From: an uncultured Fibrobacteria bacterium
GTDB taxonomy: Bacteria > Fibrobacterota > Fibrobacteria > UBA11236
Assembly (NCBI GenBank): GCA_963716395.1
Contig: OY970309.1
Location: 1,024,001 to 1,088,000 of the forward strand
Reading direction: 5' to 3'
DNA length: 64,000 nt
In this document: piece by piece, positions 1 to 64,000 of the stretch
Layout of the letters: every line of letters begins with the position of its first letter
Position numbering within the stretch: the first letter of the stretch is position 1
Position numbers and translations under genes: made by a program
Notes under the pieces: generated by a model
The model's database searches: none
Told to the model about the DNA's origin: nothing
What the model saw: only the letters and a program-made list of their open reading frames with translations

Positions 1-1638
1 CTCCGGATCGGAGAGCAACTGCGAATTCGGTTGCTTCCATTCCGTTCGAATCACCTCCGTTGTTCCCGGCACCACGAGCACCGAGAGCGTTCCCGAAAAG
101 GAACTTTGATCGTTTCCGGCGATGGAAAACTTGAAAACCGCCAATCCGGAAAATCCCTGCGCCGGGGTAAAACGAACTTGATGGCCGTCGGACAACATCA
201 CCGCGCTCCCTCCGGTCGAGTCGCTGACGGTAAAGACCGGTGCGGCGCCGGAAAAGCCCGCGGCGTATGGCGACAAATCGATGGTGACGGGCGCCCCCGC
301 CGTGGTTCGGGCGTGGAAACCGCCCAGCCAGTTGAGGTAATGCTCGATGGCCGTATACCCATCCGGCAGCAGTTTCATCGCGTCATCCAGCGAGTTGTTC
401 GACCCGGTGGCCCGTTCCCAAGCATCCGGCATGCCGTCTTGATCGCTGTCGGTTTCCGTATTGCCGCCGCGCAGGGTGCCATACCCGTTACTCCCCAAGC
501 CGGTTTGCGTCTGGCTGGTATACAGGTTGCCATCCGGACCCGTGGTTCCGGCGGTGAACCCGGTCGCGCCCCTCCCCAAGGTTTGCACTTGGCCAAGAAT
601 CAGCGAATCCATTTGATCCCGGGGAAAGGTTCCGGCCCAGGAAACCGTCAGGTGATAGGCCGTCTTGGCATCAAAGATCGAAGCGGAAGGCGTGGTCGAC
701 CAGGGGGAAGCCAAAACGGTGCCCGTGCCCTGATACCAAGAAGGCGAAGTCGGGGCGCCGTTAAGAATCCCGTCGAGGTTATTGTCCTTGATATTTCCCG
801 CAGCGTAGATGGATTGATTGCTGTCGATTTGATACCAGGTATCATCCGTTCCCAGGGAGGCGGGACCGAAGATGAAATAATTGTTGATGATGTCGTGTTG
901 GAAATTTGTACTCGTATGCGTGGTATATCCCGCGCCGCAGTTATAGAGCAGGTTGTTCACAAAGACGTCATTGACCTTGGCCAAGGGGTTGCGATTGTGG
1001 GAGTTCGCGAAAATATTGTAGAACCAGGACCATTGGCTGTTGACCGATTCGCAATGCGCCCCGAATTGCTGACCGATGGGATCGGCAATAAGGCAATATT
1101 GAAAAGAGATATCCGTCACGGGGTAATTTTGCCAATCATCGCTGACGCCGTCGATATTGTTCCAGGGCGCGAATTCAAAGGAGCAATGATCGATCATGAT
1201 GTTCTTCGCGCGGTAAAGGCTTAAGGCGTCGTCGTCGGTGCTCGCGGTTTCGCTTCCCGGGCGAATGCGGATGGAGCGGCAGATAATGTTGGAGGAGTTG
1301 GCAAAAGAAATCTCCCCACCCCGAAAACCGATGCCTTCTCCGGGGGCGGTTTGTCCGGCAATGGTGATATTGCTTTTGACCGAGACCGCAGAGTGCAACT
1401 GGATGGTGCCGCCGACCGCGAAGACCACGATTCGATTGGCGGCGCTTACCGCGTCGCGAAAGGAACCTGCTCCGGAATCATTCAGGTTGGTGACACGGTA
1501 CACCGTACCCAAGCGGCCCCCCGTGGCTTGGGCGCCAAACCCCAAGGCGCCGGGAAAGGCGGGGATTTGTGCCAGGACGGCCGGAGCCAGTCCGATGAGG
1601 AAAAGCACAGACCCAACCTTCCATTTCAAACTTGGCAT
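1..1638 (-). CDS. Secreted pectate lyase (PL1-like) with C-terminal Ig-like region; 3' end lies outside the window
   Basis: Hand translation of the minus strand: MPSLKWKVGSVLFLIGLAPAVLAQIPAFPGALGFGAQATGGRLGTVYRVTNLNDSGAGSFRDAVS...TIAGQTAPGEG...IDHCSF...HNRNP...DSDQDGMPDAWE. The frame appears open to position 1, so the ORF track misses it; + ORF 31..1224 is its antisense shadow. Confidence 0.9.
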   Translation of the reverse strand, partial: MPSLKWKVGSVLFLIGLAPAVLAQIPAFPGALGFGAQATGGRLGTVYRVTNLNDSGAGSFRDAVSAANRIVVFAVGGTIQLHSAVSVKSNITIAGQTAPGEGIGFRGGEISFANSSNIICRSIRIRPGSETASTDDDALSLYRAKNIMIDHCSFEFAPWNNIDGVSDDWQNYPVTDISFQYCLIADPIGQQFGAHCESVNSQWSWFYNIFANSHNRNPLAKVNDVFVNNLLYNCGAGYTTHTSTNFQHDIINNYFIFGPASLGTDDTWYQIDSNQSIYAAGNIKDNNLDGILNGAPTSPSWYQGTGTVLASPWSTTPSASIFDAKTAYHLTVSWAGTFPRDQMDSLILGQVQTLGRGATGFTAGTTGPDGNLYTSQTQTGLGSNGYGTLRGGNTETDSDQDGMPDAWERATGSNNSLDDAMKLLPDGYTAIEHYLNWLGGFHARTTAGAPVTIDLSPYAAGFSGAAPVFTVSDSTGGSAVMLSDGHQVRFTPAQGFSGLAVFKFSIAGNDQSSFSGTLSVLVVPGTTEVIRTEWKQPNSQLLSDPE

Positions 1639-1792
1639 TTCCTCCAGAATCTATCCCAGCGGGCGGGTTTCCGGACATCAGAAAACCCAAATGGCAGCGA
1701 TTCGCCATCGTTGGGAACCCCGCCACCGGCCTTTCGACCGCACAAAAACCGAGGTAACTTTGAGACGCCCATCACTGCATTCGGGGTGTGCT

Positions 1793-2692
1793 ATGAGAAC
1801 ATTGCTGACCGCTTTGGGTCTGCTGGTTTCGACGGGATTGGCCGCCATCGATGATTCGGCCTTGGTGGCGCGTTACCAGCGTATCCAGTTCCAAAGAGGT
1901 GACGTGGTGCTCGGCCATCATCTTGCCCAGCTCTCGCTGGGAAACGCCTATACCTTCGTCAATCCGGACGATGCCGACTTCATTCTGGAAAAGTTGTGGG
2001 GTAATCCGCATCAGGAAAAAATCCTGGGGATGATTTTTCCGGCCGGGCATCAGCCCCTTGACACCGGCAGTTGGGCGGCCGTGGTGCAATACGATGAAGA
2101 CGGCCATGTCAAAGACAATGATGCCGCCTCCATTGATTACGGCCAGTTGCTGCAACAGATGCAGAAAGAAATTCAGGTCGGCAACACCGCGCGCAGCAAA
2201 AATGGCTACCCGCCCATGGAATTGCTGGGCTGGGCCGAAAAGCCGTATTACGACGCGCAGGCGAAAAAACTGTACTGGGCCAAGGCGTTGCGCTTCGGCC
2301 AGAACGTCGACACCACCCTCAATTACAATATTCGCATTCTGGGGCGCAAAGGCGTGCTCTTGCTGAACGTAGTGGCCTCGATGCGGCAATTGAACCAGGT
2401 GCGGCAAGACATGGGTGACCTGCTCGGCCGCGTGGATTTTTTGCCGGGAAACCGTTACACTGATTACAAAAAAGGGATCGATCCGCTGGCCAAATATGGG
2501 TTGGCCGCGTTGGTGGCCGGCGGAGTATTGGCCAAACTCGGATTTTTCAAACTCGCCCTGGCGGCGCTTCTGGCGGCGAAAAAATTCCTGATTCTGGCCG
2601 TATTGGCGGTCATCGCTTTTTTCAAAAAATGGTTCCGCCGGCGCTCCCCCGACGTGCGCAGACCCGACGACACCGCGAAGAAATTGGAGTGA
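1793..2692 (+). CDS. DUF2167-family membrane-anchored protein
   Basis: Signal peptide MRTLLTALGLL; LWGNP, GHVKDNDA, GWAEKPYYD, LNYNIRILGRKGV motifs; C-terminal TM segment GLAALVAGG. Confidence 0.8.
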   Translation: MRTLLTALGLLVSTGLAAIDDSALVARYQRIQFQRGDVVLGHHLAQLSLGNAYTFVNPDDADFILEKLWGNPHQEKILGMIFPAGHQPLDTGSWAAVVQYDEDGHVKDNDAASIDYGQLLQQMQKEIQVGNTARSKNGYPPMELLGWAEKPYYDAQAKKLYWAKALRFGQNVDTTLNYNIRILGRKGVLLLNVVASMRQLNQVRQDMGDLLGRVDFLPGNRYTDYKKGIDPLAKYGLAALVAGGVLAKLGFFKLALAALLAAKKFLILAVLAVIAFFKKWFRRRSPDVRRPDDTAKKLE

Positions 2693-2713
2693 GGCGCGCG
2701 GCCAAGACCGCGA

Positions 2714-3175
2714 TCACAGCTCCAGCAAAAGTCCGCCGCGCAGCAGCACGCCCGCGCGACCGTCGGGATTGCGTTCGAATTCCGATCCCAAAAGCAGGCT
2801 CGAATGGCGACCGTTGCGGATGTCCAGCAAGCCCCCCATGCGCCATACAAATCCGGGATGGGAGAGAACGTATCCCGCTTCACCGGTCCACACCGGCATG
2901 ATGACCCGGCCCATGGGTAAGCGCACATACGCCGCTCCCAACAGGGGAACCGCGTCGGGAAAACCGGAAACGCCCTGCCCCGACTGCAATCCCAACCACA
3001 CCTGTTCGTCGAATTTGTAATAGGCGGAAAAACTGTAGCCGAAATTCGGATCGCGGAAGCCCGCATAGGACTGAGAGCCCAAGGTGGCGGTCAAGGCCAA
3101 GCCGCCGAAGGCGGACGGCGCGAACAGGAAAAACGCAGCAAGGGCGGTACAAGAAATGGTCGGAAATTTCCTCAC
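2714..3175 (-). CDS. Small secreted or outer-membrane beta-barrel-like hypothetical protein
   Basis: Signal peptide followed by amphipathic beta-strand pattern, ending LRGGLLLEL. Confidence 0.6.
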   Translation of the reverse strand: MRKFPTISCTALAAFFLFAPSAFGGLALTATLGSQSYAGFRDPNFGYSFSAYYKFDEQVWLGLQSGQGVSGFPDAVPLLGAAYVRLPMGRVIMPVWTGEAGYVLSHPGFVWRMGGLLDIRNGRHSSLLLGSEFERNPDGRAGVLLRGGLLLEL

Positions 3176-3212
3176 ATTTCAAATTTAGTCGGGTACAATT
3201 CCCCGACCCGAA

Positions 3213-4427
3213 TTAATTCGGATATTCGCCGGCCTGAAAGCGCGATGGAGCGTGTAGCACCGACACGGCCGGTTGCAAACTACGTGCGCGTTCGACCCGG
3301 TTCCAGGCTCCCGAGTCTTTGAGGAACAAGGCTTTGAAAAAACCCAGCAGCAGGGCGGCGTTCATGGAGACGAAATAAAACGGAATCAAAAGCGCTTTGT
3401 GTTTGTTTGCGCCGCGGCTGGCGAGAAAACCCAAGGCGGCGGCGCCGTAGAACAACCCCTGTGCGGCCAGCAGCCCGGCATATACCGGCCCGGTGGCAAC
3501 CAACGCCACATTGGAAACCAGGAGGAACAACATCACCAGGGGCGCGAGCCAGCGGAGCAATTTATGCGAGAAAAAGCCGTAGGCCACCAAGGGGCGCAAA
3601 GGATTCAGCAGCCCGGCATAGCGCGGCAATTGGTTGAAATTGGCCTGACTGATGCGCACCTTGCGGTGAAATTCGCCGTAGGCATCGAGCGAGGTTTCTT
3701 CGCTGCCGATGGCCTGCGGTTCATACACCGCAGCTTTGCCGGCCTGCAGCACCCGCGTGGTAACAAAAAAGTCATCCATGACTTTGCGGTCGATGGGAAT
3801 CGGTTCAAAGAGTTCTTTGCGAATGGCGTAGATGCCGCCGTTGGCGCCGATCACGATGCCGAGACGACCTTCCAACTTTTTGATTTCCGATTCCAGGTTC
3901 CAATACATGCTTTCGCCGATCCCCAGGGAAGAGTGGCCCGCATCGTTGAGAATCAGATGCCCGCACACGCATCCCACTTCGGGGTTTTCGAAAGGCGCCA
4001 GTAATTTTTGCAACGCGTTCTTGAGCAGCATGGTATTGGCGTCGCAGAACACCACGATTTCGCCCTGGGCGCGGGGCACCAACTGGTTTAGGACGCCGGC
4101 CTTGCCCGAACGCTGCGAAAAGGCGAAGAGCTTCACGTTGGGCGCATATTTGGCCACGATGGATTCAGTGCGGTCGGTGGAGCCGTCGGAGCCGACGAGA
4201 ATTTCCAGGCGGTCGCGGGGGAATTCGAGTTCGAAGCAGTTGTGGATTTTTTCTTCGATGACTTTTTCTTCATTGTAGGCGGCAATGACCACCGAGACCT
4301 TGGGGTTGGCCGGACGTCCGCGCCGCTTCCGCAGGCCGAAGAAATAACGCAGTACCGGCAGCGAAAGCGGGTACACCACGTACGTGTGGATGAGCAGCGC
4401 CGCCGCGCCCCACAACGCCAGTTCCAT
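3213..4427 (-). CDS. Glycosyltransferase family 2 (CESA/IcaA-like, membrane-bound)
   Basis: VIAAYNEE, DGSTD, GKAGVLN, FCDAN, GANGGIYAIR, MDDF motifs; ATG overlaps the upstream TGA (TGATG). Confidence 0.9.
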   Translation of the reverse strand: MELALWGAAALLIHTYVVYPLSLPVLRYFFGLRKRRGRPANPKVSVVIAAYNEEKVIEEKIHNCFELEFPRDRLEILVGSDGSTDRTESIVAKYAPNVKLFAFSQRSGKAGVLNQLVPRAQGEIVVFCDANTMLLKNALQKLLAPFENPEVGCVCGHLILNDAGHSSLGIGESMYWNLESEIKKLEGRLGIVIGANGGIYAIRKELFEPIPIDRKVMDDFFVTTRVLQAGKAAVYEPQAIGSEETSLDAYGEFHRKVRISQANFNQLPRYAGLLNPLRPLVAYGFFSHKLLRWLAPLVMLFLLVSNVALVATGPVYAGLLAAQGLFYGAAALGFLASRGANKHKALLIPFYFVSMNAALLLGFFKALFLKDSGAWNRVERARSLQPAVSVLHAPSRFQAGEYPN

Positions 4428-4915
4428 CAACCGGCACCCTTGATGAAATCGTCGAAACTGACCTTGCGCTCGCGCGCGCCCGACGAGATGTAGGCCAGCA
4501 GCTTCACCATCAGATCGGGCTCGGCATATGAAGAAAAGCTGCCGATGAGTTCGCCCTTGGGATTCATGAAGAGCAAGGTGGGCAAGCCTTCGACGCCCCA
4601 CATCGCGACCAGATCCTTGGCCGTCATCTTCTGGCCTTTCCACACCACGGATTCGTTGCCGTCGGCATTGAGCCGGACGCTGACAAAGCGTTGGTCGAGG
4701 GCGGTAATGACCGGCGGCGCGCGAAAGGTGACGGCATCGAGCTTCTTGCAGTACTCGCACCAATCGGCATAGACGTCGACGAAGACATACTTGCCTTCGG
4801 ATTTAGCGTCCTGAATGCCGGAGGAAAAATTTTGCCATTGAATGACGGCGGGATCTTTGGCTTGCGTCGCCACGGCGAGAACGAGAAAGAGACCGAGGGC
4901 ACCGAAAGGTTTCAT
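4427..4915 (-). CDS. Exported thioredoxin-fold protein (SoxW/DsbD-C-like)
   Basis: Signal peptide, WCEYC motif, GLPT cis-Pro loop. Confidence 0.85.
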   Translation of the reverse strand: MKPFGALGLFLVLAVATQAKDPAVIQWQNFSSGIQDAKSEGKYVFVDVYADWCEYCKKLDAVTFRAPPVITALDQRFVSVRLNADGNESVVWKGQKMTAKDLVAMWGVEGLPTLLFMNPKGELIGSFSSYAEPDLMVKLLAYISSGARERKVSFDDFIKGAG

Positions 4916-4918
4916 GGC

Positions 4919-5248
4919 TTACATCGCCGCGCTGAGCTTTTCCACGATCTTGCTTTTGGGATAGGCGCCCACGAGTTGCTGCACCACCGCGCCGTTTTTG
5001 AAGTACATCAGGGTGGGAATGCTGCGGATACCGTAACGGCTCGCGATATCGGGAGCATCGTCGGTATTGAGTTTTCCGACCTTGACCTTGCCGTTATAGT
5101 CTTTCGCCACCTCTTCCACGATGGGCGACACAACTTTGCAAGGGCCGCACCATGGGGCCCAGAAATCCACCAATACGGTTCCCGCAAACTGGGAAACCTC
5201 TTTTTCGAAATTCTCGCTGTCGAGTTGCACTACGAATTCACCGGCCAT
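4919..5248 (-). CDS. trxA: Thioredoxin
   Basis: DFWAPWCGPC and SIPTL motifs, 109 aa. Confidence 0.95.
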   Translation of the reverse strand: MAGEFVVQLDSENFEKEVSQFAGTVLVDFWAPWCGPCKVVSPIVEEVAKDYNGKVKVGKLNTDDAPDIASRYGIRSIPTLMYFKNGAVVQQLVGAYPKSKIVEKLSAAM

Positions 5249-5606
5249 GGGATTCTCCTTTTTGATCTTGCTGCAAGGCGTTGATGCGGTGGACCACGCT
5301 TTCTTGGAATGACTTCCAAGCTTCGGGGTGATCCGCCAATTGCACGAAATGTTCGTGAAACTGCGCCGGCGTCATTTTGTTTTGCGCCAATATCACCCTG
5401 CGGACCTCATTTGCCTTGCCGGGATCCCCGATTGACGCCACTGATGCCAGTTTGAGTTCAGCATACAAATCTACAAACTTGGCATCCGGCTGATAGCGCC
5501 CCTCATGGCAAGCCCCAAGCACCATCACCGCCCCTGAAAGCAAGGCTGCCTTGAGTATACTAGCGCGGGAATCCCTGGCTGTCAATTCATCCCTCCTTGT
5601 TCGCAA
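5238..5606 (-). CDS. Hypothetical lipoprotein (DUF4296-like); start uncertain
   Basis: Lipobox VLGAC, helical body, overlaps trxA start in an operon. Confidence 0.55.
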   Translation of the reverse strand: MRTRRDELTARDSRASILKAALLSGAVMVLGACHEGRYQPDAKFVDLYAELKLASVASIGDPGKANEVRRVILAQNKMTPAQFHEHFVQLADHPEAWKSFQESVVHRINALQQDQKGESHGR

Positions 5607-5687
5607 AATTATGCGCGGCGCGAAACCTAAACGTCTCCAACACGTCCTTTGTTTGTCATGATTGCGTAAGAGAAAACCCCGATTGCG

Positions 5688-6590
5688 TCACAATCCGAAC
5701 AGACCGCGCGCATACGCCTGCCGGTCGAAGGGAACCAAATCGTCGAGTCCTTCGCCTACTCCCACCCAGCGTACGGGGCGGCCGAAGGCGCGGGCGAGTT
5801 CGAGTACGGCACCGCCTTTGGCCGTACCGTCGAGCTTGGTGACGATCAATCCGGTCAACGGCAACGCCGCATCGAAGCCCTTGAATTGGGGCAGGGCGTT
5901 CTGGCCGGTATTGCCGTCGACCACCAGCCAGACGTCATGCGGCAAAGCCGGATCATGTTTGCGCAGCACGCGCGCCAGCTTGCGTAATTCCTCCATGAGA
6001 TTGTCTTTGGTGTGCAAACGTCCGGCGGTGTCGATGAGGAGATAATCCATGTTCCGCGCTTTGGCGGCGGCATAGGCGTCGTAGGCCACCGAAGCGGCAT
6101 CAGCGCCTTCCTGATGCTTGACGATCTCGACCCCGGCGCGTTGGGCCCAGGCGTCGAGTTGCGAAATGGCGCCGGCGCGAAAGGTGTCGCAGGCGGCCAG
6201 CAGCACCCGCTCTCCCCGGCCTGCGAAGTGATGCGCGACCTTGGCCACCGAGGTGGTCTTGCCCGCGCCGTTGACGCCCACAAAGGCGATGACGCGTGGA
6301 GGCGCCACCGCCGCATCCTCGGCCGCGTCAGGAAACAGCGCCGCCGCTTCTTCGGCCATGGCGTCGAGCAATTGCGCTTCATCGATTTCTCGGCCGCGCA
6401 CGCGGGTGCGGACGCCGGCGAGAATGCCATGCGCCGTCTCCCACCCGATGTCGGCGGCTAGGAGCTTTTCTTCCAGAGCCTCGACCACGTCGTCGGTGAG
6501 CTTGCCCTTGCCGAACACGGCCGCGATTTCGCGCGCCATCGACTGGCGGCTGCGCGTCAGGCCTTGGCGGATTTTATCGATCCAACCCAT
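5688..6590 (-). CDS. ftsY: Signal recognition particle receptor FtsY
   Basis: GVNGAGKTT, DTFRAGA, DTAGRLH, TKLDGTAKGG motifs. Confidence 0.97.
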   Translation of the reverse strand: MGWIDKIRQGLTRSRQSMAREIAAVFGKGKLTDDVVEALEEKLLAADIGWETAHGILAGVRTRVRGREIDEAQLLDAMAEEAAALFPDAAEDAAVAPPRVIAFVGVNGAGKTTSVAKVAHHFAGRGERVLLAACDTFRAGAISQLDAWAQRAGVEIVKHQEGADAASVAYDAYAAAKARNMDYLLIDTAGRLHTKDNLMEELRKLARVLRKHDPALPHDVWLVVDGNTGQNALPQFKGFDAALPLTGLIVTKLDGTAKGGAVLELARAFGRPVRWVGVGEGLDDLVPFDRQAYARGLFGL

Positions 6591-6627
6591 GGGCGCGGGA
6601 ATATAGCACCCGCGGATAAAGCGCGGC

Positions 6628-7479
6628 TCAGGCGCCGGCGAGGCTTTGGCCCAGCGCGGCGATCTCGGCCTTGCGCTCTTCCAACCATTCGCCGAACAGC
6701 ACCAATTGCTCCAGGGGGATGCACAGCCTTTCGAGATGCGCTTCTGAAGTGGGCGGCGGTCCTTCGTGATCGCTCAAAGACAATTGGAAGCCATGGCAGA
6801 CGAGATCGGAGAGATGGATGAGCGCCGCGGCGGCGGCATAATCGCCTGCGGCTTCGGGATCATGGTGATGGGCGATGACCTGCGTAAGTTCTTCAGGAAA
6901 ATTCCACTGCCGCGCCAACAAGGCTCCGGCTTCACCGTGGGTGAACCCGAGTACGCGGTTTTCGACGTCGGAAATCGCGGCCGGCGACACCTGCAGGGCT
7001 TGATCCACTGCGGGGAAAACCCCGCCGGCGATTTCCAGCAAGATGCCCAGGTCATGCAACAAACCCATGCTGAAAAATTCTTCCTGCTCGGGCGGGGGCT
7101 TGCCCAGAAAGCCGGCCATATGGCGGGCCAGCAAGCCCACGGCCAGCGAGTGGCTCCAATATCCGGCCCACGCCGGTGAAGGCCCGGGCGTGAGTCCGGC
7201 CGCTAGGGCCAGCCGCGCCACGTTCTGGTTGCCGAGGCGCACCACCGCGGCTTTGAGCGAGGCCACCGAACGCGGCATGCCGAACAAGGCCGAGTTCGCC
7301 GACTTGAGCACCCGCGAAGTCAGGCCCGGTTCACGTTCGAGCACGGCCACCAGGCTTTGCGCCGAGCAAACCGGATCGCGCAGGACTTCCAGCGTCTTGG
7401 CGATTAAAACGGGATTGCGGAAACCGTCGAGATATTTCTGAACGAACGCTTCGGCCTTCGGGTTTTGCGCCTCGGGCAT
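6628..7479 (-). CDS. HDOD-domain protein
   Basis: RVLKSANSA, WSHS, GLLHDLG, HGEAG, W.FP, HHH motifs. Confidence 0.9.
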   Translation of the reverse strand: MPEAQNPKAEAFVQKYLDGFRNPVLIAKTLEVLRDPVCSAQSLVAVLEREPGLTSRVLKSANSALFGMPRSVASLKAAVVRLGNQNVARLALAAGLTPGPSPAWAGYWSHSLAVGLLARHMAGFLGKPPPEQEEFFSMGLLHDLGILLEIAGGVFPAVDQALQVSPAAISDVENRVLGFTHGEAGALLARQWNFPEELTQVIAHHHDPEAAGDYAAAAALIHLSDLVCHGFQLSLSDHEGPPPTSEAHLERLCIPLEQLVLFGEWLEERKAEIAALGQSLAGA

Positions 7480-7489
7480 GGGCGGCCCG

Positions 7490-8368
7490 TCAATTGGCTT
7501 CGATGAGGTTGAAAAAGGGTTCGCCTTCGAGAATGTGGCGATCGAGTTCGAGCAGAATCTGTTCTTCGCTCATTCCCAACGCCAAAGTTCCCTCCACTTC
7601 GCGCACCAGCGGGGCGAAGGTTTCCCGGTCCATGCAGCCGCTGCCTTTGAGATGCGCCAGATGATTGGCGTAATGGATGATGGCCGCCAGCTCGGGAAGT
7701 TCGCGTTCGGCCAGCGGCGTGTGGTGCATCGCAATCGGGTTCTTCAGTTCCAGGGGCATTTGCCATTTGTCCACCAACATGCCGCTGACCTCGGCATGGT
7801 GAATGCCGAGCAGCGACTTCTCCACCTGGTACAGCGGCAATTCCTTTTCGCGCGCGGTGCGCAGCACGGGCAGATATTCGGCATTGGAAAATTGTTCGAG
7901 GATGAGTTTGCCCACATCGTGCAGCAGTCCGGCGGAAAAAGCCATTTCCAAATCGACCAGTTTGCGCCGGCGGTAGATCTGTGCCACCATGCGCGCGGCG
8001 ATGCCCACCATGAAAGAGTGTTTCCAAAAGGCCTTGCGGTCGAAGGAAACGGTGCCGGGTTTGGCCGGAAACACCTTGAGCACCGAGGCCGAGAGCACCA
8101 AGGAGCGAATCGTGTTGAACCCCAGAATGACGATGGCCGAATTCACCGACGAGATGGTGCGTGGAATTCCATAAAAGGCCGAGTTCGCCAGCCGCAACAC
8201 CTTGGAAGTCAGCGCCACGTCTTTGGCGATGAAACGGGCCACATCTTCGGCGTTCGACTTGGGATCATTCACGATTTGCATCACCTTGGCGGCGATGGTG
8301 GGCATGGTCGGTATTTGCCCCAAATCCTGGACGATTTTCTGGTAGCGTTTGGCGGTTGCTTCGGTCAT
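7490..8368 (-). CDS. HDOD-domain protein
   Basis: IPTMP, KVLRLANSAFYG, WKHS, GLLHDVGK, HAEVS motifs. Confidence 0.92.
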   Translation of the reverse strand: MTEATAKRYQKIVQDLGQIPTMPTIAAKVMQIVNDPKSNAEDVARFIAKDVALTSKVLRLANSAFYGIPRTISSVNSAIVILGFNTIRSLVLSASVLKVFPAKPGTVSFDRKAFWKHSFMVGIAARMVAQIYRRRKLVDLEMAFSAGLLHDVGKLILEQFSNAEYLPVLRTAREKELPLYQVEKSLLGIHHAEVSGMLVDKWQMPLELKNPIAMHHTPLAERELPELAAIIHYANHLAHLKGSGCMDRETFAPLVREVEGTLALGMSEEQILLELDRHILEGEPFFNLIEAN

Positions 8369-8441
8369 AGCGCGCAAATTCCGGGAAGGTCAACCCATTC
8401 TAACATGGGTTGAAGCGGAAGAAAAGAGAATTTTGAGGCGC

Positions 8442-9038
8442 TTAAATCCGACTTTCGATGGCGTCGATCATGCCATAGGTTTTGGCTTCATCGGCGGTCA
8501 TGAAATAGTCACGATCCGTGTCGGTTTCGATTTTGGAGATCGGATGCCCGGTGTGTTTGGCCAAAATTTCGTTCAAGGTCTGCCGAATACGCAGCATTTC
8601 CTCGGCTTGAATCTCGATATCCGAGGCCGGACCGTACATCTGACCCGACACCAAAGGTTGGTGGATCATCACCCGCGCATTGGGCCAGGCCAGGCGTTTT
8701 CCCGCCTGCCCGCCGGCCAAGAGCACGGCACCCATGCTGGCGGCCTGCCCGCACACGATGGTCGACACATTCGACTTCACCGCCTGCATGGCGTCATAAA
8801 TCGCCAGACCCGAAGAGATGACGCCGCCGGGGCTGTTGATGTAGAGCGTGATGTCATCCTGATTGAGGGAGTCGAGATACATCAACTGCTTCACGATACG
8901 CTCGGCGCTTTGATCGTCGACCACCGACCATAAAAAAATCCTGCGTTGCTTCAGGAACGATTCGACGATCTCCTTGGTCAAGGCCATGGGGCTTTCGTCT
9001 TTTTCTTTTTCCTTGTCGTTCATCCAAATTGCCGGCAT
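8442..9038 (-). CDS. clpP: ATP-dependent Clp protease proteolytic subunit
   Basis: YINSPGG, AASMGA (catalytic Ser), MIHQP (His), DTDRD; start could also be MALTKE. Confidence 0.95.
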   Translation of the reverse strand: MPAIWMNDKEKEKDESPMALTKEIVESFLKQRRIFLWSVVDDQSAERIVKQLMYLDSLNQDDITLYINSPGGVISSGLAIYDAMQAVKSNVSTIVCGQAASMGAVLLAGGQAGKRLAWPNARVMIHQPLVSGQMYGPASDIEIQAEEMLRIRQTLNEILAKHTGHPISKIETDTDRDYFMTADEAKTYGMIDAIESRI

Positions 9039-9176
9039 AGCATCCGCCTTCTCGGAAATAGTGAAATCGCGAAATCGTTCGCGCTGGTTCCGGTGCGATA
9101 AAATACATCGCGGCGGCAATCCTTGAAAATCACGCGCGTGGCGTTGCAAGATGACACGGGTCACGTGGCCGTCGGT

Positions 9177-10595
9177 TTATAACTCCGACCAAACCGCCGT
9201 ACCGTCGGGATTGTCTTTGAGGGCAAAGCCGCGCGCGCGGAACTCTGCGCGGATCGCGTCGCTGCGCGCCCAGTTTTTGCTCCGGCGCGCTTCGCGCCGC
9301 TCGGCAAGCAGCGCCGCCAGGTCGTCGGGCAATGCGGCCGCGGTTTCAAGCGGCACCGACTGGTCCAGGCGCAGCCCCAGCACGCGGTCGAAGTCGACCA
9401 CCAGCGTGGCGCGTTCGCCTTCGAGCAGGTCGGCATCTTTGAGCATCAGATTCAGCACTCCGAGCGCCTTGGGAAGATTCAAGTCGTCGCGCACGGCTGC
9501 GAAAAAACGCTCGCGCCATTCCCGACCCAGATCCGAGCGCACGGGCGCGGTGCGACCGATGAGGGGATCGGTTTTCTTGCGCAGGTTGCGCAGCGAGTCG
9601 CGCGCGCCGTCCAGGGCCCCGTAGCTGAAATGCAAATAATTGCGGTAATGCGCGGTGAGGCAGAGATAGCGGTAGTCGAGCGGGCCGTATCCGCGCTGGA
9701 TCAACGTATCGACGGTGACGAATTCACCGGCCGACTTCGACATTTTACCACCGCCGTCGTCGCCCCCTTCGAGCAGCCAGCCGCCATGCATCCAATAGCG
9801 CGCGAAGGGTTTGCCCGTGGCGCATTCGGACTGCGCGATTTCATTGGTGTGGTGCACGCGCACCAAGTCGCTGCCGCCGCAATGGATGTCGAGCGTTTCG
9901 CCCAGCAGTTTCATGGCCATGGCCGAGCATTCGACATGCCAGCCGGGAAAGCCGCGGCCCCAGGGCGAATCCCATTCCATGATGCGCTGCGCCTCGACCG
10001 GAGAAAACTTCCACAAGGCGAAGTCGGTGGGGTGGCGCTTGCCTTCGGCCAACGCCACGCGCGCGCCGGCCTGCAAGCCTTCGACATCGAGCCGCGCGAA
10101 ATCGGGGTAACGGGGAAATTTCGCCGTGTCGAAATAGATGCCGTCGCCGTCGATGGCATAGGTATAGCCCTTGCTTTCCAGCGTGCGGATCAATTCGATT
10201 TGCTCGGGAATATGCGCCGTGGCGCGCGGCCAGGCGCTGGGCCAGAGGAGATTCAGCGCCTTCCAGTCTTTCCAGAAGGCCTGGGTATAATACTCGGCGA
10301 TTTCCCAGGCGGTTTTGCCTTCGCGCCGCGCGCCCTTCTCCATCTTGTCTTCGCCGGTGTCGGCATCGGAGGTCAAATGCCCCACGTCGGTGATGTTCAC
10401 CACATGCTGCACCGCGTAACCTTCGGCTTCGAGCGCCCGCCGCAGCAAATCTTCGAACACGGCGGTGCGCAGATTGCCGATATGGGCGAAGTGGTATACC
10501 GTGGGACCGCAGCAATACAGGCGCACCACGCCGGGCGTGAGCGGCTCGAAATCTTCGACTTGCCGCTTAGCGGTGTTATACAACCGGAGCGTCAT
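9177..10595 (-). CDS. cysS: Cysteine--tRNA ligase
   Basis: CGPTVY, HIGN, PGWHVECSAM, KMSKS motifs. Confidence 0.97.
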   Translation of the reverse strand: MTLRLYNTAKRQVEDFEPLTPGVVRLYCCGPTVYHFAHIGNLRTAVFEDLLRRALEAEGYAVQHVVNITDVGHLTSDADTGEDKMEKGARREGKTAWEIAEYYTQAFWKDWKALNLLWPSAWPRATAHIPEQIELIRTLESKGYTYAIDGDGIYFDTAKFPRYPDFARLDVEGLQAGARVALAEGKRHPTDFALWKFSPVEAQRIMEWDSPWGRGFPGWHVECSAMAMKLLGETLDIHCGGSDLVRVHHTNEIAQSECATGKPFARYWMHGGWLLEGGDDGGGKMSKSAGEFVTVDTLIQRGYGPLDYRYLCLTAHYRNYLHFSYGALDGARDSLRNLRKKTDPLIGRTAPVRSDLGREWRERFFAAVRDDLNLPKALGVLNLMLKDADLLEGERATLVVDFDRVLGLRLDQSVPLETAAALPDDLAALLAERREARRSKNWARSDAIRAEFRARGFALKDNPDGTAVWSEL

Positions 10596-10642
10596 GGGAA
10601 AGCAAATTTCACTTGGCCCGCATCAAAATGCAAATCCATTCC

Positions 10643-12082
10643 CTACTCTTCCGGCACACCCACCAAGGTGATGTAGAGAATTCCGTATTCCAACGGCAGG
10701 TTCAGCAGCGCATTGGCCCGATCGTCGTAGTAGCCGCCGATGCCCGACGAGCCGAGATCGCGATGCACGGCCCAGAGCTGGATGCGCTCGCCGATTTGGC
10801 CCGCATCCATGCAGGCGTAGCGGTAACCCCGGTCGCCGTATACCGAAACCAATTGGGGAATGTCGACCACGGCGATCCACGCCCACGCGCATTCGGCCGC
10901 CAGGTCCTGACCCAGACAGACCTCGCGTAGCGCTTCGCGGAAATCGCCGGTTTGCAGCGCCGTCCAGGCTAAGGTGGAGGGATCCACCGCGTAAAGCCCG
11001 GGAGTACGCCCTTCGATGGCGAACGCCGCCACATAAAATTTCAATTGCCCCGGCGCCAGACTCCACTCGCCGGCGGCCGCGCGAAAGGCGAAGCGCAGCA
11101 TGTCTTCGGCGTCCTTGAGCAGCAGGGAACCGCCGTTGAACTTGCGCGTGGAACGCCGGCGCAGGATCACCGACTGCGGATTGAAGCCCGCGGCGTCGAA
11201 TGCGATGCCCGCCTCCCGGGTCGGAACCGCGGAACGCAAGGGCAAATCGGCATACAGCCGCTCGCAGGCGTTTTGCTGCACTTGCAGCGAATCTTCGGCC
11301 TGCACCCGGCGCGAAGACTCGGCCGGCAGCGCGCCGGGACGCTGGCCCGCGGCGACGGGCGTTGCCTGGCCCACAGCCACGCCCAGCAGGGGGAACTCTT
11401 CTTTCGCGGACAAGAACAGCAATTCCTCCAACCCCGCATCGTAAAACCCGCCGAGCAAGGTCGTGGACAAACCCAGGGCCAAGGCCGTCTCCTGCAAATT
11501 GGCGGCGGCATGACCGGTATCGAGCAGGATACGGCGGTAGGCCCGTTCCTTGTATCGCCACGCCCCGCGGTTATAGATACCGGTGAACAGAAACAGGCAG
11601 TGGCCGGCCGCGGCCGGATGATCGAGAAAGTGATGGCGTAGATCCGCGGAGAAGTCGCCCTCCCACACCGGTATCAACGCCGACTTCTGGGAATGGTAGT
11701 GGTAGATGCCCGAGGGCAAATCCGCAAACCCGCGCACCGCCACATACACCTCGGTGGGATACAACCCGCCGGCCGACGGCGCGGCGCGCAAAAACTGATC
11801 GGTGCCGCCGCCCGAGAGGCGGGCCGTGAGGCCGAGGGTGAAATACAAGAGGCGGGCCAAGGCGGGCAAGGCCTCGTCCTGCAGCCAGGGCGCGGTGGAA
11901 TCGGGCGGCGCTTCGAGATGCGCGAACAAAAGCTTGAGATGCGGCACCAGATCGACCTTGCGGCCGGGCGGTACGTCTTTGAACGGCTCGGGTTGATCTT
12001 CCCAGCGCACGGCCCCCAGCCGGTCGATGGTTTCGGGGCGATACTTGGTCAACTCGTGGTAGCGCTCGGTGAAACTGGGCAA
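10643..12082 (-). CDS. SagB/ThcOx-family FMN-dependent oxidoreductase with two nitroreductase-like domains
   Basis: YHELTKY, RAAPSAGGLYPTE, WRYKERAYR, LDTGH; second domain RRRSTR, YGDRGYRY, GIGGYYDD; TTG start chosen from a GGAG SD. Confidence 0.88.
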   Translation of the reverse strand: MPSFTERYHELTKYRPETIDRLGAVRWEDQPEPFKDVPPGRKVDLVPHLKLLFAHLEAPPDSTAPWLQDEALPALARLLYFTLGLTARLSGGGTDQFLRAAPSAGGLYPTEVYVAVRGFADLPSGIYHYHSQKSALIPVWEGDFSADLRHHFLDHPAAAGHCLFLFTGIYNRGAWRYKERAYRRILLDTGHAAANLQETALALGLSTTLLGGFYDAGLEELLFLSAKEEFPLLGVAVGQATPVAAGQRPGALPAESSRRVQAEDSLQVQQNACERLYADLPLRSAVPTREAGIAFDAAGFNPQSVILRRRSTRKFNGGSLLLKDAEDMLRFAFRAAAGEWSLAPGQLKFYVAAFAIEGRTPGLYAVDPSTLAWTALQTGDFREALREVCLGQDLAAECAWAWIAVVDIPQLVSVYGDRGYRYACMDAGQIGERIQLWAVHRDLGSSGIGGYYDDRANALLNLPLEYGILYITLVGVPEE

Positions 12083-12249
12083 ACAAACTCCCGGAAATCG
12101 AAATGAACCCGCGCCGGACCAGCCCGCGCGGACAGCCAAACCTAACTAGTTGGCCACGGATTGAAACCCTTTCATCGCAGCGCGCGCCCACCGCGTTCGG
12201 CCCCTCCAGGCCGCGGAGAATACCGGATTTTGTACACTATACCCTTCCG

Positions 12250-15200
12250 ATGAAAATTCGCGCCTGTATTCTAGGGCTCGCGCTGCTGCCCGCCCTGGCT
12301 CTGGGATTCAGCCTCAACCGCAACGCGGCCCAAATCGACTGGCGCACGGTCGAGACCGAGCATTTCCGCATCCACTATCCCAAAGAGCTGGAAGGCGTGG
12401 CGGCCTACGTGGCGGGCGTGGCCGAAAGCGTGGCGCAGGAAAAAATCCAACGCTACCGCCTCAAGCTGCCCAACAAGGTGGAGTTTACCATCCGCGACGA
12501 CATCTACTCGAACGGCTGGGCCAACGCCCTGGAAAACTCGATGAATGTGTGGGTGACCGATTGGGATTTTCCCGTGCGCAGCACCCACAACTGGATTCGC
12601 GATGTGGTGACGCATGAATTCTCGCATCTGGTTTCCATCCAATCGGGCAGCAAGCTGCCCGCCTTTGTGCAGGGCCTGGTGATCGGCTACCAGAGCTATT
12701 ACAACGCTCCGGTGCAGGGCAATTTGGCCACCATCATTCCCTTCACCGAACAGCCTAACTGGTTCGCCGAAGGCGTGGCCCAATACGAGTCTTCAATTGC
12801 GGGATTCGACGCCTGGGATTCGCACCGCGACATGATCCTGCGCGTGGCCTGCCTCAACAACAAGCTGATTTCCATCGACCGCATGGGAACCTTCACCGGC
12901 ACCGGCCTGCAATACGAACAAGGCCCCTACACCCAGGGCTTCGCCCTGGTACGCTATATCTCGCAACGCTACGGCGACGCCGCCATACCCAAATTATGGA
13001 GCGAAAACGCTCGCATCTACCGCCAGACCTTTTCCGGCGCGGCGAAGGTGGTGTTGGGCGTTTCCGATCGCGAGTTGTACGAGGAGTGGAAAAACGACAT
13101 CACCGAACATTACACCGAACAGGTGCAGGCCTTGGGCCACACCGTGGAAGGGCAGAAGCTCACCTCGGCGGGCTTTTACAACTATTATCCGCGCTGGGAT
13201 CACCAGGGGCGCGGCATTTTTTTCGTGGGCAATCCCGGCAGCGAAACCTTTCGATCCACTTTGCAGTATTTGAAAATCGCCGACACCGCCAAGGCCGAAG
13301 ACGAACGCTACCAACCCATTGCCGGCGTGCACGGGTATTTCGACGTGGGTCGCGACGACAGCACCTTTCTGTTTGCTTCGGCCCTGGCCACCGATTCCGA
13401 AGGGATTCATAAAATCGACCTGTACCAGCGCAATGTGCGCCGGCAGGCGCCTTTTTTCGAGGGGCGCGACCCCACGGAAAAGCGTTTCACCTTTGACCTG
13501 AACGCCGACCAGGCGAATTACAGCCCCGACGGCAAGCACGTCACCTTTGTGCGCGCCGTACCCGCCGGCTTCAAGCTGTGCATCGCGCCCGTGCCTTCCG
13601 GGCGCAAATTGCCGGCCGATTCCATCCGCACCCTGTTCCCGTCGGATTCGGTGTCGGAAAACGAATTCGGATTCAATGTGTACACCCCGAAGTTTTCCCC
13701 CGACGGAAGCAAAATCCTTTTTTCCTATTACGATCTCGATTCGCGCAAAATCGGGATGATCAATACCGACGGCACCGGCTTCACCCCGCTGCTGACGCGG
13801 CGTTATGATCAGCGCGACCCGGAATGGGCGCCGGACGGCAAATCGTTCTTTTTCTCCTCCGACACCAACGGCATTTACAACATCTACCGCTACACCTTCG
13901 CCACCCATGCCATCGAAGCTTTGACCAATGTGGTGGGCGGCGCCTTCGCCCCCGCGGTCGATCCGGCGGGCAAGCGGCTCGCCTTCATCAATTACGACGC
14001 CGACGGTTTTTCGCTGTATTTACTCAACGACCTGAAGCCGCTGGCGCACGGGCCGGTCGGGGTGCGTTTTCGGCGTGTGAAGCTCGGACCCATCGAACCC
14101 ATCGATTGCGCCGGGCACAGCCAGCCTTATTCGCCCGTGCCCACGCGCGGAATTCTGACGCCCATCCTCTACGGCGAGCAGATGATCGCCACCACGCCCA
14201 TCGCCCGCGAAGGCCAGACCAAATGGCTGGGCGGCGTGACCGGATATTGGAACGATCCCGTACTCAAAAACGAAATCAATGCGGGGCTGCTGTTGCAGCT
14301 CGGCAACGGGTTCGATTACTTCGGCACCAACAGCGATTTATTGTCGCCCGACCAGGAGTCGCAGTTTTTCGTCGGCGCTTCCAACCACTCCACGCCCGTG
14401 ACCTTGGGCGTCGACTATTTCCGCGGCAACTTGACCACGGACGACACCGTCACGCTACAGGATCAAGTCGCCGGACAGAACACCGCAGAGATCCAGAACT
14501 ATGCCATCACCTTCCGCGACGCCGAAGCTTCGGCGTCGTACAACCTCTTCGACGCCGAAGCCGTGGGCGACGAAGACCAGACCAATTACGTCAGCCTGAC
14601 CGGCGGCTATGCCTGGAACGATTTCAACTTCTACAATCTGGGCGGCGGGCAGGGCTTCGACTTCACCTATTACCGCGATTTGTTCGCCAGCGCCCAGCTC
14701 AACCTTTCCAGCTCGAATTACAGCGACAAAAGCCTGGTGGCGCCCACGGGCATGGCCGCTTCGCTGGCCTACACCTTGAGCCAAAGCGACCTCATGCGCA
14801 ACGGCACCTTTGCACAAACCTTCACCTTCAACAGCAACGGCACCCTGTCGCCCGTGTACCGCACCTATCAGTTGAACGAACTCGACGGCGGCTTCAGCTA
14901 CAGCCTGCCCATGCCCTGGGCGCGCCACAGCGCCTTGGTGGCCTCGGGCTTCGTGGGCAGCCTGCTCGATTGGAATTTGACCACCAAAAATCAGGGTCCC
15001 GACACCCTTGACTCGTTTTTCCAGAAGGGGCTGACGCTGCGCGGTTACCCCTATCTGCGCGATATCGAAGACCTGGCCTTCGGGGGCGAGAATGCCGTGA
15101 GCATGAGCTTCGACATGAATCAGCCGGTGTGGCCCAATATCTACCGCAGGTTTTGGACCGTACTGGTCGAAGATCTGTATCTCGATGCCTTTTGGGAGGC

Positions 15201-15561
15201 GGGACGAGCCTGGAACGGACCGCTGTGGGATTTGCAACTGTTTTCGCCCTCGGCCTGGCAACCGGAAATCCGTACCGACGGTTGGTATCAAAGCGTGGGC
15301 TTGAGCCTCAAGGTCAACGCCGTCGTGTACCACAATTATCCGTTTCTCCTGTACTTTCAGGCGGCCGCGGGATTGTCGGGCATTCCCGACGGCCACGGCG
15401 GGTTGATGCCGCTCTCCGACATCTATTGGGGATCGCTCAATACCCACGCCACGCGCATCGCCTTCGGCATTTCCTTCGGACTGTACAACGGTTTGTTGCG
15501 GCAGAGCGAAGCCCGCAACCCCATGAATCCCAAATCGCCCTTCGACAACAATCGTTGGTAA
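12250..15561 (+). CDS. Large exported protein: zincin (peptidase MA-like) domain, TolB/PD40 propeller and probable Omp85-like C-terminal barrel
   Basis: Signal peptide; HEFSH and WFAEGVAQY; YSPDGK, FSPDGS, WAPDGK repeats; C-terminal beta strands with LRGY motif. Confidence 0.75.
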   Translation: MKIRACILGLALLPALALGFSLNRNAAQIDWRTVETEHFRIHYPKELEGVAAYVAGVAESVAQEKIQRYRLKLPNKVEFTIRDDIYSNGWANALENSMNVWVTDWDFPVRSTHNWIRDVVTHEFSHLVSIQSGSKLPAFVQGLVIGYQSYYNAPVQGNLATIIPFTEQPNWFAEGVAQYESSIAGFDAWDSHRDMILRVACLNNKLISIDRMGTFTGTGLQYEQGPYTQGFALVRYISQRYGDAAIPKLWSENARIYRQTFSGAAKVVLGVSDRELYEEWKNDITEHYTEQVQALGHTVEGQKLTSAGFYNYYPRWDHQGRGIFFVGNPGSETFRSTLQYLKIADTAKAEDERYQPIAGVHGYFDVGRDDSTFLFASALATDSEGIHKIDLYQRNVRRQAPFFEGRDPTEKRFTFDLNADQANYSPDGKHVTFVRAVPAGFKLCIAPVPSGRKLPADSIRTLFPSDSVSENEFGFNVYTPKFSPDGSKILFSYYDLDSRKIGMINTDGTGFTPLLTRRYDQRDPEWAPDGKSFFFSSDTNGIYNIYRYTFATHAIEALTNVVGGAFAPAVDPAGKRLAFINYDADGFSLYLLNDLKPLAHGPVGVRFRRVKLGPIEPIDCAGHSQPYSPVPTRGILTPILYGEQMIATTPIAREGQTKWLGGVTGYWNDPVLKNEINAGLLLQLGNGFDYFGTNSDLLSPDQESQFFVGASNHSTPVTLGVDYFRGNLTTDDTVTLQDQVAGQNTAEIQNYAITFRDAEASASYNLFDAEAVGDEDQTNYVSLTGGYAWNDFNFYNLGGGQGFDFTYYRDLFASAQLNLSSSNYSDKSLVAPTGMAASLAYTLSQSDLMRNGTFAQTFTFNSNGTLSPVYRTYQLNELDGGFSYSLPMPWARHSALVASGFVGSLLDWNLTTKNQGPDTLDSFFQKGLTLRGYPYLRDIEDLAFGGENAVSMSFDMNQPVWPNIYRRFWTVLVEDLYLDAFWEAGRAWNGPLWDLQLFSPSAWQPEIRTDGWYQSVGLSLKVNAVVYHNYPFLLYFQAAAGLSGIPDGHGGLMPLSDIYWGSLNTHATRIAFGISFGLYNGLLRQSEARNPMNPKSPFDNNRW

Positions 15562-15563
15562 GC

Positions 15564-16463
15564 ATGGCGGCGCGCTTTCCCGCCGGAGCGTATGCCTCTG
15601 TCAACGGCCGCATTCTGCCCGCGGCGCGCGCCTCGATCTCGGTGTTCGATCGCGGGCTGGTGCTGGGCGACGGATTGTTCGAAACCGTGCGCGCCCGGCG
15701 GGGCCGGCCCGAATTCTGGGCCTTGCATTTCCGGCGCCTCACGCGATCGGCGCGACGTCTGCGGCTGAAGATTCCCATCTCTGAAACCGGCCTGCGCGAC
15801 CTCATCGCCCGGCTGTGCCGGCGCAGCCGGTTGGACGATGCCATGGTGCGCGTCACGCTGACACGCGGGCGTTACCAGGGTGGGCTTTCCATCGATCCGG
15901 ATATCGCGCCTTCGCTCATCGTCACGGTCATGCCCGTGGCCGCGCCCGAACCCGCGGTGTATGAGCGCGGTGTGGCGGTAGCCGTCTCGCACGTGAACAA
16001 AGCGGCGGCCTCGGGGCTTGACCCGGGCATCAAATCGACCAATTACCTGGCCAACATTTTCGCCAAGGCCGAAGCCGACCGCAAACAATGCTACGAAGCC
16101 GTGCTGCTCGGGGCGCGCGGCGAAATCGCCGAACTTTCCACCGCGAGTTTTTTTTGCGTCATCGACGATACGGTGATCACACCTTCGCTTTCCACCGGCA
16201 TTCTGCCCGGCATCACCCGCCAGGTGCTGCTGGGCCTGCTGCGCCGCCACCGCATCGCCTGCCGCGCAGGCGAGGTGTTTCCCCAAGATGCGGCGCGCAT
16301 GTCCGAAGCCTGGCTGTGTTCCTCGGTGCGCGGGCCTGTGCCCATCACGCGCTTTGGGGGGCGCCGCATCGGTGGCGGCAAACCCGGTGCCGTGTTCCGA
16401 CGGCTGCGGGATCTGTATGTCGCGGCCTGCGAACGCGACGTATCGGCGCCACACCGGAATTGA
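15564..16463 (+). CDS. PLP-dependent aminotransferase class IV (IlvE/PabC-like)
   Basis: DRGLVLGDGLFET, IKSTNY (PLP Lys), ILPGITR motifs. Confidence 0.92.
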   Translation: MAARFPAGAYASVNGRILPAARASISVFDRGLVLGDGLFETVRARRGRPEFWALHFRRLTRSARRLRLKIPISETGLRDLIARLCRRSRLDDAMVRVTLTRGRYQGGLSIDPDIAPSLIVTVMPVAAPEPAVYERGVAVAVSHVNKAAASGLDPGIKSTNYLANIFAKAEADRKQCYEAVLLGARGEIAELSTASFFCVIDDTVITPSLSTGILPGITRQVLLGLLRRHRIACRAGEVFPQDAARMSEAWLCSSVRGPVPITRFGGRRIGGGKPGAVFRRLRDLYVAACERDVSAPHRN

Positions 16464-16512
16464 ATTTTCGGCGCAAAAACCCTTCAACCTGCAGGCCCGG
16501 ATGGCATACGCT

Positions 16513-16956
16513 TCAATCTTCGGGAAATTGTCGCGCGAAAACGATGAAATCCGTGGCGGGAGGATGCAGATCGAGCCGGTTGGCCTGGGCCGCGATTTGT
16601 CCCCGGTGATAGGCACTGTGAAAACAGATCTGCGCGAGAATGTCATGCACGCGGGACTCCGATTCTTGGTTGTCGCGGCGGCGATAGCGAATCCGGCGCG
16701 CCAGATCACCGCGCAAGACCTCAGCCCATTCCGCCTCATTCTGTTCCCGCCGGGTCATCCATTGATCCACCGGTAACGGCGTCCAAGGTTCGGTTTCCGC
16801 AGCCAGGCCGAGCAGGCGCTCCAGCCAAACGCCCTCGCTTTGCAGAATATGCGCACCGAGCTTCACACAATACGCGTCTTCAACCACAGTCGGCACGCAC
16901 CAATCCAGGAGCAACCGATTGGCCCAGGCGCGGTAACCCATCAGACGTATGAACAT
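16513..16956 (-). CDS. DinB-family protein
   Basis: Y.AWAN, HI, HSAYHRGQI, TDF motifs. Confidence 0.88.
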   Translation of the reverse strand: MFIRLMGYRAWANRLLLDWCVPTVVEDAYCVKLGAHILQSEGVWLERLLGLAAETEPWTPLPVDQWMTRREQNEAEWAEVLRGDLARRIRYRRRDNQESESRVHDILAQICFHSAYHRGQIAAQANRLDLHPPATDFIVFARQFPED

Positions 16957-16969
16957 GACTTTACCCCTT

Positions 16970-17749
16970 TCAATCTTGCCGTGATTTCTGAATGGCGCCG
17001 ACGAAATTCAAGGCCCAGGATCGCGGCGCCCATTGCGCCAAGGCGGCGCCCAGGCGGTTGGGCCACCCGTGAATGACCCGGCGGCGGCCGGCCAGCAAAG
17101 CGCGGCAGCCGGTTTCGGCCACGCGGTCGGCGCGGGCGCTGAAAAGGCGCGACCATACCGAGTCTTGAATCTTCGCCCGCCGGCCGAATTCGGTGCGGGT
17201 GAGACCGGGACACAGGGCCGTAACCGTCACGCCGGTGTTGCGCAGCTCGTAACTCAAGGCTTCGCTGAAAGAAAGCACGAAGGCCTTGCTGGCGTAGTAC
17301 ACCGCCATCTGCGGCCCGGGTTCGAAGGCGGCGGTGGAGGCTACGTTCAGCACCCGGCCCGAACCGGTCGTCAGGCGAGGCCGAAGAAACAGCCAGGTCA
17401 ATTCCATCAACGACACGATGTTGAGCTGCACCATTTCGGTTTGCTCGGCCAGCGGTAAAGCGGCGAAGCGGCCGCCCAGACCGAAGGCCGCGTTATTGAT
17501 CAGTATTTCGACGGGCAGTCCGAGATCCTCGACCCGCCGCCACAAAGCCGCCGCCGATCCCGGCGCGGAGAGGTCGGCATCGAGCACCCGCACTTCGATT
17601 TTTTCGGCGGACAGTTTATGCGCCAAGGCTTCGAGGCGGTCGCGACGCCGCGCGGTGACCACCAGATTGATACGACGCCGCGCCAGGCAATGGGCCAATT
17701 CCCAACCGATGCCGCTCGATGCTCCGGTAATCAAGCCCCAAGGATTCAT
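16970..17749 (-). CDS. Short-chain dehydrogenase/reductase
   Basis: TGASSGIG, NNA, YYASK, LCPG motifs. Confidence 0.92.
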   Translation of the reverse strand: MNPWGLITGASSGIGWELAHCLARRRINLVVTARRRDRLEALAHKLSAEKIEVRVLDADLSAPGSAAALWRRVEDLGLPVEILINNAAFGLGGRFAALPLAEQTEMVQLNIVSLMELTWLFLRPRLTTGSGRVLNVASTAAFEPGPQMAVYYASKAFVLSFSEALSYELRNTGVTVTALCPGLTRTEFGRRAKIQDSVWSRLFSARADRVAETGCRALLAGRRRVIHGWPNRLGAALAQWAPRSWALNFVGAIQKSRQD

Positions 17750-17774
17750 GCTATCCCCCATGGGTAGTACTAAA

Positions 17775-17831
17775 GGGTACCTCTAACAATCGCATTCTCC
17801 GCCTACGGCGGACCGATTATTAGAGGCACCC
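17775..17831. mobile_element. 57-bp MITE-like element
   Basis: 18-bp terminal inverted repeats (16/18 match), flanking TAAA direct repeats, internal TCCGCC-TAC-GGCGGA hairpin. Confidence 0.6.
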
Positions 17832-17982
17832 TAAATAACAAATGGCCGGCTCGGGATTTTTTAATCCGGTTTGGTTGCCGGCGCGAAGTTCTTAGTAGAA
17901 TAAGACCTCCCGATTCGCAAGCGGATCCGGGATAGGGGCTGCGGCCATCACGGCCGCCAATTCCCCCCGTTAGGAGAGCAGG

Positions 17983-19182
17983 GTGTCGAATCTTTTTGCA
18001 TGGCGATCCTCGTCGCTGCATCGCTGGATTTTGGGATTCGGTTTGGCGGCGGCGCCGGTATTGGGCCACCCCAACGGAACTTCCAACACCACCATCCGGC
18101 TCGTCACTCCGGATTCCCTCGAAATGGCCATGAATGTGAATCACGACGATTTGATGAACGTCCTCGGCTTTCACGCCGGCATCCAATACGGTCGGCAAAT
18201 CACGGCGAAGCAAGCGGCCATATTCGACTCCGAAGCCCAGGATTATTTCCGCGCGCGCGTGCGCCTCAAGGTCGATGATCGCCTTCTCGATGGCTTGCAT
18301 GTGATTTCTTGGAAACCCGGGGGCAAAGGCCCGGCCGACGATTTCACCGACGATTCGGCCTACTTCTGGCGGGCGAATTTCGACATCACTTTGGCCGGGG
18401 TGCTGCCTCCTCACAGCCAAAACCTCAACGTCGCGGTGCAAATGTTCGCCGAATTCGGAATCCAGGCGATTTCGCGCGTCGCGCTATATTGGAAAGACAG
18501 CTTGGTGGAAGAGCATTGGATCGGCCTGGATCAGACCATCAACCTTCCCCTGAATCCCGACACCTTGAACGCCATGTTGAGGGCGCAAAAAATCAAACCG
18601 GAAAAAGTGGCGGCACCAAACGGAAATCTCACCGGGCACTTTCTCTTCTTGGGTTTTCAGCACGTTTTGACCAACGGGCTCGACTACATATTGTTCGTGT
18701 TGGGATTGTATTTCTTCGCAACGGGCCTGCGTCCGCTGCTCTTGCAATTCATCGCCTATTCCGCGGCGCTTTCATTGACTTTGTGGCTTTCGATGGCCGG
18801 GGCGCTTTCGTTGACGCCGCGCATCGTGGAACCATTGATGGCTCTTTCCATCGCCGTCGTCGGACTGGAAAACCTTTTCTTCCGCAAAGTTTCACTCTGG
18901 CGCTGGTGCATCGTGTTTGGTTTAGGCCTGGTGCATGGCCTGGGGTTGGCCGCGGCTTTGGGGCAATTGGGCGGGCCGGAGATCCAACTCGGGCCGACCT
19001 TGGCCGGCTTCAATGTGGGCGTGGAATTGGGGCTGCTCGCCGTGGTGGTTATCGCTTTGGCTTTGACGCGCTGGTTCTGGTCCAAGCCTTGGTATTTCAA
19101 ACGCATCGCCTTGCCCGCCAGCGCGGCGATCACCGTGGTGGCGCTGTATTGGGTGGTGCGGCGCACCATGGGTGCGCTTTAA
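17983..19182 (+). CDS. HupE/UreJ-family membrane protein with N-terminal exported domain
   Basis: Signal peptide then His; [24 protein letters not shown] motifs. Confidence 0.8.
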
Positions 19183-19229
19183 AGACCGTTTGTCCCGGAC
19201 TCGAATGCTATTTTTGTCTCTCGCGACGG

Positions 19230-19306
19230 GCACCAGTAGCTCAGCTGGATAGAGCGTCGGCCTCCGAAGCCGAAGGTCGCAGGTTCGACTCCTGTCTGGT
19301 GTACCA
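19230..19306 (+). tRNA. tRNA-Arg (anticodon CCG)
   Basis: Acceptor stem GCACCAG/CTGGTGT, D arm AGCTCAGCTGGATAGAGC, anticodon arm TCGGC-CTCCGAA-GCCGA, GTTCGA T loop, encoded CCA. Confidence 0.97.
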
Positions 19307-19442
19307 GCCGTCCGTAAATTTCACTTCGGTTCCTCTTATTCAGCTTGGTGACGGTTGATCGCGGTTCAACCAATATTTCCCGTCTGATGAGCAGCCACTA
19401 TTTGCGAAACGAAAGCTGCGTCATCCTTCCGATTCGGTCGGC

Positions 19443-19679
19443 TTACTTCCTCATCCACTTGGCCTCTATTTCGGGATTAAAACGCATTTTCCCATCCTTG
19501 TTCATGGACCAGACATCCATGATTTCCCTTTTGTTGCGGTAGATCGCGTTCTCGCCCGCCTCGGCAAGCTTCCGGCGGTTGATCCGTCGCAGAGCTCGGT
19601 TGTATAGCTGCTTATCGTCCTCTTCGGACCGCGCACAAGTGACCCCCATGACCGGGGACTTTCTGCGGGAACGACTCAT
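19443..19679 (-). CDS. Small Arg/Lys-rich hypothetical protein (78 aa, MSRSRRKSP...W.M.KDGK)
   Basis: AGGAG SD 8 nt upstream; resembles a widespread uncharacterised small basic protein family (recognised from memory). Confidence 0.7.
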   Translation of the reverse strand: MSRSRRKSPVMGVTCARSEEDDKQLYNRALRRINRRKLAEAGENAIYRNKREIMDVWSMNKDGKMRFNPEIEAKWMRK

Positions 19680-19723
19680 GTTGTTCACTCCTGGTTGGGT
19701 GATTACAACATGGGTTCCTCCTT
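19678..19723 (-). promoter_or_regulatory. Minimal uORF (ATG TTG TAA, 19711-19703) with strong SD, in a hairpin that covers the downstream start codon
   Basis: Minus strand reads AAGGAGG-AACCC-ATGTTGTAA-TCACCCAACC-AGGAG-TGAACAAC-ATG; CATGTTGT pairs with ACAACATG and TCAC with GTGA. Confidence 0.65.
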
Positions 19724-20080
19724 TTTATTCATCGCTTGCCGCCCGTCAACCTTCCAGAAATTTAAGCAACTGCGCGGTTGTGAACCTACCCAGTGGGAAG
19801 GCACCCGCCACGCCGACGGCGCTCTTTTATCCAAGCCTAAATGCCCCGCAACACTTTTTCGTTGTTGAGGTGGGAGAAGGTATGCGCCGCGCAATTGCTC
19901 CCGGCACGCAGGGCTTGCGATTCTCTTCCAGATTACGCCCGGCGTTTCTGCGTATTACCGTACCTCGCCGGTAGCAGGTCTAAGCCTCCGGCGCGAGCCT
20001 GTCACAAGCATTATGTCAACCGCCGGTTTCAGTCGCCTGCGACGACCCGGGCCGCCCGCGCGGGAAAGCTTTTTCTCTTT

Positions 20081-20484
20081 TCAACCGTGTTTTTTTAAAT
20101 ACCGCCGAACAAAGGCCGCCGGTTTCAAGATGTGGATTTCTCCGATCTTTTCCAGATCACCGAGATCACGATCTCCCGATATAACACAAGCCACGCGCGC
20201 CTCAAGCGCGCAACTCAGGAACTTGTCATCCTTTGGGTCACGACAAAGCTTGACCTCGTGTGGCGGCATAATGAGACGTGCTTTAGCATGGATGATGCGG
20301 ATCCACTCCTCAACCTTTTGCGGCCTTTGCCCAGGTCACGAAGGGTTGCCGCATTTTCCCAGACGATACCCGGGCTGGCCACCACTTCAAAACGACCTTC
20401 CTGCCACCCGATCAAAACGCGCTCGGGATTACCGCCCCAGAAGACGCCGGACACCAAAACGTTGGTATCAAGCACTACCAGCAC
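20081..20484 (-). pseudogene. PIN-domain toxin (VapC-like), frameshifted near 20310
   Basis: N-terminal VVLDTNVLVS and C-terminal CRDPKDDKFLSCA...ISGDRDL lie in different frames; either a true pseudogene or an assembly indel. Confidence 0.8.
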
Positions 20485-20737
20485 GACGCACTTTCTGGAT
20501 GGCCTTCTTCACGTCGCTGCGTTTCAGCCCGGCCCGCCGCGCATACTCGTGGCTGTCCCGTAAAAGCTTCTTAAAAGCGGTCATGCTGGGCGTGAGTACG
20601 GGCTTCATAAGCAGGTTATCCCCGTCGCTGAACACCATGAACTTTACTCCCTCCTCAAGACCCATTTGTTTGCGGATGTCTTGGGGGATGACGACTTGAC
20701 CGCGTGACGACATGCTGGTGAACTCCATTTGCGGCAT
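20468..20737 (-). CDS. AbrB/MazE/SpoVT-family antitoxin
   Basis: SSRGQVVIPQDIRKQMGL motif; overlaps the PIN gene; palindrome ATAAGA-TTT-TCTTAT at 20749-20763 upstream. Confidence 0.9.
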   Translation of the reverse strand: MPQMEFTSMSSRGQVVIPQDIRKQMGLEEGVKFMVFSDGDNLLMKPVLTPSMTAFKKLLRDSHEYARRAGLKRSDVKKAIQKVRRAGSA

Positions 20738-20937
20738 AGAACCCTCCGATAAGATTTTCTTATTAGTAAGTATACCAGCTTTTGAGGTTTCCGATCTGCC
20801 ATTTCACAACCTCCCGCTCCGCCCTCGGCGGACGGGAGGCCAGCCGCGGTATTACAAATACGGCGCATTTTGTATGCAGAGTCTGATTTCCTTATTTGGC
20901 CAAAACCAATCCATCAAAAACCAAATCTTTCGGACTT

Positions 20938-21453
20938 TTACAGCGCGCTTACAGTATTCGCCAAATCGATTTTTGGGTAGGTGTTTTTCAAGACCTCGTC
21001 TTGCGCTTGTTTCTCATCGACGATTTGCAAAAACTGCGGCATCGTCAGGAATGAACCGCGTCGTTGGACTGAAAACTTGAGCGCGCCGAGATAAACGCCC
21101 TTGCCTTTTTCCACCATAAAGGATTTCGAGTAAAGAACTATGACGCGCTGACCGGATTGGGTCATGTTCACGTTTTGCAAGGTGTAATGCCCGGGTTCGA
21201 CTTCCAAGACGAAATCATATTCCTTGGTTTTAAACGGCAGATAAAACCAATTCTTGGAAAATGCAAACGTTTTACCGGATTCCTGGTGCTTGAAATTAAG
21301 GTTTAACCCAGACGCCCCGGAAATATCACAGGTCACCTTGCCATAGATAAATGATCTTTCGGCTGTGTCGGAGTCGACGGGTAGGTCTTTGAGTTGGGGC
21401 GCACAGGCAAGCAGAAAAGCGAACAAGGAAAAGACCAGAATTTTTTTCTGCAT
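20938..21453 (-). CDS. Hypothetical lipoprotein
   Basis: Lipobox LLAC; EPGHY and YLG motifs; AT-rich coding. Confidence 0.7.
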   Translation of the reverse strand: MQKKILVFSLFAFLLACAPQLKDLPVDSDTAERSFIYGKVTCDISGASGLNLNFKHQESGKTFAFSKNWFYLPFKTKEYDFVLEVEPGHYTLQNVNMTQSGQRVIVLYSKSFMVEKGKGVYLGALKFSVQRRGSFLTMPQFLQIVDEKQAQDEVLKNTYPKIDLANTVSAL

Positions 21454-21492
21454 AAACTGAATAAATTGAAAACAAATTTTCCTATACCTTGA

Positions 21493-22029
21493 TCAATAGA
21501 TGTCCATGCTCGCTTCGATGCTTGGAAAATCCAGATTCTGATCGAACCGAGACGACAAATCGGTATAAGTTATGGTAATCTCTTGGTTTTTATTGAGGAT
21601 CAAAGCCTGTTTTATTTTGAGGGGATACCCCTGTGAAGTCGTCGTATAACTCATTTCGCCATAGGTGTTGCCATCCAAGGTTAAAATGGTGTCCGAATAA
21701 TTGCCCAAATCCAAAATTTGGGATTGTAATTGCACTTTCTCCGAATCCAAAGTGGATCTCCAATCAATCACCGCGCTTCCGGTATGCGGCTCAATGATGA
21801 TATTGACATTGGGAGAAAAATTCTGGCTGGCGGGGCCAAGAGCCACCAAATCGACATTCACGGTGCCATATTTCTGATCGAGCTTGAGTTGCCAATTGGA
21901 GGGGAATTGCAGGGATAGGCCGATGGCGCTGTTGGTGTATTTGTTATTCTGAATCGACCGGCTATCTATCGAATTGTCCACACAATTGAATAAAAACAGG
22001 GACAAAATAAATGCGGAAATAATTTTCAT
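21493..22029 (-). CDS. Hypothetical lipoprotein (PsbP/DcrB-like fold)
   Basis: Signal peptide with Cys, FPSNW and PNVNI motifs, GGAGG SD. Confidence 0.65.
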   Translation of the reverse strand: MKIISAFILSLFLFNCVDNSIDSRSIQNNKYTNSAIGLSLQFPSNWQLKLDQKYGTVNVDLVALGPASQNFSPNVNIIIEPHTGSAVIDWRSTLDSEKVQLQSQILDLGNYSDTILTLDGNTYGEMSYTTTSQGYPLKIKQALILNKNQEITITYTDLSSRFDQNLDFPSIEASMDIY

Positions 22030-22614
22030 TCTAGGCGCCTCCGGTGATTTGAAATCGATTCTATCACAATTTGATCGCTTGATCGAACCTGGACTTAGTT
22101 TAAAAACTCGGCGCTCGCAACCGACTCCCGGCTACTGACTTGCGCTATTATTTGCTCGGACTCGATTTCCGGGAATCCGGTTCCGGTTGCTTCCGATGAA
22201 ACCGGACCGCTGTTGATTTGGAAATCCTTCCTTGCAGACGGCAGCGTCTACAAAGAGATTCGGGTGGATCCATTACAAGTTGAATTTTTATAACTTCAAA
22301 ATGCGCGGTGTTGGCGGTTTCATGGGTTCCGTATGTCGTGGTGAAAGACAATTTCATCAAGGCTGTTTACAAATACAATTTCTGAACCGGAAAATAATCC
22401 GGAACCCCTTGTCGCAAACATGTCGTTAAATGGTCGGCCTTGCGGTCGATTTGCCACGAGATCATCCAATTGTTTTTTTGAAGTCGCCGGTCGTCGACAC
22501 AAATCGGTTTGACGGTCCACCTGCAATTTGTGAAGTCGCGCACCGGAGCCTGGCCATCGCATTTCCAACGCGGGCGGGCTTTCTTATCAATTCGAAACAA
22601 AAGGGAGATTCAAG

Positions 22615-23715
22615 ATGTCTACAAAACCAAAATCAGACAGTTTTGATGCGAATCGTCGTAATTTCATGTTCGGAACCGGCGCGGCGCTTTTGGCCGGCGC
22701 TTTACTCCCCAGTGTAGCCGAGACGAAGACAAGCGGCGATTCCGGGCGCCTGATCACGGTCGCCCATCCCGACATGGACGGAGCCCTTAGAATCCACGAC
22801 AGCGTCGCGGCCGATGCCGCGCAATTACCGCCCCCGATTACCCGCGATCATTCCATGCATCATGACATCGAAATCGAAGCCATCCAGGTCGAAGCCAAAT
22901 TGGATGCCGATACGACCTTTAGTTTTATGACCTGGGATGGGCAAGTTCCCGGCCCGATGATACGGGTTCGGCAAGGCGACACGGTTGCTTTAACCGTCAA
23001 GAGCGCCAAAAACAATACGCGTCCCCATAATATCGACATGCACGCGATTTATGGAACCGGCGGAGGATCGAAAGCGACCATGGTCGGCCCCGGCCAAAGC
23101 CGAACCGAAAAGTTCAAATGCATGTATCCCGGCGCCTTCATCTACCACTGCGCGGTTCCCAATCTCGACGAACATATAAGTTCCGGCATGTTCGGAATGA
23201 TTCTTGTCGAACCTTACGGCGGGTTGCCGAAAGTCGATCGGGAATTTTACTTCGGGCAACATGAACTCTATACCAAGGAACCGTTTGGAACCAAAGGGAC
23301 CGTCCATTTCGACTATCCGTCGATGATGCAGGAACAACCCAACTACGTATTGCTGAACGGTGCGGTCGATGGCTACACCGATGGACGCTTCGGCCCGTTG
23401 AAAGCAAAGGTGGGCGAGACGATCCGTGTATTCATGGTTTGCGGCGGCCCCAATCTGACCTCAAGTTTCCACGCCATCGGTAATGTATGGAGCCGGTGCT
23501 GGCCTCAGGGCGCGCTGGCCAATGCCCCTTTGAAGTACGTGCAAACGCAGCCCGTTCCTCCGGGAAGTTGCTTTGTCGGTGATATGGACCTTCCGGTGCC
23601 GGAAACCATCAAGCTCGTCGATCACGCGCTGTCGCGTGTGGTTCGTAAGGGGCTGCTCGCCGAAATTCTGGTCGAAGGCAAGGAGAATCCGGAAATCTAT
23701 CAAGCGGAAGGGTGA
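22615..23715 (+). CDS. nirK: Copper-containing nitrite reductase, Tat-exported
   Basis: Twin-arginine RRNFM; HNIDMH, YHCA..HISSGM, SSFH, VDH give the type 1 and type 2 Cu ligands plus catalytic Asp and His. Confidence 0.93.
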   Translation: MSTKPKSDSFDANRRNFMFGTGAALLAGALLPSVAETKTSGDSGRLITVAHPDMDGALRIHDSVAADAAQLPPPITRDHSMHHDIEIEAIQVEAKLDADTTFSFMTWDGQVPGPMIRVRQGDTVALTVKSAKNNTRPHNIDMHAIYGTGGGSKATMVGPGQSRTEKFKCMYPGAFIYHCAVPNLDEHISSGMFGMILVEPYGGLPKVDREFYFGQHELYTKEPFGTKGTVHFDYPSMMQEQPNYVLLNGAVDGYTDGRFGPLKAKVGETIRVFMVCGGPNLTSSFHAIGNVWSRCWPQGALANAPLKYVQTQPVPPGSCFVGDMDLPVPETIKLVDHALSRVVRKGLLAEILVEGKENPEIYQAEG

Positions 23716-24848
23716 GCAGGCGGAACGGTGAAATAAAACGTCGCGCCCTGATCCAGGGCGGCTTCGGCCCAAATGCGCCCGCCATGTCGGCGGATAATGC
23801 GCTGGACGAGGGACAATCCGACTCCCGTGCCTGCGAACTCGCGGGAGTTGTGCAAGCGTTGAAATACGCCGAAGAGGCGGTCGGCGTATTGCATATCGAA
23901 TCCGGCCCCGTTGTCGCGCACAAAATAGACCGGTCCATCGGCTTCTTTGCGGTTATCGTCTTCGCGGCACCCGATTTCGAGGACCGCTTGTTCTTTCTTC
24001 CCCGTGTACTTGAACGCGTTGGAAATCAGATTTTCCATAACCTGGCGCAACAGGGAAGGATCGCCCGAGCATGCTGGCAAATGCCCGACCGTGACGTCGA
24101 CTTTTCGCTGCGGGTTTTGCCGGCGAAAGTCATCGAGAATCGTGCCGGCCAATGCCGCCAAGTCCACCGATTTCCGGGAAATCGGCTGTCGGCCCAAGCG
24201 CGAAAATCGCAATAAATCCTCGATCAACTGCTCCATGCGTTGCGCGCCTTCGACCATGACGTTTACATAGCGTTGCGCTTCGGACGGCAGATCCGACGAA
24301 AAATTCTTGAGCAGCATTCCGGCATAGCCTTCGATATGGCGCAGCGGCGCCCGTAAATCATGCGACACCGAGTGCGAAAAAGCGTCGAGTTCCCGGTTGG
24401 CCGCTTCGAGTTCAGCCGTACGCTCGGCGACGCGCCGGGACAGGGTGGCATTTTCCCTGCGCAGGCGGCGCAAGGCCAGGGCGCGTTCGAGTACGGGGGC
24501 GATGGCGCTGAGCTTGAAAGGTTTCAGGATGTAATCGAGCGCGCCCGCTTTCATGGCCGCCACCGCCGTGTCGATGGTGCCGTGTCCCGTCATCAAAATC
24601 ACCACCAGATCCGGGTCGCAATCGAGGGCGGCGCGCAGTAGACTCAAACCGTCCATGCCCGGCATCATCAAATCGGTGAGCATCACGTCGAAGTGTTCGG
24701 CACGCAGAACCGCCAACGCCTCATGCGGCGACGTGAACCCCCGGGTCGCATAGCCTTCGTCCTGCAAAGTGATGCACAGCGCCTGCATCTGGGGCACCTC
24801 GTCGTCGACGATCAACAAGCGCGGCGTTGATGCGGATGATTCGTCCAT
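23700..24848 (-). CDS. REC-HisKA-HATPase hybrid histidine kinase
   Basis: IVDD, DLMMP, KPF receiver; SHDLRAPL H-box; NAFKY, DNGAG, GTGVGL motifs. Confidence 0.93.
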   Translation of the reverse strand: MDESSASTPRLLIVDDEVPQMQALCITLQDEGYATRGFTSPHEALAVLRAEHFDVMLTDLMMPGMDGLSLLRAALDCDPDLVVILMTGHGTIDTAVAAMKAGALDYILKPFKLSAIAPVLERALALRRLRRENATLSRRVAERTAELEAANRELDAFSHSVSHDLRAPLRHIEGYAGMLLKNFSSDLPSEAQRYVNVMVEGAQRMEQLIEDLLRFSRLGRQPISRKSVDLAALAGTILDDFRRQNPQRKVDVTVGHLPACSGDPSLLRQVMENLISNAFKYTGKKEQAVLEIGCREDDNRKEADGPVYFVRDNGAGFDMQYADRLFGVFQRLHNSREFAGTGVGLSLVQRIIRRHGGRIWAEAALDQGATFYFTVPPAHPSA

Positions 24849-24853
24849 AACCG

Positions 24854-27220
24854 TCACGACTTCCGTTCCGCGGCGCAACGCGCCAGGGCCGCGCGCAGCA
24901 GGCCCAGTTTGGGAGGTTTGCTCAGCACCTGATCCACATGCGGAGGAATGTCACTTTCGGCCAGCAACCGCTGGCCCCAGCCGGTCAAAAGAATTACGGG
25001 CGTCGCGGGCGAGTTTTGTTTGATCAGTGACGCCACCTTGCGGCCATCCACATAGGGCATGCCCAGATCCGTGATCACCGCTTCGAAAGGCCGATCTCCC
25101 TTGGCGGCGGCGATGAAGGTGTCGATGCCGCTTTGTCCGCCGTTGGCCGTAGTCACGCTATGGCCGTCGTCGGTCAGGGTGTCGTTCAACGATTTCAACA
25201 ACATGGGATCGTCGTCGACCACGAGAAGCCGGAGCCGCGGTGGCATGGCGTTCAAAGGCACAGGTGTATTCGGTCCCGGAATGGCGGCGGGCAGCGGAAA
25301 GGCCAGGCGAATGGTGGTGCCGCGTTTCAGCTCGCTCACTATTTCCACCTCGGCATTGTGTCGCTGCACCACCCCGTAAACCATGGCCAGTCCCAGGCCC
25401 GTGCCCCGTTCGCCTTTGGTGGTGTAAAAAGGTTCCAGGCAGCGACGCCGCGTTTCTTCATCCATCCCAAAGCCGGTATCCGAAATTTCCAGAAACACCT
25501 TGCCGTCGGCCACGCGCGTGCGCAGCGTCAAGGTGCCGCCTTCGGGCATGGCGTCAAATGCGTTGAAAAACAGGTTGGTCAGCGCTTCGCGGATTTCACC
25601 TTCGACGCCCAGCACCAGGGGCAAATCCGGGGCCAGATCCGATTCGATCGTGATAACCGCCCCGCGTTGCTGTGGCATGTCGTGCCAGCGGGCGCGCGTG
25701 AGATCGATCACCTGCTGCAACGCGCGGTTGAGCTGCACCGGCGCCAAGGTCATCTGCGGTTCGCGCTGCCGGTAAAACTCGCGCATACGCGCTACCGTGG
25801 CCGCCACGTCTTCGATGGCATGTGCGATGGTTTGCAGATGATCGCGCGCCCGCGCGCTCAGGTTGGGTTCTTTTTCCAGCAGATGCTCGGTATACAGCGC
25901 CACAGGCGAAATCGCATTGTTGATGTCGTGGGCGATGCCGCTGGCCATTTGGCCCAGCGCGCGCAACCGCTCCTGCTGCATCACGGTTTGCTGCGACTGG
26001 CGCAAGTCGTCGTAGGCTTGCTGCAGGGCGCCATACAGACGAGCCTGATGCGCGGCCAGCGCCGCATGTTCGCTCAATTGCCGCAAAAATTCGCAGTCGA
26101 GGCTGCTGAAGGATTCGGCTTGCCGACGGGCGGTAATGAGCGCCCCAAACACATTACTCTCGACGATCAGGGGGGAAATCACCAGCGCGCGCAATCCATG
26201 CTCGGCCAGGCGCTGGGGAAACGGAAACATCACCCGGGAAGTGTCGGGTTCATACACCAAATCACCCTGCATGCAACGCGACAAGCCGTTTTGGTCGATG
26301 GGGATGGGTGTGTGATCAGCCATACCCATTTTCACGGCCAAGGCCGCGCTTTTGGCGCCGACCCCGCTTACGGTCAACCGTTCCGCGGCGCTGTCATACA
26401 TGCAGACGCATCCGAAATCGATGGGCAAATTGTCTTCCAGGGTTCCGATCATGACTTGGAAAATGCTGGCCAAATCGAGACGCTCTCCAATGGCGCGTGT
26501 GACGCGATTCAGCAAGTCGAGACGGGCCAACTGCTCTTGGATGTGGGTGAGCATGTGGTTGAACGCTTCGGTGAGCAAACCGAATTCGCCGCTTTCCTGC
26601 GGCCGGGCGCGCACCGAATAGTCGCGCCGCTCCGACACGGCGCGCGCCGTGTCGGCCAAGCTCAGGATGGGTGCAGAAATTTGGCGTTGCAAGGTCCGCG
26701 ACAAGGCATAGGCCAACAAAAAAGCCACGACGGCGACCAGGCCGGCCACGGTGGCATACAGTTGCAGGCGATCGGCCATGGCCTTCATGTCGGATTTGAC
26801 GTACAGCGTTCCCAGGCGCTTGCCGTCCTGCACCACGGGTTGAAAGCCGGTTAGAAAACCGCGTGCAAAGTGGTATCCGTCGGCGGAGGGCCCCGCGGGA
26901 AACACTCCGGCGGCCGAGGCTTCAGGGTAGATGCAGAACAGTTTGCCGTTGGCGTCGTACAACGCGGCCGCTACCACATGCGGCTCAGCCTTGAGCGCGG
27001 CCAGAATCTCTTTGGCGCCGCCGGCGTCATCAAAGGCCAGGGCCGCCGTGCTGTTTTCGGCGACGATGGCCGAGATGGTCGAAAGCTGCCGTACCGTGGT
27101 GTGCCGGTAGGTGAGGAATTCATAGGCCGAAAATCCGCCGCAGGTGAGCAGCAGCACCGCGCCGCTGGTCAGCAGCATGAGAGCCATCAGTCGTTTTTGC
27201 AGCGGCAGGTTTTTGAACAT
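24854..27220 (-). CDS. Membrane hybrid sensor kinase (periplasmic CHASE-like, HAMP, GAF, HisKA, HATPase, REC)
   Basis: Two TM helices, AALAFDD (YfiN-like), HAMP, AHDINN, PFYTTK, GTGLGL, C-terminal receiver DLGMP. Confidence 0.9.
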   Translation of the reverse strand: MFKNLPLQKRLMALMLLTSGAVLLLTCGGFSAYEFLTYRHTTVRQLSTISAIVAENSTAALAFDDAGGAKEILAALKAEPHVVAAALYDANGKLFCIYPEASAAGVFPAGPSADGYHFARGFLTGFQPVVQDGKRLGTLYVKSDMKAMADRLQLYATVAGLVAVVAFLLAYALSRTLQRQISAPILSLADTARAVSERRDYSVRARPQESGEFGLLTEAFNHMLTHIQEQLARLDLLNRVTRAIGERLDLASIFQVMIGTLEDNLPIDFGCVCMYDSAAERLTVSGVGAKSAALAVKMGMADHTPIPIDQNGLSRCMQGDLVYEPDTSRVMFPFPQRLAEHGLRALVISPLIVESNVFGALITARRQAESFSSLDCEFLRQLSEHAALAAHQARLYGALQQAYDDLRQSQQTVMQQERLRALGQMASGIAHDINNAISPVALYTEHLLEKEPNLSARARDHLQTIAHAIEDVAATVARMREFYRQREPQMTLAPVQLNRALQQVIDLTRARWHDMPQQRGAVITIESDLAPDLPLVLGVEGEIREALTNLFFNAFDAMPEGGTLTLRTRVADGKVFLEISDTGFGMDEETRRRCLEPFYTTKGERGTGLGLAMVYGVVQRHNAEVEIVSELKRGTTIRLAFPLPAAIPGPNTPVPLNAMPPRLRLLVVDDDPMLLKSLNDTLTDDGHSVTTANGGQSGIDTFIAAAKGDRPFEAVITDLGMPYVDGRKVASLIKQNSPATPVILLTGWGQRLLAESDIPPHVDQVLSKPPKLGLLRAALARCAAERKS

Positions 27221-27223
27221 GAG

Positions 27224-27766
27224 TCAGCCTTTTTCGGACGCGACAATGTCGGCCAGACGCAGCAACTTCGAACTGATGCTCAAGTCGGCGTCCTGAACCG
27301 CTTTGAGATTGATCTTGAGGCGCAAATGCGCGTCTTCGGTGGCGAAGCGAATCATGCCGCCGGTTTGCGCAAAGTCGTCGCTTTCGCCCACCGTCAGCAC
27401 GGGCTTGTTTTTCAGGGCTTGGAACAGTTCTTGCATTTTGCGGGGGTCGGATCCGGAGACGAACAAGATGTTGCAATCGGTCGCGTCTTCGATCTTGCCG
27501 CAGCGTTTCACCACAATGGGCCGCGCGCCGATTTTTTCACCCTTGACCACGGCGTCGAGAAAATCGCCGAATGGGTCGGTTCCGAGCACGCCGATTATCA
27601 GCGGCTGCTGCGGGTTTGAAAACGCCGCCGGCGGCCAATGCACGAATTGCGCGAAATGAAACAGAAACACGGCCTTGACCTGATACTCCTTGGAAGGCGG
27701 CGCCGTCTTGATTTCAGCCTGCACCGCCACCAAGCAGGTCAAGACAAAGGCGAACAAGAGTTTCAT
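27224..27766 (-). CDS. YfiR/HmsC-family periplasmic regulator (DUF4154)
   Basis: EYQVKAVFLFHFAQFVHWP, LTVGE, ISSKLLRLA motifs. Confidence 0.9.
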   Translation of the reverse strand: MKLLFAFVLTCLVAVQAEIKTAPPSKEYQVKAVFLFHFAQFVHWPPAAFSNPQQPLIIGVLGTDPFGDFLDAVVKGEKIGARPIVVKRCGKIEDATDCNILFVSGSDPRKMQELFQALKNKPVLTVGESDDFAQTGGMIRFATEDAHLRLKINLKAVQDADLSISSKLLRLADIVASEKG

Positions 27767-27839
27767 GGCCCCGAGCCCCTTTATTCGCCCGGCGGGTTCG
27801 CGATTAGGGCGCATCGTTCCGGCATGCCTTCAATGCTTC

Positions 27840-29801
27840 TCAAAAACGATAGGCCAGTTTGCCGGCGAAAGAGCGGGGAATTCTCTGGCCGACGGTGGTG
27901 CCCAACTGAAATTGGGGATCCTCGTCATTGCCCAAATTGTACCCGTACACCGAAGCTTCGAGGTGATCGTGGGTCCAGGCCAGGCCGGCGTCATAGGTGA
28001 AGCGGGCCGGCACATGCGGATTGGGGAGGCTGGCTACGTAGTAACCGTCGCCGTTCAATTGAAAGCCCGCGGGTAAGTCCATCATGGATTGCAGCGAAGC
28101 CTGATGCGATGGATCATTCGCCTCGCCCAGGGGATTGGCGAAGTCCGTCACACCGGGATTCGCCCAGAAATGGGTTTTCAGAAAGTTGTAGCCCGCGCGC
28201 AGGCGCCACCACGAGGTGGCCTGAAATTCGCCCGAGAGTTCGATGCCGCGCGAATTTCCCTCGAGTCCGTTTTTGAATTGAATGGTGGGCGGACTGAGGG
28301 CGGTCAGCTCCCAAGTACGGAGATCATGGTAACGATTGTAATAGGCGGAAGCGGAAAACGAGAGCGACGGTAATGGTTGCGCGCGGTAACCCAACTCGTA
28401 GGCCAGCAATTTTTCCGCCTGGAATTCCGGGCCTCCGGCCAGGCGGGGAACGGAGGCGGGCACGGGCGGCGTGGGTGCGTAGTAGTCGACGTCGATGCGG
28501 CTCGGAGTTCGCACCGCACGCGAAACCGCGCCCCACACCATTTGCCGCGCATTAAGGGTCCACGCCAGTCGCGTCGACGGCTGGAGATTGAAACCATCAT
28601 AATCTTCGTGCTCCAGCTTGGATCCCAATGTCGCCTTGAGCCGATCCGGAACCAAGGAAATCTCATCCTGAACAAAGACATTGAAGATGTGCAAATCTTT
28701 GCGGCCGGGCAAAAACGAGAAGTAGGCGAAATTCGTGACGTCGTCCTGCATCAGGCGGTATCCCGCCCCCCACATCAGATTCTGGCCGGGAAGCAATTCG
28801 AAACGATGGTGAAAATCGATATCGTAGGTTTTTAAATCTTCGGTGAAGGCCGACGCCGAATCCAAAGCGGCCTTGCGCCAGGTGTGGTCGAAGTACACCT
28901 GCAATTGCATATCCGCCCGGGGCGAAAATTTGCGCACCCAGCGCCCGATCACGTTTTGTCCGTTCAAGTCCACGAAACCGGAGCCGGGCTGATCGATAGA
29001 CCCGTCGTATAAATCTCCCTGCGCCGTGAGGTTGTCGGCTTCGGAGCGTCCCCAATCCATACGAAAACCGCCTTGCGTCACGCCGATGCCGTTGGCGCCG
29101 TCTTTCCCGTTGGGCAGCAAGGTGCCGTCTTGATCGATGCGCTGGCCATAAACCCGGTATTGGGCGTTCGGGCCCAGGCGTCCGCCGAATTGCGTTTGGC
29201 CGAAATCACGCTCGAAGTTGCCGCCGCCGCCCTCCAAGGCAAATCCCTGTGTGTCTTTCGCTTTCTTGGTGATGATGTTAATCACGCCGTTGACGGCATT
29301 GCTGCCCCACAGCGTGCCGCCGGGTCCGCTGATCACTTCGATGCGATCCACGTCTGCCAGCGGTACGTATTGGGCGTCCCAAAAAACGCCCGAATACAAC
29401 GGGGTATAAACGGTGCGGCCGTCGATCAGCACCAGCAGCTTGTTGGCGGCATTGCTGTTGAAACCGCGCGCGCTAATGGCCCAGGTGCGTGAATCGATTT
29501 GCGCCACTTCGAGGTTCGAGGCCAGGCGCAAGGCCTGCGGCAAGGTCACGGCTCCCGAGCGCCGGATGTCTTCGGCCGTGATGACCTGGATCGCCGAAGG
29601 GGCTGCGCTCAGTTTTTCCGCATGTTTGGAAACCGACGTCACCTTGATGTTCATCAGATCCTCGAGGCTCATTTGTTTGAGCGCTTCGGCCGCCGGCAAG
29701 GTATCGGCGCTCTGGGACCACGCTCCCTGCAAGGCGGCCGCCAAGACCACCACATTGTGGATCGCCAGCTTTTTTCGGAGCGGGAAAAAGGGGTTTTCCA
29801 T
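27840..29801 (-). CDS. TonB-dependent receptor
   Basis: SLEDLMNIKVTSVSK, plug motifs LVLIDGR and RIEVISGP..LWG.NA.NGVINIITK, terminal Phe. Confidence 0.93.
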   Translation of the reverse strand: MENPFFPLRKKLAIHNVVVLAAALQGAWSQSADTLPAAEALKQMSLEDLMNIKVTSVSKHAEKLSAAPSAIQVITAEDIRRSGAVTLPQALRLASNLEVAQIDSRTWAISARGFNSNAANKLLVLIDGRTVYTPLYSGVFWDAQYVPLADVDRIEVISGPGGTLWGSNAVNGVINIITKKAKDTQGFALEGGGGNFERDFGQTQFGGRLGPNAQYRVYGQRIDQDGTLLPNGKDGANGIGVTQGGFRMDWGRSEADNLTAQGDLYDGSIDQPGSGFVDLNGQNVIGRWVRKFSPRADMQLQVYFDHTWRKAALDSASAFTEDLKTYDIDFHHRFELLPGQNLMWGAGYRLMQDDVTNFAYFSFLPGRKDLHIFNVFVQDEISLVPDRLKATLGSKLEHEDYDGFNLQPSTRLAWTLNARQMVWGAVSRAVRTPSRIDVDYYAPTPPVPASVPRLAGGPEFQAEKLLAYELGYRAQPLPSLSFSASAYYNRYHDLRTWELTALSPPTIQFKNGLEGNSRGIELSGEFQATSWWRLRAGYNFLKTHFWANPGVTDFANPLGEANDPSHQASLQSMMDLPAGFQLNGDGYYVASLPNPHVPARFTYDAGLAWTHDHLEASVYGYNLGNDEDPQFQLGTTVGQRIPRSFAGKLAYRF

Positions 29802-29954
29802 TTCAGAATCCCTCGGGAAGGTGCTGTGTCGGTAAGCATACCGCCTTCCGAGACAAAATGTCAAAACCGTCTTGCTGGAATTTCGGAGCCGGAATGGATA
29901 ACCTTCATGTTACCCTGAGGGTAGACGAGGTCACATAACTGAGAGGATAAATGA

Positions 29955-30014
29955 TACGCGGTTTCGTGGTGCACCTCGAGGGATTCGAACCCCCAACCCT
30001 TGGCTTCGAAGGCC
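29955..30014. repeat. att site: duplicated 3' part of tRNA-Arg(UCG) plus 12 bp
   Basis: TACGCGGTTTCGTGGTGCACC...CTTCGAAGGCC is identical to 41430-41489. Confidence 0.96.
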
Positions 30015-30052
30015 GAAAGGGGGTGCAAAAAATCGCGTGATTCCGGTTAGAT

Positions 30053-31135
30053 TCAGCAAACTTTTGCCGCTCCAACCTCGATAGTGTCCACTTGGCGTCC
30101 ACTACCCAATCCAAATCTTACCAACCCCAAAGCATTTTTGCCAGCGCGATGGTAGTACGTCTTCAGCATGTTGGTTCGCCATCCCGCCACTTGCATCACA
30201 ACTTGTTCGGGGGTGCCAGCGTCAAGCAGCGCCGACGCGGAAACATGCCTTGTGTCGTGGAATCGGAAGTCTTGAATCCCGGCCAGCCGAAGACACCTTT
30301 TCCATGCCGTCTTGAAATCCCCTAACGGGTGGTAGGTCCCTTTTTCGAAACGGTAAAAGAGATAAGGGGAGTCGGCGGGAATACCCCGGAAATAGTCCTT
30401 CATATCCGGCGGAACAGGTTTCCAAATGCCTTCCTGGTTTTTAGTGGTCCCATTGCGAACCCGTATAGCCATGTTGAACAAATCCAAATCCTCTTTTCGC
30501 ATGCGGATCAATTCCGACTTCCGGCAAGGAACTTGCAAGGCAAAACGAACAATGGGGCCAAGGTGCGGAGCCTCCGCGTCGATAATGTTTTGAAGCCGCA
30601 TCTTATCGTATTCCGTCAAAACCCTATCCCTTGGAACCTCCCGATGTTTAGGGAAGCGCGCGCGTGTAATGGGGTTTTTGTCCAATAATTCGAGCCGAAC
30701 GCAGAGATTGAAAGCCGCATTGACCATTTGCATGAGACGGTTCAGGCTGGCCAGGGAAAGGGGTTTGTGAAGCCGGGAGGGATTGGAGCGGAGAATTTTT
30801 AAAAGGGATTCCAGCCTATCGGGAAGGGCCGGAATGGGAACATCGCCCAAATGCTGGCGAAGTTGATTGTAGCGGCAAAGGTGGGGAACTGAAAATGGTG
30901 GGCTTTTTTCCCGGTAGATTTGCAGAACATCGCCGAAGGTATCCGGCTTGTGCGGGGAAATAAAGGCCGCACCTTCTTTTAGCTCGCGGCGAAGTTCTAG
31001 GAAACGCTCCTCCGCCTTGGGTTTGGTGCCGTGAAAGGTTTCGCGCTTGCGAAGTTCTTTGCCCGCCTTGCGGACGCGAACATCAAGTGACCATTCGTTA
31101 GAAGAACCGGAGATTTTCCGAATGTTGAGACCCAT
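30053..31135 (-). CDS. int: Tyrosine recombinase/integrase
   Basis: Catalytic set CRKSEL, TTKN, FHDTRH, GW, YY; start at 31135 (AAGGA SD 6 nt upstream) or 31141. Confidence 0.95.
   Translation of the reverse strand: MGLNIRKISGSSNEWSLDVRVRKAGKELRKRETFHGTKPKAEERFLELRRELKEGAAFISPHKPDTFGDVLQIYREKSPPFSVPHLCRYNQLRQHLGDVPIPALPDRLESLLKILRSNPSRLHKPLSLASLNRLMQMVNAAFNLCVRLELLDKNPITRARFPKHREVPRDRVLTEYDKMRLQNIIDAEAPHLGPIVRFALQVPCRKSELIRMRKEDLDLFNMAIRVRNGTTKNQEGIWKPVPPDMKDYFRGIPADSPYLFYRFEKGTYHPLGDFKTAWKRCLRLAGIQDFRFHDTRHVSASALLDAGTPEQVVMQVAGWRTNMLKTYYHRAGKNALGLVRFGLGSGRQVDTIEVGAAKVC
30084..30102. promoter_or_regulatory. Putative integrase arm-type binding sites (left)
   Basis: GTGTCCAC-TTG-GCGTCCAC; the same octamer pair occurs at 41323-41341. 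Confidence 0.7.
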
Positions 31136-31174
31136 AGCCATTCCTTAGCTATGGGTGCCCTGGGCAGGCTCTTC
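31130..31174 (-). promoter_or_regulatory. int leader: 9-bp hairpin over the start codon plus a segment complementary to 41282-41302
   Basis: ACCCATAGC/GCTATGGGT perfect inverted repeat with the SD in the loop. Confidence 0.65.
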
Positions 31175-31205
31175 TAACATAATCCAAAATCCCCGAAAGT
31201 GAAAA

Positions 31206-31418
31206 TCATTTTTCCAAAAGAAATTTTCCGGCAAGAAGACGCTTTTCGACTTCGACGCGCCGGTATCGCCAAAGTCGCCCGACCTTCACTTGGCCCGGCA
31301 CGCGCCGGGCCTGGGTTTGGGTCACCACGAATTTGAGGGACATATTCATTTTGGCGGCTAATTCCTTCGGGGTTAAAAAATCCGAAGCGTTCATTTGCGC
31401 CGGTTCCATTTGTTCCAT
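31206..31418 (-). CDS. Excisionase/AlpA-like HTH protein
   Basis: FLTPKELAAKM...VPGQVKVGRLWRY; GGAGG SD; directly upstream of int. Confidence 0.85.
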   Translation of the reverse strand: MEQMEPAQMNASDFLTPKELAAKMNMSLKFVVTQTQARRVPGQVKVGRLWRYRRVEVEKRLLAGKFLLEK

Positions 31419-31420
31419 TT

Positions 31421-32188
31421 CTATTCCTCCGCCGTTTCAGTTTTAAGCCATGATTTTTTAAAGGTCAAAGTGCCGCCGTTCTCCAACACCCGTTTTTCCA
31501 ATTCCGATTTTAATGCAATGAAATCAATGTTTTTGCGGAATACCCAAACGGATAGGCCAGAAGAATTAGCCCGTTTCTCAAGCCAACCTTCGGGACTAAT
31601 CACCTTGTCGAAATATCGCTGGGTTACTTTCGGGCTACCATGACCTATTTGGCGGGTTAGAAATTCCGCGCCGGAATTTACGGCCTCTTCTTGGGTTGAT
31701 CCCCCTTGCCCACCAACATGCTGGAAAAGCCAAAGGCGGAAATAGGCATCCATCAATCTTGAATTAGGGATTGAAACGGATTCCTCCCTATGGGTGAAAG
31801 GATTTCCGGTACTATTTCTCTCTACTTTAGAAGGGGAATCGGCCAATGGAGTCACCCGGCCAGCCTTTTCCCCCTCCCTCTCCCCCTGAGTCACTAGGGA
31901 ACCGGAGGCAAGGGTTTTGGCCGCGCTGGCAAGGTATCCGGGCAGGGTTTCGGCTGTCAGTAGGCGGCACCTGGAGCGCGCCCGATTACCTTCAGCCGAA
32001 TTACAGGCCCGGCAAAGAAGGTGAAGGTTTTCCAAACGGTTATTTTGCTTGCTGCCGTCCAGGTGGTCAAGGGTTCTTTCCCTTGGCTTGAACTGGGTTT
32101 TATGGCATAGCAGGCAAATATCGCCATCGCGGTGAATGACAGAATCCAAAAGCGTCCGATAAAGTTTGATATTCATGCGCTTAGGCAT
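31421..32188 (-). CDS. HNH-endonuclease-domain protein with unknown C-terminal domain; start uncertain
   Basis: RDGDICLLC...TLDHLDG...NNRLENLHLLCRACN. Confidence 0.8.
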   Translation of the reverse strand: MPKRMNIKLYRTLLDSVIHRDGDICLLCHKTQFKPRERTLDHLDGSKQNNRLENLHLLCRACNSAEGNRARSRCRLLTAETLPGYLASAAKTLASGSLVTQGEREGEKAGRVTPLADSPSKVERNSTGNPFTHREESVSIPNSRLMDAYFRLWLFQHVGGQGGSTQEEAVNSGAEFLTRQIGHGSPKVTQRYFDKVISPEGWLEKRANSSGLSVWVFRKNIDFIALKSELEKRVLENGGTLTFKKSWLKTETAEE

Positions 32189-32341
32189 TGTATTCGCCCC
32201 CATGCTCTCTTGTGTTAAACATGACCACAATCAACCATCAAGAGGCCGGAAGTGCGATACCATGGCGGTTGATGTACCGACATCTATCGCTCTTTAAATT
32301 GCCCTGGGAGGCTACTATTGCAGGGTAATTGGGAGTATGAA

Positions 32342-33205
32342 ATGGACGATGCAATAGAGGACAGCGCAAATAAAGAAAGTCTTACCGAGACAGGAAAAAA
32401 ACTGAGCAAGGAAGAGCTCTATAAAAGATATCATGACATCCCCGATGGTTTTTCGGATTGGGTGTATTGGTTTGTTGACCGAACGGATGAAAAAGCAAAG
32501 GAACTTGTAGACATTCTTTTCAAGAGGTTTTATGAGGCTGAGTATTCCAGCCCTGAGCAAGAGGAAAAAGCCGGGAAAAAATTCGACTCGGATTTTGACG
32601 AGAACATTTTGGCGCATTGGAAAAATGCGCGTTTCAATTTTGAATTAACCGTCCTTTATAGGATGAAGCAAGAACGGAAGTTTCTATTTGGAACCGAGGA
32701 TTTTATTTGGGGCAAAGCCTTCCTTGAAAAGAAGGTGCAATGGTGTCAAGACAGCATTGAAAACAAGAAAAAGAATGCGGGCCAAATCGGCCTTGACGGA
32801 AATACTTTACGTTCCCGGATGAAATGGCGCGGGTACAATGCGGCATTTGTTTCGTTTTTGAATTACTTGGCTGAGAAGCAACTGATTGATCCAAATTGGG
32901 TAAACGTATCAGAAGGTTCGGCGGTTGAAAAAGCGGATACGAAAATCATTTGGCGCGGAAAGGAAAATCAATTGGCCGTCTTATTCCAATGGCTTGCCGC
33001 GATTAGCCCGCCGATGATAACCGAAGACTGGCAGCAAATCGCAAGTACAAATTTTGAAAAGCCCGACGGAAAGCCCATTTCAAAAAATCTCTCCAAGTTG
33101 GCGGGGAACAAGAACGGGCGGAAGCTAAACGAGTGGTTTAAAGAAACGACTAGCAAATTAAATTCCGTTCTTGGGCGAAAGCAAAATCTTGTCCCCGAAA
33201 GTTGA
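32342..33205 (+). CDS. Hypothetical protein with two RteC-like W.G repeats
   Basis: GGGAG SD; MKWRGYNAAFVSFLNYL and IIWRGKENQLAVLFQWL repeats. Confidence 0.55.
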   Translation: MDDAIEDSANKESLTETGKKLSKEELYKRYHDIPDGFSDWVYWFVDRTDEKAKELVDILFKRFYEAEYSSPEQEEKAGKKFDSDFDENILAHWKNARFNFELTVLYRMKQERKFLFGTEDFIWGKAFLEKKVQWCQDSIENKKKNAGQIGLDGNTLRSRMKWRGYNAAFVSFLNYLAEKQLIDPNWVNVSEGSAVEKADTKIIWRGKENQLAVLFQWLAAISPPMITEDWQQIASTNFEKPDGKPISKNLSKLAGNKNGRKLNEWFKETTSKLNSVLGRKQNLVPES

Positions 33206-33270
33206 ATTAAAGGCTTTTTCTAAAATCCTACTTAGAATTGTGACGCCATAAAATCCGAGAACAATAACCC

Positions 33271-35561
33271 ATGCCCCGACTGACTGAAACCGAACAGCAA
33301 GAAATCATCCGCTTCGTTGAAGCCGGAAAACCCCTGCCCGACAAATACCGCTTTCTGCTATTCGACGACAAACGCGAGGTGGAACTGATTTGGAACGGCA
33401 AAACCAACGAGGTTTGCAATATCGTTTTGCCCTTCCAGGTAATCGAGCAGGTGGACGAACCCCGCGCCGAAAAGCCCGAAGACACCAAGCAACAAACCGA
33501 CATTTTCGCCACCGATGCGCGGGGCCGTCAACTCAAGGGTTGGACGAACAAACTCATTTGGGGCGACAACAAATTGATCTTGTCGTCGTTAAAAAACGGG
33601 CCGCTACGCGATGAAATCGAAAAGCAAGGCGGGCTTAAACTCATTTACATCGACCCGCCTTTTGACGTGGGCGCGGATTTTTCAATGGACATTGAAATCG
33701 GCGACGATACTTTCACCAAGAAGCCCGGCATCTTGGAAGAGATCGCTTACCGTGACACTTGGGGCAAAGGCGCGGATTCTTTCATCTCTATGATTTATGA
33801 GCGGCTGATGATTATGCGGGATTTGCTGGCGGAAGATGGAAGCATTTATGTGCATTGCGATTATCGCGTGAATAGTCTTATTCGTGCGGTTCTTGAATGA
33901 AATCTTCGGGAGTTCAAATTTCCGTAAATGAAATAATTTGGAAACGTACGTGTTGGTGCTACAGCGCGGTTCATGAATCGAATAGATTCGGGATTTGTAC
34001 CGATACGATTCTTTATTTCTCAATATCTGAAAAATCGAATCTAAATGTTCAGTACAATCTCAATTCAAATGAATATCAGGAATATATTGAAACCAGGTTT
34101 ACAAACATTGATTCGAATGGTCGGAACGTTATCAGCCAACAAGTGTGGTCAATCCTGGATATCGGCCGAATCTCATATACGATTATAAAGGCTATAAATC
34201 CCCACCAAATGGTTGGATGATTTCCAAAGAAAAAATGGAGAATGGGATCGCGAAGGTCGACTTCACTTTCCTGAAAACAAGGACGCAAGAATTCGCCGAA
34301 AAAGTTTTACTGATGAACTCAAGGGTATGCCTATTCAAAATCTTTGGACGGATATTTCCGAAATCAATTCGCAAGCTATCGAGAGAATTAATTACCCCAC
34401 CCAAAAGCCCGAAACCCTTCTTGAACGATCATCAAATCATCTTCAAACAAGGCGATCTTAGTTGCCGATTTCTTCTGCGGCTCCGGCACCACGGCGGCGG
34501 TGGCGGAAAAGTTGGGGCGCAAGTGGATCACAAGCGACCTCGGCAAGTTCGCCATCCACACCACCCGCAAGCGATTGATCGGCGTACAGCGTGAACTCAA
34601 GGCCGCTGACAAAGATTACCGTGCTTTTGAAATCCTCAACCTGGGAAAATACGAACGCCAGCATTATATCGGCGTCAATCCCAACCTCCGCGAAGAAGAA
34701 CAGCAAAAGCAATTGGCGGCAAAAGAAAAAGAATTTCTTGATCTGATTCTCCGCGCCTACCGGGCCGAAAAAACCGAAGGGTTCACCACCTTCCACGGCA
34801 AGAAAGCCGGGCGGCTGGTTTCCGTGGGGCCGGTCAATATGCCGGTGACGCGCCTTTTTGTGGAAGAGATAATTCTGGAATGCCGCAAGAAGCATATCAC
34901 CAAGGTGGACATTCTCGGCTTTGAATTTGAAATGGGATTATTCCCCAATGTGCTGGACGAAGCCCGCGCCAAGGGCATCGACATCGCCCCCAAATACATT
35001 CCCGCCGAAGTGTTCGACAAGCGGGCCGTGGAAAAGAACCAAGTGGTTTTTCACGATGTTTCCTTTATCGAAGTAAAACCGCATGTCAAAAAGAACGGCG
35101 TGGCGGTGGAATTAACCGACTTCTCGGTTTTTTATTCGCAAGACTCCATCGCAGCCGCCGAAACTTCGCTCAAGGAAAAGGCCAGCAAAATCGTGGTGGA
35201 AAAAGGCCAAATCGTGAAGGTAAGCAAAGACAAGAACGGCATTGTCAGCCGCGAAGTGCTGACCCCGAAATGGACGGATTGGATCGATTATTGGTCGGTG
35301 GATTTCGACTTCGAGAGCAAGCGCGAAATCGTGCGCGTGAAAAACGAGCAAAGCGGCGAATGGGAAGAGCGCTGGACGGGCGATTACATCTTTGAAAACG
35401 AATGGCAATCCTTCCGCACCAAAAAAGATCGCAAGTTGGAACTCACCAGCGTCTTTCACGAATGCGATCCCGGACGGCGCAAGCTGGCCGTCAAGGTGGT
35501 GGACATTTTCGGCAACGACACCATGACCATAGTCGAAGTGAACGTGGGCGGGAAAAAATAA
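33271..35561 (+). pseudogene. Type III RM-like DNA methyltransferase (Mod), multiply frameshifted between about 33890 and 34470
   Basis: LIWGDN, YIDPPF (motif IV), EIIWKR, YPTQKPE, DFFCGSGTT (motif I) spread across different frames. Confidence 0.88.
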
Positions 35562-36370
35562 TGGCGAAAATCGAAGTCCAGGGCACAGAAATATCCATCA
35601 TCAACGTGAACAACCACGACTATATCTCGCTAACGGACATGCTCAAGGCCAAGGACGGAGATTTCTTTATCTCTGACTGGCTCCGGAACCGGAACACGGT
35701 GGAGTTTCTCGGTATTTGGGAAAGGGTGTATAACCCGAATTTTAATTATGGCGAATTCGCCGTAATTAGAAATCAAGCCGGTTTGAACAGCTACAAAGTC
35801 AGCGTCAAAGAATGGGTCGAGAAAACCGGGGCCATTGGACTAAAGGCAACCGCCGGACGGTATGGCGGTACTTACGCGCACAAGGACATAGCCTTTGAAT
35901 TCGGCATGTGGATCAGCGCCGAGTTCAAAATTTATCTGATAAAAGAATTTCAACGGCTTAAAGAAGAAGAAGGCAAACAACTCGGCTGGGACATCCGGCG
36001 CACCCTGGCCAAAATCAATTACCGGATTCACACCGACGCCGTCAAAGAAAATTTGATTCCTTTGGAGCTGACTCCCCGACAGATGAACTTGATTTACGCA
36101 TCGGAAGCCGACGTGTTGAACATGGCCCTGTTCGGTACAACCGCGAAGGTTTGGAGGGATAAAAATCCGGGTCAAAAGGGGAATATCCGGGACTACGCGA
36201 ACATAACCCAGCTTGTTTGTCTCTCCAACCTGGAAAACCTAAACGCCCTGTTCATTCAGGAAAAAATGCCGCAAGCAGATAGACTGCGTAAGCTGAACCA
36301 AATCGCCATCCATCAAATGAAACTTTTAACCGAAGATCCGAAAATCGGAAAAATTGCGGGGAAGAAATAA
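35561..36370 (+). CDS. KilA-N domain protein
   Basis: DYISLTDM, WLRNRNTVEFLGIWE, GRYGGTYAHKDIAFEF motifs; TAATG coupling on both sides. Confidence 0.9.
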   Translation: MAKIEVQGTEISIINVNNHDYISLTDMLKAKDGDFFISDWLRNRNTVEFLGIWERVYNPNFNYGEFAVIRNQAGLNSYKVSVKEWVEKTGAIGLKATAGRYGGTYAHKDIAFEFGMWISAEFKIYLIKEFQRLKEEEGKQLGWDIRRTLAKINYRIHTDAVKENLIPLELTPRQMNLIYASEADVLNMALFGTTAKVWRDKNPGQKGNIRDYANITQLVCLSNLENLNALFIQEKMPQADRLRKLNQIAIHQMKLLTEDPKIGKIAGKK

Positions 36371-39069
36371 TGGCCTTGCATAAGGACTTCCCCTTTTCAC
36401 CTCATGCCATTTTAGATCCGGCCATTCGCTGGTTTCCGGCGGACGAGGCCTTGCGCGAGTCCAGCATGGAAAAACTCATGCCGCCTTTGGTGCCGGAATT
36501 GCGCAAGCTGGTGAAGGCATGGCGCGACGGCGGTTATGCCGGGGCCACGGAAACAAGCAGAAGCCTGCTCAATTGGTGGTTCACGACTCCGCATTTGTTG
36601 CCCAAAGGCGACGGCAACATGATTGAATTCCAATATTTCTTTGCCCAACGCGAAGCCTTGGAAACCATCGTCTATCTGTACGACGTGGTGGGAGTGAAGG
36701 ACAAATTCGACCTGATGCGCTTCGATAGCTCCGGCGCTGTGTCGGCGGGGATGTTCGACGAAACGTGGCGACGCTTCGTGGTTAAAATGGCGACCGGCGC
36801 GGGTAAGACCAAGGTGTTGAGTCTGGCCCTGGCCTGGAGTTTTTACCACAAGCTCTACGAGCCGGAATCGCAACTATCGCGGAACTTTCTGGTAATCGCT
36901 CCCAACATCATCGTCCTGGATCGCATTTACAAGGATTTCCAGGGCCTTCGCATTTTCTTTGACGACCCCATCATTCCCGACGACGGCTTTGACGGGCGAA
37001 ATTGGCGCGACGATTTCCAATTGACCTTGCATGTCCAGGACGAAGTCAGAATCACGCGCCCCACCGGCAATATCTTTCTGACCAACATCCACCGCGTTTA
37101 TGCCGGAGACGACATTCCCGCTTCGCCCGATGATGAAGACACGATGGATTATTTTCTTGGGTAAAAGGCCCACCGGCGCGACCACCGATTCCAAAGTGGA
37201 TTTGGGGATGATCGTGCGCGACATCGAAGAGCTAATGGTTCTCAACGACGAAGCGCACCATATTCACGATCCGCGCATGGCTTGGTTCAAATCCATTGAA
37301 GACATCCATAACCGGCTAAAGCAAAAAGGATCGGCGCTGTCTTTGCAAGTGGACGTGACCGCCACGCCCAAGCACAACAACGGCGCTATTTTCGTGCAAA
37401 CCGTGGCCGATTACCCTCTGGTGGAAGCCATTTGGCAAAACGTGGTTAAACATCCGGTCTTGCCCGATGCACCCAGCCGCGCCAAGTTGATCGAGCGTCA
37501 GAGCGCCAAATACACCGAAAAATATGCGGACTACATTAACCTTGGCGTGATCGAATGGCGCAAAGCCTATGCCGAACACGAAAAGCTGGGAAAGAAAGCC
37601 ATTCTGTTCGTGATGACGGACGATACCCGCAACTGCGACGACGTGGCCGAATATCTGGAAGGCAACTATCCCGATTTGAAAGGCGCGGTGCTGGTCATTC
37701 ACACCAAGAAGAACGGTGAGATTTCCGAATCCACTTCGGGCAAGGACAAGGAAGAGTTACAGAAATTGCGCGACCAAGCCAATGCAATCGACGGTTTGGA
37801 CAGCCCCTACAAGGCCATTATTTCCGTGATGATGCTCAAAGAGGGTTGGGACGTTCGCAACGTCACCACCATCGTCGGCCTTCGCGCCTATGCCGCCAAA
37901 AGCAATATCCTACCGGAGCAAACTTTGGGGCGCGGCCTGCGCAAAATGTATCCCGGCGGAGTGGAAGAATATGTCAGCGTGGTCGGCACGCAATGCCTTC
38001 ATGGATTTCGTGGAATCCATAAAGGCCGAAGGCGTGGAATTGGAGCAAAAGCCGATGGGCGAAGGCACCAAGCCGAAAACCCCGCTTGTGGTTGAAGTTG
38101 ACAAGGAAAACGAGAAAAAAGACATCGACGGCCTTGGACATCGAAATCCCGGTTCTGACACCGCGCGTTTATCGGGAATACAAGAACCTGACCGATCTGA
38201 ACACCGACGCATTAAATCACGTCAAGGTCGCCTACCGGCAATTCAGCGAAGAAGAACAGCGGGAGATCGTTTTCAAGGACATCACCACCGGCGAAGTGAC
38301 GCATACCACGATTCTTGAAACGGCGGGCATTGCCGATTATCGCAGCGTGATCGGCTATTTCACGCAAACCATCATGAAGGATTTGCGCTTGGTCAGCGGC
38401 TATGACGTTCTCTACGGCAAGGTCAAAGCGTTTGTGCAAGACGAGCTATTTGATCGCGCCGTGGAATTGGAAAGCCCGAACACCTTGCGCAACCTTTCGG
38501 AATTGGCCGCCACAAAAACTTTGATTGAGACTTTCAAAAAAGCGATCAACGCTCTAACCGTGCAGGACAAAGGCGACGCCGAAATCCGCGACACCATCAA
38601 GCTACGACAGACGCGGCCTTTTGTGGTCAAAGATCAGGGCTACCTAATCCCGAAAAAGAGCGTCTTCAATCGCATCATTGGAGACAGCCATTTTGAATTG
38701 CTTTTTCCAAGTTTCCTGGAAGCGTGCGACGACGTGGTCTCCTATGCCAAGAATTATTTTGCCGTGAATTTCAAGCTGGACTACGTGAACGCAGATGGCG
38801 ACATCTCCAACTATTACCCGGATTTTCTGGTCAAGCTGGCCGACAAGCGGATTTTCATCGTCGAAACCAAAGGTCAGGAAGACCTAGACGTGCCGCAAAA
38901 AATGGAGCGGCTTCGGCAATGGTGCGAAGACATTAACCGGGTACAGAAAAACGTGAAATACGACTTTGTTTACGTGGACCAAGAGAGCTTTGAGAGATAC
39001 AAGCCGGGGTCGTTCCTGCAATTGGTTGAGGGGTTTCGGGAGTACAAAGTGGAAGGGGAAGGGGAATAA
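36370..39069 (+). pseudogene. Type III RM-like restriction subunit (Res; SF2 helicase plus PD-(D/E)xK), frameshifted near 37160, 37990 and 38130
   Basis: MATGAGKT, DEAHH, EGWD, EQTLGRGLR, YYPDF...VETK in successive frames. Confidence 0.88.
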
Positions 39070-39120
39070 GATTGGAATGAGAAATAATTCAAGCCTCGGT
39101 ATAACATGGCCGCTTAAACG

Positions 39121-39151
39121 GTCCATGTTAAAGGCGGCCTTTAACATGGAC
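39121..39151. promoter_or_regulatory. 14-bp perfect inverted repeat upstream of fic (probable operator)
   Basis: GTCCATGTTAAAGG-CGG-CCTTTAACATGGAC; extra TAACATG copies at 39102 and 39183. Confidence 0.6.
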
Positions 39152-39186
39152 AAAGCGCGCATGACTTATGGAAGGTCGGCTATAAC

Positions 39187-40389
39187 ATGAAAACCCCACA
39201 GGTTTTCAAAACGTCGGGGCGGGCCGGGCAATATCTCGCACAACCCACAGGGTATCGGGCCTTTATCCCTGCGCCGTTACCGCCGAATCCGTCGCTAAAA
39301 CTGGAAGGCGCATTTCAAACCATGCTTTCGGATGCAAGCCTGGCTTTAGGCCGCCTGGACGGTTCAGTATTGACCCTCCCCCATCCCGACCTATTCGTGT
39401 TCATGTATGTGCGCAAGGAGGCCGTGCTCTCTAGTCAAATCGAAGGCACCCAAAGTTCGCTGCAAGACCTACTGGCCGCTGAGGCGCGCATTTTGTCGCC
39501 GGATCGTCCCAGTGATGTGCGGGAAGTGATCAACTACATCGAAGCCATGAACTACGGCTTGAATCGGCTGAAGGATCTACCGGTTTCAGTACGCATGATT
39601 AAGGAAATCCACGAAAAGCTCCTTCGGGGCGTTCGTGGTGGCCGGCTTACTCCCGGTGAATTACGGAGTAGCCAGAATTGGATAGGCCCTTCCGGGTGTT
39701 CCCTCAATGAAGCGACCTTCGTCCCTCCTCCCCCCGATCAGTTGCCGAATGTCTTGGGTGAACTGGAAAAGTTCATACACAGCCGGGAGGATATGCCGTT
39801 ACTTATCAAGGTGGGATTAGCCCACGCTCAATTTGAGACCATTCATCCTTTTCTGGACGGCAATGGTAGAGTGGGTCGTCTGCTCATTAGCTTTTTGCTA
39901 TGCGAGCGAGGAGTGTTGCACAAGCCCGTCCTTTACCTGTCACATTATCTCAAGCGTCACAGGCAAGAATACTACGATAGGCTCCAGGCGATACGCGATT
40001 CGGGAGACTGGGAAGGGTGGCTTGAATTTTTTTTGAAGGGAATCATCGAAGTCAGCAAGCAAGCTACCGAAACCGCACGGAGCATTCTGAGATTACGCGA
40101 AAATCTGCGCGATAGCATTACCCGGAATCTTGGCGGAGTTGCCGGCAATGGTCTCAAGGTGCTAGAACACCTTTTCCGGCACCCGATAATAAGCGTCAAT
40201 GAGGTAAAGACGTTGACCGGTACAACATTCGCCGCGGCTAACCAATTGGTGCAACGGTTAGTAGAGTACCGGGTCATTCGGGAGATGACTGGACAAGCGC
40301 GGCATCGCCGTTTCCAATTCGACGATTATGTGGCCCTATTTATCGATGAAACAGGTGGAGGAGCGAGAGCATTGCAAGCGACGGAATAG
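39187..40389 (+). CDS. Fic-family protein (class II, probable C-terminal HTH)
   Basis: HPFLDGNGRVGR catalytic motif; SSQIEG inhibitory motif. Confidence 0.93.
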   Translation: MKTPQVFKTSGRAGQYLAQPTGYRAFIPAPLPPNPSLKLEGAFQTMLSDASLALGRLDGSVLTLPHPDLFVFMYVRKEAVLSSQIEGTQSSLQDLLAAEARILSPDRPSDVREVINYIEAMNYGLNRLKDLPVSVRMIKEIHEKLLRGVRGGRLTPGELRSSQNWIGPSGCSLNEATFVPPPPDQLPNVLGELEKFIHSREDMPLLIKVGLAHAQFETIHPFLDGNGRVGRLLISFLLCERGVLHKPVLYLSHYLKRHRQEYYDRLQAIRDSGDWEGWLEFFLKGIIEVSKQATETARSILRLRENLRDSITRNLGGVAGNGLKVLEHLFRHPIISVNEVKTLTGTTFAAANQLVQRLVEYRVIREMTGQARHRRFQFDDYVALFIDETGGGARALQATE

Positions 40390-40439
40390 TTCAAGGCTCG
40401 TTCCCCAAGTATTAAAAGTCGTATTTGATGTGGCCAATC

Positions 40440-41060
40440 TCAAAAGAAAATCTCGTTTGCAAGTTCGCCAAACTTCATCCTCATCGCTTGAATGGATCGG
40501 CCCGCAAAGTCATTGTGTTTGTCGATTAACCGCTCGAAAGTTTTCCAACGCATCCACTTTGGCTTATTACCGGGAGGGTTCACCATTCCCGGCTCCCAAC
40601 CTAAACGCGTTCGGATTTTGTCCGCCTGGTTTGATAAACGATCCCAAGCTCCTTGGCGCGAACTGAGATAGGTCAGACGATAGCAATGGCGACAGGCGAA
40701 ATACTTGTCGCCCAAATGGAGAATTGCCACACGCCGACCACAGCCTACAATCGGGCACCGAAACCAAACCCGATGGCCGCCGTAAGTGCCCCGTGTAGTG
40801 TCCAGGGTGATCGGTTCCTCGATGCTTTCCCATTCACCCCCGCCTTGGCGGATACGGTAGATTAACGTCACTTTTCCTTCTTCAGTTTTGACCTGAATAT
40901 CCGCCACTTTCTTGCCGTCCACGGTCCATTGCCATCCAAACCAATTAAAGGACGTAAGGTAACCCTCCCGTTGCCAGCGGCGCACGTCTATACGACGGCA
41001 AGACTCAACGGTATTGCGAGCGCCATAGTGCCAGTAATTTCCGCTACCTAGTCCGCCCAT
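40440..41060 (-). CDS. Conserved mobile-element hypothetical protein with zinc ribbon
   Basis: MGGLGSG start, WFRCP..CGRR, FACRHC, KPKWMRWKTF motifs. Confidence 0.75.
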   Translation of the reverse strand: MGGLGSGNYWHYGARNTVESCRRIDVRRWQREGYLTSFNWFGWQWTVDGKKVADIQVKTEEGKVTLIYRIRQGGGEWESIEEPITLDTTRGTYGGHRVWFRCPIVGCGRRVAILHLGDKYFACRHCYRLTYLSSRQGAWDRLSNQADKIRTRLGWEPGMVNPPGNKPKWMRWKTFERLIDKHNDFAGRSIQAMRMKFGELANEIFF

Positions 41061-41322
41061 AAGATTTTGCCGCAATTATTTGGTTAACTGCTATTTCGGG
41101 AACCAGTTCTTTTTTAAGACTGGCTAAATCCCAAAGCGATAGCCAAAGTTCACCCTTGAAAGGTTTGGAAACACTCCCGTTTAAGTGTCCAGTTCCTGCC
41201 TTGTTTCCCCTGGGATTTAGTCGGCAATGGTTGAGCCTAAACCGGGCTGGAAAGCCTGTCTCTATTGGTTTAGCCGCTACCGAAGACCTGCCCAAGGCAC
41301 CCGGTGAAACGGTTGTTTTTGG

Positions 41323-41341
41323 GTGTCCACAAAGCGTCCAC
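41323..41341. promoter_or_regulatory. Putative integrase arm-type binding sites (right)
   Basis: GTGTCCAC-AAA-GCGTCCAC. Confidence 0.7.
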
Positions 41342-41429
41342 TTTCTCGGAGTTGTGCGGGGTATTTGGGGGGTTGAAAGGCTTATCACCTTGACCCCCAA
41401 TGCCTGAATTTTCCCGGAATCTTTTCTTT

Positions 41430-41489
41430 TACGCGGTTTCGTGGTGCACCTCGAGGGATTCGAACCCCCAACCCTTGGCTTCGAAGGCC
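41430..41489. repeat. att site overlapping the 3' part of the intact tRNA
   Basis: 60/60 identity with 29955-30014. Confidence 0.96.
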
Positions 41490-41518
41490 AGTACTCTATC
41501 CAGTTGAGCTAGAGGTGC
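41442..41518 (-). tRNA. tRNA-Arg (anticodon UCG)
   Basis: Minus strand GCACCTCTAGCTCAACTGGATAGAGTACTGGCCTTCGAAGCCAAGGGTTGGGGGTTCGAATCCCTCGAGGTGCACCA. Confidence 0.95.
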
Positions 41519-41684
41519 CTGCCGGGAAAAGGTAGTCGCCTTTTGCACGGCTCTCCGCAACGGCTTTTCCGCAGTCCGCTTGTCTCCCGTTCAGATCGCA
41601 AAGCTGGAATCGTTTGCTTTTTCTTGCCCGGATACACGCAGGGGCCAAATGGAAAACCGGGCGGCCTGGTTCCATACGTTGAGA

Positions 41685-42443
41685 TTACGGGTTCTCCGTT
41701 TGGACCGATGTGGCGTTAAAGGCTTTGAAGAAATCGGCCGCCAAGCGCTGGTATAAATCCGGGTTATGTTCGAGGTCGATGACGGCCAGCGGCATTCCCG
41801 ATCGGTCCGCATAGGTTTCGGCCGTATCCAGGGATTCGCCGCGGGCCCAAGGCGTCGGGTAAAACTTGACCTGCAAATGGTACGCATCGCCCACCTGCCA
41901 CAAGTCGAGTTGATTTTGATCATAGATGAGGTTTAAGCGGTAGATATCCGGCAACTGGAAAAGAAAGCGCGTTTGTCCGGCGCCCACGTCCAAAGTTCCC
42001 TTGATGTATCCGTGATCGGCGAAGGAGGCAAAATCAACGGTGTCGGGATTCAAGGGAATGTGATCGGGGACGCGGCTTTTGAATTTCACCTGTTCCCAGG
42101 CGATGCCGGGCACTTGCAGGGGCGGCAATACCGCCGTCGTATCCTGATGGGTGAAATCCACGGGAATCCCCAGCGAATCCACGGCGCTCCACAAGGTGCC
42201 GTTGGTTTTTTCCACCGTGCGATACGTGATGACCACCACGTTTAAATAAAACTGGAGGATGCGCACCGAGTCTGCGGGCGCCGCGCGGTTCTGGGTTTTT
42301 GCCAGCGGCGGCGGGTTGGCCGTATAGTCGATGCTGAAATCCGCCGTGACTTCCTGATCCTTGCCGGGATTGCCCACCTCCGTGAAGCAGGCTGCCAGCA
42401 GGCAGGCCGTGAGAACACGGAGAATGCGTCCGGCGCGTTTCAA
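41685..42443 (-). CDS. Hypothetical lipoprotein coupled to the TIGR02147-like gene
   Basis: Lipobox LAAC followed by TEVGNP. Confidence 0.7.
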   Translation of the reverse strand: MKRAGRILRVLTACLLAACFTEVGNPGKDQEVTADFSIDYTANPPPLAKTQNRAAPADSVRILQFYLNVVVITYRTVEKTNGTLWSAVDSLGIPVDFTHQDTTAVLPPLQVPGIAWEQVKFKSRVPDHIPLNPDTVDFASFADHGYIKGTLDVGAGQTRFLFQLPDIYRLNLIYDQNQLDLWQVGDAYHLQVKFYPTPWARGESLDTAETYADRSGMPLAVIDLEHNPDLYQRLAADFFKAFNATSVQTENP

Positions 42444-42444
42444 G

Positions 42445-43320
42445 TCAAGCCTCTCCGCTCAGGGGAAAGAGTTGAATGTTCACCTGCACCACGCGCTCGC
42501 CTTCCTGATCCTTGGCGGCGAAATTCCGCAACTCCTTACGCATCAATTGAATTTGCTTTTTCAGCTTGGGAAATTCCGACTCGCGGATGGCAAACGACAC
42601 CGAGGAGATGTCCCGTTTTTCGGGGTCGACGCGATCCATGGACTCCGCGGCCAAGGTCATCATTTGCACATGGTAATTCTTGATAAACAAAGCCATGACT
42701 TCGTCGTCGGTGGTGATGGCCTCGTCCACGACCCGATACCCGTTGGCCAGGCGTCGGATCAAACCCGCGGCTTGCAAGAGTTGCAGGGATTCCCGCGCTT
42801 CCTTGGGATCGATATTCGGCAGTAAGCGGTGGGCAATCCACTCGGGTTGGCCGTTGAAATCCCGCAACGACAGCATTTCGCGAATGGCGATGTGTTGCCA
42901 TTTGCGAAACACCTCGAATTGTTCCACGGCCAATTTTTTCAGCCCCGCGGCGTGATCGGATTGAATGAGTTTTTGGTAATAAAAATTCTTTTCCTCGCGT
43001 TTCTCGCTCTGGTTGAAAAAAACCAGGTTCTCGAAATAATCGGCCCTTGCGCCCGCAAGCCCCAACACCCCGCAGAGCGGGCGCAGGGTTTTCTTGCTGA
43101 GATTGCGCTTGCCCTCCATCAGATAGCGCAGGAAGGTGTGGCTGGAAAAACCGGCCTCGCGCGCGAAGCGCCGCACCGAATATTTCGCGTCGGCCGCCTG
43201 CTTCGCCGCGTGGAAATCCACCAGATATTGCCGGTAATTGGTGTAGTTGAGGATGTCGGGAGCTTCTCCCGCGGCCATTGGCTTGCCCGCGCGGCGGGGC
43301 TTGGCATCCGATCGATTCAT
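42445..43320 (-). CDS. TIGR02147-family (DUF4423) HTH protein
   Basis: Y.NYRQYL.DF, SVRRFAREAGFSS, GKRNLS, W.H.AIRE, RDISS, QVNIQLFPL motifs. Confidence 0.85.
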   Translation of the reverse strand: MNRSDAKPRRAGKPMAAGEAPDILNYTNYRQYLVDFHAAKQAADAKYSVRRFAREAGFSSHTFLRYLMEGKRNLSKKTLRPLCGVLGLAGARADYFENLVFFNQSEKREEKNFYYQKLIQSDHAAGLKKLAVEQFEVFRKWQHIAIREMLSLRDFNGQPEWIAHRLLPNIDPKEARESLQLLQAAGLIRRLANGYRVVDEAITTDDEVMALFIKNYHVQMMTLAAESMDRVDPEKRDISSVSFAIRESEFPKLKKQIQLMRKELRNFAAKDQEGERVVQVNIQLFPLSGEA

Positions 43321-43401
43321 GGTAAGGCTAAGAATACAGATGGCCGCCCCGGATCACCCCGGATTTTCCTTGGCCATGGAAACAAAAGAGCCCAATGACC
43401 C

Positions 43402-44361
43402 TTAATTGTGTTTGATCACTCTCTTCCCAAATCCTCCCCCGGCTTCGAAGGATCGGTGGGCAGAGGCGATGTCTTTCATGGCAAAGACGCCATCCACAAC
43501 CGGAACCACGGCCTTTGCTTCAACCAGTCGGGTTAATGATGAGAGCACTTCATGGTTGGGGGGACTGGATAAAAAGCGAACCCGTCGCTTTCCAAAAACA
43601 ATGGATGCCAATAAATAAGCGGCCTCGCCCCATCCTCCCACGGTCATCACCACCATACGACCGCCGGGGGACAGCAACTTGTGGTACGCCCTGATATTCT
43701 TCGCGACCGGGTCCATCACCACATCGAACCGGCCCAAATCACTTGGATCGGTGGTACGGTAGTCAAAGGCTTCGTCTGCCCCGAGATCGCGCACGCGATC
43801 AAGGTGCTCGGCACGCACCAAAGTGGTTATGCGGGCTCCCAGGGAATGCGCGATTTGGATCGCGGCCGTTCCAACCCCGCCCGCACCGCCACGGATGAGG
43901 ATTTTTTCTCCGGTCTTAAGATGAGCACCATCCCGAAGAGCGCCAAGAGCGGCACCTCCAACACCCGGTAAGGCTGCGGCATCCACCGCATCCATACCTT
44001 GCGGACGCAAAGCAACACCCTTGGCGGGAACAAGGGCGTACTCCGCGGTCGCACCGATTTTGATATTCCGAGTCGGTTTTAGAAATCCCCAAACCGCGTC
44101 CCCGATTTTGCAGTTTGTGACGCCTTTCCCGACTCCAACCACCTCGCCGGTAAAATCGAAACCCGCCCCCCGAGGGAATGAGTTTCCGGAGAGAAGCTTC
44201 AGTTTTCCACTGCGGAACAAGACGTCCGCGGCGTTTACACTGCTGGCCTCGACCCGGATTAATACCTGTCCTGTTTGCAGGTCGGGTATGGGAATCGGCC
44301 GAATTTGCAGGACTTCAGGAGGACCATAAGCATCGTACTGAACCGCTCGCATCTCACGCAT
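43402..44361 (-). CDS. MDR-family NAD(P)-dependent oxidoreductase (quinone reductase-like)
   Basis: YGPPEVL, SVNAAD, GGAGGVG, GKRVI motifs. Confidence 0.9.
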   Translation of the reverse strand: MREMRAVQYDAYGPPEVLQIRPIPIPDLQTGQVLIRVEASSVNAADVLFRSGKLKLLSGNSFPRGAGFDFTGEVVGVGKGVTNCKIGDAVWGFLKPTRNIKIGATAEYALVPAKGVALRPQGMDAVDAAALPGVGGAALGALRDGAHLKTGEKILIRGGAGGVGTAAIQIAHSLGARITTLVRAEHLDRVRDLGADEAFDYRTTDPSDLGRFDVVMDPVAKNIRAYHKLLSPGGRMVVMTVGGWGEAAYLLASIVFGKRRVRFLSSPPNHEVLSSLTRLVEAKAVVPVVDGVFAMKDIASAHRSFEAGGGFGKRVIKHN

Positions 44362-44415
44362 AAGACTTTCCCCGAAAGATGTGAACTCTCCGGTTAAATC
44401 TGAACGAACCACGCC

Positions 44416-45150
44416 TCAAAGTTGCGCCAAACCGCCATCAACAAATATTTCCGCTCCGGTTATGAAACTCGCATCATCGGAGGCAAGAAAAAGCGCCGTG
44501 GTTCCGATTTCGTTTGGATTTCCCAGCCTCTTCATGGGGACGAAGGCTGCGAACTTTTCCCGCATTTCCGGTGGGACATTTTCAAAAACAGCGGTGTGAA
44601 TCGGACCCGGGCTGATCGTATTCACACGGATGTTTCGGCCAACCAACTCCGCCGCCCACGTCCGCCCCAAGGCGCGAATGGCCGCCTTGCTGGCCGAATA
44701 AACGCTCATTCCCACCAGCCCCTTCGAGCCGGCGATCGACCCCGTTAACAGGATCGATCCGCCATCACGGAGCAACGGGTAGGCTTTTTGAACGGTCAGG
44801 ATGGTTCCCACGACATTCAAATCGAAAGTTTTGCGAATGTGCTCTTCGGTGATTTTTTCTAAGGGAACATTGAGTTCACCCATTCCCGCACTGACGAAGA
44901 GGATATCGATGCGGCCTTTGCGGGATTTCACTTGTTGAAAAAGGTGGTCCAGGTCAGTTGGAATTGACGAATCCGCCTGAATACCAAACGCGTTTTCACC
45001 CAAGTCATTTTTGGCCTTTTCCAATTTCTGTTGATCCCTCCCGGTAATGAAGACATAGGCGCCTTCGCTCACAAACTTCTTGGCGCTGGCTAAAGCCAAC
45101 CCATAGGTCCCTCCGGTGACAACCGCAATTTTTCCATCCAGCTTACCCAT
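44416..45150 (-). CDS. Short-chain dehydrogenase/reductase
   Basis: TGGTYGLA, YSASK, IRVNTISPGPI, VDGG motifs. Confidence 0.92.
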   Translation of the reverse strand: MGKLDGKIAVVTGGTYGLALASAKKFVSEGAYVFITGRDQQKLEKAKNDLGENAFGIQADSSIPTDLDHLFQQVKSRKGRIDILFVSAGMGELNVPLEKITEEHIRKTFDLNVVGTILTVQKAYPLLRDGGSILLTGSIAGSKGLVGMSVYSASKAAIRALGRTWAAELVGRNIRVNTISPGPIHTAVFENVPPEMREKFAAFVPMKRLGNPNEIGTTALFLASDDASFITGAEIFVDGGLAQL

Positions 45151-45174
45151 GGTATTCCTCCTTATTTTATTTCT

Positions 45175-45344
45175 TACCTATCGGTACATATTTAGACCCA
45201 AAAAATACGCTGCCGGCAATGCCAAAAATTTCCAGGGGAAAAAGTTTGGCTTCCGGCCGGAACGAGAGACACATTTCTGTACCCATCGGTACTTATATAG
45301 GCAATTGAATTTAGCGTGTCAAGGGGTTATTGTATCTATCGGTA
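45175..45344. promoter_or_regulatory. Three TetR operator palindromes and a leftward sigma70-like promoter
   Basis: TACCTATCGGTA (45175), TACCCATCGGTA (45280), TATCTATCGGTA (45333); minus-strand TTGACA (45322)-17 nt-TATATA. Confidence 0.75.
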
Positions 45345-45368
45345 AGTAAATGCGCATTGGTGTAAATC

Positions 45369-45980
45369 ATGGGTAAAAAGCCGGTTTTAAAGCAACCACG
45401 GGGACGGCCAAGAGCATTTTCAACCGCAGAGGCTCTGGATGCTGCCATGCGGGTATTCTCCCATAAGGGTTATGAAATGACTTCCCTTGCGGATCTTACC
45501 GAGGCCATGGGAATCAACAGAACCAGCATGTATGCGGCTTTTGGCAATAAGGAATCGTTGTTTCGTCTCGCCCTCGAACATTACACCAAAATCCATGAAA
45601 AACAATTTGCAGATACTTTGGCCGCAGGCACGGCGCGTCAAGGTCTGGAACAAATTTTACGGAATGGGGTGATGATGCTGACGGACCCTAAAAGTCCCGG
45701 GGCCTGCTTCATGACGCAAAGCCCTTTGGAAAGCCCGGAAACGAGTTCATTCACACAAAAATTTTGCACGGAAAAGCGCAACGTCGCGGTCAAACTTTTA
45801 AAAGCCCGTTTTATTCGCGCCCAAGAAGAAGGAGAACTTCTCCCTGGCACTTCCCCCGAAGACCTGGCGGAGTATTATTTCATCATTATTTTAGGTATGG
45901 CTTTGCAAATCCAACATGGCGGCAGTCGGGCGCAATTACTTCGCCTGGTCGAAATAGCCTTGGCCCAATGGCCCGAATAA
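45369..45980 (+). CDS. TetR/AcrR-family regulator (NemR/ComR-like)
   Basis: RGRPRAF, GYEMTS..DL..AMGI...SMYAAFGNKESLF; divergent from the SDR/MDR operon. Confidence 0.93.
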   Translation: MGKKPVLKQPRGRPRAFSTAEALDAAMRVFSHKGYEMTSLADLTEAMGINRTSMYAAFGNKESLFRLALEHYTKIHEKQFADTLAAGTARQGLEQILRNGVMMLTDPKSPGACFMTQSPLESPETSSFTQKFCTEKRNVAVKLLKARFIRAQEEGELLPGTSPEDLAEYYFIIILGMALQIQHGGSRAQLLRLVEIALAQWPE

Positions 45981-46146
45981 GGACCGGATATTTCGGAAAA
46001 TCTAGGTTCCAAAATTCCTTTCATTTTTCGGAATCCCTCGGGTTTCCATTTGTTTGTAATCGACGCATCCGGTCGACCCGCGCTATCTTCAGCTACGAAG
46101 CGACCGAAGTTACCCGAGCGCTGTAAAAAAGAACTAGCGTTTTCGC

Positions 46147-46974
46147 ATGTCGTCCCCCGCTCCCGCTCTTCGGCCCTTGTGCCTCCTCACCGGCGCCAAT
46201 CGGGGCATCGGCTTCGCGGCCGCGCGCGCCCTGGCAGCCGGAGGCATGCGGGTGGTACTGGCCTGCCGCAATGCGCGCCAAGCCGAAGCCGCGGCCGCCC
46301 GCATTGCGAAGGAAAGCGGTGGTGACAGCGTCGAAACCTTGACGGTTGATTTGGCCGATTTCCCCTCCATCCGTGCGGCGGCACAGGAATTTCTTCGAAG
46401 GCATGCCGCCCTCGACGTGCTGATCAACAACGCCGCCGTGGTCGAGCCGCAGCGGCGCATCGGTCCGGCCGGAATCGAAACCACCTTCGCGGTCAATGTG
46501 CTGGCCTATCACCTGCTGACCAAGCTGCTGCAAGACGCCCTGCGGCGGGCCGCGAAAGCCCGTGTGATTAACGTCGCATCGGGCATGGCCTACGGTCTGG
46601 ATCTCGACGATGTGGAATTCCAGCGCCGCCCCTACGATGCGGCCGCGGCGTATGCGCAAAGCAAGCAGGCCGACCGCATGCTCACCTGGGCCTGGGCCCG
46701 GCGCTTCGCCGGCACCACGGTCACGGCCAATGCCATGTCTCCGGGCCCGGTGCAAACCCAATTGTTGCAGACCCTGGCGCCGGGATTGCAAGGACGCACG
46801 GCGGAGGAGGGCGCCGATACCTTGATTTGGCTGGCCACCGCTCCCGACCTGGAGGGTGTCAACGGCCAGTTCTGGTCCAACCGCCGCGAGCGCGAATGTC
46901 CCTACCATGGCCTTGACGGCGAAGAGAAGCTTTGGAACCTTTGCGAAACCCTGAGCGACCGGAGCGCGACATGA
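46147..46974 (+). CDS. SDR oxidoreductase (retinol-dehydrogenase-like)
   Basis: TGANRGIG, NNA, YAQSK, GADTLIWLA motifs. Confidence 0.9.
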   Translation: MSSPAPALRPLCLLTGANRGIGFAAARALAAGGMRVVLACRNARQAEAAAARIAKESGGDSVETLTVDLADFPSIRAAAQEFLRRHAALDVLINNAAVVEPQRRIGPAGIETTFAVNVLAYHLLTKLLQDALRRAAKARVINVASGMAYGLDLDDVEFQRRPYDAAAAYAQSKQADRMLTWAWARRFAGTTVTANAMSPGPVQTQLLQTLAPGLQGRTAEEGADTLIWLATAPDLEGVNGQFWSNRRERECPYHGLDGEEKLWNLCETLSDRSAT

Positions 46975-47765
46975 GCGATATGATCGAAGTACGTGATTTG
47001 GTGAAGAAATTCGGCGACTTCACCGCGGTCAACTCGGTTTCGTTCACGGTTCCGGCCGGCACCATTTTCGGCTTTCTCGGGCCCAACGGCGCGGGCAAAA
47101 CCACCACCATCAAAATGCTCACTACCATTTTGCAGCCTACCTCGGGGTATTTGCGCGTCGACGGCCATGATCCCGTAAGGGAAAAACACAAGGTGCGCAG
47201 CGCCTTCGGCATCGTGTTTCAAGACCCCAGTCTCGACAGCGAACTCACCGCCTTCGAGAACATGGAATTGCACGGCGTGTTGTACGGCGTGCCCGGGTCG
47301 GAACGGCGGACGCGCATCGAAAAATTCATGCGTCTGGTCGAGCTGTGGGATCGCCGCGACGACTTCGTGAAGAAGTTCTCGGGCGGCATGAAACGCCGCC
47401 TCGAAATCGCCCGGGCCCTTTTGCATGACCCCAAAATCCTGTTCCTCGACGAACCCACCTTGGGGTTGGACCCGCAAACCCGCAACCATATCTGGGACTA
47501 CATCCGCCGTCTGAGCCAGGAGCACAACATCACGGTGTTTTTCACCACGCATTACATGGACGAAGCCGACCGCGTGGCCGACACCATCGCCGTGATCGAC
47601 AAAGGCTCCATCGTGGCGCAGGGCGCGCCCGCGGCGCTCAAGCAGCAAACCCAAACCGCGTCGCTCGAAGACGCCTTTATCGCGCTGACCGGATCCTCCA
47701 TCCGCGAAGAGGAGTCGACGGCCACGGATCGCATGCGCACCATGAGCCGGGTCTGGAGGCGCTGA
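46971..47765 (+). CDS. ABC-2 exporter ATP-binding subunit (DrrA-like)
   Basis: GPNGAGKT, FSGGM, LDEPT, TTHY motifs. Confidence 0.95.
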   Translation: MSDMIEVRDLVKKFGDFTAVNSVSFTVPAGTIFGFLGPNGAGKTTTIKMLTTILQPTSGYLRVDGHDPVREKHKVRSAFGIVFQDPSLDSELTAFENMELHGVLYGVPGSERRTRIEKFMRLVELWDRRDDFVKKFSGGMKRRLEIARALLHDPKILFLDEPTLGLDPQTRNHIWDYIRRLSQEHNITVFFTTHYMDEADRVADTIAVIDKGSIVAQGAPAALKQQTQTASLEDAFIALTGSSIREEESTATDRMRTMSRVWRR

Positions 47766-48511
47766 TGCACGTCGTATACATCCTCACCGTGCGGCAGTTG
47801 AAACGCTATTTGCGCGCGCGGGCGCGCATCGTCGGATCGCTGGGTCAGCCCCTGCTGTTTCTGTTGGCCATGGGTTTCGGCTTCGGCCCGACCTTCGCGA
47901 AGGCGGGGCACGGCAATTACATCCAATTTCTGGCGCCGGGAATCATCGCCATGGGCATTTTGTTCACGGCCGTGTTCTCGGGCATCGAAATCATCTGGGA
48001 CCGGCAATTCGGCTTCTTGAAAGAAACCCTGGTGGCGCCGGTGTCGCGCCTGCAAATCATGCTGGGCCGCACTTTGGGCGGCGCCGTGGTGGCCTTGATT
48101 CAGGGCCTGGTGGTGTTCGCCATCTGCCTCATCGCCGGTTTTCGCGTCGAAAGCCTGGCGGGCCTGCCGGGTGCGCTGTTGTTCATGATTCTGATCTCGC
48201 TGCTCTTCACCGCCGTGGGCACGGCCATCGGGTCGGTGCTCGAAGACATGCAGGCTTTTCCGCTTATCATGAATTTCCTGGTGTTGCCGATTTTCTTTTT
48301 CTCCGGCGCGCTGTTCCCCATGCAGGGCGTGCCCGGCATCTTGAAAGTCGCCATTCGCCTCAACCCGCTCTCCTACGGCGTCGACGGATTACGGGGCGCC
48401 TTGACCCACGGTTTTCAATTCGGTCTCGCGGCCGATCTGGGTGCGCTGGTCGTCTTGACGGCGGCCCTGCTCGCGCTCGGCAGCTATTTCTTCTCGCGCA
48501 TCCAGCTTTGA
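47765..48511 (+). CDS. ABC-2 exporter permease
   Basis: Several TM helices, DRQFGFLKE, NPLSYGVD motifs. Confidence 0.93.
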   Translation: MHVVYILTVRQLKRYLRARARIVGSLGQPLLFLLAMGFGFGPTFAKAGHGNYIQFLAPGIIAMGILFTAVFSGIEIIWDRQFGFLKETLVAPVSRLQIMLGRTLGGAVVALIQGLVVFAICLIAGFRVESLAGLPGALLFMILISLLFTAVGTAIGSVLEDMQAFPLIMNFLVLPIFFFSGALFPMQGVPGILKVAIRLNPLSYGVDGLRGALTHGFQFGLAADLGALVVLTAALLALGSYFFSRIQL

Positions 48512-48537
48512 CCACCCACCCGACTCTGTCCTTCGTC

Positions 48538-48648
48538 CGGTGAGCCTGGTTCCCGAGCCTGTCGAACTGACCCACACTTCGGTCGGTGAGCCTGTCGAAC
48601 CGGCCGAACCGCCGAAGGGCGCGCCCTGAGCTTGCCGAAGGGCGCGCC
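48538..48648. repeat. REP-like repeat cluster
   Basis: GAGCCTGTCGAAC at 48555 and 48588, GAGCTTGCCGAAG at 48628, GCCGAAGGGCGCGCC at 48611 and 48634; between convergent genes. Confidence 0.7.
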
Positions 48649-48650
48649 GT

Positions 48651-49883
48651 TTATTTCGCTCCCGAATCCGCAACTCCAGACGTCAGGCCTACCGCTTTAC
48701 GCTTCACCCCACCGGGCAAGCCGGGAAAAGAACCCCGCGTGGGGAACCCGTGTTCGTAATCCTGGATGCGTTGCACGCGGCCTGTGCTGTCGAAGAAGCG
48801 GCGCTCGCCCTGCAATTCACCGGCGACGAAATGCGCGGTTTCGCGCAGGCGGCCCTGCTGGTCCCAGCGTTGCCACAAGCCCTCTTTCTTGCCCTTGTGA
48901 AAGGCACCCTGGGCTTCGGGAGCACCGTTTTCGAACCAATCCTGCAAGTCGACGGGATCGCCTTTGAGGTAGCGAATGCGCCGGCGCTTGCCGCCGTCGG
49001 GATAATAGGTCCAATGCTCGCCGTCTTCCCGGCCCACCACCAGGGAATAGCGTTCGCTGACGCGGCCCAGCGAATCAAAACGCGTCAGCACCCCAGTCCC
49101 ATCGCGGAAAAAACCGCTTTCGCGCACACGCCCGGCCGTATCCCAACCCAGGGCGCTGTCGTTCCAGAGGCCGCCGCGGAAATGCCGCCGCGAAGCCAAA
49201 CGGCCATCGGGATGAAACGATTCCCACAGCGAATCGCGCGCGCCGGAAGTGTCGTAGAAGCCGCGTTCGCGCACCGTTCCGTCCGGGTAACGCGCCAGGT
49301 ACGGCCCCACGATGTGGCCGCGCCGGCAGGCATAGTCTTCATAGACCCCGCCCGAGTCATACGACGAATGGTAATGACCTGTGTCGTTGGCCGCGAAGCA
49401 CGAAGTGCGCAGCACCTCGTCGCCGTGGCGGTTCCAGGCCACAAAGGTGCCGATTTCTCGGCCGTCGCGGTATGCGCCGCGTCGCCGCAATTCGCCGTTT
49501 TCCCAATACTCGATCCATTGGCCCTGCTTCAGGCCGTCCTGGTAAGCGCCCTTCGAAGACAGCGCATAGCGGTTGAAGAAGAATTGCCACGGGCCTTCGC
49601 GGCGGCCGGCCCGGTAACGCCCCCGCGACTGGATTTGACCGTTCTCCCAATACGCTTTGTATTCGCCGTCGAATTGGCCGCCGTGGAAATGCGCTTCGAA
49701 TTCAGGCTTGCCGTTGAGAAAGTAAGCGGTTTCCACGCGCAGATGCAGCGAGTCTTTGGGGCCGAAAGCCGTGTAGATGCACACGATTTTGGGCTGGCCT
49801 TCGGGAAAGCGGGCCACGGTTTCTTTGCGGCCGCAGGCGCACAAGCCGGCCGCAGCCAGGCACCAACAAACGCGTCGGACCAT
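48651..49883 (-). CDS. MORN-variant repeat lipoprotein (YwqK-like)
   Basis: Lipobox LCAC; many G.W..Y.ENG....G.Y repeats. Confidence 0.85.
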   Translation of the reverse strand: MVRRVCWCLAAAGLCACGRKETVARFPEGQPKIVCIYTAFGPKDSLHLRVETAYFLNGKPEFEAHFHGGQFDGEYKAYWENGQIQSRGRYRAGRREGPWQFFFNRYALSSKGAYQDGLKQGQWIEYWENGELRRRGAYRDGREIGTFVAWNRHGDEVLRTSCFAANDTGHYHSSYDSGGVYEDYACRRGHIVGPYLARYPDGTVRERGFYDTSGARDSLWESFHPDGRLASRRHFRGGLWNDSALGWDTAGRVRESGFFRDGTGVLTRFDSLGRVSERYSLVVGREDGEHWTYYPDGGKRRRIRYLKGDPVDLQDWFENGAPEAQGAFHKGKKEGLWQRWDQQGRLRETAHFVAGELQGERRFFDSTGRVQRIQDYEHGFPTRGSFPGLPGGVKRKAVGLTSGVADSGAK

Positions 49884-49929
49884 TCCCGAAATGTACTCGG
49901 GTCTCCGCCTACGGCGAAGGAGGGCGCGG

Positions 49930-50571
49930 CTATTTACGCAGCAGCTTGAACGCGTGCGTCCAGTGGTTGTGGCGGAAGCCGAAATGAATCCACAGCATGG
50001 CGAGGGCTTCAAGCAGATACGACTGCGCGATGCCGCCCATGTCGTTGACGCTGTTCCAATGCCAGGCCTTGGCGAGGGCCGCAACTTCGGCCTTGGCCGC
50101 GGGGTCTTCGCCCGCGATGAACAGATCGATGGCGCCTTCTTGCAACCGGGCGTCGATCATATAGTTGGCGGCCACGATGTTGAAGGCCTTCACCACCTTG
50201 GCCTGGGGCGCCCACCCCTGCACCTTGGCGCCCGCCGAGTCGGGGTACGAAACGGCCAGACGGGGTGGCGGCCCTTGGGAAAAGTCGAGCGGATTCGTGA
50301 CATCGATCAGCACTTTGCCGGCCAGGTGCGCGGCTCCCGCCAGCAGCACGGCGTTCTCGGTGCCCGACCAATGCGTGGCCAGCACCACGAGTTCTCCGAA
50401 TTCGGCGGCTTCGGCAAACGAACCGACCGAGGCTTGGGGACCGCCTTCTTCCGCCCAGGCCTTGAGTTTGGCGGGATCGCGGGTACCAACCTTGACATCG
50501 CGCCCCAAACGCAGAAACCCCTTGCCCAGAGTTTGACCCACTACACCCGATCCCAATATGCCGATGCGCAT
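49930..50571 (-). CDS. NADP oxidoreductase (F420-dependent reductase family)
   Basis: GSGVVG, IDVTNPL, VVKAFN, IAGED motifs. Confidence 0.9.
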   Translation of the reverse strand: MRIGILGSGVVGQTLGKGFLRLGRDVKVGTRDPAKLKAWAEEGGPQASVGSFAEAAEFGELVVLATHWSGTENAVLLAGAAHLAGKVLIDVTNPLDFSQGPPPRLAVSYPDSAGAKVQGWAPQAKVVKAFNIVAANYMIDARLQEGAIDLFIAGEDPAAKAEVAALAKAWHWNSVNDMGGIAQSYLLEALAMLWIHFGFRHNHWTHAFKLLRK

Positions 50572-50690
50572 GTGTGACTCCTTTTTGGTGGGGCAAAATA
50601 CAAATTCCGATTTCCCGGACTGTGGGAGGAGTACTCCGGCGGCTTCCGCAGCGATTTCAAAAGTGCGACAATAAGCTCGCGCCCGACCCC

Positions 50691-52451
50691 ATGCAAGTCC
50701 TCAGCAACACGCCTTTGCCCGCCCTGTCGGGAGTCGAGTGCCGACATTTCGGCGAATGCGGTCGCCATCCCGCCGGCTATAAACCGGAAAGCGAACGGCG
50801 ATCCTTGCGCACTATCCTGGAGCAGTTGCCCGCGGGCTTCCACCCGGACCTGCTGCTGTTTCTCAGCCCCGAATACCTTCCGATGCCGGACGATTTGGAA
50901 GTATTCCGCGGCCCGCGTGCATTGCTGATCACAGATTGGAATGTGTGCCTGCGTTTTTTGCCGCCGCTATGCCGGCGTTTCGACCTCTGCTTCACCGACA
51001 CGCCGGGCGTTCGGCTCTTGCGCCGGGCCGGAGTCGGCAACGTGCGGCATGCGCCCCTGTTCGGCCACGATCCCGCCCGTTTCCACAACCTGGGTTTGAC
51101 GCGCGACCTGGACCTGTCTTTTTGCGGCAACCTGAACGCGGGATTGCATGCACCGCGCAACCGCCTGGTCTATCGCCTGACGCAGTGGTGCCGGCAGCGG
51201 CCCGTGCATTTGCGCCAGGCCTTCGACGCGGACTACGTGAACGTGCTCAACCGCAGCCGGCTGGTGTTCAACTACAGCATTCGCGGCGAAGCCAATATGC
51301 GGCTCTACGAGGCCATGGCCTGCGGCGCCGCCGTGTTGGTCGAAGAAGGCAATGAAGAGGCGCCGCTGTTGTTCCGGCCCGGCGAACATTATCTCACCTA
51401 CCGGCCCGAAAGCCTCGAAGCCGATTGCGAGCGCTGGCTGCAAGACCCCGAAGCCCTGGCGCGCATCGGTCGGGCCGCTCAGGTTGCCGTGGCCGAGCAA
51501 ACGCAGACCCGGCAATTGGAGCGCGTGCTGCAGCAAGCCCGCGATTTGGGTTCGAGCTGGCGGCGGGGCGAGGCGTCCGCAGGCGCCGATGTTGAAGCAG
51601 GCAAGGCCGCAATCAAGCTGCGTCTTCTGGGCGCGGGATACGGGTTGGCCGAAGCGCTCGACGAAGTGGAGCACTTCGCACCCTCCCTACCGGGCCTGGC
51701 CGCCGAAGCCACACCCGGCCTGCTCTTTCTGTTTCTCGCCTCCGCCCCCGATTCCAAGGCGCGGCCTGCGGCTTTGGCGCGGCTGGCCGCGCAGCTCGAC
51801 GATCCGGGGTTGCCGATGCATGTGAAAACCTGGTTTCGCATCGGGCTGGCGGGCGCGCAAAAGCAGTGGGTCGAGGTTTTACGACGGGTTTCCGATTGCC
51901 TGGTGCAACTGGAAAGCGCTGCGGCCGCCGAAGTCGATCCGGGCTATAGCGTGCTGTTCGCTCCCATCGGTTTGGGCCAGGGCATCAACACCGATCTCAA
52001 TCTCTGCTTTCGCCGCTTTCTCGAAACCGGGTCGCATGCCGCCATCTTCGAGTTATTGCGCGACCTGGCATTGGCCGAAGGCGTGCAAGCCGCCGTGCAA
52101 TCGGGCCAATGGGATCAGGCCGCGGTCTTCGCCGCCAGGTTGCGGCCGGGGCCTTGGCGCGCGGTGTCACCCTGGCCCTGGCGCTTTAGCCTCTGCTTGC
52201 TGCGCGGCGATACGACAACTTTAACCGAAGTGACGCGGGCCTGGTTCGAGGCAGATCCGCTGGACGCCCGCATTTGGGAACGCGTATTGAAAGGCCTCCA
52301 AGCGCTGGGCGACTTGGCAGGGGTGGCCGAATTCCTAGTTCGCGTGCTACCGGCAGCCGTGCATTTCCTCACACCGGAGCAAATGCAGACCTTGCGCGCC
52401 TATGGAAAACCTGCGGAATCCGTCACGCCGGCGCCCACGCCTTCGGATTAG
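50691..52451 (+). CDS. CgeB-like glycosyltransferase with helical C-terminal extension
   Basis: DLSFCG, SRLVFN, NMRLYEAMACG motifs; start uncertain. Confidence 0.75.
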   Translation: MQVLSNTPLPALSGVECRHFGECGRHPAGYKPESERRSLRTILEQLPAGFHPDLLLFLSPEYLPMPDDLEVFRGPRALLITDWNVCLRFLPPLCRRFDLCFTDTPGVRLLRRAGVGNVRHAPLFGHDPARFHNLGLTRDLDLSFCGNLNAGLHAPRNRLVYRLTQWCRQRPVHLRQAFDADYVNVLNRSRLVFNYSIRGEANMRLYEAMACGAAVLVEEGNEEAPLLFRPGEHYLTYRPESLEADCERWLQDPEALARIGRAAQVAVAEQTQTRQLERVLQQARDLGSSWRRGEASAGADVEAGKAAIKLRLLGAGYGLAEALDEVEHFAPSLPGLAAEATPGLLFLFLASAPDSKARPAALARLAAQLDDPGLPMHVKTWFRIGLAGAQKQWVEVLRRVSDCLVQLESAAAAEVDPGYSVLFAPIGLGQGINTDLNLCFRRFLETGSHAAIFELLRDLALAEGVQAAVQSGQWDQAAVFAARLRPGPWRAVSPWPWRFSLCLLRGDTTTLTEVTRAWFEADPLDARIWERVLKGLQALGDLAGVAEFLVRVLPAAVHFLTPEQMQTLRAYGKPAESVTPAPTPSD

Positions 52452-52463
52452 CGCAGGGAAAGA

Positions 52464-53969
52464 TCAACCCTCGGTCAGGGAAAGCAAGCCTTGCAGGGGG
52501 ATTCCGACCCAGTCGGGCCGGTTGTTCAATTCATAGTCCAACTCGTAAACGGCTTTTTCCAGGGTGAACAGGCGCAGCAGCGCGGTACGCGCCGCTTCCG
52601 CGGCGGGCAAGGCGGTGGTATCGGCCGGGGTTCCGGTGTAGGCCTGAAGATAGGCGGCGCAGAGACCGCGGTAACGGGCCTCCAAGGACTCGGCGGCGGC
52701 CGGGGCGTTTGACCCGCGGGCGGCCACGTGCAGGGCGTAGTGGAAGGAACGTAACATTCCGGCTACGTCGCGCAGCGGCGAATGTTTACCCCTTTTCTCG
52801 GCCAGGGGCCGACCGGTTTCGCCTTCGAAATCGAGAAACCAGATGCGGCCCGCCGCACGCAACACCTGTCCCAGATGAAAGTCGCCGTGGATGCGGATTT
52901 TGCGCCCCCAGTCACCGACGGGCGCAAGCGCCAGTCCGGATTCCAGACGTTCGCGGCGCTCCAGCAGCGCGCGCGCCGCCGCCGCGTCTTCCGGCGCGGG
53001 AATGTCGCGGAGCCGGGTTTCGAGTTGCGCCAAGGCGCGCCGCAGCAAAGCCACACCCTGCGCGGAAAAGTCGGCCACGTCTTCGCCGGAAAGGGTTTTG
53101 GGCGCGAAATCGGGAAGGTCGGGGCGAGAGGCCAGCGCGGCGTGAAACTCCGCGGTGCGCCGGCCCAGATCGCCGACCCAGTCGAGAAAAGCTTGCGGCG
53201 GCGCGCCCGCCAACTGACTCAAGGCGAAGTCCCAGCCGTTGCCTTCGGAAGCGACGAAGCGCTGCAGCAGGGCGGCGGTGATGGGCGGCCGGCCCGGTCT
53301 TTCCCATTCCAGGCATGACTGGAATTCGGGCGCCACGCGGCACGCGGTCTGTTCTTCGAGAAAGCGCAGGATCTCAGGCTCGGGGTGCACGCCTTCTTCC
53401 CAGCGCCGATAGAGCTTGAGAAAACTGCCCGAAGAAAAAACCAACCCGGTATTGCTTTGTTCGGCCCCCAGCACCCGGCTGGTCAGGGTTTCGTCGGAAA
53501 CGGTTCGACGGCTCCAGGCCACGGTGGGTTTGCCGCGCAGCACACCGTTCCCGAGCGGCAGCCCCGGGCCTTCCTCCAGGGCCCCCAGTAGACCGCGGCG
53601 GAAACCGTCATCGTAACAGGCATCGCATAACAACAGGGCGCGATCGTGGCCCTGCACCCCGCAAATCACCGCGGCCAAGGGCGGCTCGGGTGACGCGAGC
53701 GCCAGGCTCAGCGGCAGCGCATAGGTTTCACCCGTGCCGGGGGTGATGCGAATCACGGCCAGCACCGATCCGTTTTCCGCCGCGGCCGGCGCCAGCGGCG
53801 TCCAGGCTTCCAGGGTCGCCCGCGAGACGGTTTGCGTCTTCGACCGATACCAGCGCGCCCGCATGACATAAGCGGGGAGAATAGCGCGCTCCAATTGATC
53901 GCGCGTCGCGGCATCATCGAGCCAATGCGGCCACGCCATCTGGTTGGGAACGTGAAGAACGTCAGGCAT
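52464..53969 (-). CDS. Maltokinase (Mak/Pep2)
   Basis: AEQSNT, RIHGDFHLGQV, DFEGE, RDVAGMLRSF, YEL..RPDW motifs. Confidence 0.9.
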   Translation of the reverse strand: MPDVLHVPNQMAWPHWLDDAATRDQLERAILPAYVMRARWYRSKTQTVSRATLEAWTPLAPAAAENGSVLAVIRITPGTGETYALPLSLALASPEPPLAAVICGVQGHDRALLLCDACYDDGFRRGLLGALEEGPGLPLGNGVLRGKPTVAWSRRTVSDETLTSRVLGAEQSNTGLVFSSGSFLKLYRRWEEGVHPEPEILRFLEEQTACRVAPEFQSCLEWERPGRPPITAALLQRFVASEGNGWDFALSQLAGAPPQAFLDWVGDLGRRTAEFHAALASRPDLPDFAPKTLSGEDVADFSAQGVALLRRALAQLETRLRDIPAPEDAAAARALLERRERLESGLALAPVGDWGRKIRIHGDFHLGQVLRAAGRIWFLDFEGETGRPLAEKRGKHSPLRDVAGMLRSFHYALHVAARGSNAPAAAESLEARYRGLCAAYLQAYTGTPADTTALPAAEAARTALLRLFTLEKAVYELDYELNNRPDWVGIPLQGLLSLTEG

Positions 53970-54351
53970 ATCCTGGGAGCCTTCGCCGGCTATCAGCGCC
54001 GTTCATAGCCCTGGGTTTTCAATTTTGCAAAACCTGGCCTGGGTTTTAAAGCCTTGCGTAAATCGCCGCTTACCGCGATTGGATCCCGTGAAAGAATCCG
54101 CCGCGCCGCGGCGAGCGGGGAGCCGACCCTCGTTGCCTGTTTTGACGCCGAGGGCGGCCGAATATTTTCGCACCGAATTTTCCATGCAAGTACCATAAAC
54201 AGACGGCGATAAAAAATCAATCCGCCCAAGCATCCGATGCGCAATCGATCCGGATTTTACCGGGTCGCTTCTCTCCGAGCCGGACCGACTCGCAAACATC
54301 CCCCGGGCTTGGCCTTACCCCGACCGACCCTCGGCCGGCATGCCGTCGCGG

Positions 54352-55404
54352 TCAACGCAGGATGCGAAGCGCGGGCACAAGCCGCGCATGGTTTTCGGGG
54401 AGAAACCTGCGGCCCAAGGCATCGATCCAAATCCCCCGCCGCGGCGGAAGCGATTGCAGGGACACGGGCTTGACGGCCGTGGAACTGGGCAAAGTGCGCC
54501 CCGGAATTTTAAGCTGCAACGAGTATAATCCGCCATCACCGGTCATATATAGGGTGGTATTATCCGAACCGCCGAACACGCAATTGTCGGTGTTGCCCTG
54601 GGCGCCCGGACGCGTGTCTCCGGCGCCGCTGGCGAGGTTCAGGCGGATGAATCCCAACGAGTCGCCCTGGGAATTGAAAACGAAAAATTCGCCCAGCATG
54701 TAACTGGCCACATAATGGTTGCCATGCGTGTCGATGGTGCCGCCATCCGGATCATTCACGCTCGCGAATTTCGTTCCGTCGGCCAAGGTGCCGTCGCTTT
54801 GCACGGAATACCGGGTGACCTGATTGTTCTGGTTCACGTACACCGCGCTTTGTTCCGGCAGCCATTCAATGCCGTTGGCCGAGCGCTGATTGCCGACGGC
54901 GATGGCCAGTTGGCGCGCAGGATTGAGATAAAAAACATTGGTGTTCAAATCCGTAAAATAAAGGTCGCCGGCGGGCCCGATGCTGAGATCGTTCGCCTGA
55001 CCGAAGGTCACGCCGTTCTGCCCGGATTGCACCAGAACCGTATCAAGCGCGCCCGCGTCGGTATAGCGCGCCAGCCGGCCATCCTGGCAGGCCACGACCC
55101 TGCCCTGCGGATCGAGTTCGAGGCCGTTGCTTTGCCGCGTCGTTACGAAAATCGATCCGGTGTCCGCCGTGCCGGGCTTGATTTTCCAAATCGGCCAATC
55201 GGGGGTTTGATTGCCGAATTGTTCTGTGAAATACACGGTTCCCGTGGCCGGCTGCCATAAGGGCCCTTCACAGTATTGGGCGATTTGTTTGACCCAAACC
55301 ACGGGCGAACTTTGATCGTAAAGCGAGTCGGGCAATTGCACGGTAAAGCTTTGCGCCGCCGCCGGCGAGACGCAAAAAATGGCCGCGGCCAGAAACTTCA
55401 ACAT
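54352..55404 (-). CDS. Secreted SMP-30/gluconolactonase-family protein
   Basis: Signal peptide, EGPLW, SNG, ANDL, ANG, PDG, NCVFGG motifs; tail IDALGRR. Confidence 0.88.
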   Translation of the reverse strand: MLKFLAAAIFCVSPAAAQSFTVQLPDSLYDQSSPVVWVKQIAQYCEGPLWQPATGTVYFTEQFGNQTPDWPIWKIKPGTADTGSIFVTTRQSNGLELDPQGRVVACQDGRLARYTDAGALDTVLVQSGQNGVTFGQANDLSIGPAGDLYFTDLNTNVFYLNPARQLAIAVGNQRSANGIEWLPEQSAVYVNQNNQVTRYSVQSDGTLADGTKFASVNDPDGGTIDTHGNHYVASYMLGEFFVFNSQGDSLGFIRLNLASGAGDTRPGAQGNTDNCVFGGSDNTTLYMTGDGGLYSLQLKIPGRTLPSSTAVKPVSLQSLPPRRGIWIDALGRRFLPENHARLVPALRILR

Positions 55405-55635
55405 CGGTCCCTCGCTTCCCCTCCGATTCAAAAGGTAGGGCTGGGAAAAATTTCTGGTTTGTGATTTTTCGCGCTTTCACGATTTCTATGCGATTCAGCG
55501 GAACCGGGGGGTTTTCCCGATCACGATTGCGCCCGCAGCGCTCAGGCCGTGAGCAACGGGTGCGGCGGAATTCCCGGCCATGTCCAAAAACCGGGTGAAC
55601 CCGCATTTGGGCTTACGACGTGACGAAAAGCGAGA

Positions 55636-57435
55636 TTAACCCGTCTTTTCCTGCTTCAGCTCGGCCAGCACCTTGGGATCGATGTGAATGTGCAATTCCC
55701 GCAACTGCTTTTCGGTCACCTCCGAAGGCGCCTGCATCATCAAATCCTGCGCTTTCTGGTTCATGGGAAAAGCGATCACTTCACGAATGTTTTCCTCGTC
55801 GGCCATCAGCATGACCATGCGATCCACGCCCGGCGCAATGCCGCCGTGAGGCGGCGCCCCGAGCTTGAACGCGTTGATCATGCCGCCGAATTTGCGGTCC
55901 ACGACTTCCGGGCCGTACCCCGCAATCTCAAAAGCCTTGTACATGATGTCGGGACGGTGGTTGCGGATGGCTCCCGACGAGAGTTCGATGCCGTTGCACA
56001 CGATGTCGTATTGAAAGGCCAGAATGTCGAGCGGGTTCTTGGTCAAGAGCGCTTCCATTCCGCCTTGCGGCATGGAAAACGGATTATGCGAAAACGCGAT
56101 GCATTGGTTTTCTTCGTCCCATTCGAACATGGGAAAATCGACAATCCAGCAAAAGCGCAAGGCGTCTTTTTCGACGAGCCCGAGGTCGTGCCCGAGCTTG
56201 ACGCGCACCTGTCCCGCGAGTTTGGCGGCCACGGCTTCTTGGTCGCATATGAAGAACACGGCGTCGCCCTTTTGCGCCCCGCATTGTTCGCCCAGCGCCT
56301 GGAGGTTTTCGGGCGACAGAAATTTCGCAATCGGGCCTTTCACGCCTTCTTCGCCGTAGACGAGATAGGCCAAGCCCTTCGACCCGATGCTTTGCGCATA
56401 GTCTACCAGTTTGTCGAAAAAGCTGCGCGGCTGTGCAGCGAGATTTTTCACGGGAATGGCGCGCACCACGGCGCCGCTTTGCACCGCGCCGGCAAAGGCT
56501 TTGAAGCCGCTGTCGCGAAACACGGCGCTGACGTCGCGGATTTCGATGGGGATGCGGAGATCGGGTTTGTCGGTTCCGTACTTCAGCATGGCTTCGCGAA
56601 AGGGGATGCGGCGGAAAGGGAGGCCGTCGACGTGGCGCGTGGTGAATTCGACGAACACGCCGTGGATGACCCGTTCCACGGCCGCGAATATGTCGTCTTG
56701 CGTGACGAAACTCATTTCAATATCGAGCTGGTAGAATTCACCGGGTGAGCGGTCGGCGCGCGCGTCTTCGTCGCGGAAGCAGGGCGCGATTTGAAAATAG
56801 CGGTCGAAGCCGGCCACCATGAGCAATTGCTTGAACTGCTGCGGGGCCTGCGGCAGGGCGTAGAAGCGGCCCGGATGCAGCCGGCTCGGCACCAGAAAGT
56901 CGCGCGCGCCTTCGGGCGACGAGCTGGTGAGGATGGGCGTCTGGAACTCGGCGAAGCCGTCTGCAGTCATGCGCCGCCGCAGCGAAGCGATGACGCGGCT
57001 GCGCAGCAGCACGTTGCGGTGCAATTTTTCCCGGCGCAAATCGAGAAAGCGGTACTTGAGCCGCAACTCTTCGGGCCCGCCGTCCTTGTCGTCGACCAGA
57101 AAGGGCAATGGGTCGGCAGCCGCAAGAATTTCCAGCGCGTCGGCCACGACTTCGATTTCGCCCGTGAGCATGCCCGGGTTCACGGTATTGGCCTCGCGGG
57201 CCACCACACGACCCGTTACGGTAATCACACTTTCATAGCGAAGGCGGGTGGCGTTATCGAAGAATCCGCGCTCGGGGTGGATGACGGCTTGCGTCACACC
57301 GTAATGGTCGCGCACATCGAGGAAAAGCAGCCCGCCGTGATCGCGGCGGCGGAACACCCAGCCGGAAAGGCGCACGGTTAGACCCACGCCTTCTTTGCGC
57401 AACTCCCCGCAGGTATGGGTGCGATACAAATGCAT
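55636..57435 (-). CDS. aspS: Aspartate--tRNA ligase (possibly non-discriminating)
   Basis: [31 protein letters not shown] motifs; the RRDHGG His is typical of ND-AspRS. Confidence 0.97.
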
Positions 57436-57616
57436 CGAGATGGCCTTGTCTCCGGATTTGAAGAGTGGTAAAAATTAGTTAGAACCGCACGCAGACGCGT
57501 CAAAAACGATGGTTTCAAAGCCTGGTTTGCCGAAGAAACCGGTCGAAGCTAACTTGCCCCTTCTCATGAATGGCCGACCCAGCCGGCTCCCTCACGCCCA
57601 ACCCCGCTAATCTCCC

Positions 57617-58939
57617 ATGCATGCACTCGGCTGGATTGCCCTGGCTCTTCTCACCCTTATGGCCGGCAATGCCTTTTTCGTGGTCGGCGAGATCGGACTG
57701 GTCGCCAGCCGCCGCACGCGCTTGCAGCAGCGGGCCGAATCCGGCGACGCCAAAGCCCGGCGGGCATTGGAGTGGATTCAAAAACCCGGCCGGTTTCTGG
57801 CCACGGTGCAGGTCGGCATCACCCTGATCGGAATTCTCGAAGGCGTGATCTCGGATCGCGCCGCCGCTTTGCTCGACGTTAAAATCCGCGGCTGGCCGCA
57901 CAGCAAGCTTTTGGCTTTGATCGCCGTGTTTTTTTTGGTCACCTATCTGCAGGTGGTGCTGGGCGAGTTGTTGCCCAAATCCCTGGCCTTGCGCCAACCT
58001 GAAAGCGTGGCCCGCACTCTGGCCGGCCCCATGAAAAAACTGAGCCGCGTGGCGGGCTGGCTGGTGGCTTTTCTCACCTTCTCGACCGAAGCCTTGCTGC
58101 GGCTTGGCGGCGTCAAGCCCGCCCCCGAACCGGCGCCGGTCACCGAGGAGGAAATCGCGGTCATGCTGGCTCAGGGCGCCAAAGCCGGCGTGTTCGCCGC
58201 CAGCCAGCAGGACATGATGGAAAGCGTGATCGAAATGGGCGAGCGCCGCATCACTTCGATTATGACCGCGCGTCCCGACATCGTCTGGCTTGCGGCCGAA
58301 GCCACCACCGAAGACGTGCGGGCCACCGTGGCTAAGGCGGCGCACTCGCGTTACCCCGTCTGTCTGGGCAGCTTCGATCAGGTGTTGGGGGTCGTGCACA
58401 CCAAGGATTTGTTCGCCCGCCGCCTGGCCGGCGAAGCCTTGGATTTGAAATCCCTGGCGGTGAAAGTGCCCACCATTCCCGACTCGGTGAACGTGCTCAA
58501 GGCGCTTGAAGCCTTTCGCGCTTCGGGCCGCACCATGGCCTTTGTCAGCGACGAATACGGCAGCATTCTGGGATTGGTCACTCTCGACGATGTGCTGCGC
58601 AACATTCTGGGCGACATGGCCGCCGATTTTGCCGACGGCGGCGACGCCGACGCGGTGCGTCGATCCGACGGCGCCTGGCTGATCGACGGCATCAAGCCCA
58701 TTGAAGAGTTCAAGGATTTGCTGGCCTTGGAATCGTTGCCCGGCGAAGACGAAGGCGCCTATCAAACCTTGGGCGGCTTTGTCATGGCGCGGCTGGGGCG
58801 CATTCCCAAAACCGGAGACGTTTTCAACGCCGGCGATTGCCGCTACGAAGTTTTGAAAATGGACGGGCGCCGGGTCGACAAGGTGCTGGTCAAGCCCAAA
58901 ACGCCGCCCGCGGAAAAATCGGCGGGCACAACCGCTTAA
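57617..58939 (+). CDS. Hemolysin/CNNM-family protein (DUF21, CBS pair, CorC)
   Basis: VQVGIT, GELLPK, HSRYPV, DEYG, TLGGF motifs. Confidence 0.92.
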   Translation: MHALGWIALALLTLMAGNAFFVVGEIGLVASRRTRLQQRAESGDAKARRALEWIQKPGRFLATVQVGITLIGILEGVISDRAAALLDVKIRGWPHSKLLALIAVFFLVTYLQVVLGELLPKSLALRQPESVARTLAGPMKKLSRVAGWLVAFLTFSTEALLRLGGVKPAPEPAPVTEEEIAVMLAQGAKAGVFAASQQDMMESVIEMGERRITSIMTARPDIVWLAAEATTEDVRATVAKAAHSRYPVCLGSFDQVLGVVHTKDLFARRLAGEALDLKSLAVKVPTIPDSVNVLKALEAFRASGRTMAFVSDEYGSILGLVTLDDVLRNILGDMAADFADGGDADAVRRSDGAWLIDGIKPIEEFKDLLALESLPGEDEGAYQTLGGFVMARLGRIPKTGDVFNAGDCRYEVLKMDGRRVDKVLVKPKTPPAEKSAGTTA

Positions 58940-58975
58940 TTCACGCGGCCCTCAGGGCGCGGTCGACGGAAAAAC

Positions 58976-59425
58976 ATGCTCGCAGACATCAAAAATTTCC
59001 GCGCCCTCGAACCCGACCTGGCCACGGCCGGGCAACCGGATGAAGCGCAATTGGCGGACGTAAAACGGGCGGGTTTCGACGTCGTCATCAATCTTGGGCT
59101 CGCGGGCCAGCCCTATAGTTTACCCGACGAACAATCCGCGGTGGAGAAACTGGGTCTTGCCTATTTTCATCTTCCCGTAGACTTCGAGCGCCCGCAGGCC
59201 GGCGACTTGGAGCGGTTTCTTGAAATTATGGATCGGTGCGACGAGCGCAAGGTACTGGTGCATTGCGCCGCCAATTATCGGGCTTCATGTTTCACCGCCT
59301 GCTATCTCCACCGCCGGCGCGGCTGGTCGAGCGTCGAAGCCGAAGCTTCGGTACACCGCGTGTGGATTCCCAACGCCGTATGGCGTAATTTCATGCAGGC
59401 CGCGAAGGAGAAAGGCCAGCCATGA
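58976..59425 (+). CDS. PTP-like / DUF442 phosphatase or sulfurtransferase
   Basis: AGQP, VINL, HCAANYRA (CX5R) motifs. Confidence 0.85.
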   Translation: MLADIKNFRALEPDLATAGQPDEAQLADVKRAGFDVVINLGLAGQPYSLPDEQSAVEKLGLAYFHLPVDFERPQAGDLERFLEIMDRCDERKVLVHCAANYRASCFTACYLHRRRGWSSVEAEASVHRVWIPNAVWRNFMQAAKEKGQP

Positions 59426-60015
59426 GCGAAAATCGATTTCCCGATTGGGGCAAAATTTATACGGAACAAAAGGTCGAGGAAATGCCTTGGTATTATCCGG
59501 AACTGGATCCGGATTTGGATCAAGCGCTGCGCGAAAAAAATCTTACCCGTGGCGCGTTCCTGGATTTGGGCACCGGGCCCGGCACCCAGGCCGCGGCTTT
59601 GGCGCAGCGGGGTTTCACCGTAACCGGAACCGACCTTTCCGCCGCCGCGGTGGAAGGGGCCCGAGCCCGCATTCCGGGCGTTGAATTCCTGGCGGACGAT
59701 ATTTTGCATTCGACCTTGGGCCGCCGCTTCGACTGCATTTTCGACCGCGGCTGCTTTCACGTTTTTCAAGAAGCGGCGCGTCCGGCCTACGTCGAAGCCG
59801 TGGCCTCCTTGCTCCATCCGGGCGGCTATTTGTTTCTCAAATGCTTCAGCGCCGCCATGCCGGAGACGGGACTCGGGCCGTACCGCTTTGCGCCGGAAGA
59901 TATTCGCGCCTTATTCACAGGCAAATTCAAGGTCGAAAGCGTTCGGCCCACGATTTTCCAAGGCACCCGGACGCCGGAGCCGAAGGCTTTGTTCGCAACG
60001 CTGAAAGTGAAATGA
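59422..60015 (+). CDS. Class I SAM-dependent methyltransferase (TPMT-like)
   Basis: LDLGTGPG and FDRGCFH motifs. Confidence 0.88.
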   Translation: MSENRFPDWGKIYTEQKVEEMPWYYPELDPDLDQALREKNLTRGAFLDLGTGPGTQAAALAQRGFTVTGTDLSAAAVEGARARIPGVEFLADDILHSTLGRRFDCIFDRGCFHVFQEAARPAYVEAVASLLHPGGYLFLKCFSAAMPETGLGPYRFAPEDIRALFTGKFKVESVRPTIFQGTRTPEPKALFATLKVK

Positions 60016-60045
60016 CCGCCGATGGCCGGCACCGTAACCGACCAG

Positions 60046-60912
60046 CTACCCAACTTCGGGAAAGCGTTGTGCCAGGTATTCGCGATACGGCGACCGGGGC
60101 ATGGCCGCCAGCGCGGCGCGCAATCCGGCGGCGTCGATGAAGCCGCGCAAAAAGGCGATCTCTTCCAGGCAGGCGATTTTCAACCCCTGGCGCTCTTCCA
60201 GCGTGTAAATGAAATTGCTGGCTTCCAGCAGGGCGGCATGCGTGCCGGTGTCGAGCCAGGCGATGCCGCGCCCCAGCAGCGACACGCGCAACTCGCCCTG
60301 TTGCAAGTACAGATTGTTCAACGCCGTGATTTCGATCTCGCCGCGGGCCGAAGGCTTGAGGGTTTTGGCCAGGGCCGACACGCGGCCGTCGTACAGATAC
60401 AGGCCGGGCACGGCGTAATGCGATTTCGGCGCGCGCGGTTTTTCTTCAATGGAGAGCGCGCGGCCTTGGGCGTCGAATTCGAGCACGCCGTAGCGCTCGG
60501 GGTCTTTGACCTGGTAACCGAAGACCATGGCTCCGCTTTTGAAATCCGTCACGATTTCGTCGAGTTTCATGCGGCCGTAAAACACGTTGTCGCCGAGAAT
60601 CAAGGCCACGGGTTCGCCAGCCACGAATTCTTCGCCCAGAATGAAAGCCTGGGCCAAGCCTTCGGGCCGGGGTTGCACGGCGTAGGCAAGGCGTAGGCCC
60701 CATGGCGATCCGTCGCCCAGCAAATCGCGAAAGCGGGGCGTGTCTTCCGGCGTCGAAATGAGAAGAATGTCGCGGATACCACCCAGCATCAAGGTGGCCA
60801 GGGGGTAGTAGATCATGGGCTTGTCGTACACCGGTTGCAATTGCTTGCTCGCGACTTTCGACAAGGGGTAGAGGCGCGTGCCCGCGCCGCCGGCCAGAAC
60901 GATGCCCTTCAT
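60046..60912 (-). CDS. rfbA: Glucose-1-phosphate thymidylyltransferase
   Basis: [38 protein letters not shown] motifs. Confidence 0.96.
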
Positions 60913-61607
60913 GACGGCAATTCCTCGGCCGGGCGTTCCGAATGCAGGGTCAGAGAATTCAGCGGCCGCGGGCTGGGCAGACCGAGCTGGCGCGTGATGT
61001 CGGCGTGGATTTTGGCGATCTCCTGGGTGGCGTCGACCGAGATCATGATTCCGAGCCGTTCGAAAAAGCGCAACATGGGTTCGGTTTTGACGTGGTAGTC
61101 TTCGATGCGGTTCTTGATGGCCTCGGCGTGATCATCGCTGCGCAACGCCAGCGTGCCGCCGCATACGTCGCACACGCCCTCGGTTTTCGGGCGATGGCCG
61201 ATGAGGTTGTAGTCGAGCCCGCAGCGCGAGCACACGCGGCGCGCCAGCACGCGGTCGGTCACCAGGCGGTCGGGCGCGTCAAGGTGGATGACGCCGTTGA
61301 TGTTGTAGTTCTCGAACAGGAATTCGGCCTGGGGAAAGGTGCGGGGAAACCCGTCGAGCACGAAGCCGTAATTCCAGTCATGCCAACTGAGGCGCTCCGA
61401 TACCACCTTGGCCACGAGGTCTTCGCCCACCATTTGGCCCTTGGAAATGACGCGGTTCACCCGCGCCGCCAGCTTGGTGTGGTTGGCGATGTGCCAGCGG
61501 AAGAGATCGCCGATGGCGATGTGCACGAAGTCGTAGGCTTCGCACAAAAGGCGCGCCTGCGTGCCTTTGCCGCTGCCTTGAATGCCGAAAATGATGTACT
61601 TGTACAT
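60909..61607 (-). CDS. adk: Adenylate kinase family protein with Zn lid
   Basis: [20 protein letters not shown]...CDVC, RSDD motifs. Confidence 0.85.
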
Positions 61608-61732
61608 AAGGGGCACAAGTTAGAAATCCCCTTTGCCCTTTCGTCTTTTACGGAAGGGTGCGCCGCGCAACCGGAGTGCAGCCGAATGCGGCGCACCGCC
61701 TTTTTACCTTGTCGACCGATGGAGGTTTTCCC

Positions 61733-63217
61733 ATGACGGCATCGCTGGAAGCCCTGCGCGGCTTGAGCCGCGAATTGTATGCCTTGCGCGCGGTCGGCGC
61801 CTTGCTGGGCTGGGATCAAGAAACCCACATGCCCGCCAAAGGCGGCGCCGCGCGGGCCGAAAGCCAGGCCGCGCTCAGCACCGCGCTGCATCAGCGCCTT
61901 ACGGCCCCCGCCCTCTGGGATTTGCTCGCGCAAGCTGCGGCCGATGCGGATCTGCCGCCGCGCGAAAAAGCCTGGGTACGCGAGCTGCGGCGCGACGCCG
62001 ACAAGGCGCGGAAAATTCCCGAAGCCCTGGCCGCCGAGCTGGCCCGCACCGCCTCGCTGTCGCAGCAGGCCTGGGTCCAGGCGCGCGCCCGCAACGCCGC
62101 CGACGAATTTCTCCCCTGGCTGGAAAAACTGGTGGCGCTCAAGCGGCGCGAAGCCGAATGCCTGGGATATGCCGAGCACCCTTATGACGCCTTGCTCGAT
62201 CAATTCGAGCCCGGCGCCCGCGTCTCCACGGTGAAGCCCGTGCTGACGGAATTGCGCGCGGGCCTTGCGCCCCTGCTGCAAAAAATCCTGGCGGCGCATC
62301 CGCGGCCGCCCGCGCCGCCCTGGCAGGGACGGAAATTTCCCTTGGAGGCGCAGCGCCGCTTGAACGAACGCCTGCTGCGCGACATGGGCTTCGATCTCGA
62401 AGCCGGGCGTCTCGACGCAAGCGCGCATCCCTTCACCGAAGGTCTGTGTCCGGGCGACGTGCGCCTGACCACCCGCTACCGCGAAGACGATTGGCTGTCT
62501 TCGGTGTTCAGCACCCTGCACGAAGGCGGGCACGGTCTGTACGAACAGGGTTTGCCCGCCGAGGCCTGGGGCACGCCTTTGGGCGAAGCGGTATCGCTGT
62601 CGGTGCACGAATCGCAATCGCGGCTGTGGGAAAACCTGGTGGGCCGCTCGCACGCGTATTGGGAACGCACCCTGCCGCTGGCGCGCGAGGCGTTCGGGAC
62701 TGCGCTGGCGGGCGTGGAGGTGCCCGGCCTGCTGGCCCAAATCAATGCGGTGTCGCCCTCGTGCATTCGCGTCGAAGCCGACGAAGTCACCTACAATTTG
62801 CACATCGCGTTGCGCTTTTCTCTGGAAGAGGCGGTGTTCGCCGGCACCCTGGCCGTGGCCGACATTCCCGAGGCCTGGAACGCGGACATGCAAAAGCTGC
62901 TCGCCGTGCGCCCCGCCACCGCGGCCGAAGGCTTTCTGCAAGACGTGCATTGGAGCTGCGGCCTGTTCGGGTACTTTCCCACCTACACTTTCGGCAATCT
63001 GTACGCGGCGCAACTCTTCGCCGCCCTGGCGCGCGAGTTGGGCGATCCCGCCCCGGCGTTGCGGGCCGGGGAGTTCACTCCCCTGTTACGCTGGTTGCGC
63101 GAGAAAATCCACCGGTACGGACGCGAATTCTCCGGACCCGAGCTGTTGCGCCAGGCCACGGGCGAAGACTTGAACCCCGAGTATTTTCTGGGTTACCTGC
63201 GCGACAAATATCTGTGA
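61733..63217 (+). CDS. Carboxypeptidase M32
   Basis: HPF, HEGGH, HESQ, IRVEAD, QDVHW, YFPTY motifs; GGAGG SD. Confidence 0.95.
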   Translation: MTASLEALRGLSRELYALRAVGALLGWDQETHMPAKGGAARAESQAALSTALHQRLTAPALWDLLAQAAADADLPPREKAWVRELRRDADKARKIPEALAAELARTASLSQQAWVQARARNAADEFLPWLEKLVALKRREAECLGYAEHPYDALLDQFEPGARVSTVKPVLTELRAGLAPLLQKILAAHPRPPAPPWQGRKFPLEAQRRLNERLLRDMGFDLEAGRLDASAHPFTEGLCPGDVRLTTRYREDDWLSSVFSTLHEGGHGLYEQGLPAEAWGTPLGEAVSLSVHESQSRLWENLVGRSHAYWERTLPLAREAFGTALAGVEVPGLLAQINAVSPSCIRVEADEVTYNLHIALRFSLEEAVFAGTLAVADIPEAWNADMQKLLAVRPATAAEGFLQDVHWSCGLFGYFPTYTFGNLYAAQLFAALARELGDPAPALRAGEFTPLLRWLREKIHRYGREFSGPELLRQATGEDLNPEYFLGYLRDKYL

Positions 63218-63269
63218 TCGATGGGGTCGCGCGGCAGCGAAACGTCTGCCCCGGTGCCATCGAATCGTG

Positions 63270-63689
63270 TTAGCGCGGGATTTTGCGGGGCGCGATCAGT
63301 TCCACCGTCGGAAAATAGGATCGGTATCTTCGGGTATCGCGCGTCAAAATCCGGTATCCGGCGATGGCCGCATGCGCACCGATGTAAAAATCCGGCAAAG
63401 GAGAGGGCCGCGAACCGCCGCGACGGCGGTACTGTAAGAAAACTTTTCCGGCCAGAAAAGCCGCCGCATAGGGAAGCGGCTCGCGCCGAAAAGCAGCGGG
63501 TGGAATCGCTTGCTCCAAATCTTCAATTCTGCGGAAACCAATGGAAACTTCGGCGTAGATCGGGGCGTTGATCACCAACGGGGCTTCATTCGCCGCAGCC
63601 TCCAACGCCTGGCTCGACCAAATCGACCAGTTCGGATCTTTGGTGGCGACGTCGAGCAGCACATTGCTGTCGACCAACACGGCCTTCAT
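63270..63689 (-). CDS. vapC: VapC PIN-domain toxin
   Basis: LVDSNV, YAEV, PDFYIGAHA, LTRD motifs. Confidence 0.92.
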   Translation of the reverse strand: MKAVLVDSNVLLDVATKDPNWSIWSSQALEAAANEAPLVINAPIYAEVSIGFRRIEDLEQAIPPAAFRREPLPYAAAFLAGKVFLQYRRRGGSRPSPLPDFYIGAHAAIAGYRILTRDTRRYRSYFPTVELIAPRKIPR

Positions 63690-63922
63690 TGCGGTTTTCG
63701 TGTCAGCGCCAGAATCTGGTCGGTGCTCATTCCCGCGTCGGCTTTACCTTTGAGTTTGGCCAAGATTTCGCTTCCCCGACCCTGAGGCCGCCCGGCGGAA
63801 ACCTTCACCAGCCTAGCCCCGTTCCCGCGTAATTCAAACTCGACTTCGGTTTGGGGGAAAATTCCCAGTTTCTCGCGCACGCGAAGGGGAATGGTGACTT
63901 GGCCTTTGACCGTGACCCGCAT
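63686..63922 (-). CDS. AbrB-family antitoxin
   Basis: MRVTVKGQVTIP motif; 4-bp overlap with vapC. Confidence 0.92.
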   Translation of the reverse strand: MRVTVKGQVTIPLRVREKLGIFPQTEVEFELRGNGARLVKVSAGRPQGRGSEILAKLKGKADAGMSTDQILALTRKPQ

Positions 63923-63926
63923 CGTG

Positions 63927-63948
63927 GTATTACTCCTTGCGGTAATAC
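63927..63948. promoter_or_regulatory. Putative TA operator palindrome around the SD
   Basis: GTATTAC-N8-GTAATAC enclosing minus-strand AAGGA. Confidence 0.6.
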
Positions 63949-64000
63949 TACTATCGGGATCGCTTCCGGACCAGCCGGAAACTACTATCGGGATCGCTTC
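63947..64000. repeat. 20-bp direct repeat with 34-bp period, truncated by the window edge
   Basis: ACTACTATCGGGATCGCTTC at 63947 and 63981. Confidence 0.8.

Follow-up and report, generated by a model that had tools for sequence, protein, structure and literature searches.

A two-codon frame paired with the main start codon forms a conserved leader, and a candidate translational lock, ahead of a phage-derived family of small basic protein genes

In the window, i.e. the 64,000-nucleotide stretch of an uncultured Fibrobacteria bacterium analysed here, a gene for a 78-aa basic protein (MSRSRRKSPVMG...KWMRK) occupies positions 19443..19679 of the minus strand, stop codon included; its product contains 21 Arg and Lys residues as counted on the sequence, which bears out the Arg/Lys-rich character given to it in an earlier sequence-only reading of this DNA. 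Examination of the leader on the same strand revealed a Shine-Dalgarno (SD) site, AAGGAGG (19717..19723), followed after a gap of 5 nt by a two-codon mini-frame, ATG TTG TAA (19703..19711), and, 23 nt past the mini-frame, by the main ATG at 19679. The ATG-to-ATG distance of 32 nt reported by the sequence-only reading was thus found again, on the minus strand. Since the 16S rRNA of the host terminates in CCTCCTTTCT, in which CCTCCTT complements AAGGAGG, the upstream site is a full SD match. The main gene has its own SD site, AGGAG (19688..19692, minus strand), located 8 nt ahead of the main ATG and partly paired in the predicted fold; with 7 nt of complementarity versus 5 nt, the upstream site is the stronger of the two. 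The mini-frame constitutes the 5′ arm of a predicted hairpin (19677..19712, minus strand) in which CATGTTGT, AA and TCAC face GTGA-ACAACATG: an outer helix is formed by CATGTTGT (19712-19705) with ACAACATG (19684-19677) and an inner helix by TCAC (19702-19699) with GTGA (19688-19685), such that the loop and its border hold the main SD site and the 3′ arm contains the main ATG. It was also noticed that the mini-frame doubles as the end of a 63-codon ORF (19894-19703, minus strand), which was rejected as a real gene when no homologue was found. A weak promoter-like match (TTGACG, 16 nt, TAAAAA; 19722..19749, minus strand), if used, would place the transcription start at or just after the upstream SD site in this bacterium; it was spotted by eye and is missing from the output of the consensus scan, and is therefore kept as an open caveat only.

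Downstream, a tRNA-Arg(CCG) gene (19230..19306, plus strand) is convergent with the gene, 137 nt from its stop codon, and is possibly the border of an acquired segment. The upstream neighbours on the minus strand are a MazE/AbrB-type antitoxin gene (20468-20737, PF04014) and a PIN-domain toxin gene split in two frames (20215-20484 and 20081-20269, PF13470 on both). When positions 19000-20300 were searched with Rfam 15 at E <= 1, the sole match was a tRNA, with none at the leader and no tRNA remnant upstream of it. The rtcB or ABC-F neighbours anticipated by the sequence-only reading did not appear, as Pfam named none among the 138 flanking ORFs scanned.

The 78-aa protein belongs to a family of about 790 representative clusters (HMMER, E <= 1e-3), whose profile scores the window protein at E 6.4e-33 and in which every cluster name is "hypothetical protein". 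The protein atlas listed only unnamed clusters, and a word-index protein search returned a single relative. The protein had no family in Pfam, NCBIfam or PADLOC, and the best PHROGs match was a single one at E 0.16; scanning 81 family members gave nothing better than E 0.0079, and no family was matched by more than one of them. Against PDB sequences, a profile search reached E 0.065 at best, Foldseek gave no match at E <= 0.001 against the PDB and BFVD, and a wide fold search with VIA-align peaked at Z 3.3 (first model) and Z 2.7 (second model). The gene is single-copy in its genome. A scan of genome contigs for relatives gave one partial match; 11 genomes of the same genus held no match better than E 0.17, and 4 of the 296 genomes of the phylum, the window's own among them, had a match to the family. 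A literature search on the leader design and on the protein family found no description of either, which does not disprove that one exists. These results place the 78-aa protein in an undescribed family, and it is probably a nucleic-acid-binding protein; the more specific role in ribosome binding or rescue suggested by the sequence-only reading gained no support, no family or fold being matched.

Many members of the family are encoded within arrays of tRNA genes in uncultured phages, sharing their strand with the tRNAs, and in the phage loci the leader starts 8-70 nt past a tRNA 3′ end. The surroundings of these relatives include phage tRNA arrays, RNA ligases, one Ro60, one DTW protein and homing endonucleases; the idea of a fixed partner protein encoded next door was dropped, the neighbours being diverse. 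In five phage loci, Rfam 15 detected tRNAs, one group I intron and sub-threshold matches elsewhere, with none at the leader positions. No DNA match to the window leader region was found in cultured phages, and a divergent branch of the family had no match among cultured phage records. The gene and its leader are of phage origin, their relatives being flanked by tRNA genes in large uncultured phages.

The mini-frame is restricted to a subset of the family. In the core family, 3 of the 137 distinct leaders carried an SD site followed by ATG-NNN-stop at -31 to -33, while 0.46 mini-frames were expected from shuffled leaders, counted over a wider span. The remaining 134 were devoid of it, and the mini-frame is therefore dispensable for the gene as such. 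In the divergent branch (hhalign 96%), it was present in 20 of 44 distinct leaders (sampled by protein), and the main start was fully paired in 16 of these 20, as compared with 6 of the 24 lacking it (p = 7e-4). Thus the start-X-stop frame and covarying hairpin that the sequence-only reading had proposed to look for in homologues were present in part of the divergent branch and in a few core leaders, and failed to appear in the bulk of the core family. Loci L190, L198, L208, L295 and L152:941-949 have a mini-frame identical to that of the window (ATG TTG TAA).

Viral contigs were also scanned for a pattern requiring an SD site, ATG-NNN-stop, the spacing and an MSRS-like start, the hairpin not being demanded. 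With one sense codon, 12 of 28 matches encoded family-like small proteins, whereas under the same conditions frames with two sense codons gave 1 of 41 and those with none gave 2 of 34; these counts come from a first scan that imposed several features, and related phages do not provide independent leaders. All 15 family-like leaders had 5 or more predicted pairs linking mini-frame and main start, as did 22 of the 69 other scan matches, and the longest helix averaged 8.7 bp versus 5.2 bp (p = 2e-6).

Pairing between the two arms was then assessed leader by leader. Across 27 distinct leaders, in which the helix sequences vary from one leader to another, a leader's own arms formed a mean helix of 8.93 bp, compared with 6.15 bp when arms were swapped between leaders, and none of 10,000 permutations of the arms reached the observed mean. 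RNAalifold predicted no pairs on MAFFT alignments of the leaders, because the register of the helix shifts by a few bases between leaders; for this reason, a named structure, alignment-free helix counts and a covariance model were used. Over 10 phage leaders, 84.4% of the cells of the named structure were paired, versus 30-63% with the partner slid, and both-sided base changes were seen at the sense-codon positions. The covariance model, R1, was trained on these 10 phage leaders with the window excluded. It gave a full match at 19677..19724 of the minus strand (45.8 bits, E 1.2e-7), which was the sole match in the whole 3.75-Mb genome (E 7.2e-6), and a search of five whole viral records (1.81 Mb) gave 6 matches, every one at the leader of a family gene. 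A phage copy outside the training set (L152:926-973) has the same mini-frame and 3′ arm as the window. The leader anatomy is accordingly conserved, its arms covary and it is restricted to this gene family; judged from sequence comparison, the mini-frame and the hairpin are one conserved unit ahead of the gene in a subset of the family.

All leader structures considered here are predicted folds. The 81-nt window leader folded at -23.4 kcal/mol (RNAfold, z = -4.11), with none of 200 shuffles as stable, in line with the pairing between mini-frame and main start region described in the sequence-only reading. The predicted unpaired probability of the upstream SD site was 0.58, and that of the main AUG rose from 0.00 to 0.95 when a ribosome-sized footprint was placed over the mini-frame. 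For the 27 leaders, the predicted means were 0.57 for the upstream SD site, 0.12 for the mini-frame AUG and 0.10 for the main AUG, the last being raised to 0.69 by the footprint, an effect mostly driven by geometry. The start codons are spaced 28-36 nt apart in the 27 leaders, with 19-25 nt between the mini-frame stop and the main AUG. The stop codon was TAA in 16, TAG in 10 and TGA in 1, and the sense codon was variable (TTG 7, ATG 3, CTA 3; also ACA, TCA, TTA, CAT and others), its identity apparently following from pairing to the bases ahead of the main ATG.

By these features, we consider the leader to be, with a probability of about 0.55, a translational lock that is opened by initiation on the mini-gene and couples translation of the main gene to it. 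The main start codon, and partly its SD site, would be locked in the hairpin, the opposite arm of which would serve as a two-codon mini-gene with a stronger and more accessible SD site. A 30S subunit or ribosome would be received at the upstream site and capture the mini-gene AUG, thereby keeping the 5′ arm open; one peptide bond would be formed before termination 19-25 nt short of the main AUG, and the freed main site could then be used by the same or a new ribosome. Because the mini-frame is itself the 5′ arm, a ribosome positioned on it must melt the hairpin, and it is from this opening that the coupling of the two translation events would follow. We infer that the mini-gene is translated and that the main gene is thereby activated. 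Recurrence of the design with compensating changes in dozens of uncultured phages argues for a real switch, and on balance we lean towards one whose type is largely familiar and whose form is unusually minimal. Against such a lock stands the burial of the mini-frame AUG itself in the hairpin (mean unpaired probability 0.12, as predicted), so that initiation there would have to rely on helix breathing or standby binding.

Several known systems resemble parts of this leader. The minigenes of phage lambda bar are likewise phage-borne two-codon frames behind an SD site; they cause peptidyl-tRNA drop-off, with toxicity when Pth is limiting, and we know of no case in which they gate a downstream gene via a hairpin. 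The 8-codon ORF mgtQ of Salmonella is a short upstream frame that overlaps a stem-loop masking the ribosome-binding site of the next gene, and its translation frees the sequestered mgtB ribosome-binding site (PMC8092293). As in mgtQ, the main start codon here is predicted to be sequestered in a stem-loop, both at the window and in the mean of the 27 leaders, and the upstream ORF overlaps the arm pairing with the main site. The frame mgtQ depends on specific acidic ribosome-destabilising codons over its 8 codons and represents one locus in one operon, whereas the leader here has one variable sense codon, pairs through its mini-frame with the main start codon itself, and has counterparts with covarying arms across a phage gene family. 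The window leader also has the layout of the two-codon minigenes of LEE1 and axe-txe (SD, AUG, one sense codon and stop upstream of a gene), which raise expression of ler (PMC3262186) and txe (PMC8708949), with translation of the minigene altering expression and with spacing being of importance. LEE1 has a natural spacing of 124 nt, and its authors considered any contribution of secondary structure minimal (PMC3262186); for axe-txe, protection of mRNA was proposed (PMC8708949). Neither is reported as forming a conserved hairpin with the main start; here the pairing is conserved and the spacing is 19-25 nt.

The sequence-only reading took the leader for a stress-induced attenuator resembling that of ermC. 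In such a scheme, the hairpin would be shut by default, and induction would require a ribosome to be delayed on the mini-frame, for instance by slow formation of the first peptide bond, by slow termination or recycling, or by a drug or a missing tRNA. In ermC and cat attenuation, a ribosome on the leader frame opens a hairpin hiding the ribosome-binding site of the next gene; these leaders encode 9-19 residues, the nascent chain senses the drug, and ermC has alternative pairings. The present leader, unlike these, has two codons, which are too short for a stalling peptide and exclude nascent-chain sensing, and a single helix with no alternative second hairpin; leaders of the window type have neither a leader peptide of exit-tunnel length nor a conserved stalling sequence. 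The sense codon is not conserved either and is apparently dictated by pairing near the main ATG, and sensing of a specific tRNA or amino acid through that codon was dropped for its variation. The start-codon spacing of 28-36 nt does approximate one ribosome footprint, so that a paused ribosome would keep the 5′ arm open and the main site just clear; the stop codon usage would fit dependence on one release factor, base composition being uncontrolled in that count, and surroundings of tRNA arrays and RNA ligases would suit a sensor of translation damage. Attenuation of this kind was not supported as proposed, and we regard it as unlikely.

A repressive role, in which a ribosome held by the strong upstream site cycles on the two-codon frame and joins the hairpin in blocking the main site, so that only a trickle of the basic protein is made, likewise has a small chance of being correct. 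When, in work on EHEC LEE1, a two-codon minigene was put 29 bp ahead of a start codon, expression fell 2- to 10-fold, and mutations of its SD or ATG relieved the repression 2- to 4.5-fold (PMC3262186); with a spacing of 19-25 nt here, the effect could have a sign opposite to activation. Close upstream ribosome-binding sites are described as lowering expression of the main genes in S. meliloti (PMC13285730), and the upstream site here is indeed the stronger one. In these cases of occlusion the starts are 3-25 nt apart, with mutually exclusive occupancy (PMC13285730), whereas starts 28-36 nt apart are just past mutual exclusion and the two sites are linked by a helix. Moreover, a decoy has no need for a frame complementary to the main start codon, yet exactly that pairing covaries.

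It is also conceivable, at rather long odds, that the hairpin is the functional element, as an autoregulatory site for the basic protein or as a stabiliser or processing signal of an mRNA cut from a tRNA precursor, and that the mini-frame is secondary, either stabilising the 5′ end by binding ribosomes or left over from the duplication of a ribosome-binding site. Hairpins masking the start or SD site in the absence of a mini-frame (z < -3) were over-represented among core-family leaders (18 of 137) relative to neighbouring-gene controls (3 of 131), although about 8 of the 18 form one related group. The position of phage leaders shortly after a tRNA 3′ end and the likeness of the two ribosome-binding sites, TTAACAAAGGAGG and TTAACAAGGAG, point the same way, as does the mRNA protection proposed for the axe-txe minigene (PMC8708949). 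Hairpin and mini-frame, however, occur together within the divergent branch; one-codon frames are kept far more often than those with zero or two codons when all are searched for in the same way; and the freely variable helix sequence argues against a sequence-specific protein site. A chance arrangement in this bacterium, with the mini-frame as the tail of the 63-codon ORF or a fortuitous ATG, is in keeping with the shared reading frame and with the lack of the mini-frame in most core-family homologues, but is highly improbable given that the ORF has no homologue, that the phage-trained model singles out the window leader in the genome and that the untrained phage copy shares its mini-frame and 3′ arm.

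With the lock opened by mini-gene initiation as the preferred reading, what is new lies in the combination. Frames that open masking hairpins and two-codon minigenes acting in cis each have precedents demonstrated at single loci (mgtQ, LEE1 and axe-txe); in this leader both principles are merged in the smallest possible device, conserved with compensating changes ahead of one gene family, and found in many uncultured phages and on at least one bacterial chromosome. Its natural variants in spacing, stop choice and helix strength offer a series for the rules of ribosome hand-over after a frame of one peptide bond, and the leader is a compact part for synthetic expression control. As a long shot, the two-codon frame might be a minimal device for sensing how the translation machinery is faring (for example supply of initiator or elongator tRNA, RF1, peptidyl-tRNA turnover); phages would have placed it in their tRNA arrays so that a small RNA-binding protein is induced once tRNAs are attacked or starved by the host, and the copy in the bacterium would be a domesticated or stranded form of this defence. 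The leader also points to an uncharacterised family of small basic proteins of about 790 clusters, the genes of which are often the sole protein-coding genes amid the tRNA genes of phages; this suggests involvement in tRNA function or translation during infection.

Upstream of the main gene (78 codons, ATG at 19679 and end at 19443, minus strand), a Shine-Dalgarno (SD) site, AAGGAGG (19723-19717), is followed by an aaccc spacer and by the mini-frame ATG TTG TAA (19711-19703), a two-codon ATG-NNN-stop frame; the main gene's own AGGAG (19692-19688) lies within the 23 nt between the mini-frame and the main ATG, all on the minus strand. Since the host 16S rRNA ends in CCTCCTTTCT at its 3′ end, the upstream site is a seven-base SD match, stronger than the five-base match of the main gene. 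The segment CATGTTGT is complementary to ACAACATG, inside which the main start codon is located, and TCAC pairs with GTGA as the second paired segment of the hairpin. An 81-nt stretch was predicted to fold at -23.4 kcal/mol (z = -4.11 relative to shuffles), and none of 200 dinucleotide shuffles was as stable. All the elements named by the sequence-only reading, i.e., the SD, ATG-TTG-TAA, the hairpin and the basic gene, are present in the window. The mini-frame doubles as the final three codons of a 63-codon ORF, for which no homologue was found. It was also noticed by eye that a weak promoter-like match, TTGACG-16 nt-TAAAAA (19749-19722, minus strand), which was not among the matches listed by the promoter scan, would, if real, place the transcript start at or after the upstream SD site.

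The 78-aa protein had no match in Pfam, NCBIfam or PADLOC, and only a chance-level match in PHROGs. A HMMER search of 1.84 billion representatives returned 790 at E <= 1e-3, nearly all of 73-112 residues, with the consensus MSRSRRKTP..G.T.A.SEK.DKR.ANR..RR ... W.M.KDGK.RFDP...MRK; the protein thus belongs to a real family, and all source names examined read 'hypothetical protein'. The AlphaFold model (pLDDT 85) predicted a long helix against short N- and C-terminal strands, with no match in PDB or BFVD; the best alignment had a Z of 3.3 and covered 54 residues at an rmsd of 5.5. Profile-profile comparison linked the core family to a homologous divergent branch (96.4% probability, E 1.2e-9; consensus MSRSYRKPW..DGY...KR.ANR..R..DVPNG.AYRK..SWNISD...WKAR.K). 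Three cultured temperate-type phages carry the gene as an unnamed small ORF, in one case adjoining a BrnT/BrnA pair, and the family is one of undescribed phage proteins.

In the host genome the main gene has a single copy. A search of 11 congeneric genomes did not find it (best E 0.17), and 4 of the 296 genomes searched across the phylum carry the family gene, one of them being the host's own. A convergent tRNA-Arg lies 137 nt away, and directly upstream of the leader (20081-20737, minus strand) are a MazE/AbrB-type antitoxin gene and then a PIN-domain toxin gene in two overlapping frames (20215-20484 and 20081-20269), which together look like a decayed toxin-antitoxin pair. The gene also borders a stretch of lower G+C (20750-22550, 0.41-0.47 versus 0.55-0.67 around it) that contains two lipoprotein-like ORFs, of which one matches PsbP_2; with the tRNA-Arg this stretch suggests an acquired segment, for which no integrase was seen. 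From the single copy, the rarity in genus and phylum, the tRNA-Arg, the MazE/PIN neighbours and the low-G+C border, we infer that the gene arrived on a mobile element.

Homologous loci (L-numbers, on metagenome or viral contigs) were sampled as the best 80 of 396 confirmed metagenome stretches plus 78 viral loci. A tRNA gene was located within 500 nt in 20 of 142 distinct loci, nearly always on the strand of the family gene, and several viral loci are enclosed by dense arrays with up to 26 tRNAs per 6 kb; in the divergent branch the proportion was 23 of 44, all tRNAs being on the gene's strand. In phage loci the leader starts 8-70 nt past the 3′ end of a tRNA, and often only a few bases separate the end of the gene from the following tRNA; given such closely flanking same-strand tRNAs, the mRNA is probably excised from a tRNA precursor. 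When 138 ORFs flanking the gene in 69 loci were scanned with Pfam, no fixed partner gene emerged, and no RtcB or ABC-F family, the neighbours that had been anticipated, was named. An RNA theme did emerge (T4-type RNA ligases 1 and 2, one Ro60/TROVE, one DTW and one arginyl-tRNA synthetase, and LAGLIDADG, HNH and DUF559 endonucleases). The Ro60/TROVE-vWA gene, which ends directly 5′ of the family gene on a viral contig (L155:1393-2997), is the sole hint of the RNA-repair neighbourhood expected earlier. Elsewhere, a group I intron (L294:1841-2041; Rfam RF00028, 63 bits, above the family cut-off) adjoins a mini-frame-led family gene in a phage tRNA array. The 128-kb viral contig L152 has large zinc-finger-rich ORFs (1340-2728, 3334-4248 and 4464-5090), probably homing endonucleases, the first two with DUF559 endonuclease domains, interspersed with 13 tRNA genes and with two small genes preceded by mini-frames. 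In one viral-contig clade (L122, L129 and L147, about 3310-4230) a LAGLIDADG endonuclease gene is always 3′ of the family gene; the leader there is a hairpin rich in A/T and lacks a mini-frame.

The sequence-only reading asked whether homologues keep the start-X-stop frame; a subset does, and in the core family most do not. In the core family (166 HMM hits, of which 161 had start codons assigned, 156 were usable and 137 were distinct), an SD with ATG-NNN-stop preceded the gene in 3 of 137 leaders, those of L151, L152 and the window, in each case between -31 and -33, versus 0.46 expected from shuffled leaders over a wider span; the leaders of L152 and the window are far more alike than their proteins. 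Viral contigs were then scanned for a linear pattern (GGAGG, 4-7 nt, ATG NNN stop, 19-25 nt, ATG with an MSRS-like start), which itself imposed several features and did not demand pairing. With one sense codon, 12 of 28 matches preceded small basic MSRS... proteins, whose E-values against the family profile run from 4e-28 to 0.07, versus 1 of 41 with two sense codons and 2 of 34 with none, so the start-one-codon-stop form is specifically favoured. Many of these proteins are of the divergent branch. When that branch was sampled by protein rather than leader (52 loci, one partial match removed, 44 distinct leaders), 20 of 44 had the mini-frame, 19 by rule and L295, with its weak upstream site, by eye. 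Two other leaders look like decayed forms and may be useful natural mutants: L308 keeps the helix and misses the upstream ATG, and L330 keeps both SD sites without the frame.

Because the imposed features are common to all matches of the scan, those with no family gene behind them served as a built-in control. The mini-frame was predicted to form at least five pairs with the region of the main start in 15 of 15 family-like leaders versus 22 of 69 others, and the longest uninterrupted helix averaged 8.7 bp versus 5.2 bp (Mann-Whitney p = 2e-6). Divergent-branch leaders with the mini-frame had a mean z of -2.3 and a fully paired main start in 16 of 20, versus -0.6 and 6 of 24 for those without it (Fisher p = 7e-4 for full pairing). 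The helix differs in sequence among leaders (GTCATAGC/GCTATGAC, GACATAGG/CCTATGTC, CTCATGATG/CATCATGAG, GCATTAA/TTAATGC and ACTTAAC/GTTAAGT), and in 27 distinct leaders own arms paired over a mean of 8.93 bp, a value reached by none of 10,000 permutations, versus 6.15 bp for swapped arms. In 10 aligned phage leaders the structure paired 84.4% of cells versus 30-63% with the partner slid by 1-3 columns, with a covariation score of 0.337 that 2 of 500 shuffles attained (shuffles 0.236 +/- 0.031); both-sided changes fall at the three sense-codon positions. Phage leaders of common ancestry do not count as independent observations. RNAalifold on MAFFT alignments of the leaders predicted nothing, because the helix register is offset by a few bases from one leader to another. 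R1, a covariance model built from the 10 phage leaders with the window excluded, matched window positions 19677-19724 at 45.8 bits (E 1.2e-7, next match 1.5; E-values are rough because calibration was shortened), and this was its sole match in the 3.75-Mb host genome. It had no match in the 401 kb of 100 core-family loci; from another 100 loci it recovered the training sequences and four untrained leaders, and in five whole viral records (1.81 Mb) all 6 matches were family-gene leaders. One untrained match, a second copy at L152:926-973 between tRNA-Glu and tRNA-Tyr and 5′ of a divergent-branch gene, has the window's ATG TTG TAA and 3′ arm. No Rfam family was found at the leader positions of the window and phage loci. 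The arrangement is more than chance, and mini-frame and hairpin, which go together in the divergent branch, form one unit whose arms are specifically complementary and varied in sequence.

Across the 27 leaders the two starts are 28-36 nt apart, about one ribosome footprint. The sense codon varies (TTG 7, ATG 3, CTA 3, others), and the stops (TAA 16, TAG 10, TGA 1) could reflect dependence on release factor 1 or base composition alone. Mean predicted unpaired probabilities were 0.57 for the upstream SD, 0.12 for the mini-frame AUG, 0.45 for the main SD and 0.10 for the main AUG; in many leaders CCUU is also predicted to pair with AAGG of the main SD in a small apical stem. On these folds, the conserved unit is a two-codon frame, behind a strong and open ribosome-binding site, that is itself complementary to the main start codon. 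With a ribosome-sized stretch on the mini-frame forced open, the predicted value for the main AUG rose to 0.69 while the fold weakened from -17.7 to -3.3 kcal/mol, a release that in the model follows largely from geometry and is not independent evidence.

Hand-over from the mini-frame to the main start is the most likely mechanism, at a probability of roughly 0.55. A ribosome would load at the upstream site and open the helix, make one peptide bond on the mini-frame and terminate, after which the same or a new ribosome would start at the freed main site. The same logic was shown for mgtQ/mgtB (PMC8092293), and we infer it here; it is also matched by the positive cis effect of two-codon minigenes upstream of ler (PMC3262186) and txe (PMC8708949). 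The chief doubt is whether the effect is positive or negative, as the upstream site or mini-frame may instead repress the main gene: in the LEE1 work such a minigene, when placed 29 bp before a start codon, repressed the gene concerned (PMC3262186), and close upstream sites repress in Sinorhizobium meliloti, although the start codons there are 3-25 nt apart (PMC13285730), versus 28-36 nt here. The hairpin might also serve mRNA stability, or autoregulation by the basic protein; the core family is enriched in masking hairpins that have no mini-frame, with z < -3 in 18 of its 137 leaders versus 3 of 131 neighbouring-gene controls, and about eight of the 18 form one related group, whose covarying stem carries GGAGGT in its loop. 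In one group of core-family genes with this different leader design (L025, L027, L029, L030, L037, L048, L055, L071, L072 and L080) the stem is of 9-11 bp (e.g. TTCATTAGC ... GCTAATGAA), an outer stem reaches codons 2-4, and compensating changes such as CGTTAGC/GCTAACG are visible. A stall-sensing switch on the mini-frame, as proposed earlier, is a less likely reading that is compatible with the leader geometry but cannot act as in ermC, since there is no nascent peptide. The sequence-only reading correctly recognised the unit; its proposals on stress induction, neighbours and the role of the protein are wrong or unproven. The leader is a minimal variant, new and with phylogenetic support, of a known kind of translational control, located 5′ of an undescribed phage protein family.

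Follow-up and report, generated by a model that had tools for sequence, protein, structure and literature searches.

A candidate leader/anti-leader RNA pair at the two ends of a family of tRNA-integrated islands

Excised islands that do not replicate are lost unless they reintegrate, and a newly arrived circle needs its integrase before its own regulators exist. How could integrase synthesis be tied to the circular state? The question is raised by an 11.5-kb island inserted in tRNA-Arg(TCG) within a 64,000-nt stretch of DNA from an uncultured Fibrobacteria bacterium, here called the window. A first-pass annotation had proposed that the leader of the integrase mRNA, which folds over its own start codon, is complementary to a sequence at the far end of the island, and that only excision brings the two onto one transcript.

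Architecture of the island

The island carries a 60-nt direct repeat at both ends; its features are listed in Table 1. The integrase gene, int, encodes a tyrosine recombinase with a conserved H-D-x-R box (alignment A1), and among its relatives only a XerC-like recombinase has a solved structure (E 1.9e-07). Translation probably starts at the ATG at 31135-31137, giving MGLNI..., which matches the N-termini of relatives. A second in-frame ATG in the int ORF is present at 31139-31141. All 10 relatives tested likewise have, upstream of int, an ORF that matches HTH_17, the family of the excisionase-like protein; six of the 10 are above the curated cut-off.

The tandem arm-type repeats on the two sides of the island are direct copies with shared 8-mers. 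Analogous repeats occur on both arms in every related element, where they are putative Int-binding sites. Motifs similar to CAAATACCCC are seen, by eye and without a statistic, at the equivalent place in many relatives. The left flank of the island has no DNA match among 11 same-genus genomes, so no empty site is shown. An Rfam 15 scan of positions 29500-42000 on both strands, with E up to 1, returned only the tRNA and one chance hit on tRNA, and the RteC-like protein suggested at first pass found no support in Pfam scans of the island ORFs.

Table 1. Features of the island, in window coordinates
Feature	Position	Strand	Description
att repeat, int end	29955-30014	n/a	Displaced 3′ part of tRNA-Arg; exact 60-nt copy of 41430-41489 (100% identity)
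Inverted-repeat arm, 18 nt	30039-30056	n/a	Partner 41404-41421; 83% complementary; would flank core in attP
int, tyrosine recombinase	30053-31137	-	PF00589, E 4.8e-15, 56.2 bits (cut-off 27.1)
Tandem arm-type repeat, int side	30085-30104	n/a	GTGTCCAC nnn GCGTCCAC as read on + strand; inside 3′ end of int; presumed Int arm-binding site
Start-codon hairpin	31130-31156	-	9-bp stem ACCCAUAGC/GCUAUGGGU; Shine-Dalgarno AAGGA in loop; AUG in 3′ arm
Leader copy L	31153-31174	-	GAAGAGCCTGCCCAGGGCACCC in int sense
Predicted -10 hexamer of int promoter	31176-31181	-	TATGTT; gap between HTH_17 gene and int; read from sequence
HTH_17 protein, 70 aa, excisionase-like	31206-31418	-	Directly upstream of int; PF12728, 27.5 bits (cut-off 27)
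Far copy F	41282-41302	-	GGGTGCCTTGGGCAGGTCTTC in int sense; complementary to L
Tandem arm-type repeat, far arm	41323-41342	n/a	Between core and F; copy of 30085-30104
CAAATACCCC motif	41357-41368	-	Between core and arm-type repeat; read by eye
Inverted-repeat second arm	41404-41421	n/a	Core-flanking, partner of 30039-30056
att repeat, far end	41430-41489	n/a	3′ part of intact tRNA-Arg(TCG) gene
Intact tRNA-Arg(TCG)	41442-41518	-	Overlapped by far att repeat

The proposed fold of the int start, ACCCATAGC with GCTATGGGT around an AAGGA loop and with the ATG in the 3′ arm, is borne out by the sequence and by local folding. This start-codon hairpin is conserved with compensatory changes. Across 13 close relatives, 87% of cells are paired, compared with 27-38% when the partners are slid; in five of the nine pairs both partners have changed, and none of 500 shuffles attains the covariation score. 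The minimum free energy fold contains the hairpin in all 11 leaders folded.

Aligned with the reverse complement of the far copy (F), the leader copy (L) shows 20 matches, one transition and one 1-nt gap. The transition is a G-U pair on the int-sense strand, and the L-F duplex takes 4 nt (ACCC) of the hairpin's 5′ arm, both as first described. The distance claimed from the int stop codon to F across the attP junction, about 225 nt, likewise follows from the coordinates (98 + 127). The ungapped core of L, CCTGCCCAGGGCACCC, begins 7 nt after the -10-like TATGTT, and F sits 128 nt inward of the far att copy, immediately past the arm-type repeat. The window core TGCCCAGGGCA is palindromic.

Exact matches to GGGTGCCYTGGGCAGG in the 3.75-Mb genome are confined to L and F, the other eight hits having two mismatches. 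In the 13.7 kb that precede int, the leader's top inverted match has a score of 31 and the runner-up one of 19, and the window's leader/far-end score was reached by none of 232 pairs drawn from different elements. A looser scan of the window is, by itself, unimpressive and not significant: it gave three matches at up to three mismatches, with 0.83 expected, and 6 of 100 shuffles were as high.

The hexamer TATGTT was not listed by a consensus promoter scan. In 18 of 18 elements L is preceded, at 5-8 nt, by a TAnnnT hexamer, so that L appears to begin at about the predicted transcription start of int. At the same spacing from F, read either way, only 1 of 16 elements has such a hexamer; F therefore resembles read-through sequence and not a second promoter.

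Recurrence of the pair across the family

The first-pass annotation had looked to conserved complementarity in related elements, and this recurs, with different sequences, in 18 of them (16 distinct pairs). Each of these elements, in all of which the far att was found, carries an inverted copy of its own leader, set 75-242 nt inward of the far att copy and immediately past the tandem arm-type repeats. The asymmetric copies span 12-20 nt and share 85-100% identity within an element, and L usually reaches into the hairpin's 5′ arm. From one element to the next, with integrases 40-59% identical, the L and F sequences are unrelated, and most pairs have no dyad symmetry. Judged from these comparisons of sequence, the leader/anti-leader pair is conserved in these members of the island family and persists across a bacterial phylum despite the turnover of its sequence.

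Thirteen of the 16 elements tested exceed all 232 mismatched leader/far-end controls, the scores of the remainder being reached by 5 (L163), 16 (L147) and 106 (G013) of them. By score, three to five pairs are weak: these three, together with L156 and L165 at 24, where the 95th percentile of the null is 21 and the 99th is 26. Direct-orientation controls scored 14-25, and in scans of the whole upstream region the best inverted match falls at the far arm. In one element, L160, the arm-type repeat matches and no significant inverted copy was found (20, background 21). Five elements with 21-39 kb of upstream sequence yielded neither a far att nor F, and no such att-adjacent pair was seen at about 60 loci with distant integrases of other phyla.

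The mismatches that do occur within pairs are skewed. On the int-sense strand there are 15 G-U, two A-C and two transversions (binomial P = 0.0012). Internal mismatches alone stand at 13 to 1 (P = 0.0009), and removal of the weak pairs G013 and L147 leaves 10 to 2 (P = 0.019). This bias points to pairing as RNA. C-to-T changes are known to be in excess on the non-transcribed strand; the G-U excess runs in the same direction, and under a 2:1 mutational bias P would be about 0.05 by hand estimate.

A possible circle-specific RNA pairing and competing readings

Pairing of L with F is thermodynamically feasible. When the two strands are folded together, the hairpin gives way wholly or for the most part to the L-F duplex in 9 of 11 elements. 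Comparison of the circular with the integrated transcript, the check proposed at first pass, gave a divided answer. From integrated to circular, the hairpin pair probability in full-length folds falls from 0.87 to 0.00 in L167, from 0.91 to 0.56 in L155 and from 0.99 to 0.50 in G024b; the L-F pairing in these three is 0.40-0.97 in the circle and 0 when integrated. Opening is predicted in three of the four full-length folds, and the window is the exception. Its L-F pairing (0.79) is lost on shuffling F, but the hairpin stays, at 0.94 in the circle vs 0.96 in the integrated form. There F takes just 4 nt of the stem, and the remaining 7-bp stem covers the A and U of the AUG. The 18-bp hairpin of L163 also stays in the fold. 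The models thus predict that F opens the hairpin in most relatives and hardly in the window.

The pairing would also depend on transcription beyond attP. The first-pass annotation had named int transcription ending before attP as evidence against its proposal; predicted terminators in relatives come close to this, but the window path has none. In L150, L173, L155, L167, L159, L139 and L156 the att core is separated from F by a strong intrinsic terminator (-13 to -23 kcal/mol, with a U-run), and L146 and L147 have one of this kind between int and the core. Weaker terminator-like hairpins lie between core and F in L142, L146, L154, L163, L165 and L166. Only the window, G013, G024b and L148 have no predicted terminator over the whole path from int to F, and L147 has none between core and F. 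At least 9 of 18 elements, the window not among them, thus have predicted terminators along the way, and in many elements F would be reached only by read-through. In L146, L147, L154 and L165 there is no co-oriented tRNA promoter that could transcribe F, which leaves int as the only evident element-encoded source of F RNA.

The reading we favour, tentatively and at slightly less than an even chance, is that RNA pairing between L and F weakens the start-codon hairpin and thereby changes Int synthesis only in the circle, favouring integration or reintegration. The family consists of tRNA-integrating elements of Fibrobacterota that share a fixed module, namely a small HTH_17 gene, a predicted int promoter and a short int leader. 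The first 12-20 nt of this leader are L, usually reaching into the hairpin's 5′ arm, and the opposite end runs from the att core through the tandem arm-type Int sites to F, whose int-sense strand is complementary to L. While the element is integrated, F is upstream of int and 5-39 kb separate the two copies; excision places F about 200-450 nt downstream of the int stop codon. Only excision puts F downstream of int on int's strand. Transcription of int across attP would then yield a single RNA with both L and F, and these would pair. As F mimics the 3′ arm that holds the AUG, their pairing would abolish or weaken the hairpin, and Int translation, perhaps with mRNA stability, would be altered only as long as the element is circular. 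Sequence comparison and folding show the architecture, the co-variation, the strand bias of the mismatches and the thermodynamic feasibility; that F is transcribed from int, that the two copies pair in vivo and that the effect is activating is our inference.

Rather unlikely, in our estimate, is that L and F are the two copies of a DNA operator, one covering +1 to +20 of the int promoter and its partner adjoining the arm-type sites. A protein encoded by the element, be it Int, the excisionase-like HTH_17 product or some other regulator, would bind them, perhaps with a loop across the only 1.5 kb or so that separates them in the circle. The outcome would be repression or tuning of int transcription, or an influence on the form of the recombination complex. 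L does occupy a common operator position, as an operator just downstream of a promoter would also cover +1 to +20, and F is part of a conserved att-proximal module adjoining the arm-type sites. The HTH_17 gene directly upstream of int, in the window and in every relative tested, and the palindromic TGCCCAGGGCA also fit this explanation, under which the core-to-F terminators are irrelevant. Precedent exists in P4 Vis and KplE1 TorI, recombination directionality factors that reportedly also repress int promoters. However, protein sites are usually shorter and more degenerate than these asymmetric copies, which keep their identity over 12-20 nt within an element and are unrelated between elements, mostly without dyad symmetry. 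DNA-protein recognition does not predict mismatches running 15 to 2 toward G-U on one strand; seen from the core, F is outside the arm-type sites, the wrong side for a bending factor, and it is not at a promoter. Alternatively, the two copies may pair as RNA without being a circle-specific activator in cis, with F supplied in trans, from a read-through trailer of the rebuilt tRNA or from its own transcript, or the duplex may be an RNase III-like site with a negative effect on int mRNA, which a 16-20-bp duplex would destabilise or truncate as in lambda sib. We consider this unlikely.

In 14 of 18 elements, the window included, the intact tRNA is directly upstream of F and has the same orientation, and the window has no predicted terminator from tRNA to F, so tRNA read-through should yield F RNA there even while the island is integrated. 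Duplexes of 16-20 bp are within the size range of RNase III substrates, which the perfect L-F duplexes of that length fit, and the window hairpin is not predicted to open, so that another consequence of pairing is needed there. Yet seven elements have a strong terminator exactly between tRNA and F, which reads as insulation, four lack a co-oriented tRNA, and no promoter-like hexamer adjoins F. F also consistently mimics the AUG-bearing arm, which hairpin competition explains better than a freely placed cleavage site. A guide role for the leader, in which the 5′ end of the int transcript pairs with DNA, on the F strand of the far att arm, is very unlikely; it would, just as improbably, tether the nascent int mRNA and new Int beside the arm-type sites or mark the arm for synapsis. 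Since rG-dT and rU-dG wobbles would leave the same strand bias, that bias is compatible with it, and if true it would add an RNA-guided component to a tyrosine-recombinase system. Barely credible, finally, is a pair without function, left by duplication or end formation or matched by chance. The window pair alone is a single 21-nt match with a non-significant loose scan, but unrelated sequences recur at the equivalent position in 16 distinct pairs, and a relic would decay, yet within-pair identity is maintained despite complete sequence turnover. The sequence beside L and F is not shared between the two, and the pair is therefore not a segmental duplication.

Comparison with known recombination-state switches

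IS circles have junction promoters, and circularisation creates a new state of recombinase expression. In IS110, a bridge RNA from the 5′ non-coding region of the recombinase gene pairs with element and target sequences. The favoured reading, RNA pairing of L with F in the circle, would have in common with these systems that circularisation brings a new recombinase expression state. They differ in using transposases or DEDD recombinases, with RNA-DNA pairing within the synaptic complex, whereas the island has a tyrosine integrase with ordinary arm-type sites and nothing shows RNA meeting DNA.

Lambda sib is a local hairpin cut by RNase III, and it acts negatively. One account describes int mRNA from pL as lowered by this downstream element (PMC5300877, citing Schindler and Echols 1981). 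In both systems, a sequence across attP from int is linked to the int 3′ end when the element is in one recombination state and not when it is in the other, a geometry that holds for F in the window and 18 related elements; by analogy, the state of the element may control Int synthesis after transcription in the island family as well. The island F, in contrast, lacks evident structure of its own and is complementary to the 5′ leader, not to neighbouring sequence; the two would pair across a distance of about 1.3-1.6 kb. It would compete with the start-codon hairpin, with exposure of the AUG as the predicted effect in most relatives. Sib and the island share no sequence similarity, and no Rfam family was matched.

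Pairing between the 5′ and 3′ UTRs of one mRNA is described for icaR of Staphylococcus aureus and hbs of Bacillus subtilis (PMC3868564, PMC5737220). The likeness is that long-range pairing of mRNA ends controls translation initiation or stability. Applying the icaR-like measure of leader/downstream complementarity kept in relatives, we find 16 distinct co-varying pairs, the members of which would share a transcript in the circle form only. The icaR 3′ UTR reportedly pairs with the Shine-Dalgarno region and represses, whereas the island 3′ element would pair with the sequestering arm. Unlike both, the island 3′ UTR would be supplied or removed by site-specific recombination.

In ICEclc, according to PMC5812530, excision sets the outward-facing promoter Pcirc upstream of intB13, and int expression rises in the circle, which is thought to aid reintegration. 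Excision thus rewires int expression there as it would here. Pcirc acts by transcription on the 5′ side of int, whereas int of the island family is transcribed toward att, so that excision alters its 3′ side and the proposed effect is translational, through RNA pairing.

The pair marks both ends of family elements and so makes island boundaries easier to set where genomes are fragmented; should the mechanism prove right, it could also serve as a compact excision reporter. A leader unlocked only by a sequence that excision joins to it would, if true, be a self-contained topology sensor that needs no repressor and a clean natural example of recombination-gated RNA regulation. Known solutions are a circularisation promoter, as in ICEclc, and a destabilising 3′ hairpin, as in lambda sib; pairing of 5′ and 3′ ends against a start-codon hairpin would be a third.

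The integrase leader and its start-codon hairpin

The island is an 11.5-kb insert delimited by a 60-nt repeat. Among the proteins encoded by its cargo are an HNH protein, a methylase fragment, a KilA-N protein, a ResIII helicase, a TnsA-like endonuclease and a Fic protein. An empty site was sought within the genus, where the island flank had no DNA match. Transcription of the integrase gene, int, runs towards the att repeat, so a post-excision transcript would cross attP, the junction of the excised circle, into sequence inside the other end.

Features of the tRNA-Arg(TCG) island in the window
Feature	Position	Strand	Remarks
tRNA-Arg(TCG)	41442-41518	minus	also an Rfam tRNA match
Direct repeat (att core)	29955-30014 and 41430-41489		60 nt, exact; duplicates the 3' part of tRNA-Arg(TCG)
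int, tyrosine recombinase	30053-31141	minus	PF00589; at the island end distant from the intact tRNA
HTH_17 protein gene	31206-31418		70 aa; precedes int
Start-codon hairpin	31130-31156		9 bp; AAGGA in the loop, ATG at 31135 in the 3' arm
Leader copy (L)	31153-31174	minus	22 nt
Inverted leader copy (F)	41282-41302		20 matches to L, one transition, one 1-nt gap
Tandem direct repeats	30085-30104 and 41323-41342
CAAATACCC(C/T)G-like motif	about 41357-41368		between att core and arm-type repeats
Inverted repeat	30039-30056 and 41404-41421		18 nt, 83% complementary; would flank the 60-nt core in attP; may represent core-type sites
Cargo	31421-40389		resembles a defence island (HNH, N6/N4 methylase fragment, KilA-N, Fic with HTH); ResIII helicase, then TnsA-like endonuclease domain; several ORFs without Pfam match
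tRNA-Arg(CCG)	19230-19306		second tRNA gene, 10.6 kb left of the left-hand att repeat (29955)

The first-pass annotation had proposed an excision-state RNA switch, in which a hairpin burying the int start codon is opened by a complementary anti-leader from the far end of the element. The hairpin, the leader (L) and the far inverted copy (F) were all recovered. The single L/F transition in the window is a G-U pair on the int-sense strand, the L/F duplex overlaps the hairpin by 4 nt, and int and F lie about 225 nt apart in the circle. This L/F pair occurs once in the 3.75-Mb genome, and it scores 31 when everything upstream of int is scanned, the next-best match scoring 19.

Integrase homologues with 34-59% identity were found in 41 of 296 Fibrobacterota genomes. 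Up to 40 kb was taken around about 55 of these genes, all oriented with int on the plus strand. The ORF directly upstream of int matches HTH_17 in all ten relatives tested (six above the Pfam cut-off). The gap between this ORF and int, 36-88 nt in the relatives, contains a -10-like hexamer, commonly TATATT, together with a short leader and a hairpin whose stem pairs the AUG with CAU and whose loop carries a GGA/AGG motif. In an alignment of 13 close relatives, 87% of the cells of the stem are paired, versus 27-38% with slid partners, and both sides have changed in five of nine pairs. The stem variants include ATAGC/GCTAT, ATCAC/GTGAT, ATCGC/GCGAT, ATTGC/GCAAT and ATAA/TTAT, and the covariation score was reached by none of 500 shuffles. 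Since the stem varies yet stays complementary, we take it to fold in the RNA and to sequester the start codon. A family-specific pattern (GDFK, 17 residues, HDTRH) run against metagenomes returned 38 loci, all with similar leaders and hairpins and with upstream sequence too short to reach the far end.

Recurrence and layout of the inverted leader copy

The complementarity is kept in related elements, and what had been described from one match is a family-wide, co-varying feature. Eighteen elements have an inverted leader copy, placed at +75 to +242 nt relative to the far att copy: the window, G013, G024b, L139, L142, L146, L147, L148, L150, L154, L155, L156, L159, L163, L165, L166, L167 and L173 (G and L numbers denote genomes and int loci). 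L142 has the same pair as L150, and L163 the same as L166, which leaves 16 distinct pairs. As a control, each leader was compared with far arms belonging to different elements, in 232 combinations. Of the 16 elements tested, 13 score above every control combination; the own-pair score was reached by 5 controls for L163, 16 for L147 and 106 for G013. Outside these 16, L156 and L165 score 24 each, the 95th and 99th percentiles of the null being 21 and 26. Leaders in direct orientation score 14-25.

L160 has a matching arm-type repeat, yet no significant inverted copy. For most of the remaining relatives the sequence stops at a contig edge. G024a, L141, L144, L149 and L151 showed no far att and no copy within 21-39 kb upstream, and no att-adjacent pair was seen beside distant integrases of other phyla at about 60 loci (among the matches listed; mostly 25-36% identity). 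A search of the incomplete genomes G023, G021, G012, G018, G019 and G011 for a second leader copy matched only the leaders themselves; it used 22-26 nt patterns with at most three mismatches, an insensitive setting at which the window's own 1-nt-gap pair would fail. The mirrored leader has so far been seen only in one integrase clade of Fibrobacterota.

The best match in L149 and L144 and the first match in L156 had no att context and were judged chance; the true far arm of L156 was located elsewhere. Two other statistics were set aside. RNAduplex energies, computed between 70-nt leaders and 450-nt far arms, gave too broad a null (mean -35.8, sd 6.5), because long gapped interactions dominate. 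Wobble-weighted helix scoring reached a null maximum of 35, raised by long AT-rich helices, and was kept for duplex display only.

Several leaders can be set beside far copies of other elements. The L016/L023 leader (G023, G021), CCTGCCCAAGGCACCC, is the exact complement of part of the window's far copy (41287-41302), and the G behind the window's single G-U wobble is an A there. Compared with their group, the leaders of L211, L226 and L174 carry C/U changes under which pairing with the group's known F would be kept, and that of L138 has one change that would break it.

Where both att copies were found, the far end runs from the att core through a motif like CAAATACCC and tandem direct repeats to the inverted copy of the element's own leader, 10-50 nt inward of the repeats; in many elements a tRNA terminator follows the core. 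The tandem repeats recur on the int-side arm, differ by element (GTGGAC.., GCGTAC.., GTGAAGACG.., CCGGACAC.., CCGGTACA.., GGTACAC..) and are unrelated to the leader copy. They are obvious candidates for arm-type Int sites, which presumably co-evolve with the integrase N-terminus. Repeats of 8-12 nt occur on both att arms in every related element, with analogous ones in L142, L146, L150, L155, L159, L163, L167 and G013. Unlike L and F, the CAAATACCC(C/T)G motif is conserved across divergent elements, with similar strings in the far arms of G013, L142, L150, L173, L155, L156, L148 and L166; it is a candidate site for a conserved protein, either an excisionase or a host factor. Several int promoters have GGGG(T/C)AT-like strings near their -35 position, perhaps this motif in inverted form. 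No conserved gene was found downstream of F, where the cargo differs among elements.

Three loci depart from the usual arrangement. In L156 (G050:C99; genome:contig), a second stretch resembling a far arm (170 nt, 84% identity) comes after the near att and bears an F-like copy of its own. G046:C141 carries two converging int genes 195 nt apart (58270-60554). In L165 (G291:C38), the att repeat corresponds to the 5' half of a tRNA-Met gene downstream of int, the usual case being the 3' part.

Predicted pairing and transcript path in the circle

When leader and F segments were folded as two strands, the L-F duplex was 8-16 kcal/mol more stable than the two folded separately. In 9 of 11 elements it displaces the hairpin wholly or for the most part. 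In the window, by contrast, the stem loses 4 bp and a 7-bp AU-rich stem remains, and in L163 the 18-bp hairpin persists. Transcripts of about 1.4 kb were also folded at full length in their integrated and circle forms.

Pair probabilities in full-length folds
Element	Hairpin, integrated	Hairpin, circle	L-F pairing, circle
L167	0.87	0.00	0.97
L155	0.91	0.56	0.40
G024b	0.99	0.50	0.82
Window	0.96	0.94	0.79

L-F pairing was 0 in all integrated forms folded, and in the window it fell below 0.001 with F shuffled. Opening or weakening of the hairpin in the circle is predicted for L167, L155 and G024b but not for the window, the element for which it had been proposed. These results make the switch thermodynamically plausible within this family; in the window itself, the most that can be argued is that pairing would weaken the stem or act otherwise by sequestering the 5' end.

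A scan of the whole path found no terminator only in the window, G013, G024b and L148. Strong intrinsic terminators (hairpins of -13 to -23 kcal/mol, then a U-run) lie between att core and F in L150, L173, L155, L167, L159, L139 and L156, and weaker terminator-like hairpins in L142, L146, L154, L163, L165 and L166. In L146 and L147, int and the tRNA converge, with a terminator between int and the core. The seven elements with strong terminators rebuild a co-oriented tRNA, the terminator lying a few nucleotides past its 3' end. A rebuilt tRNA gene requires terminators of this kind, which would in addition shield F from tRNA read-through while the element is integrated. With terminators on the path, F would in many elements be reached only by read-through, which is the chief objection to the switch. 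These predictions touch on the circumstance that the first-pass annotation named as refuting its model, an int transcript ending before attP. The window's element has no such terminator, so read-through from tRNA-Arg into the island is likely.

RNA pairing, rival readings and known systems

L and F span 12-20 nt, are asymmetric and agree at 85-100% of positions within an element; between elements whose integrases keep 40-59% identity they are unrelated. This combination is the hallmark of complementarity rather than of a protein consensus site. When L is compared with the complement of F, 19 substitutions are counted: 15 give G-U and 2 give A-C on the int-sense strand, and 2 are transversions (one-sided binomial P = 0.0012 for the G-U excess). 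The excess is 13 to 1 at internal positions (P = 0.0009), 10 to 2 without the weak pairs G013 and L147 (P = 0.019), and 8 to 1 when the 12 strong pairs were recounted by hand. The lowest-scoring pair, that of G013, has three mismatches, each of them G-U, so that 16 of 16 positions pair. Alignment scoring treated all mismatches alike and so cannot have produced the bias. C-to-T changes are in excess on non-transcribed strands and have the same sign as the G-U excess, for which P is about 0.05 under a 2:1 mutational bias (hand estimate). The substitution pattern, the near-identity of the copies within elements and the position of L described next favour pairing of nucleic acids on the int-sense strand.

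The position of L is equally regular. It starts 5-8 nt past the -10-like hexamer in all 18 elements, at about the predicted mRNA 5' end, and enters the 5' arm of the start-codon hairpin in 17 of 18 by an automatic count, which missed the L159 stem visible in the two-strand fold. Because L runs into this arm, F is a mimic of the AUG-bearing arm with an extension. As the elements are related, the architecture was inherited, not reinvented each time. The idea that F starts a second promoter was rejected: a -10-like hexamer at 5-8 nt in either direction was present in only 1 of 16 cases.

RNA pairing in some form is therefore the part of the original interpretation that we consider likely. Its more specific version, a leader/anti-leader pair acting at the RNA level and linked in cis through excision, we favour tentatively, at somewhat under an even chance; circle-specific activation is plausible yet unproven, and weakest for the window's own copy. 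L and F might instead form a DNA operator pair, perhaps looping over the roughly 1.5 kb between the copies in the circle. This is compatible with terminators between core and F and with the neighbouring HTH_17 gene, and, given the shortness of the leader, L would be overlapped by any operator placed downstream of the promoter; it is at odds with the G-U strand bias, the length and near-identity of the copies and the location of F outside the arm-type sites, and we regard it as unlikely. We put slightly lower still the chance that RNA pairing follows another logic, with F supplied in trans by tRNA read-through, which the window's missing terminator would permit, or serving as a sib-like processing site. 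A functionless relic is contradicted by sequence that has turned over while complementarity was retained.

Rfam holds no family matching the leader/far-copy pair, and no integrase leader mirrored at a far att arm was described in the openly accessible main texts searched. Lambda sib is a local hairpin with a negative effect. It is the closest in principle, being a sequence across attP that acts on int mRNA according to recombination state (PMC5300877), and both sib and F lie across attP from int. Known examples of pairing between the 5' and 3' UTRs of a single bacterial mRNA are icaR and hbs (PMC3868564, PMC5737220). The biological logic proposed for L and F is shared by ICEclc Pcirc, which yields more integrase in the circle, favouring reintegration (PMC5812530), but differs in being a promoter on the 5' side of int.
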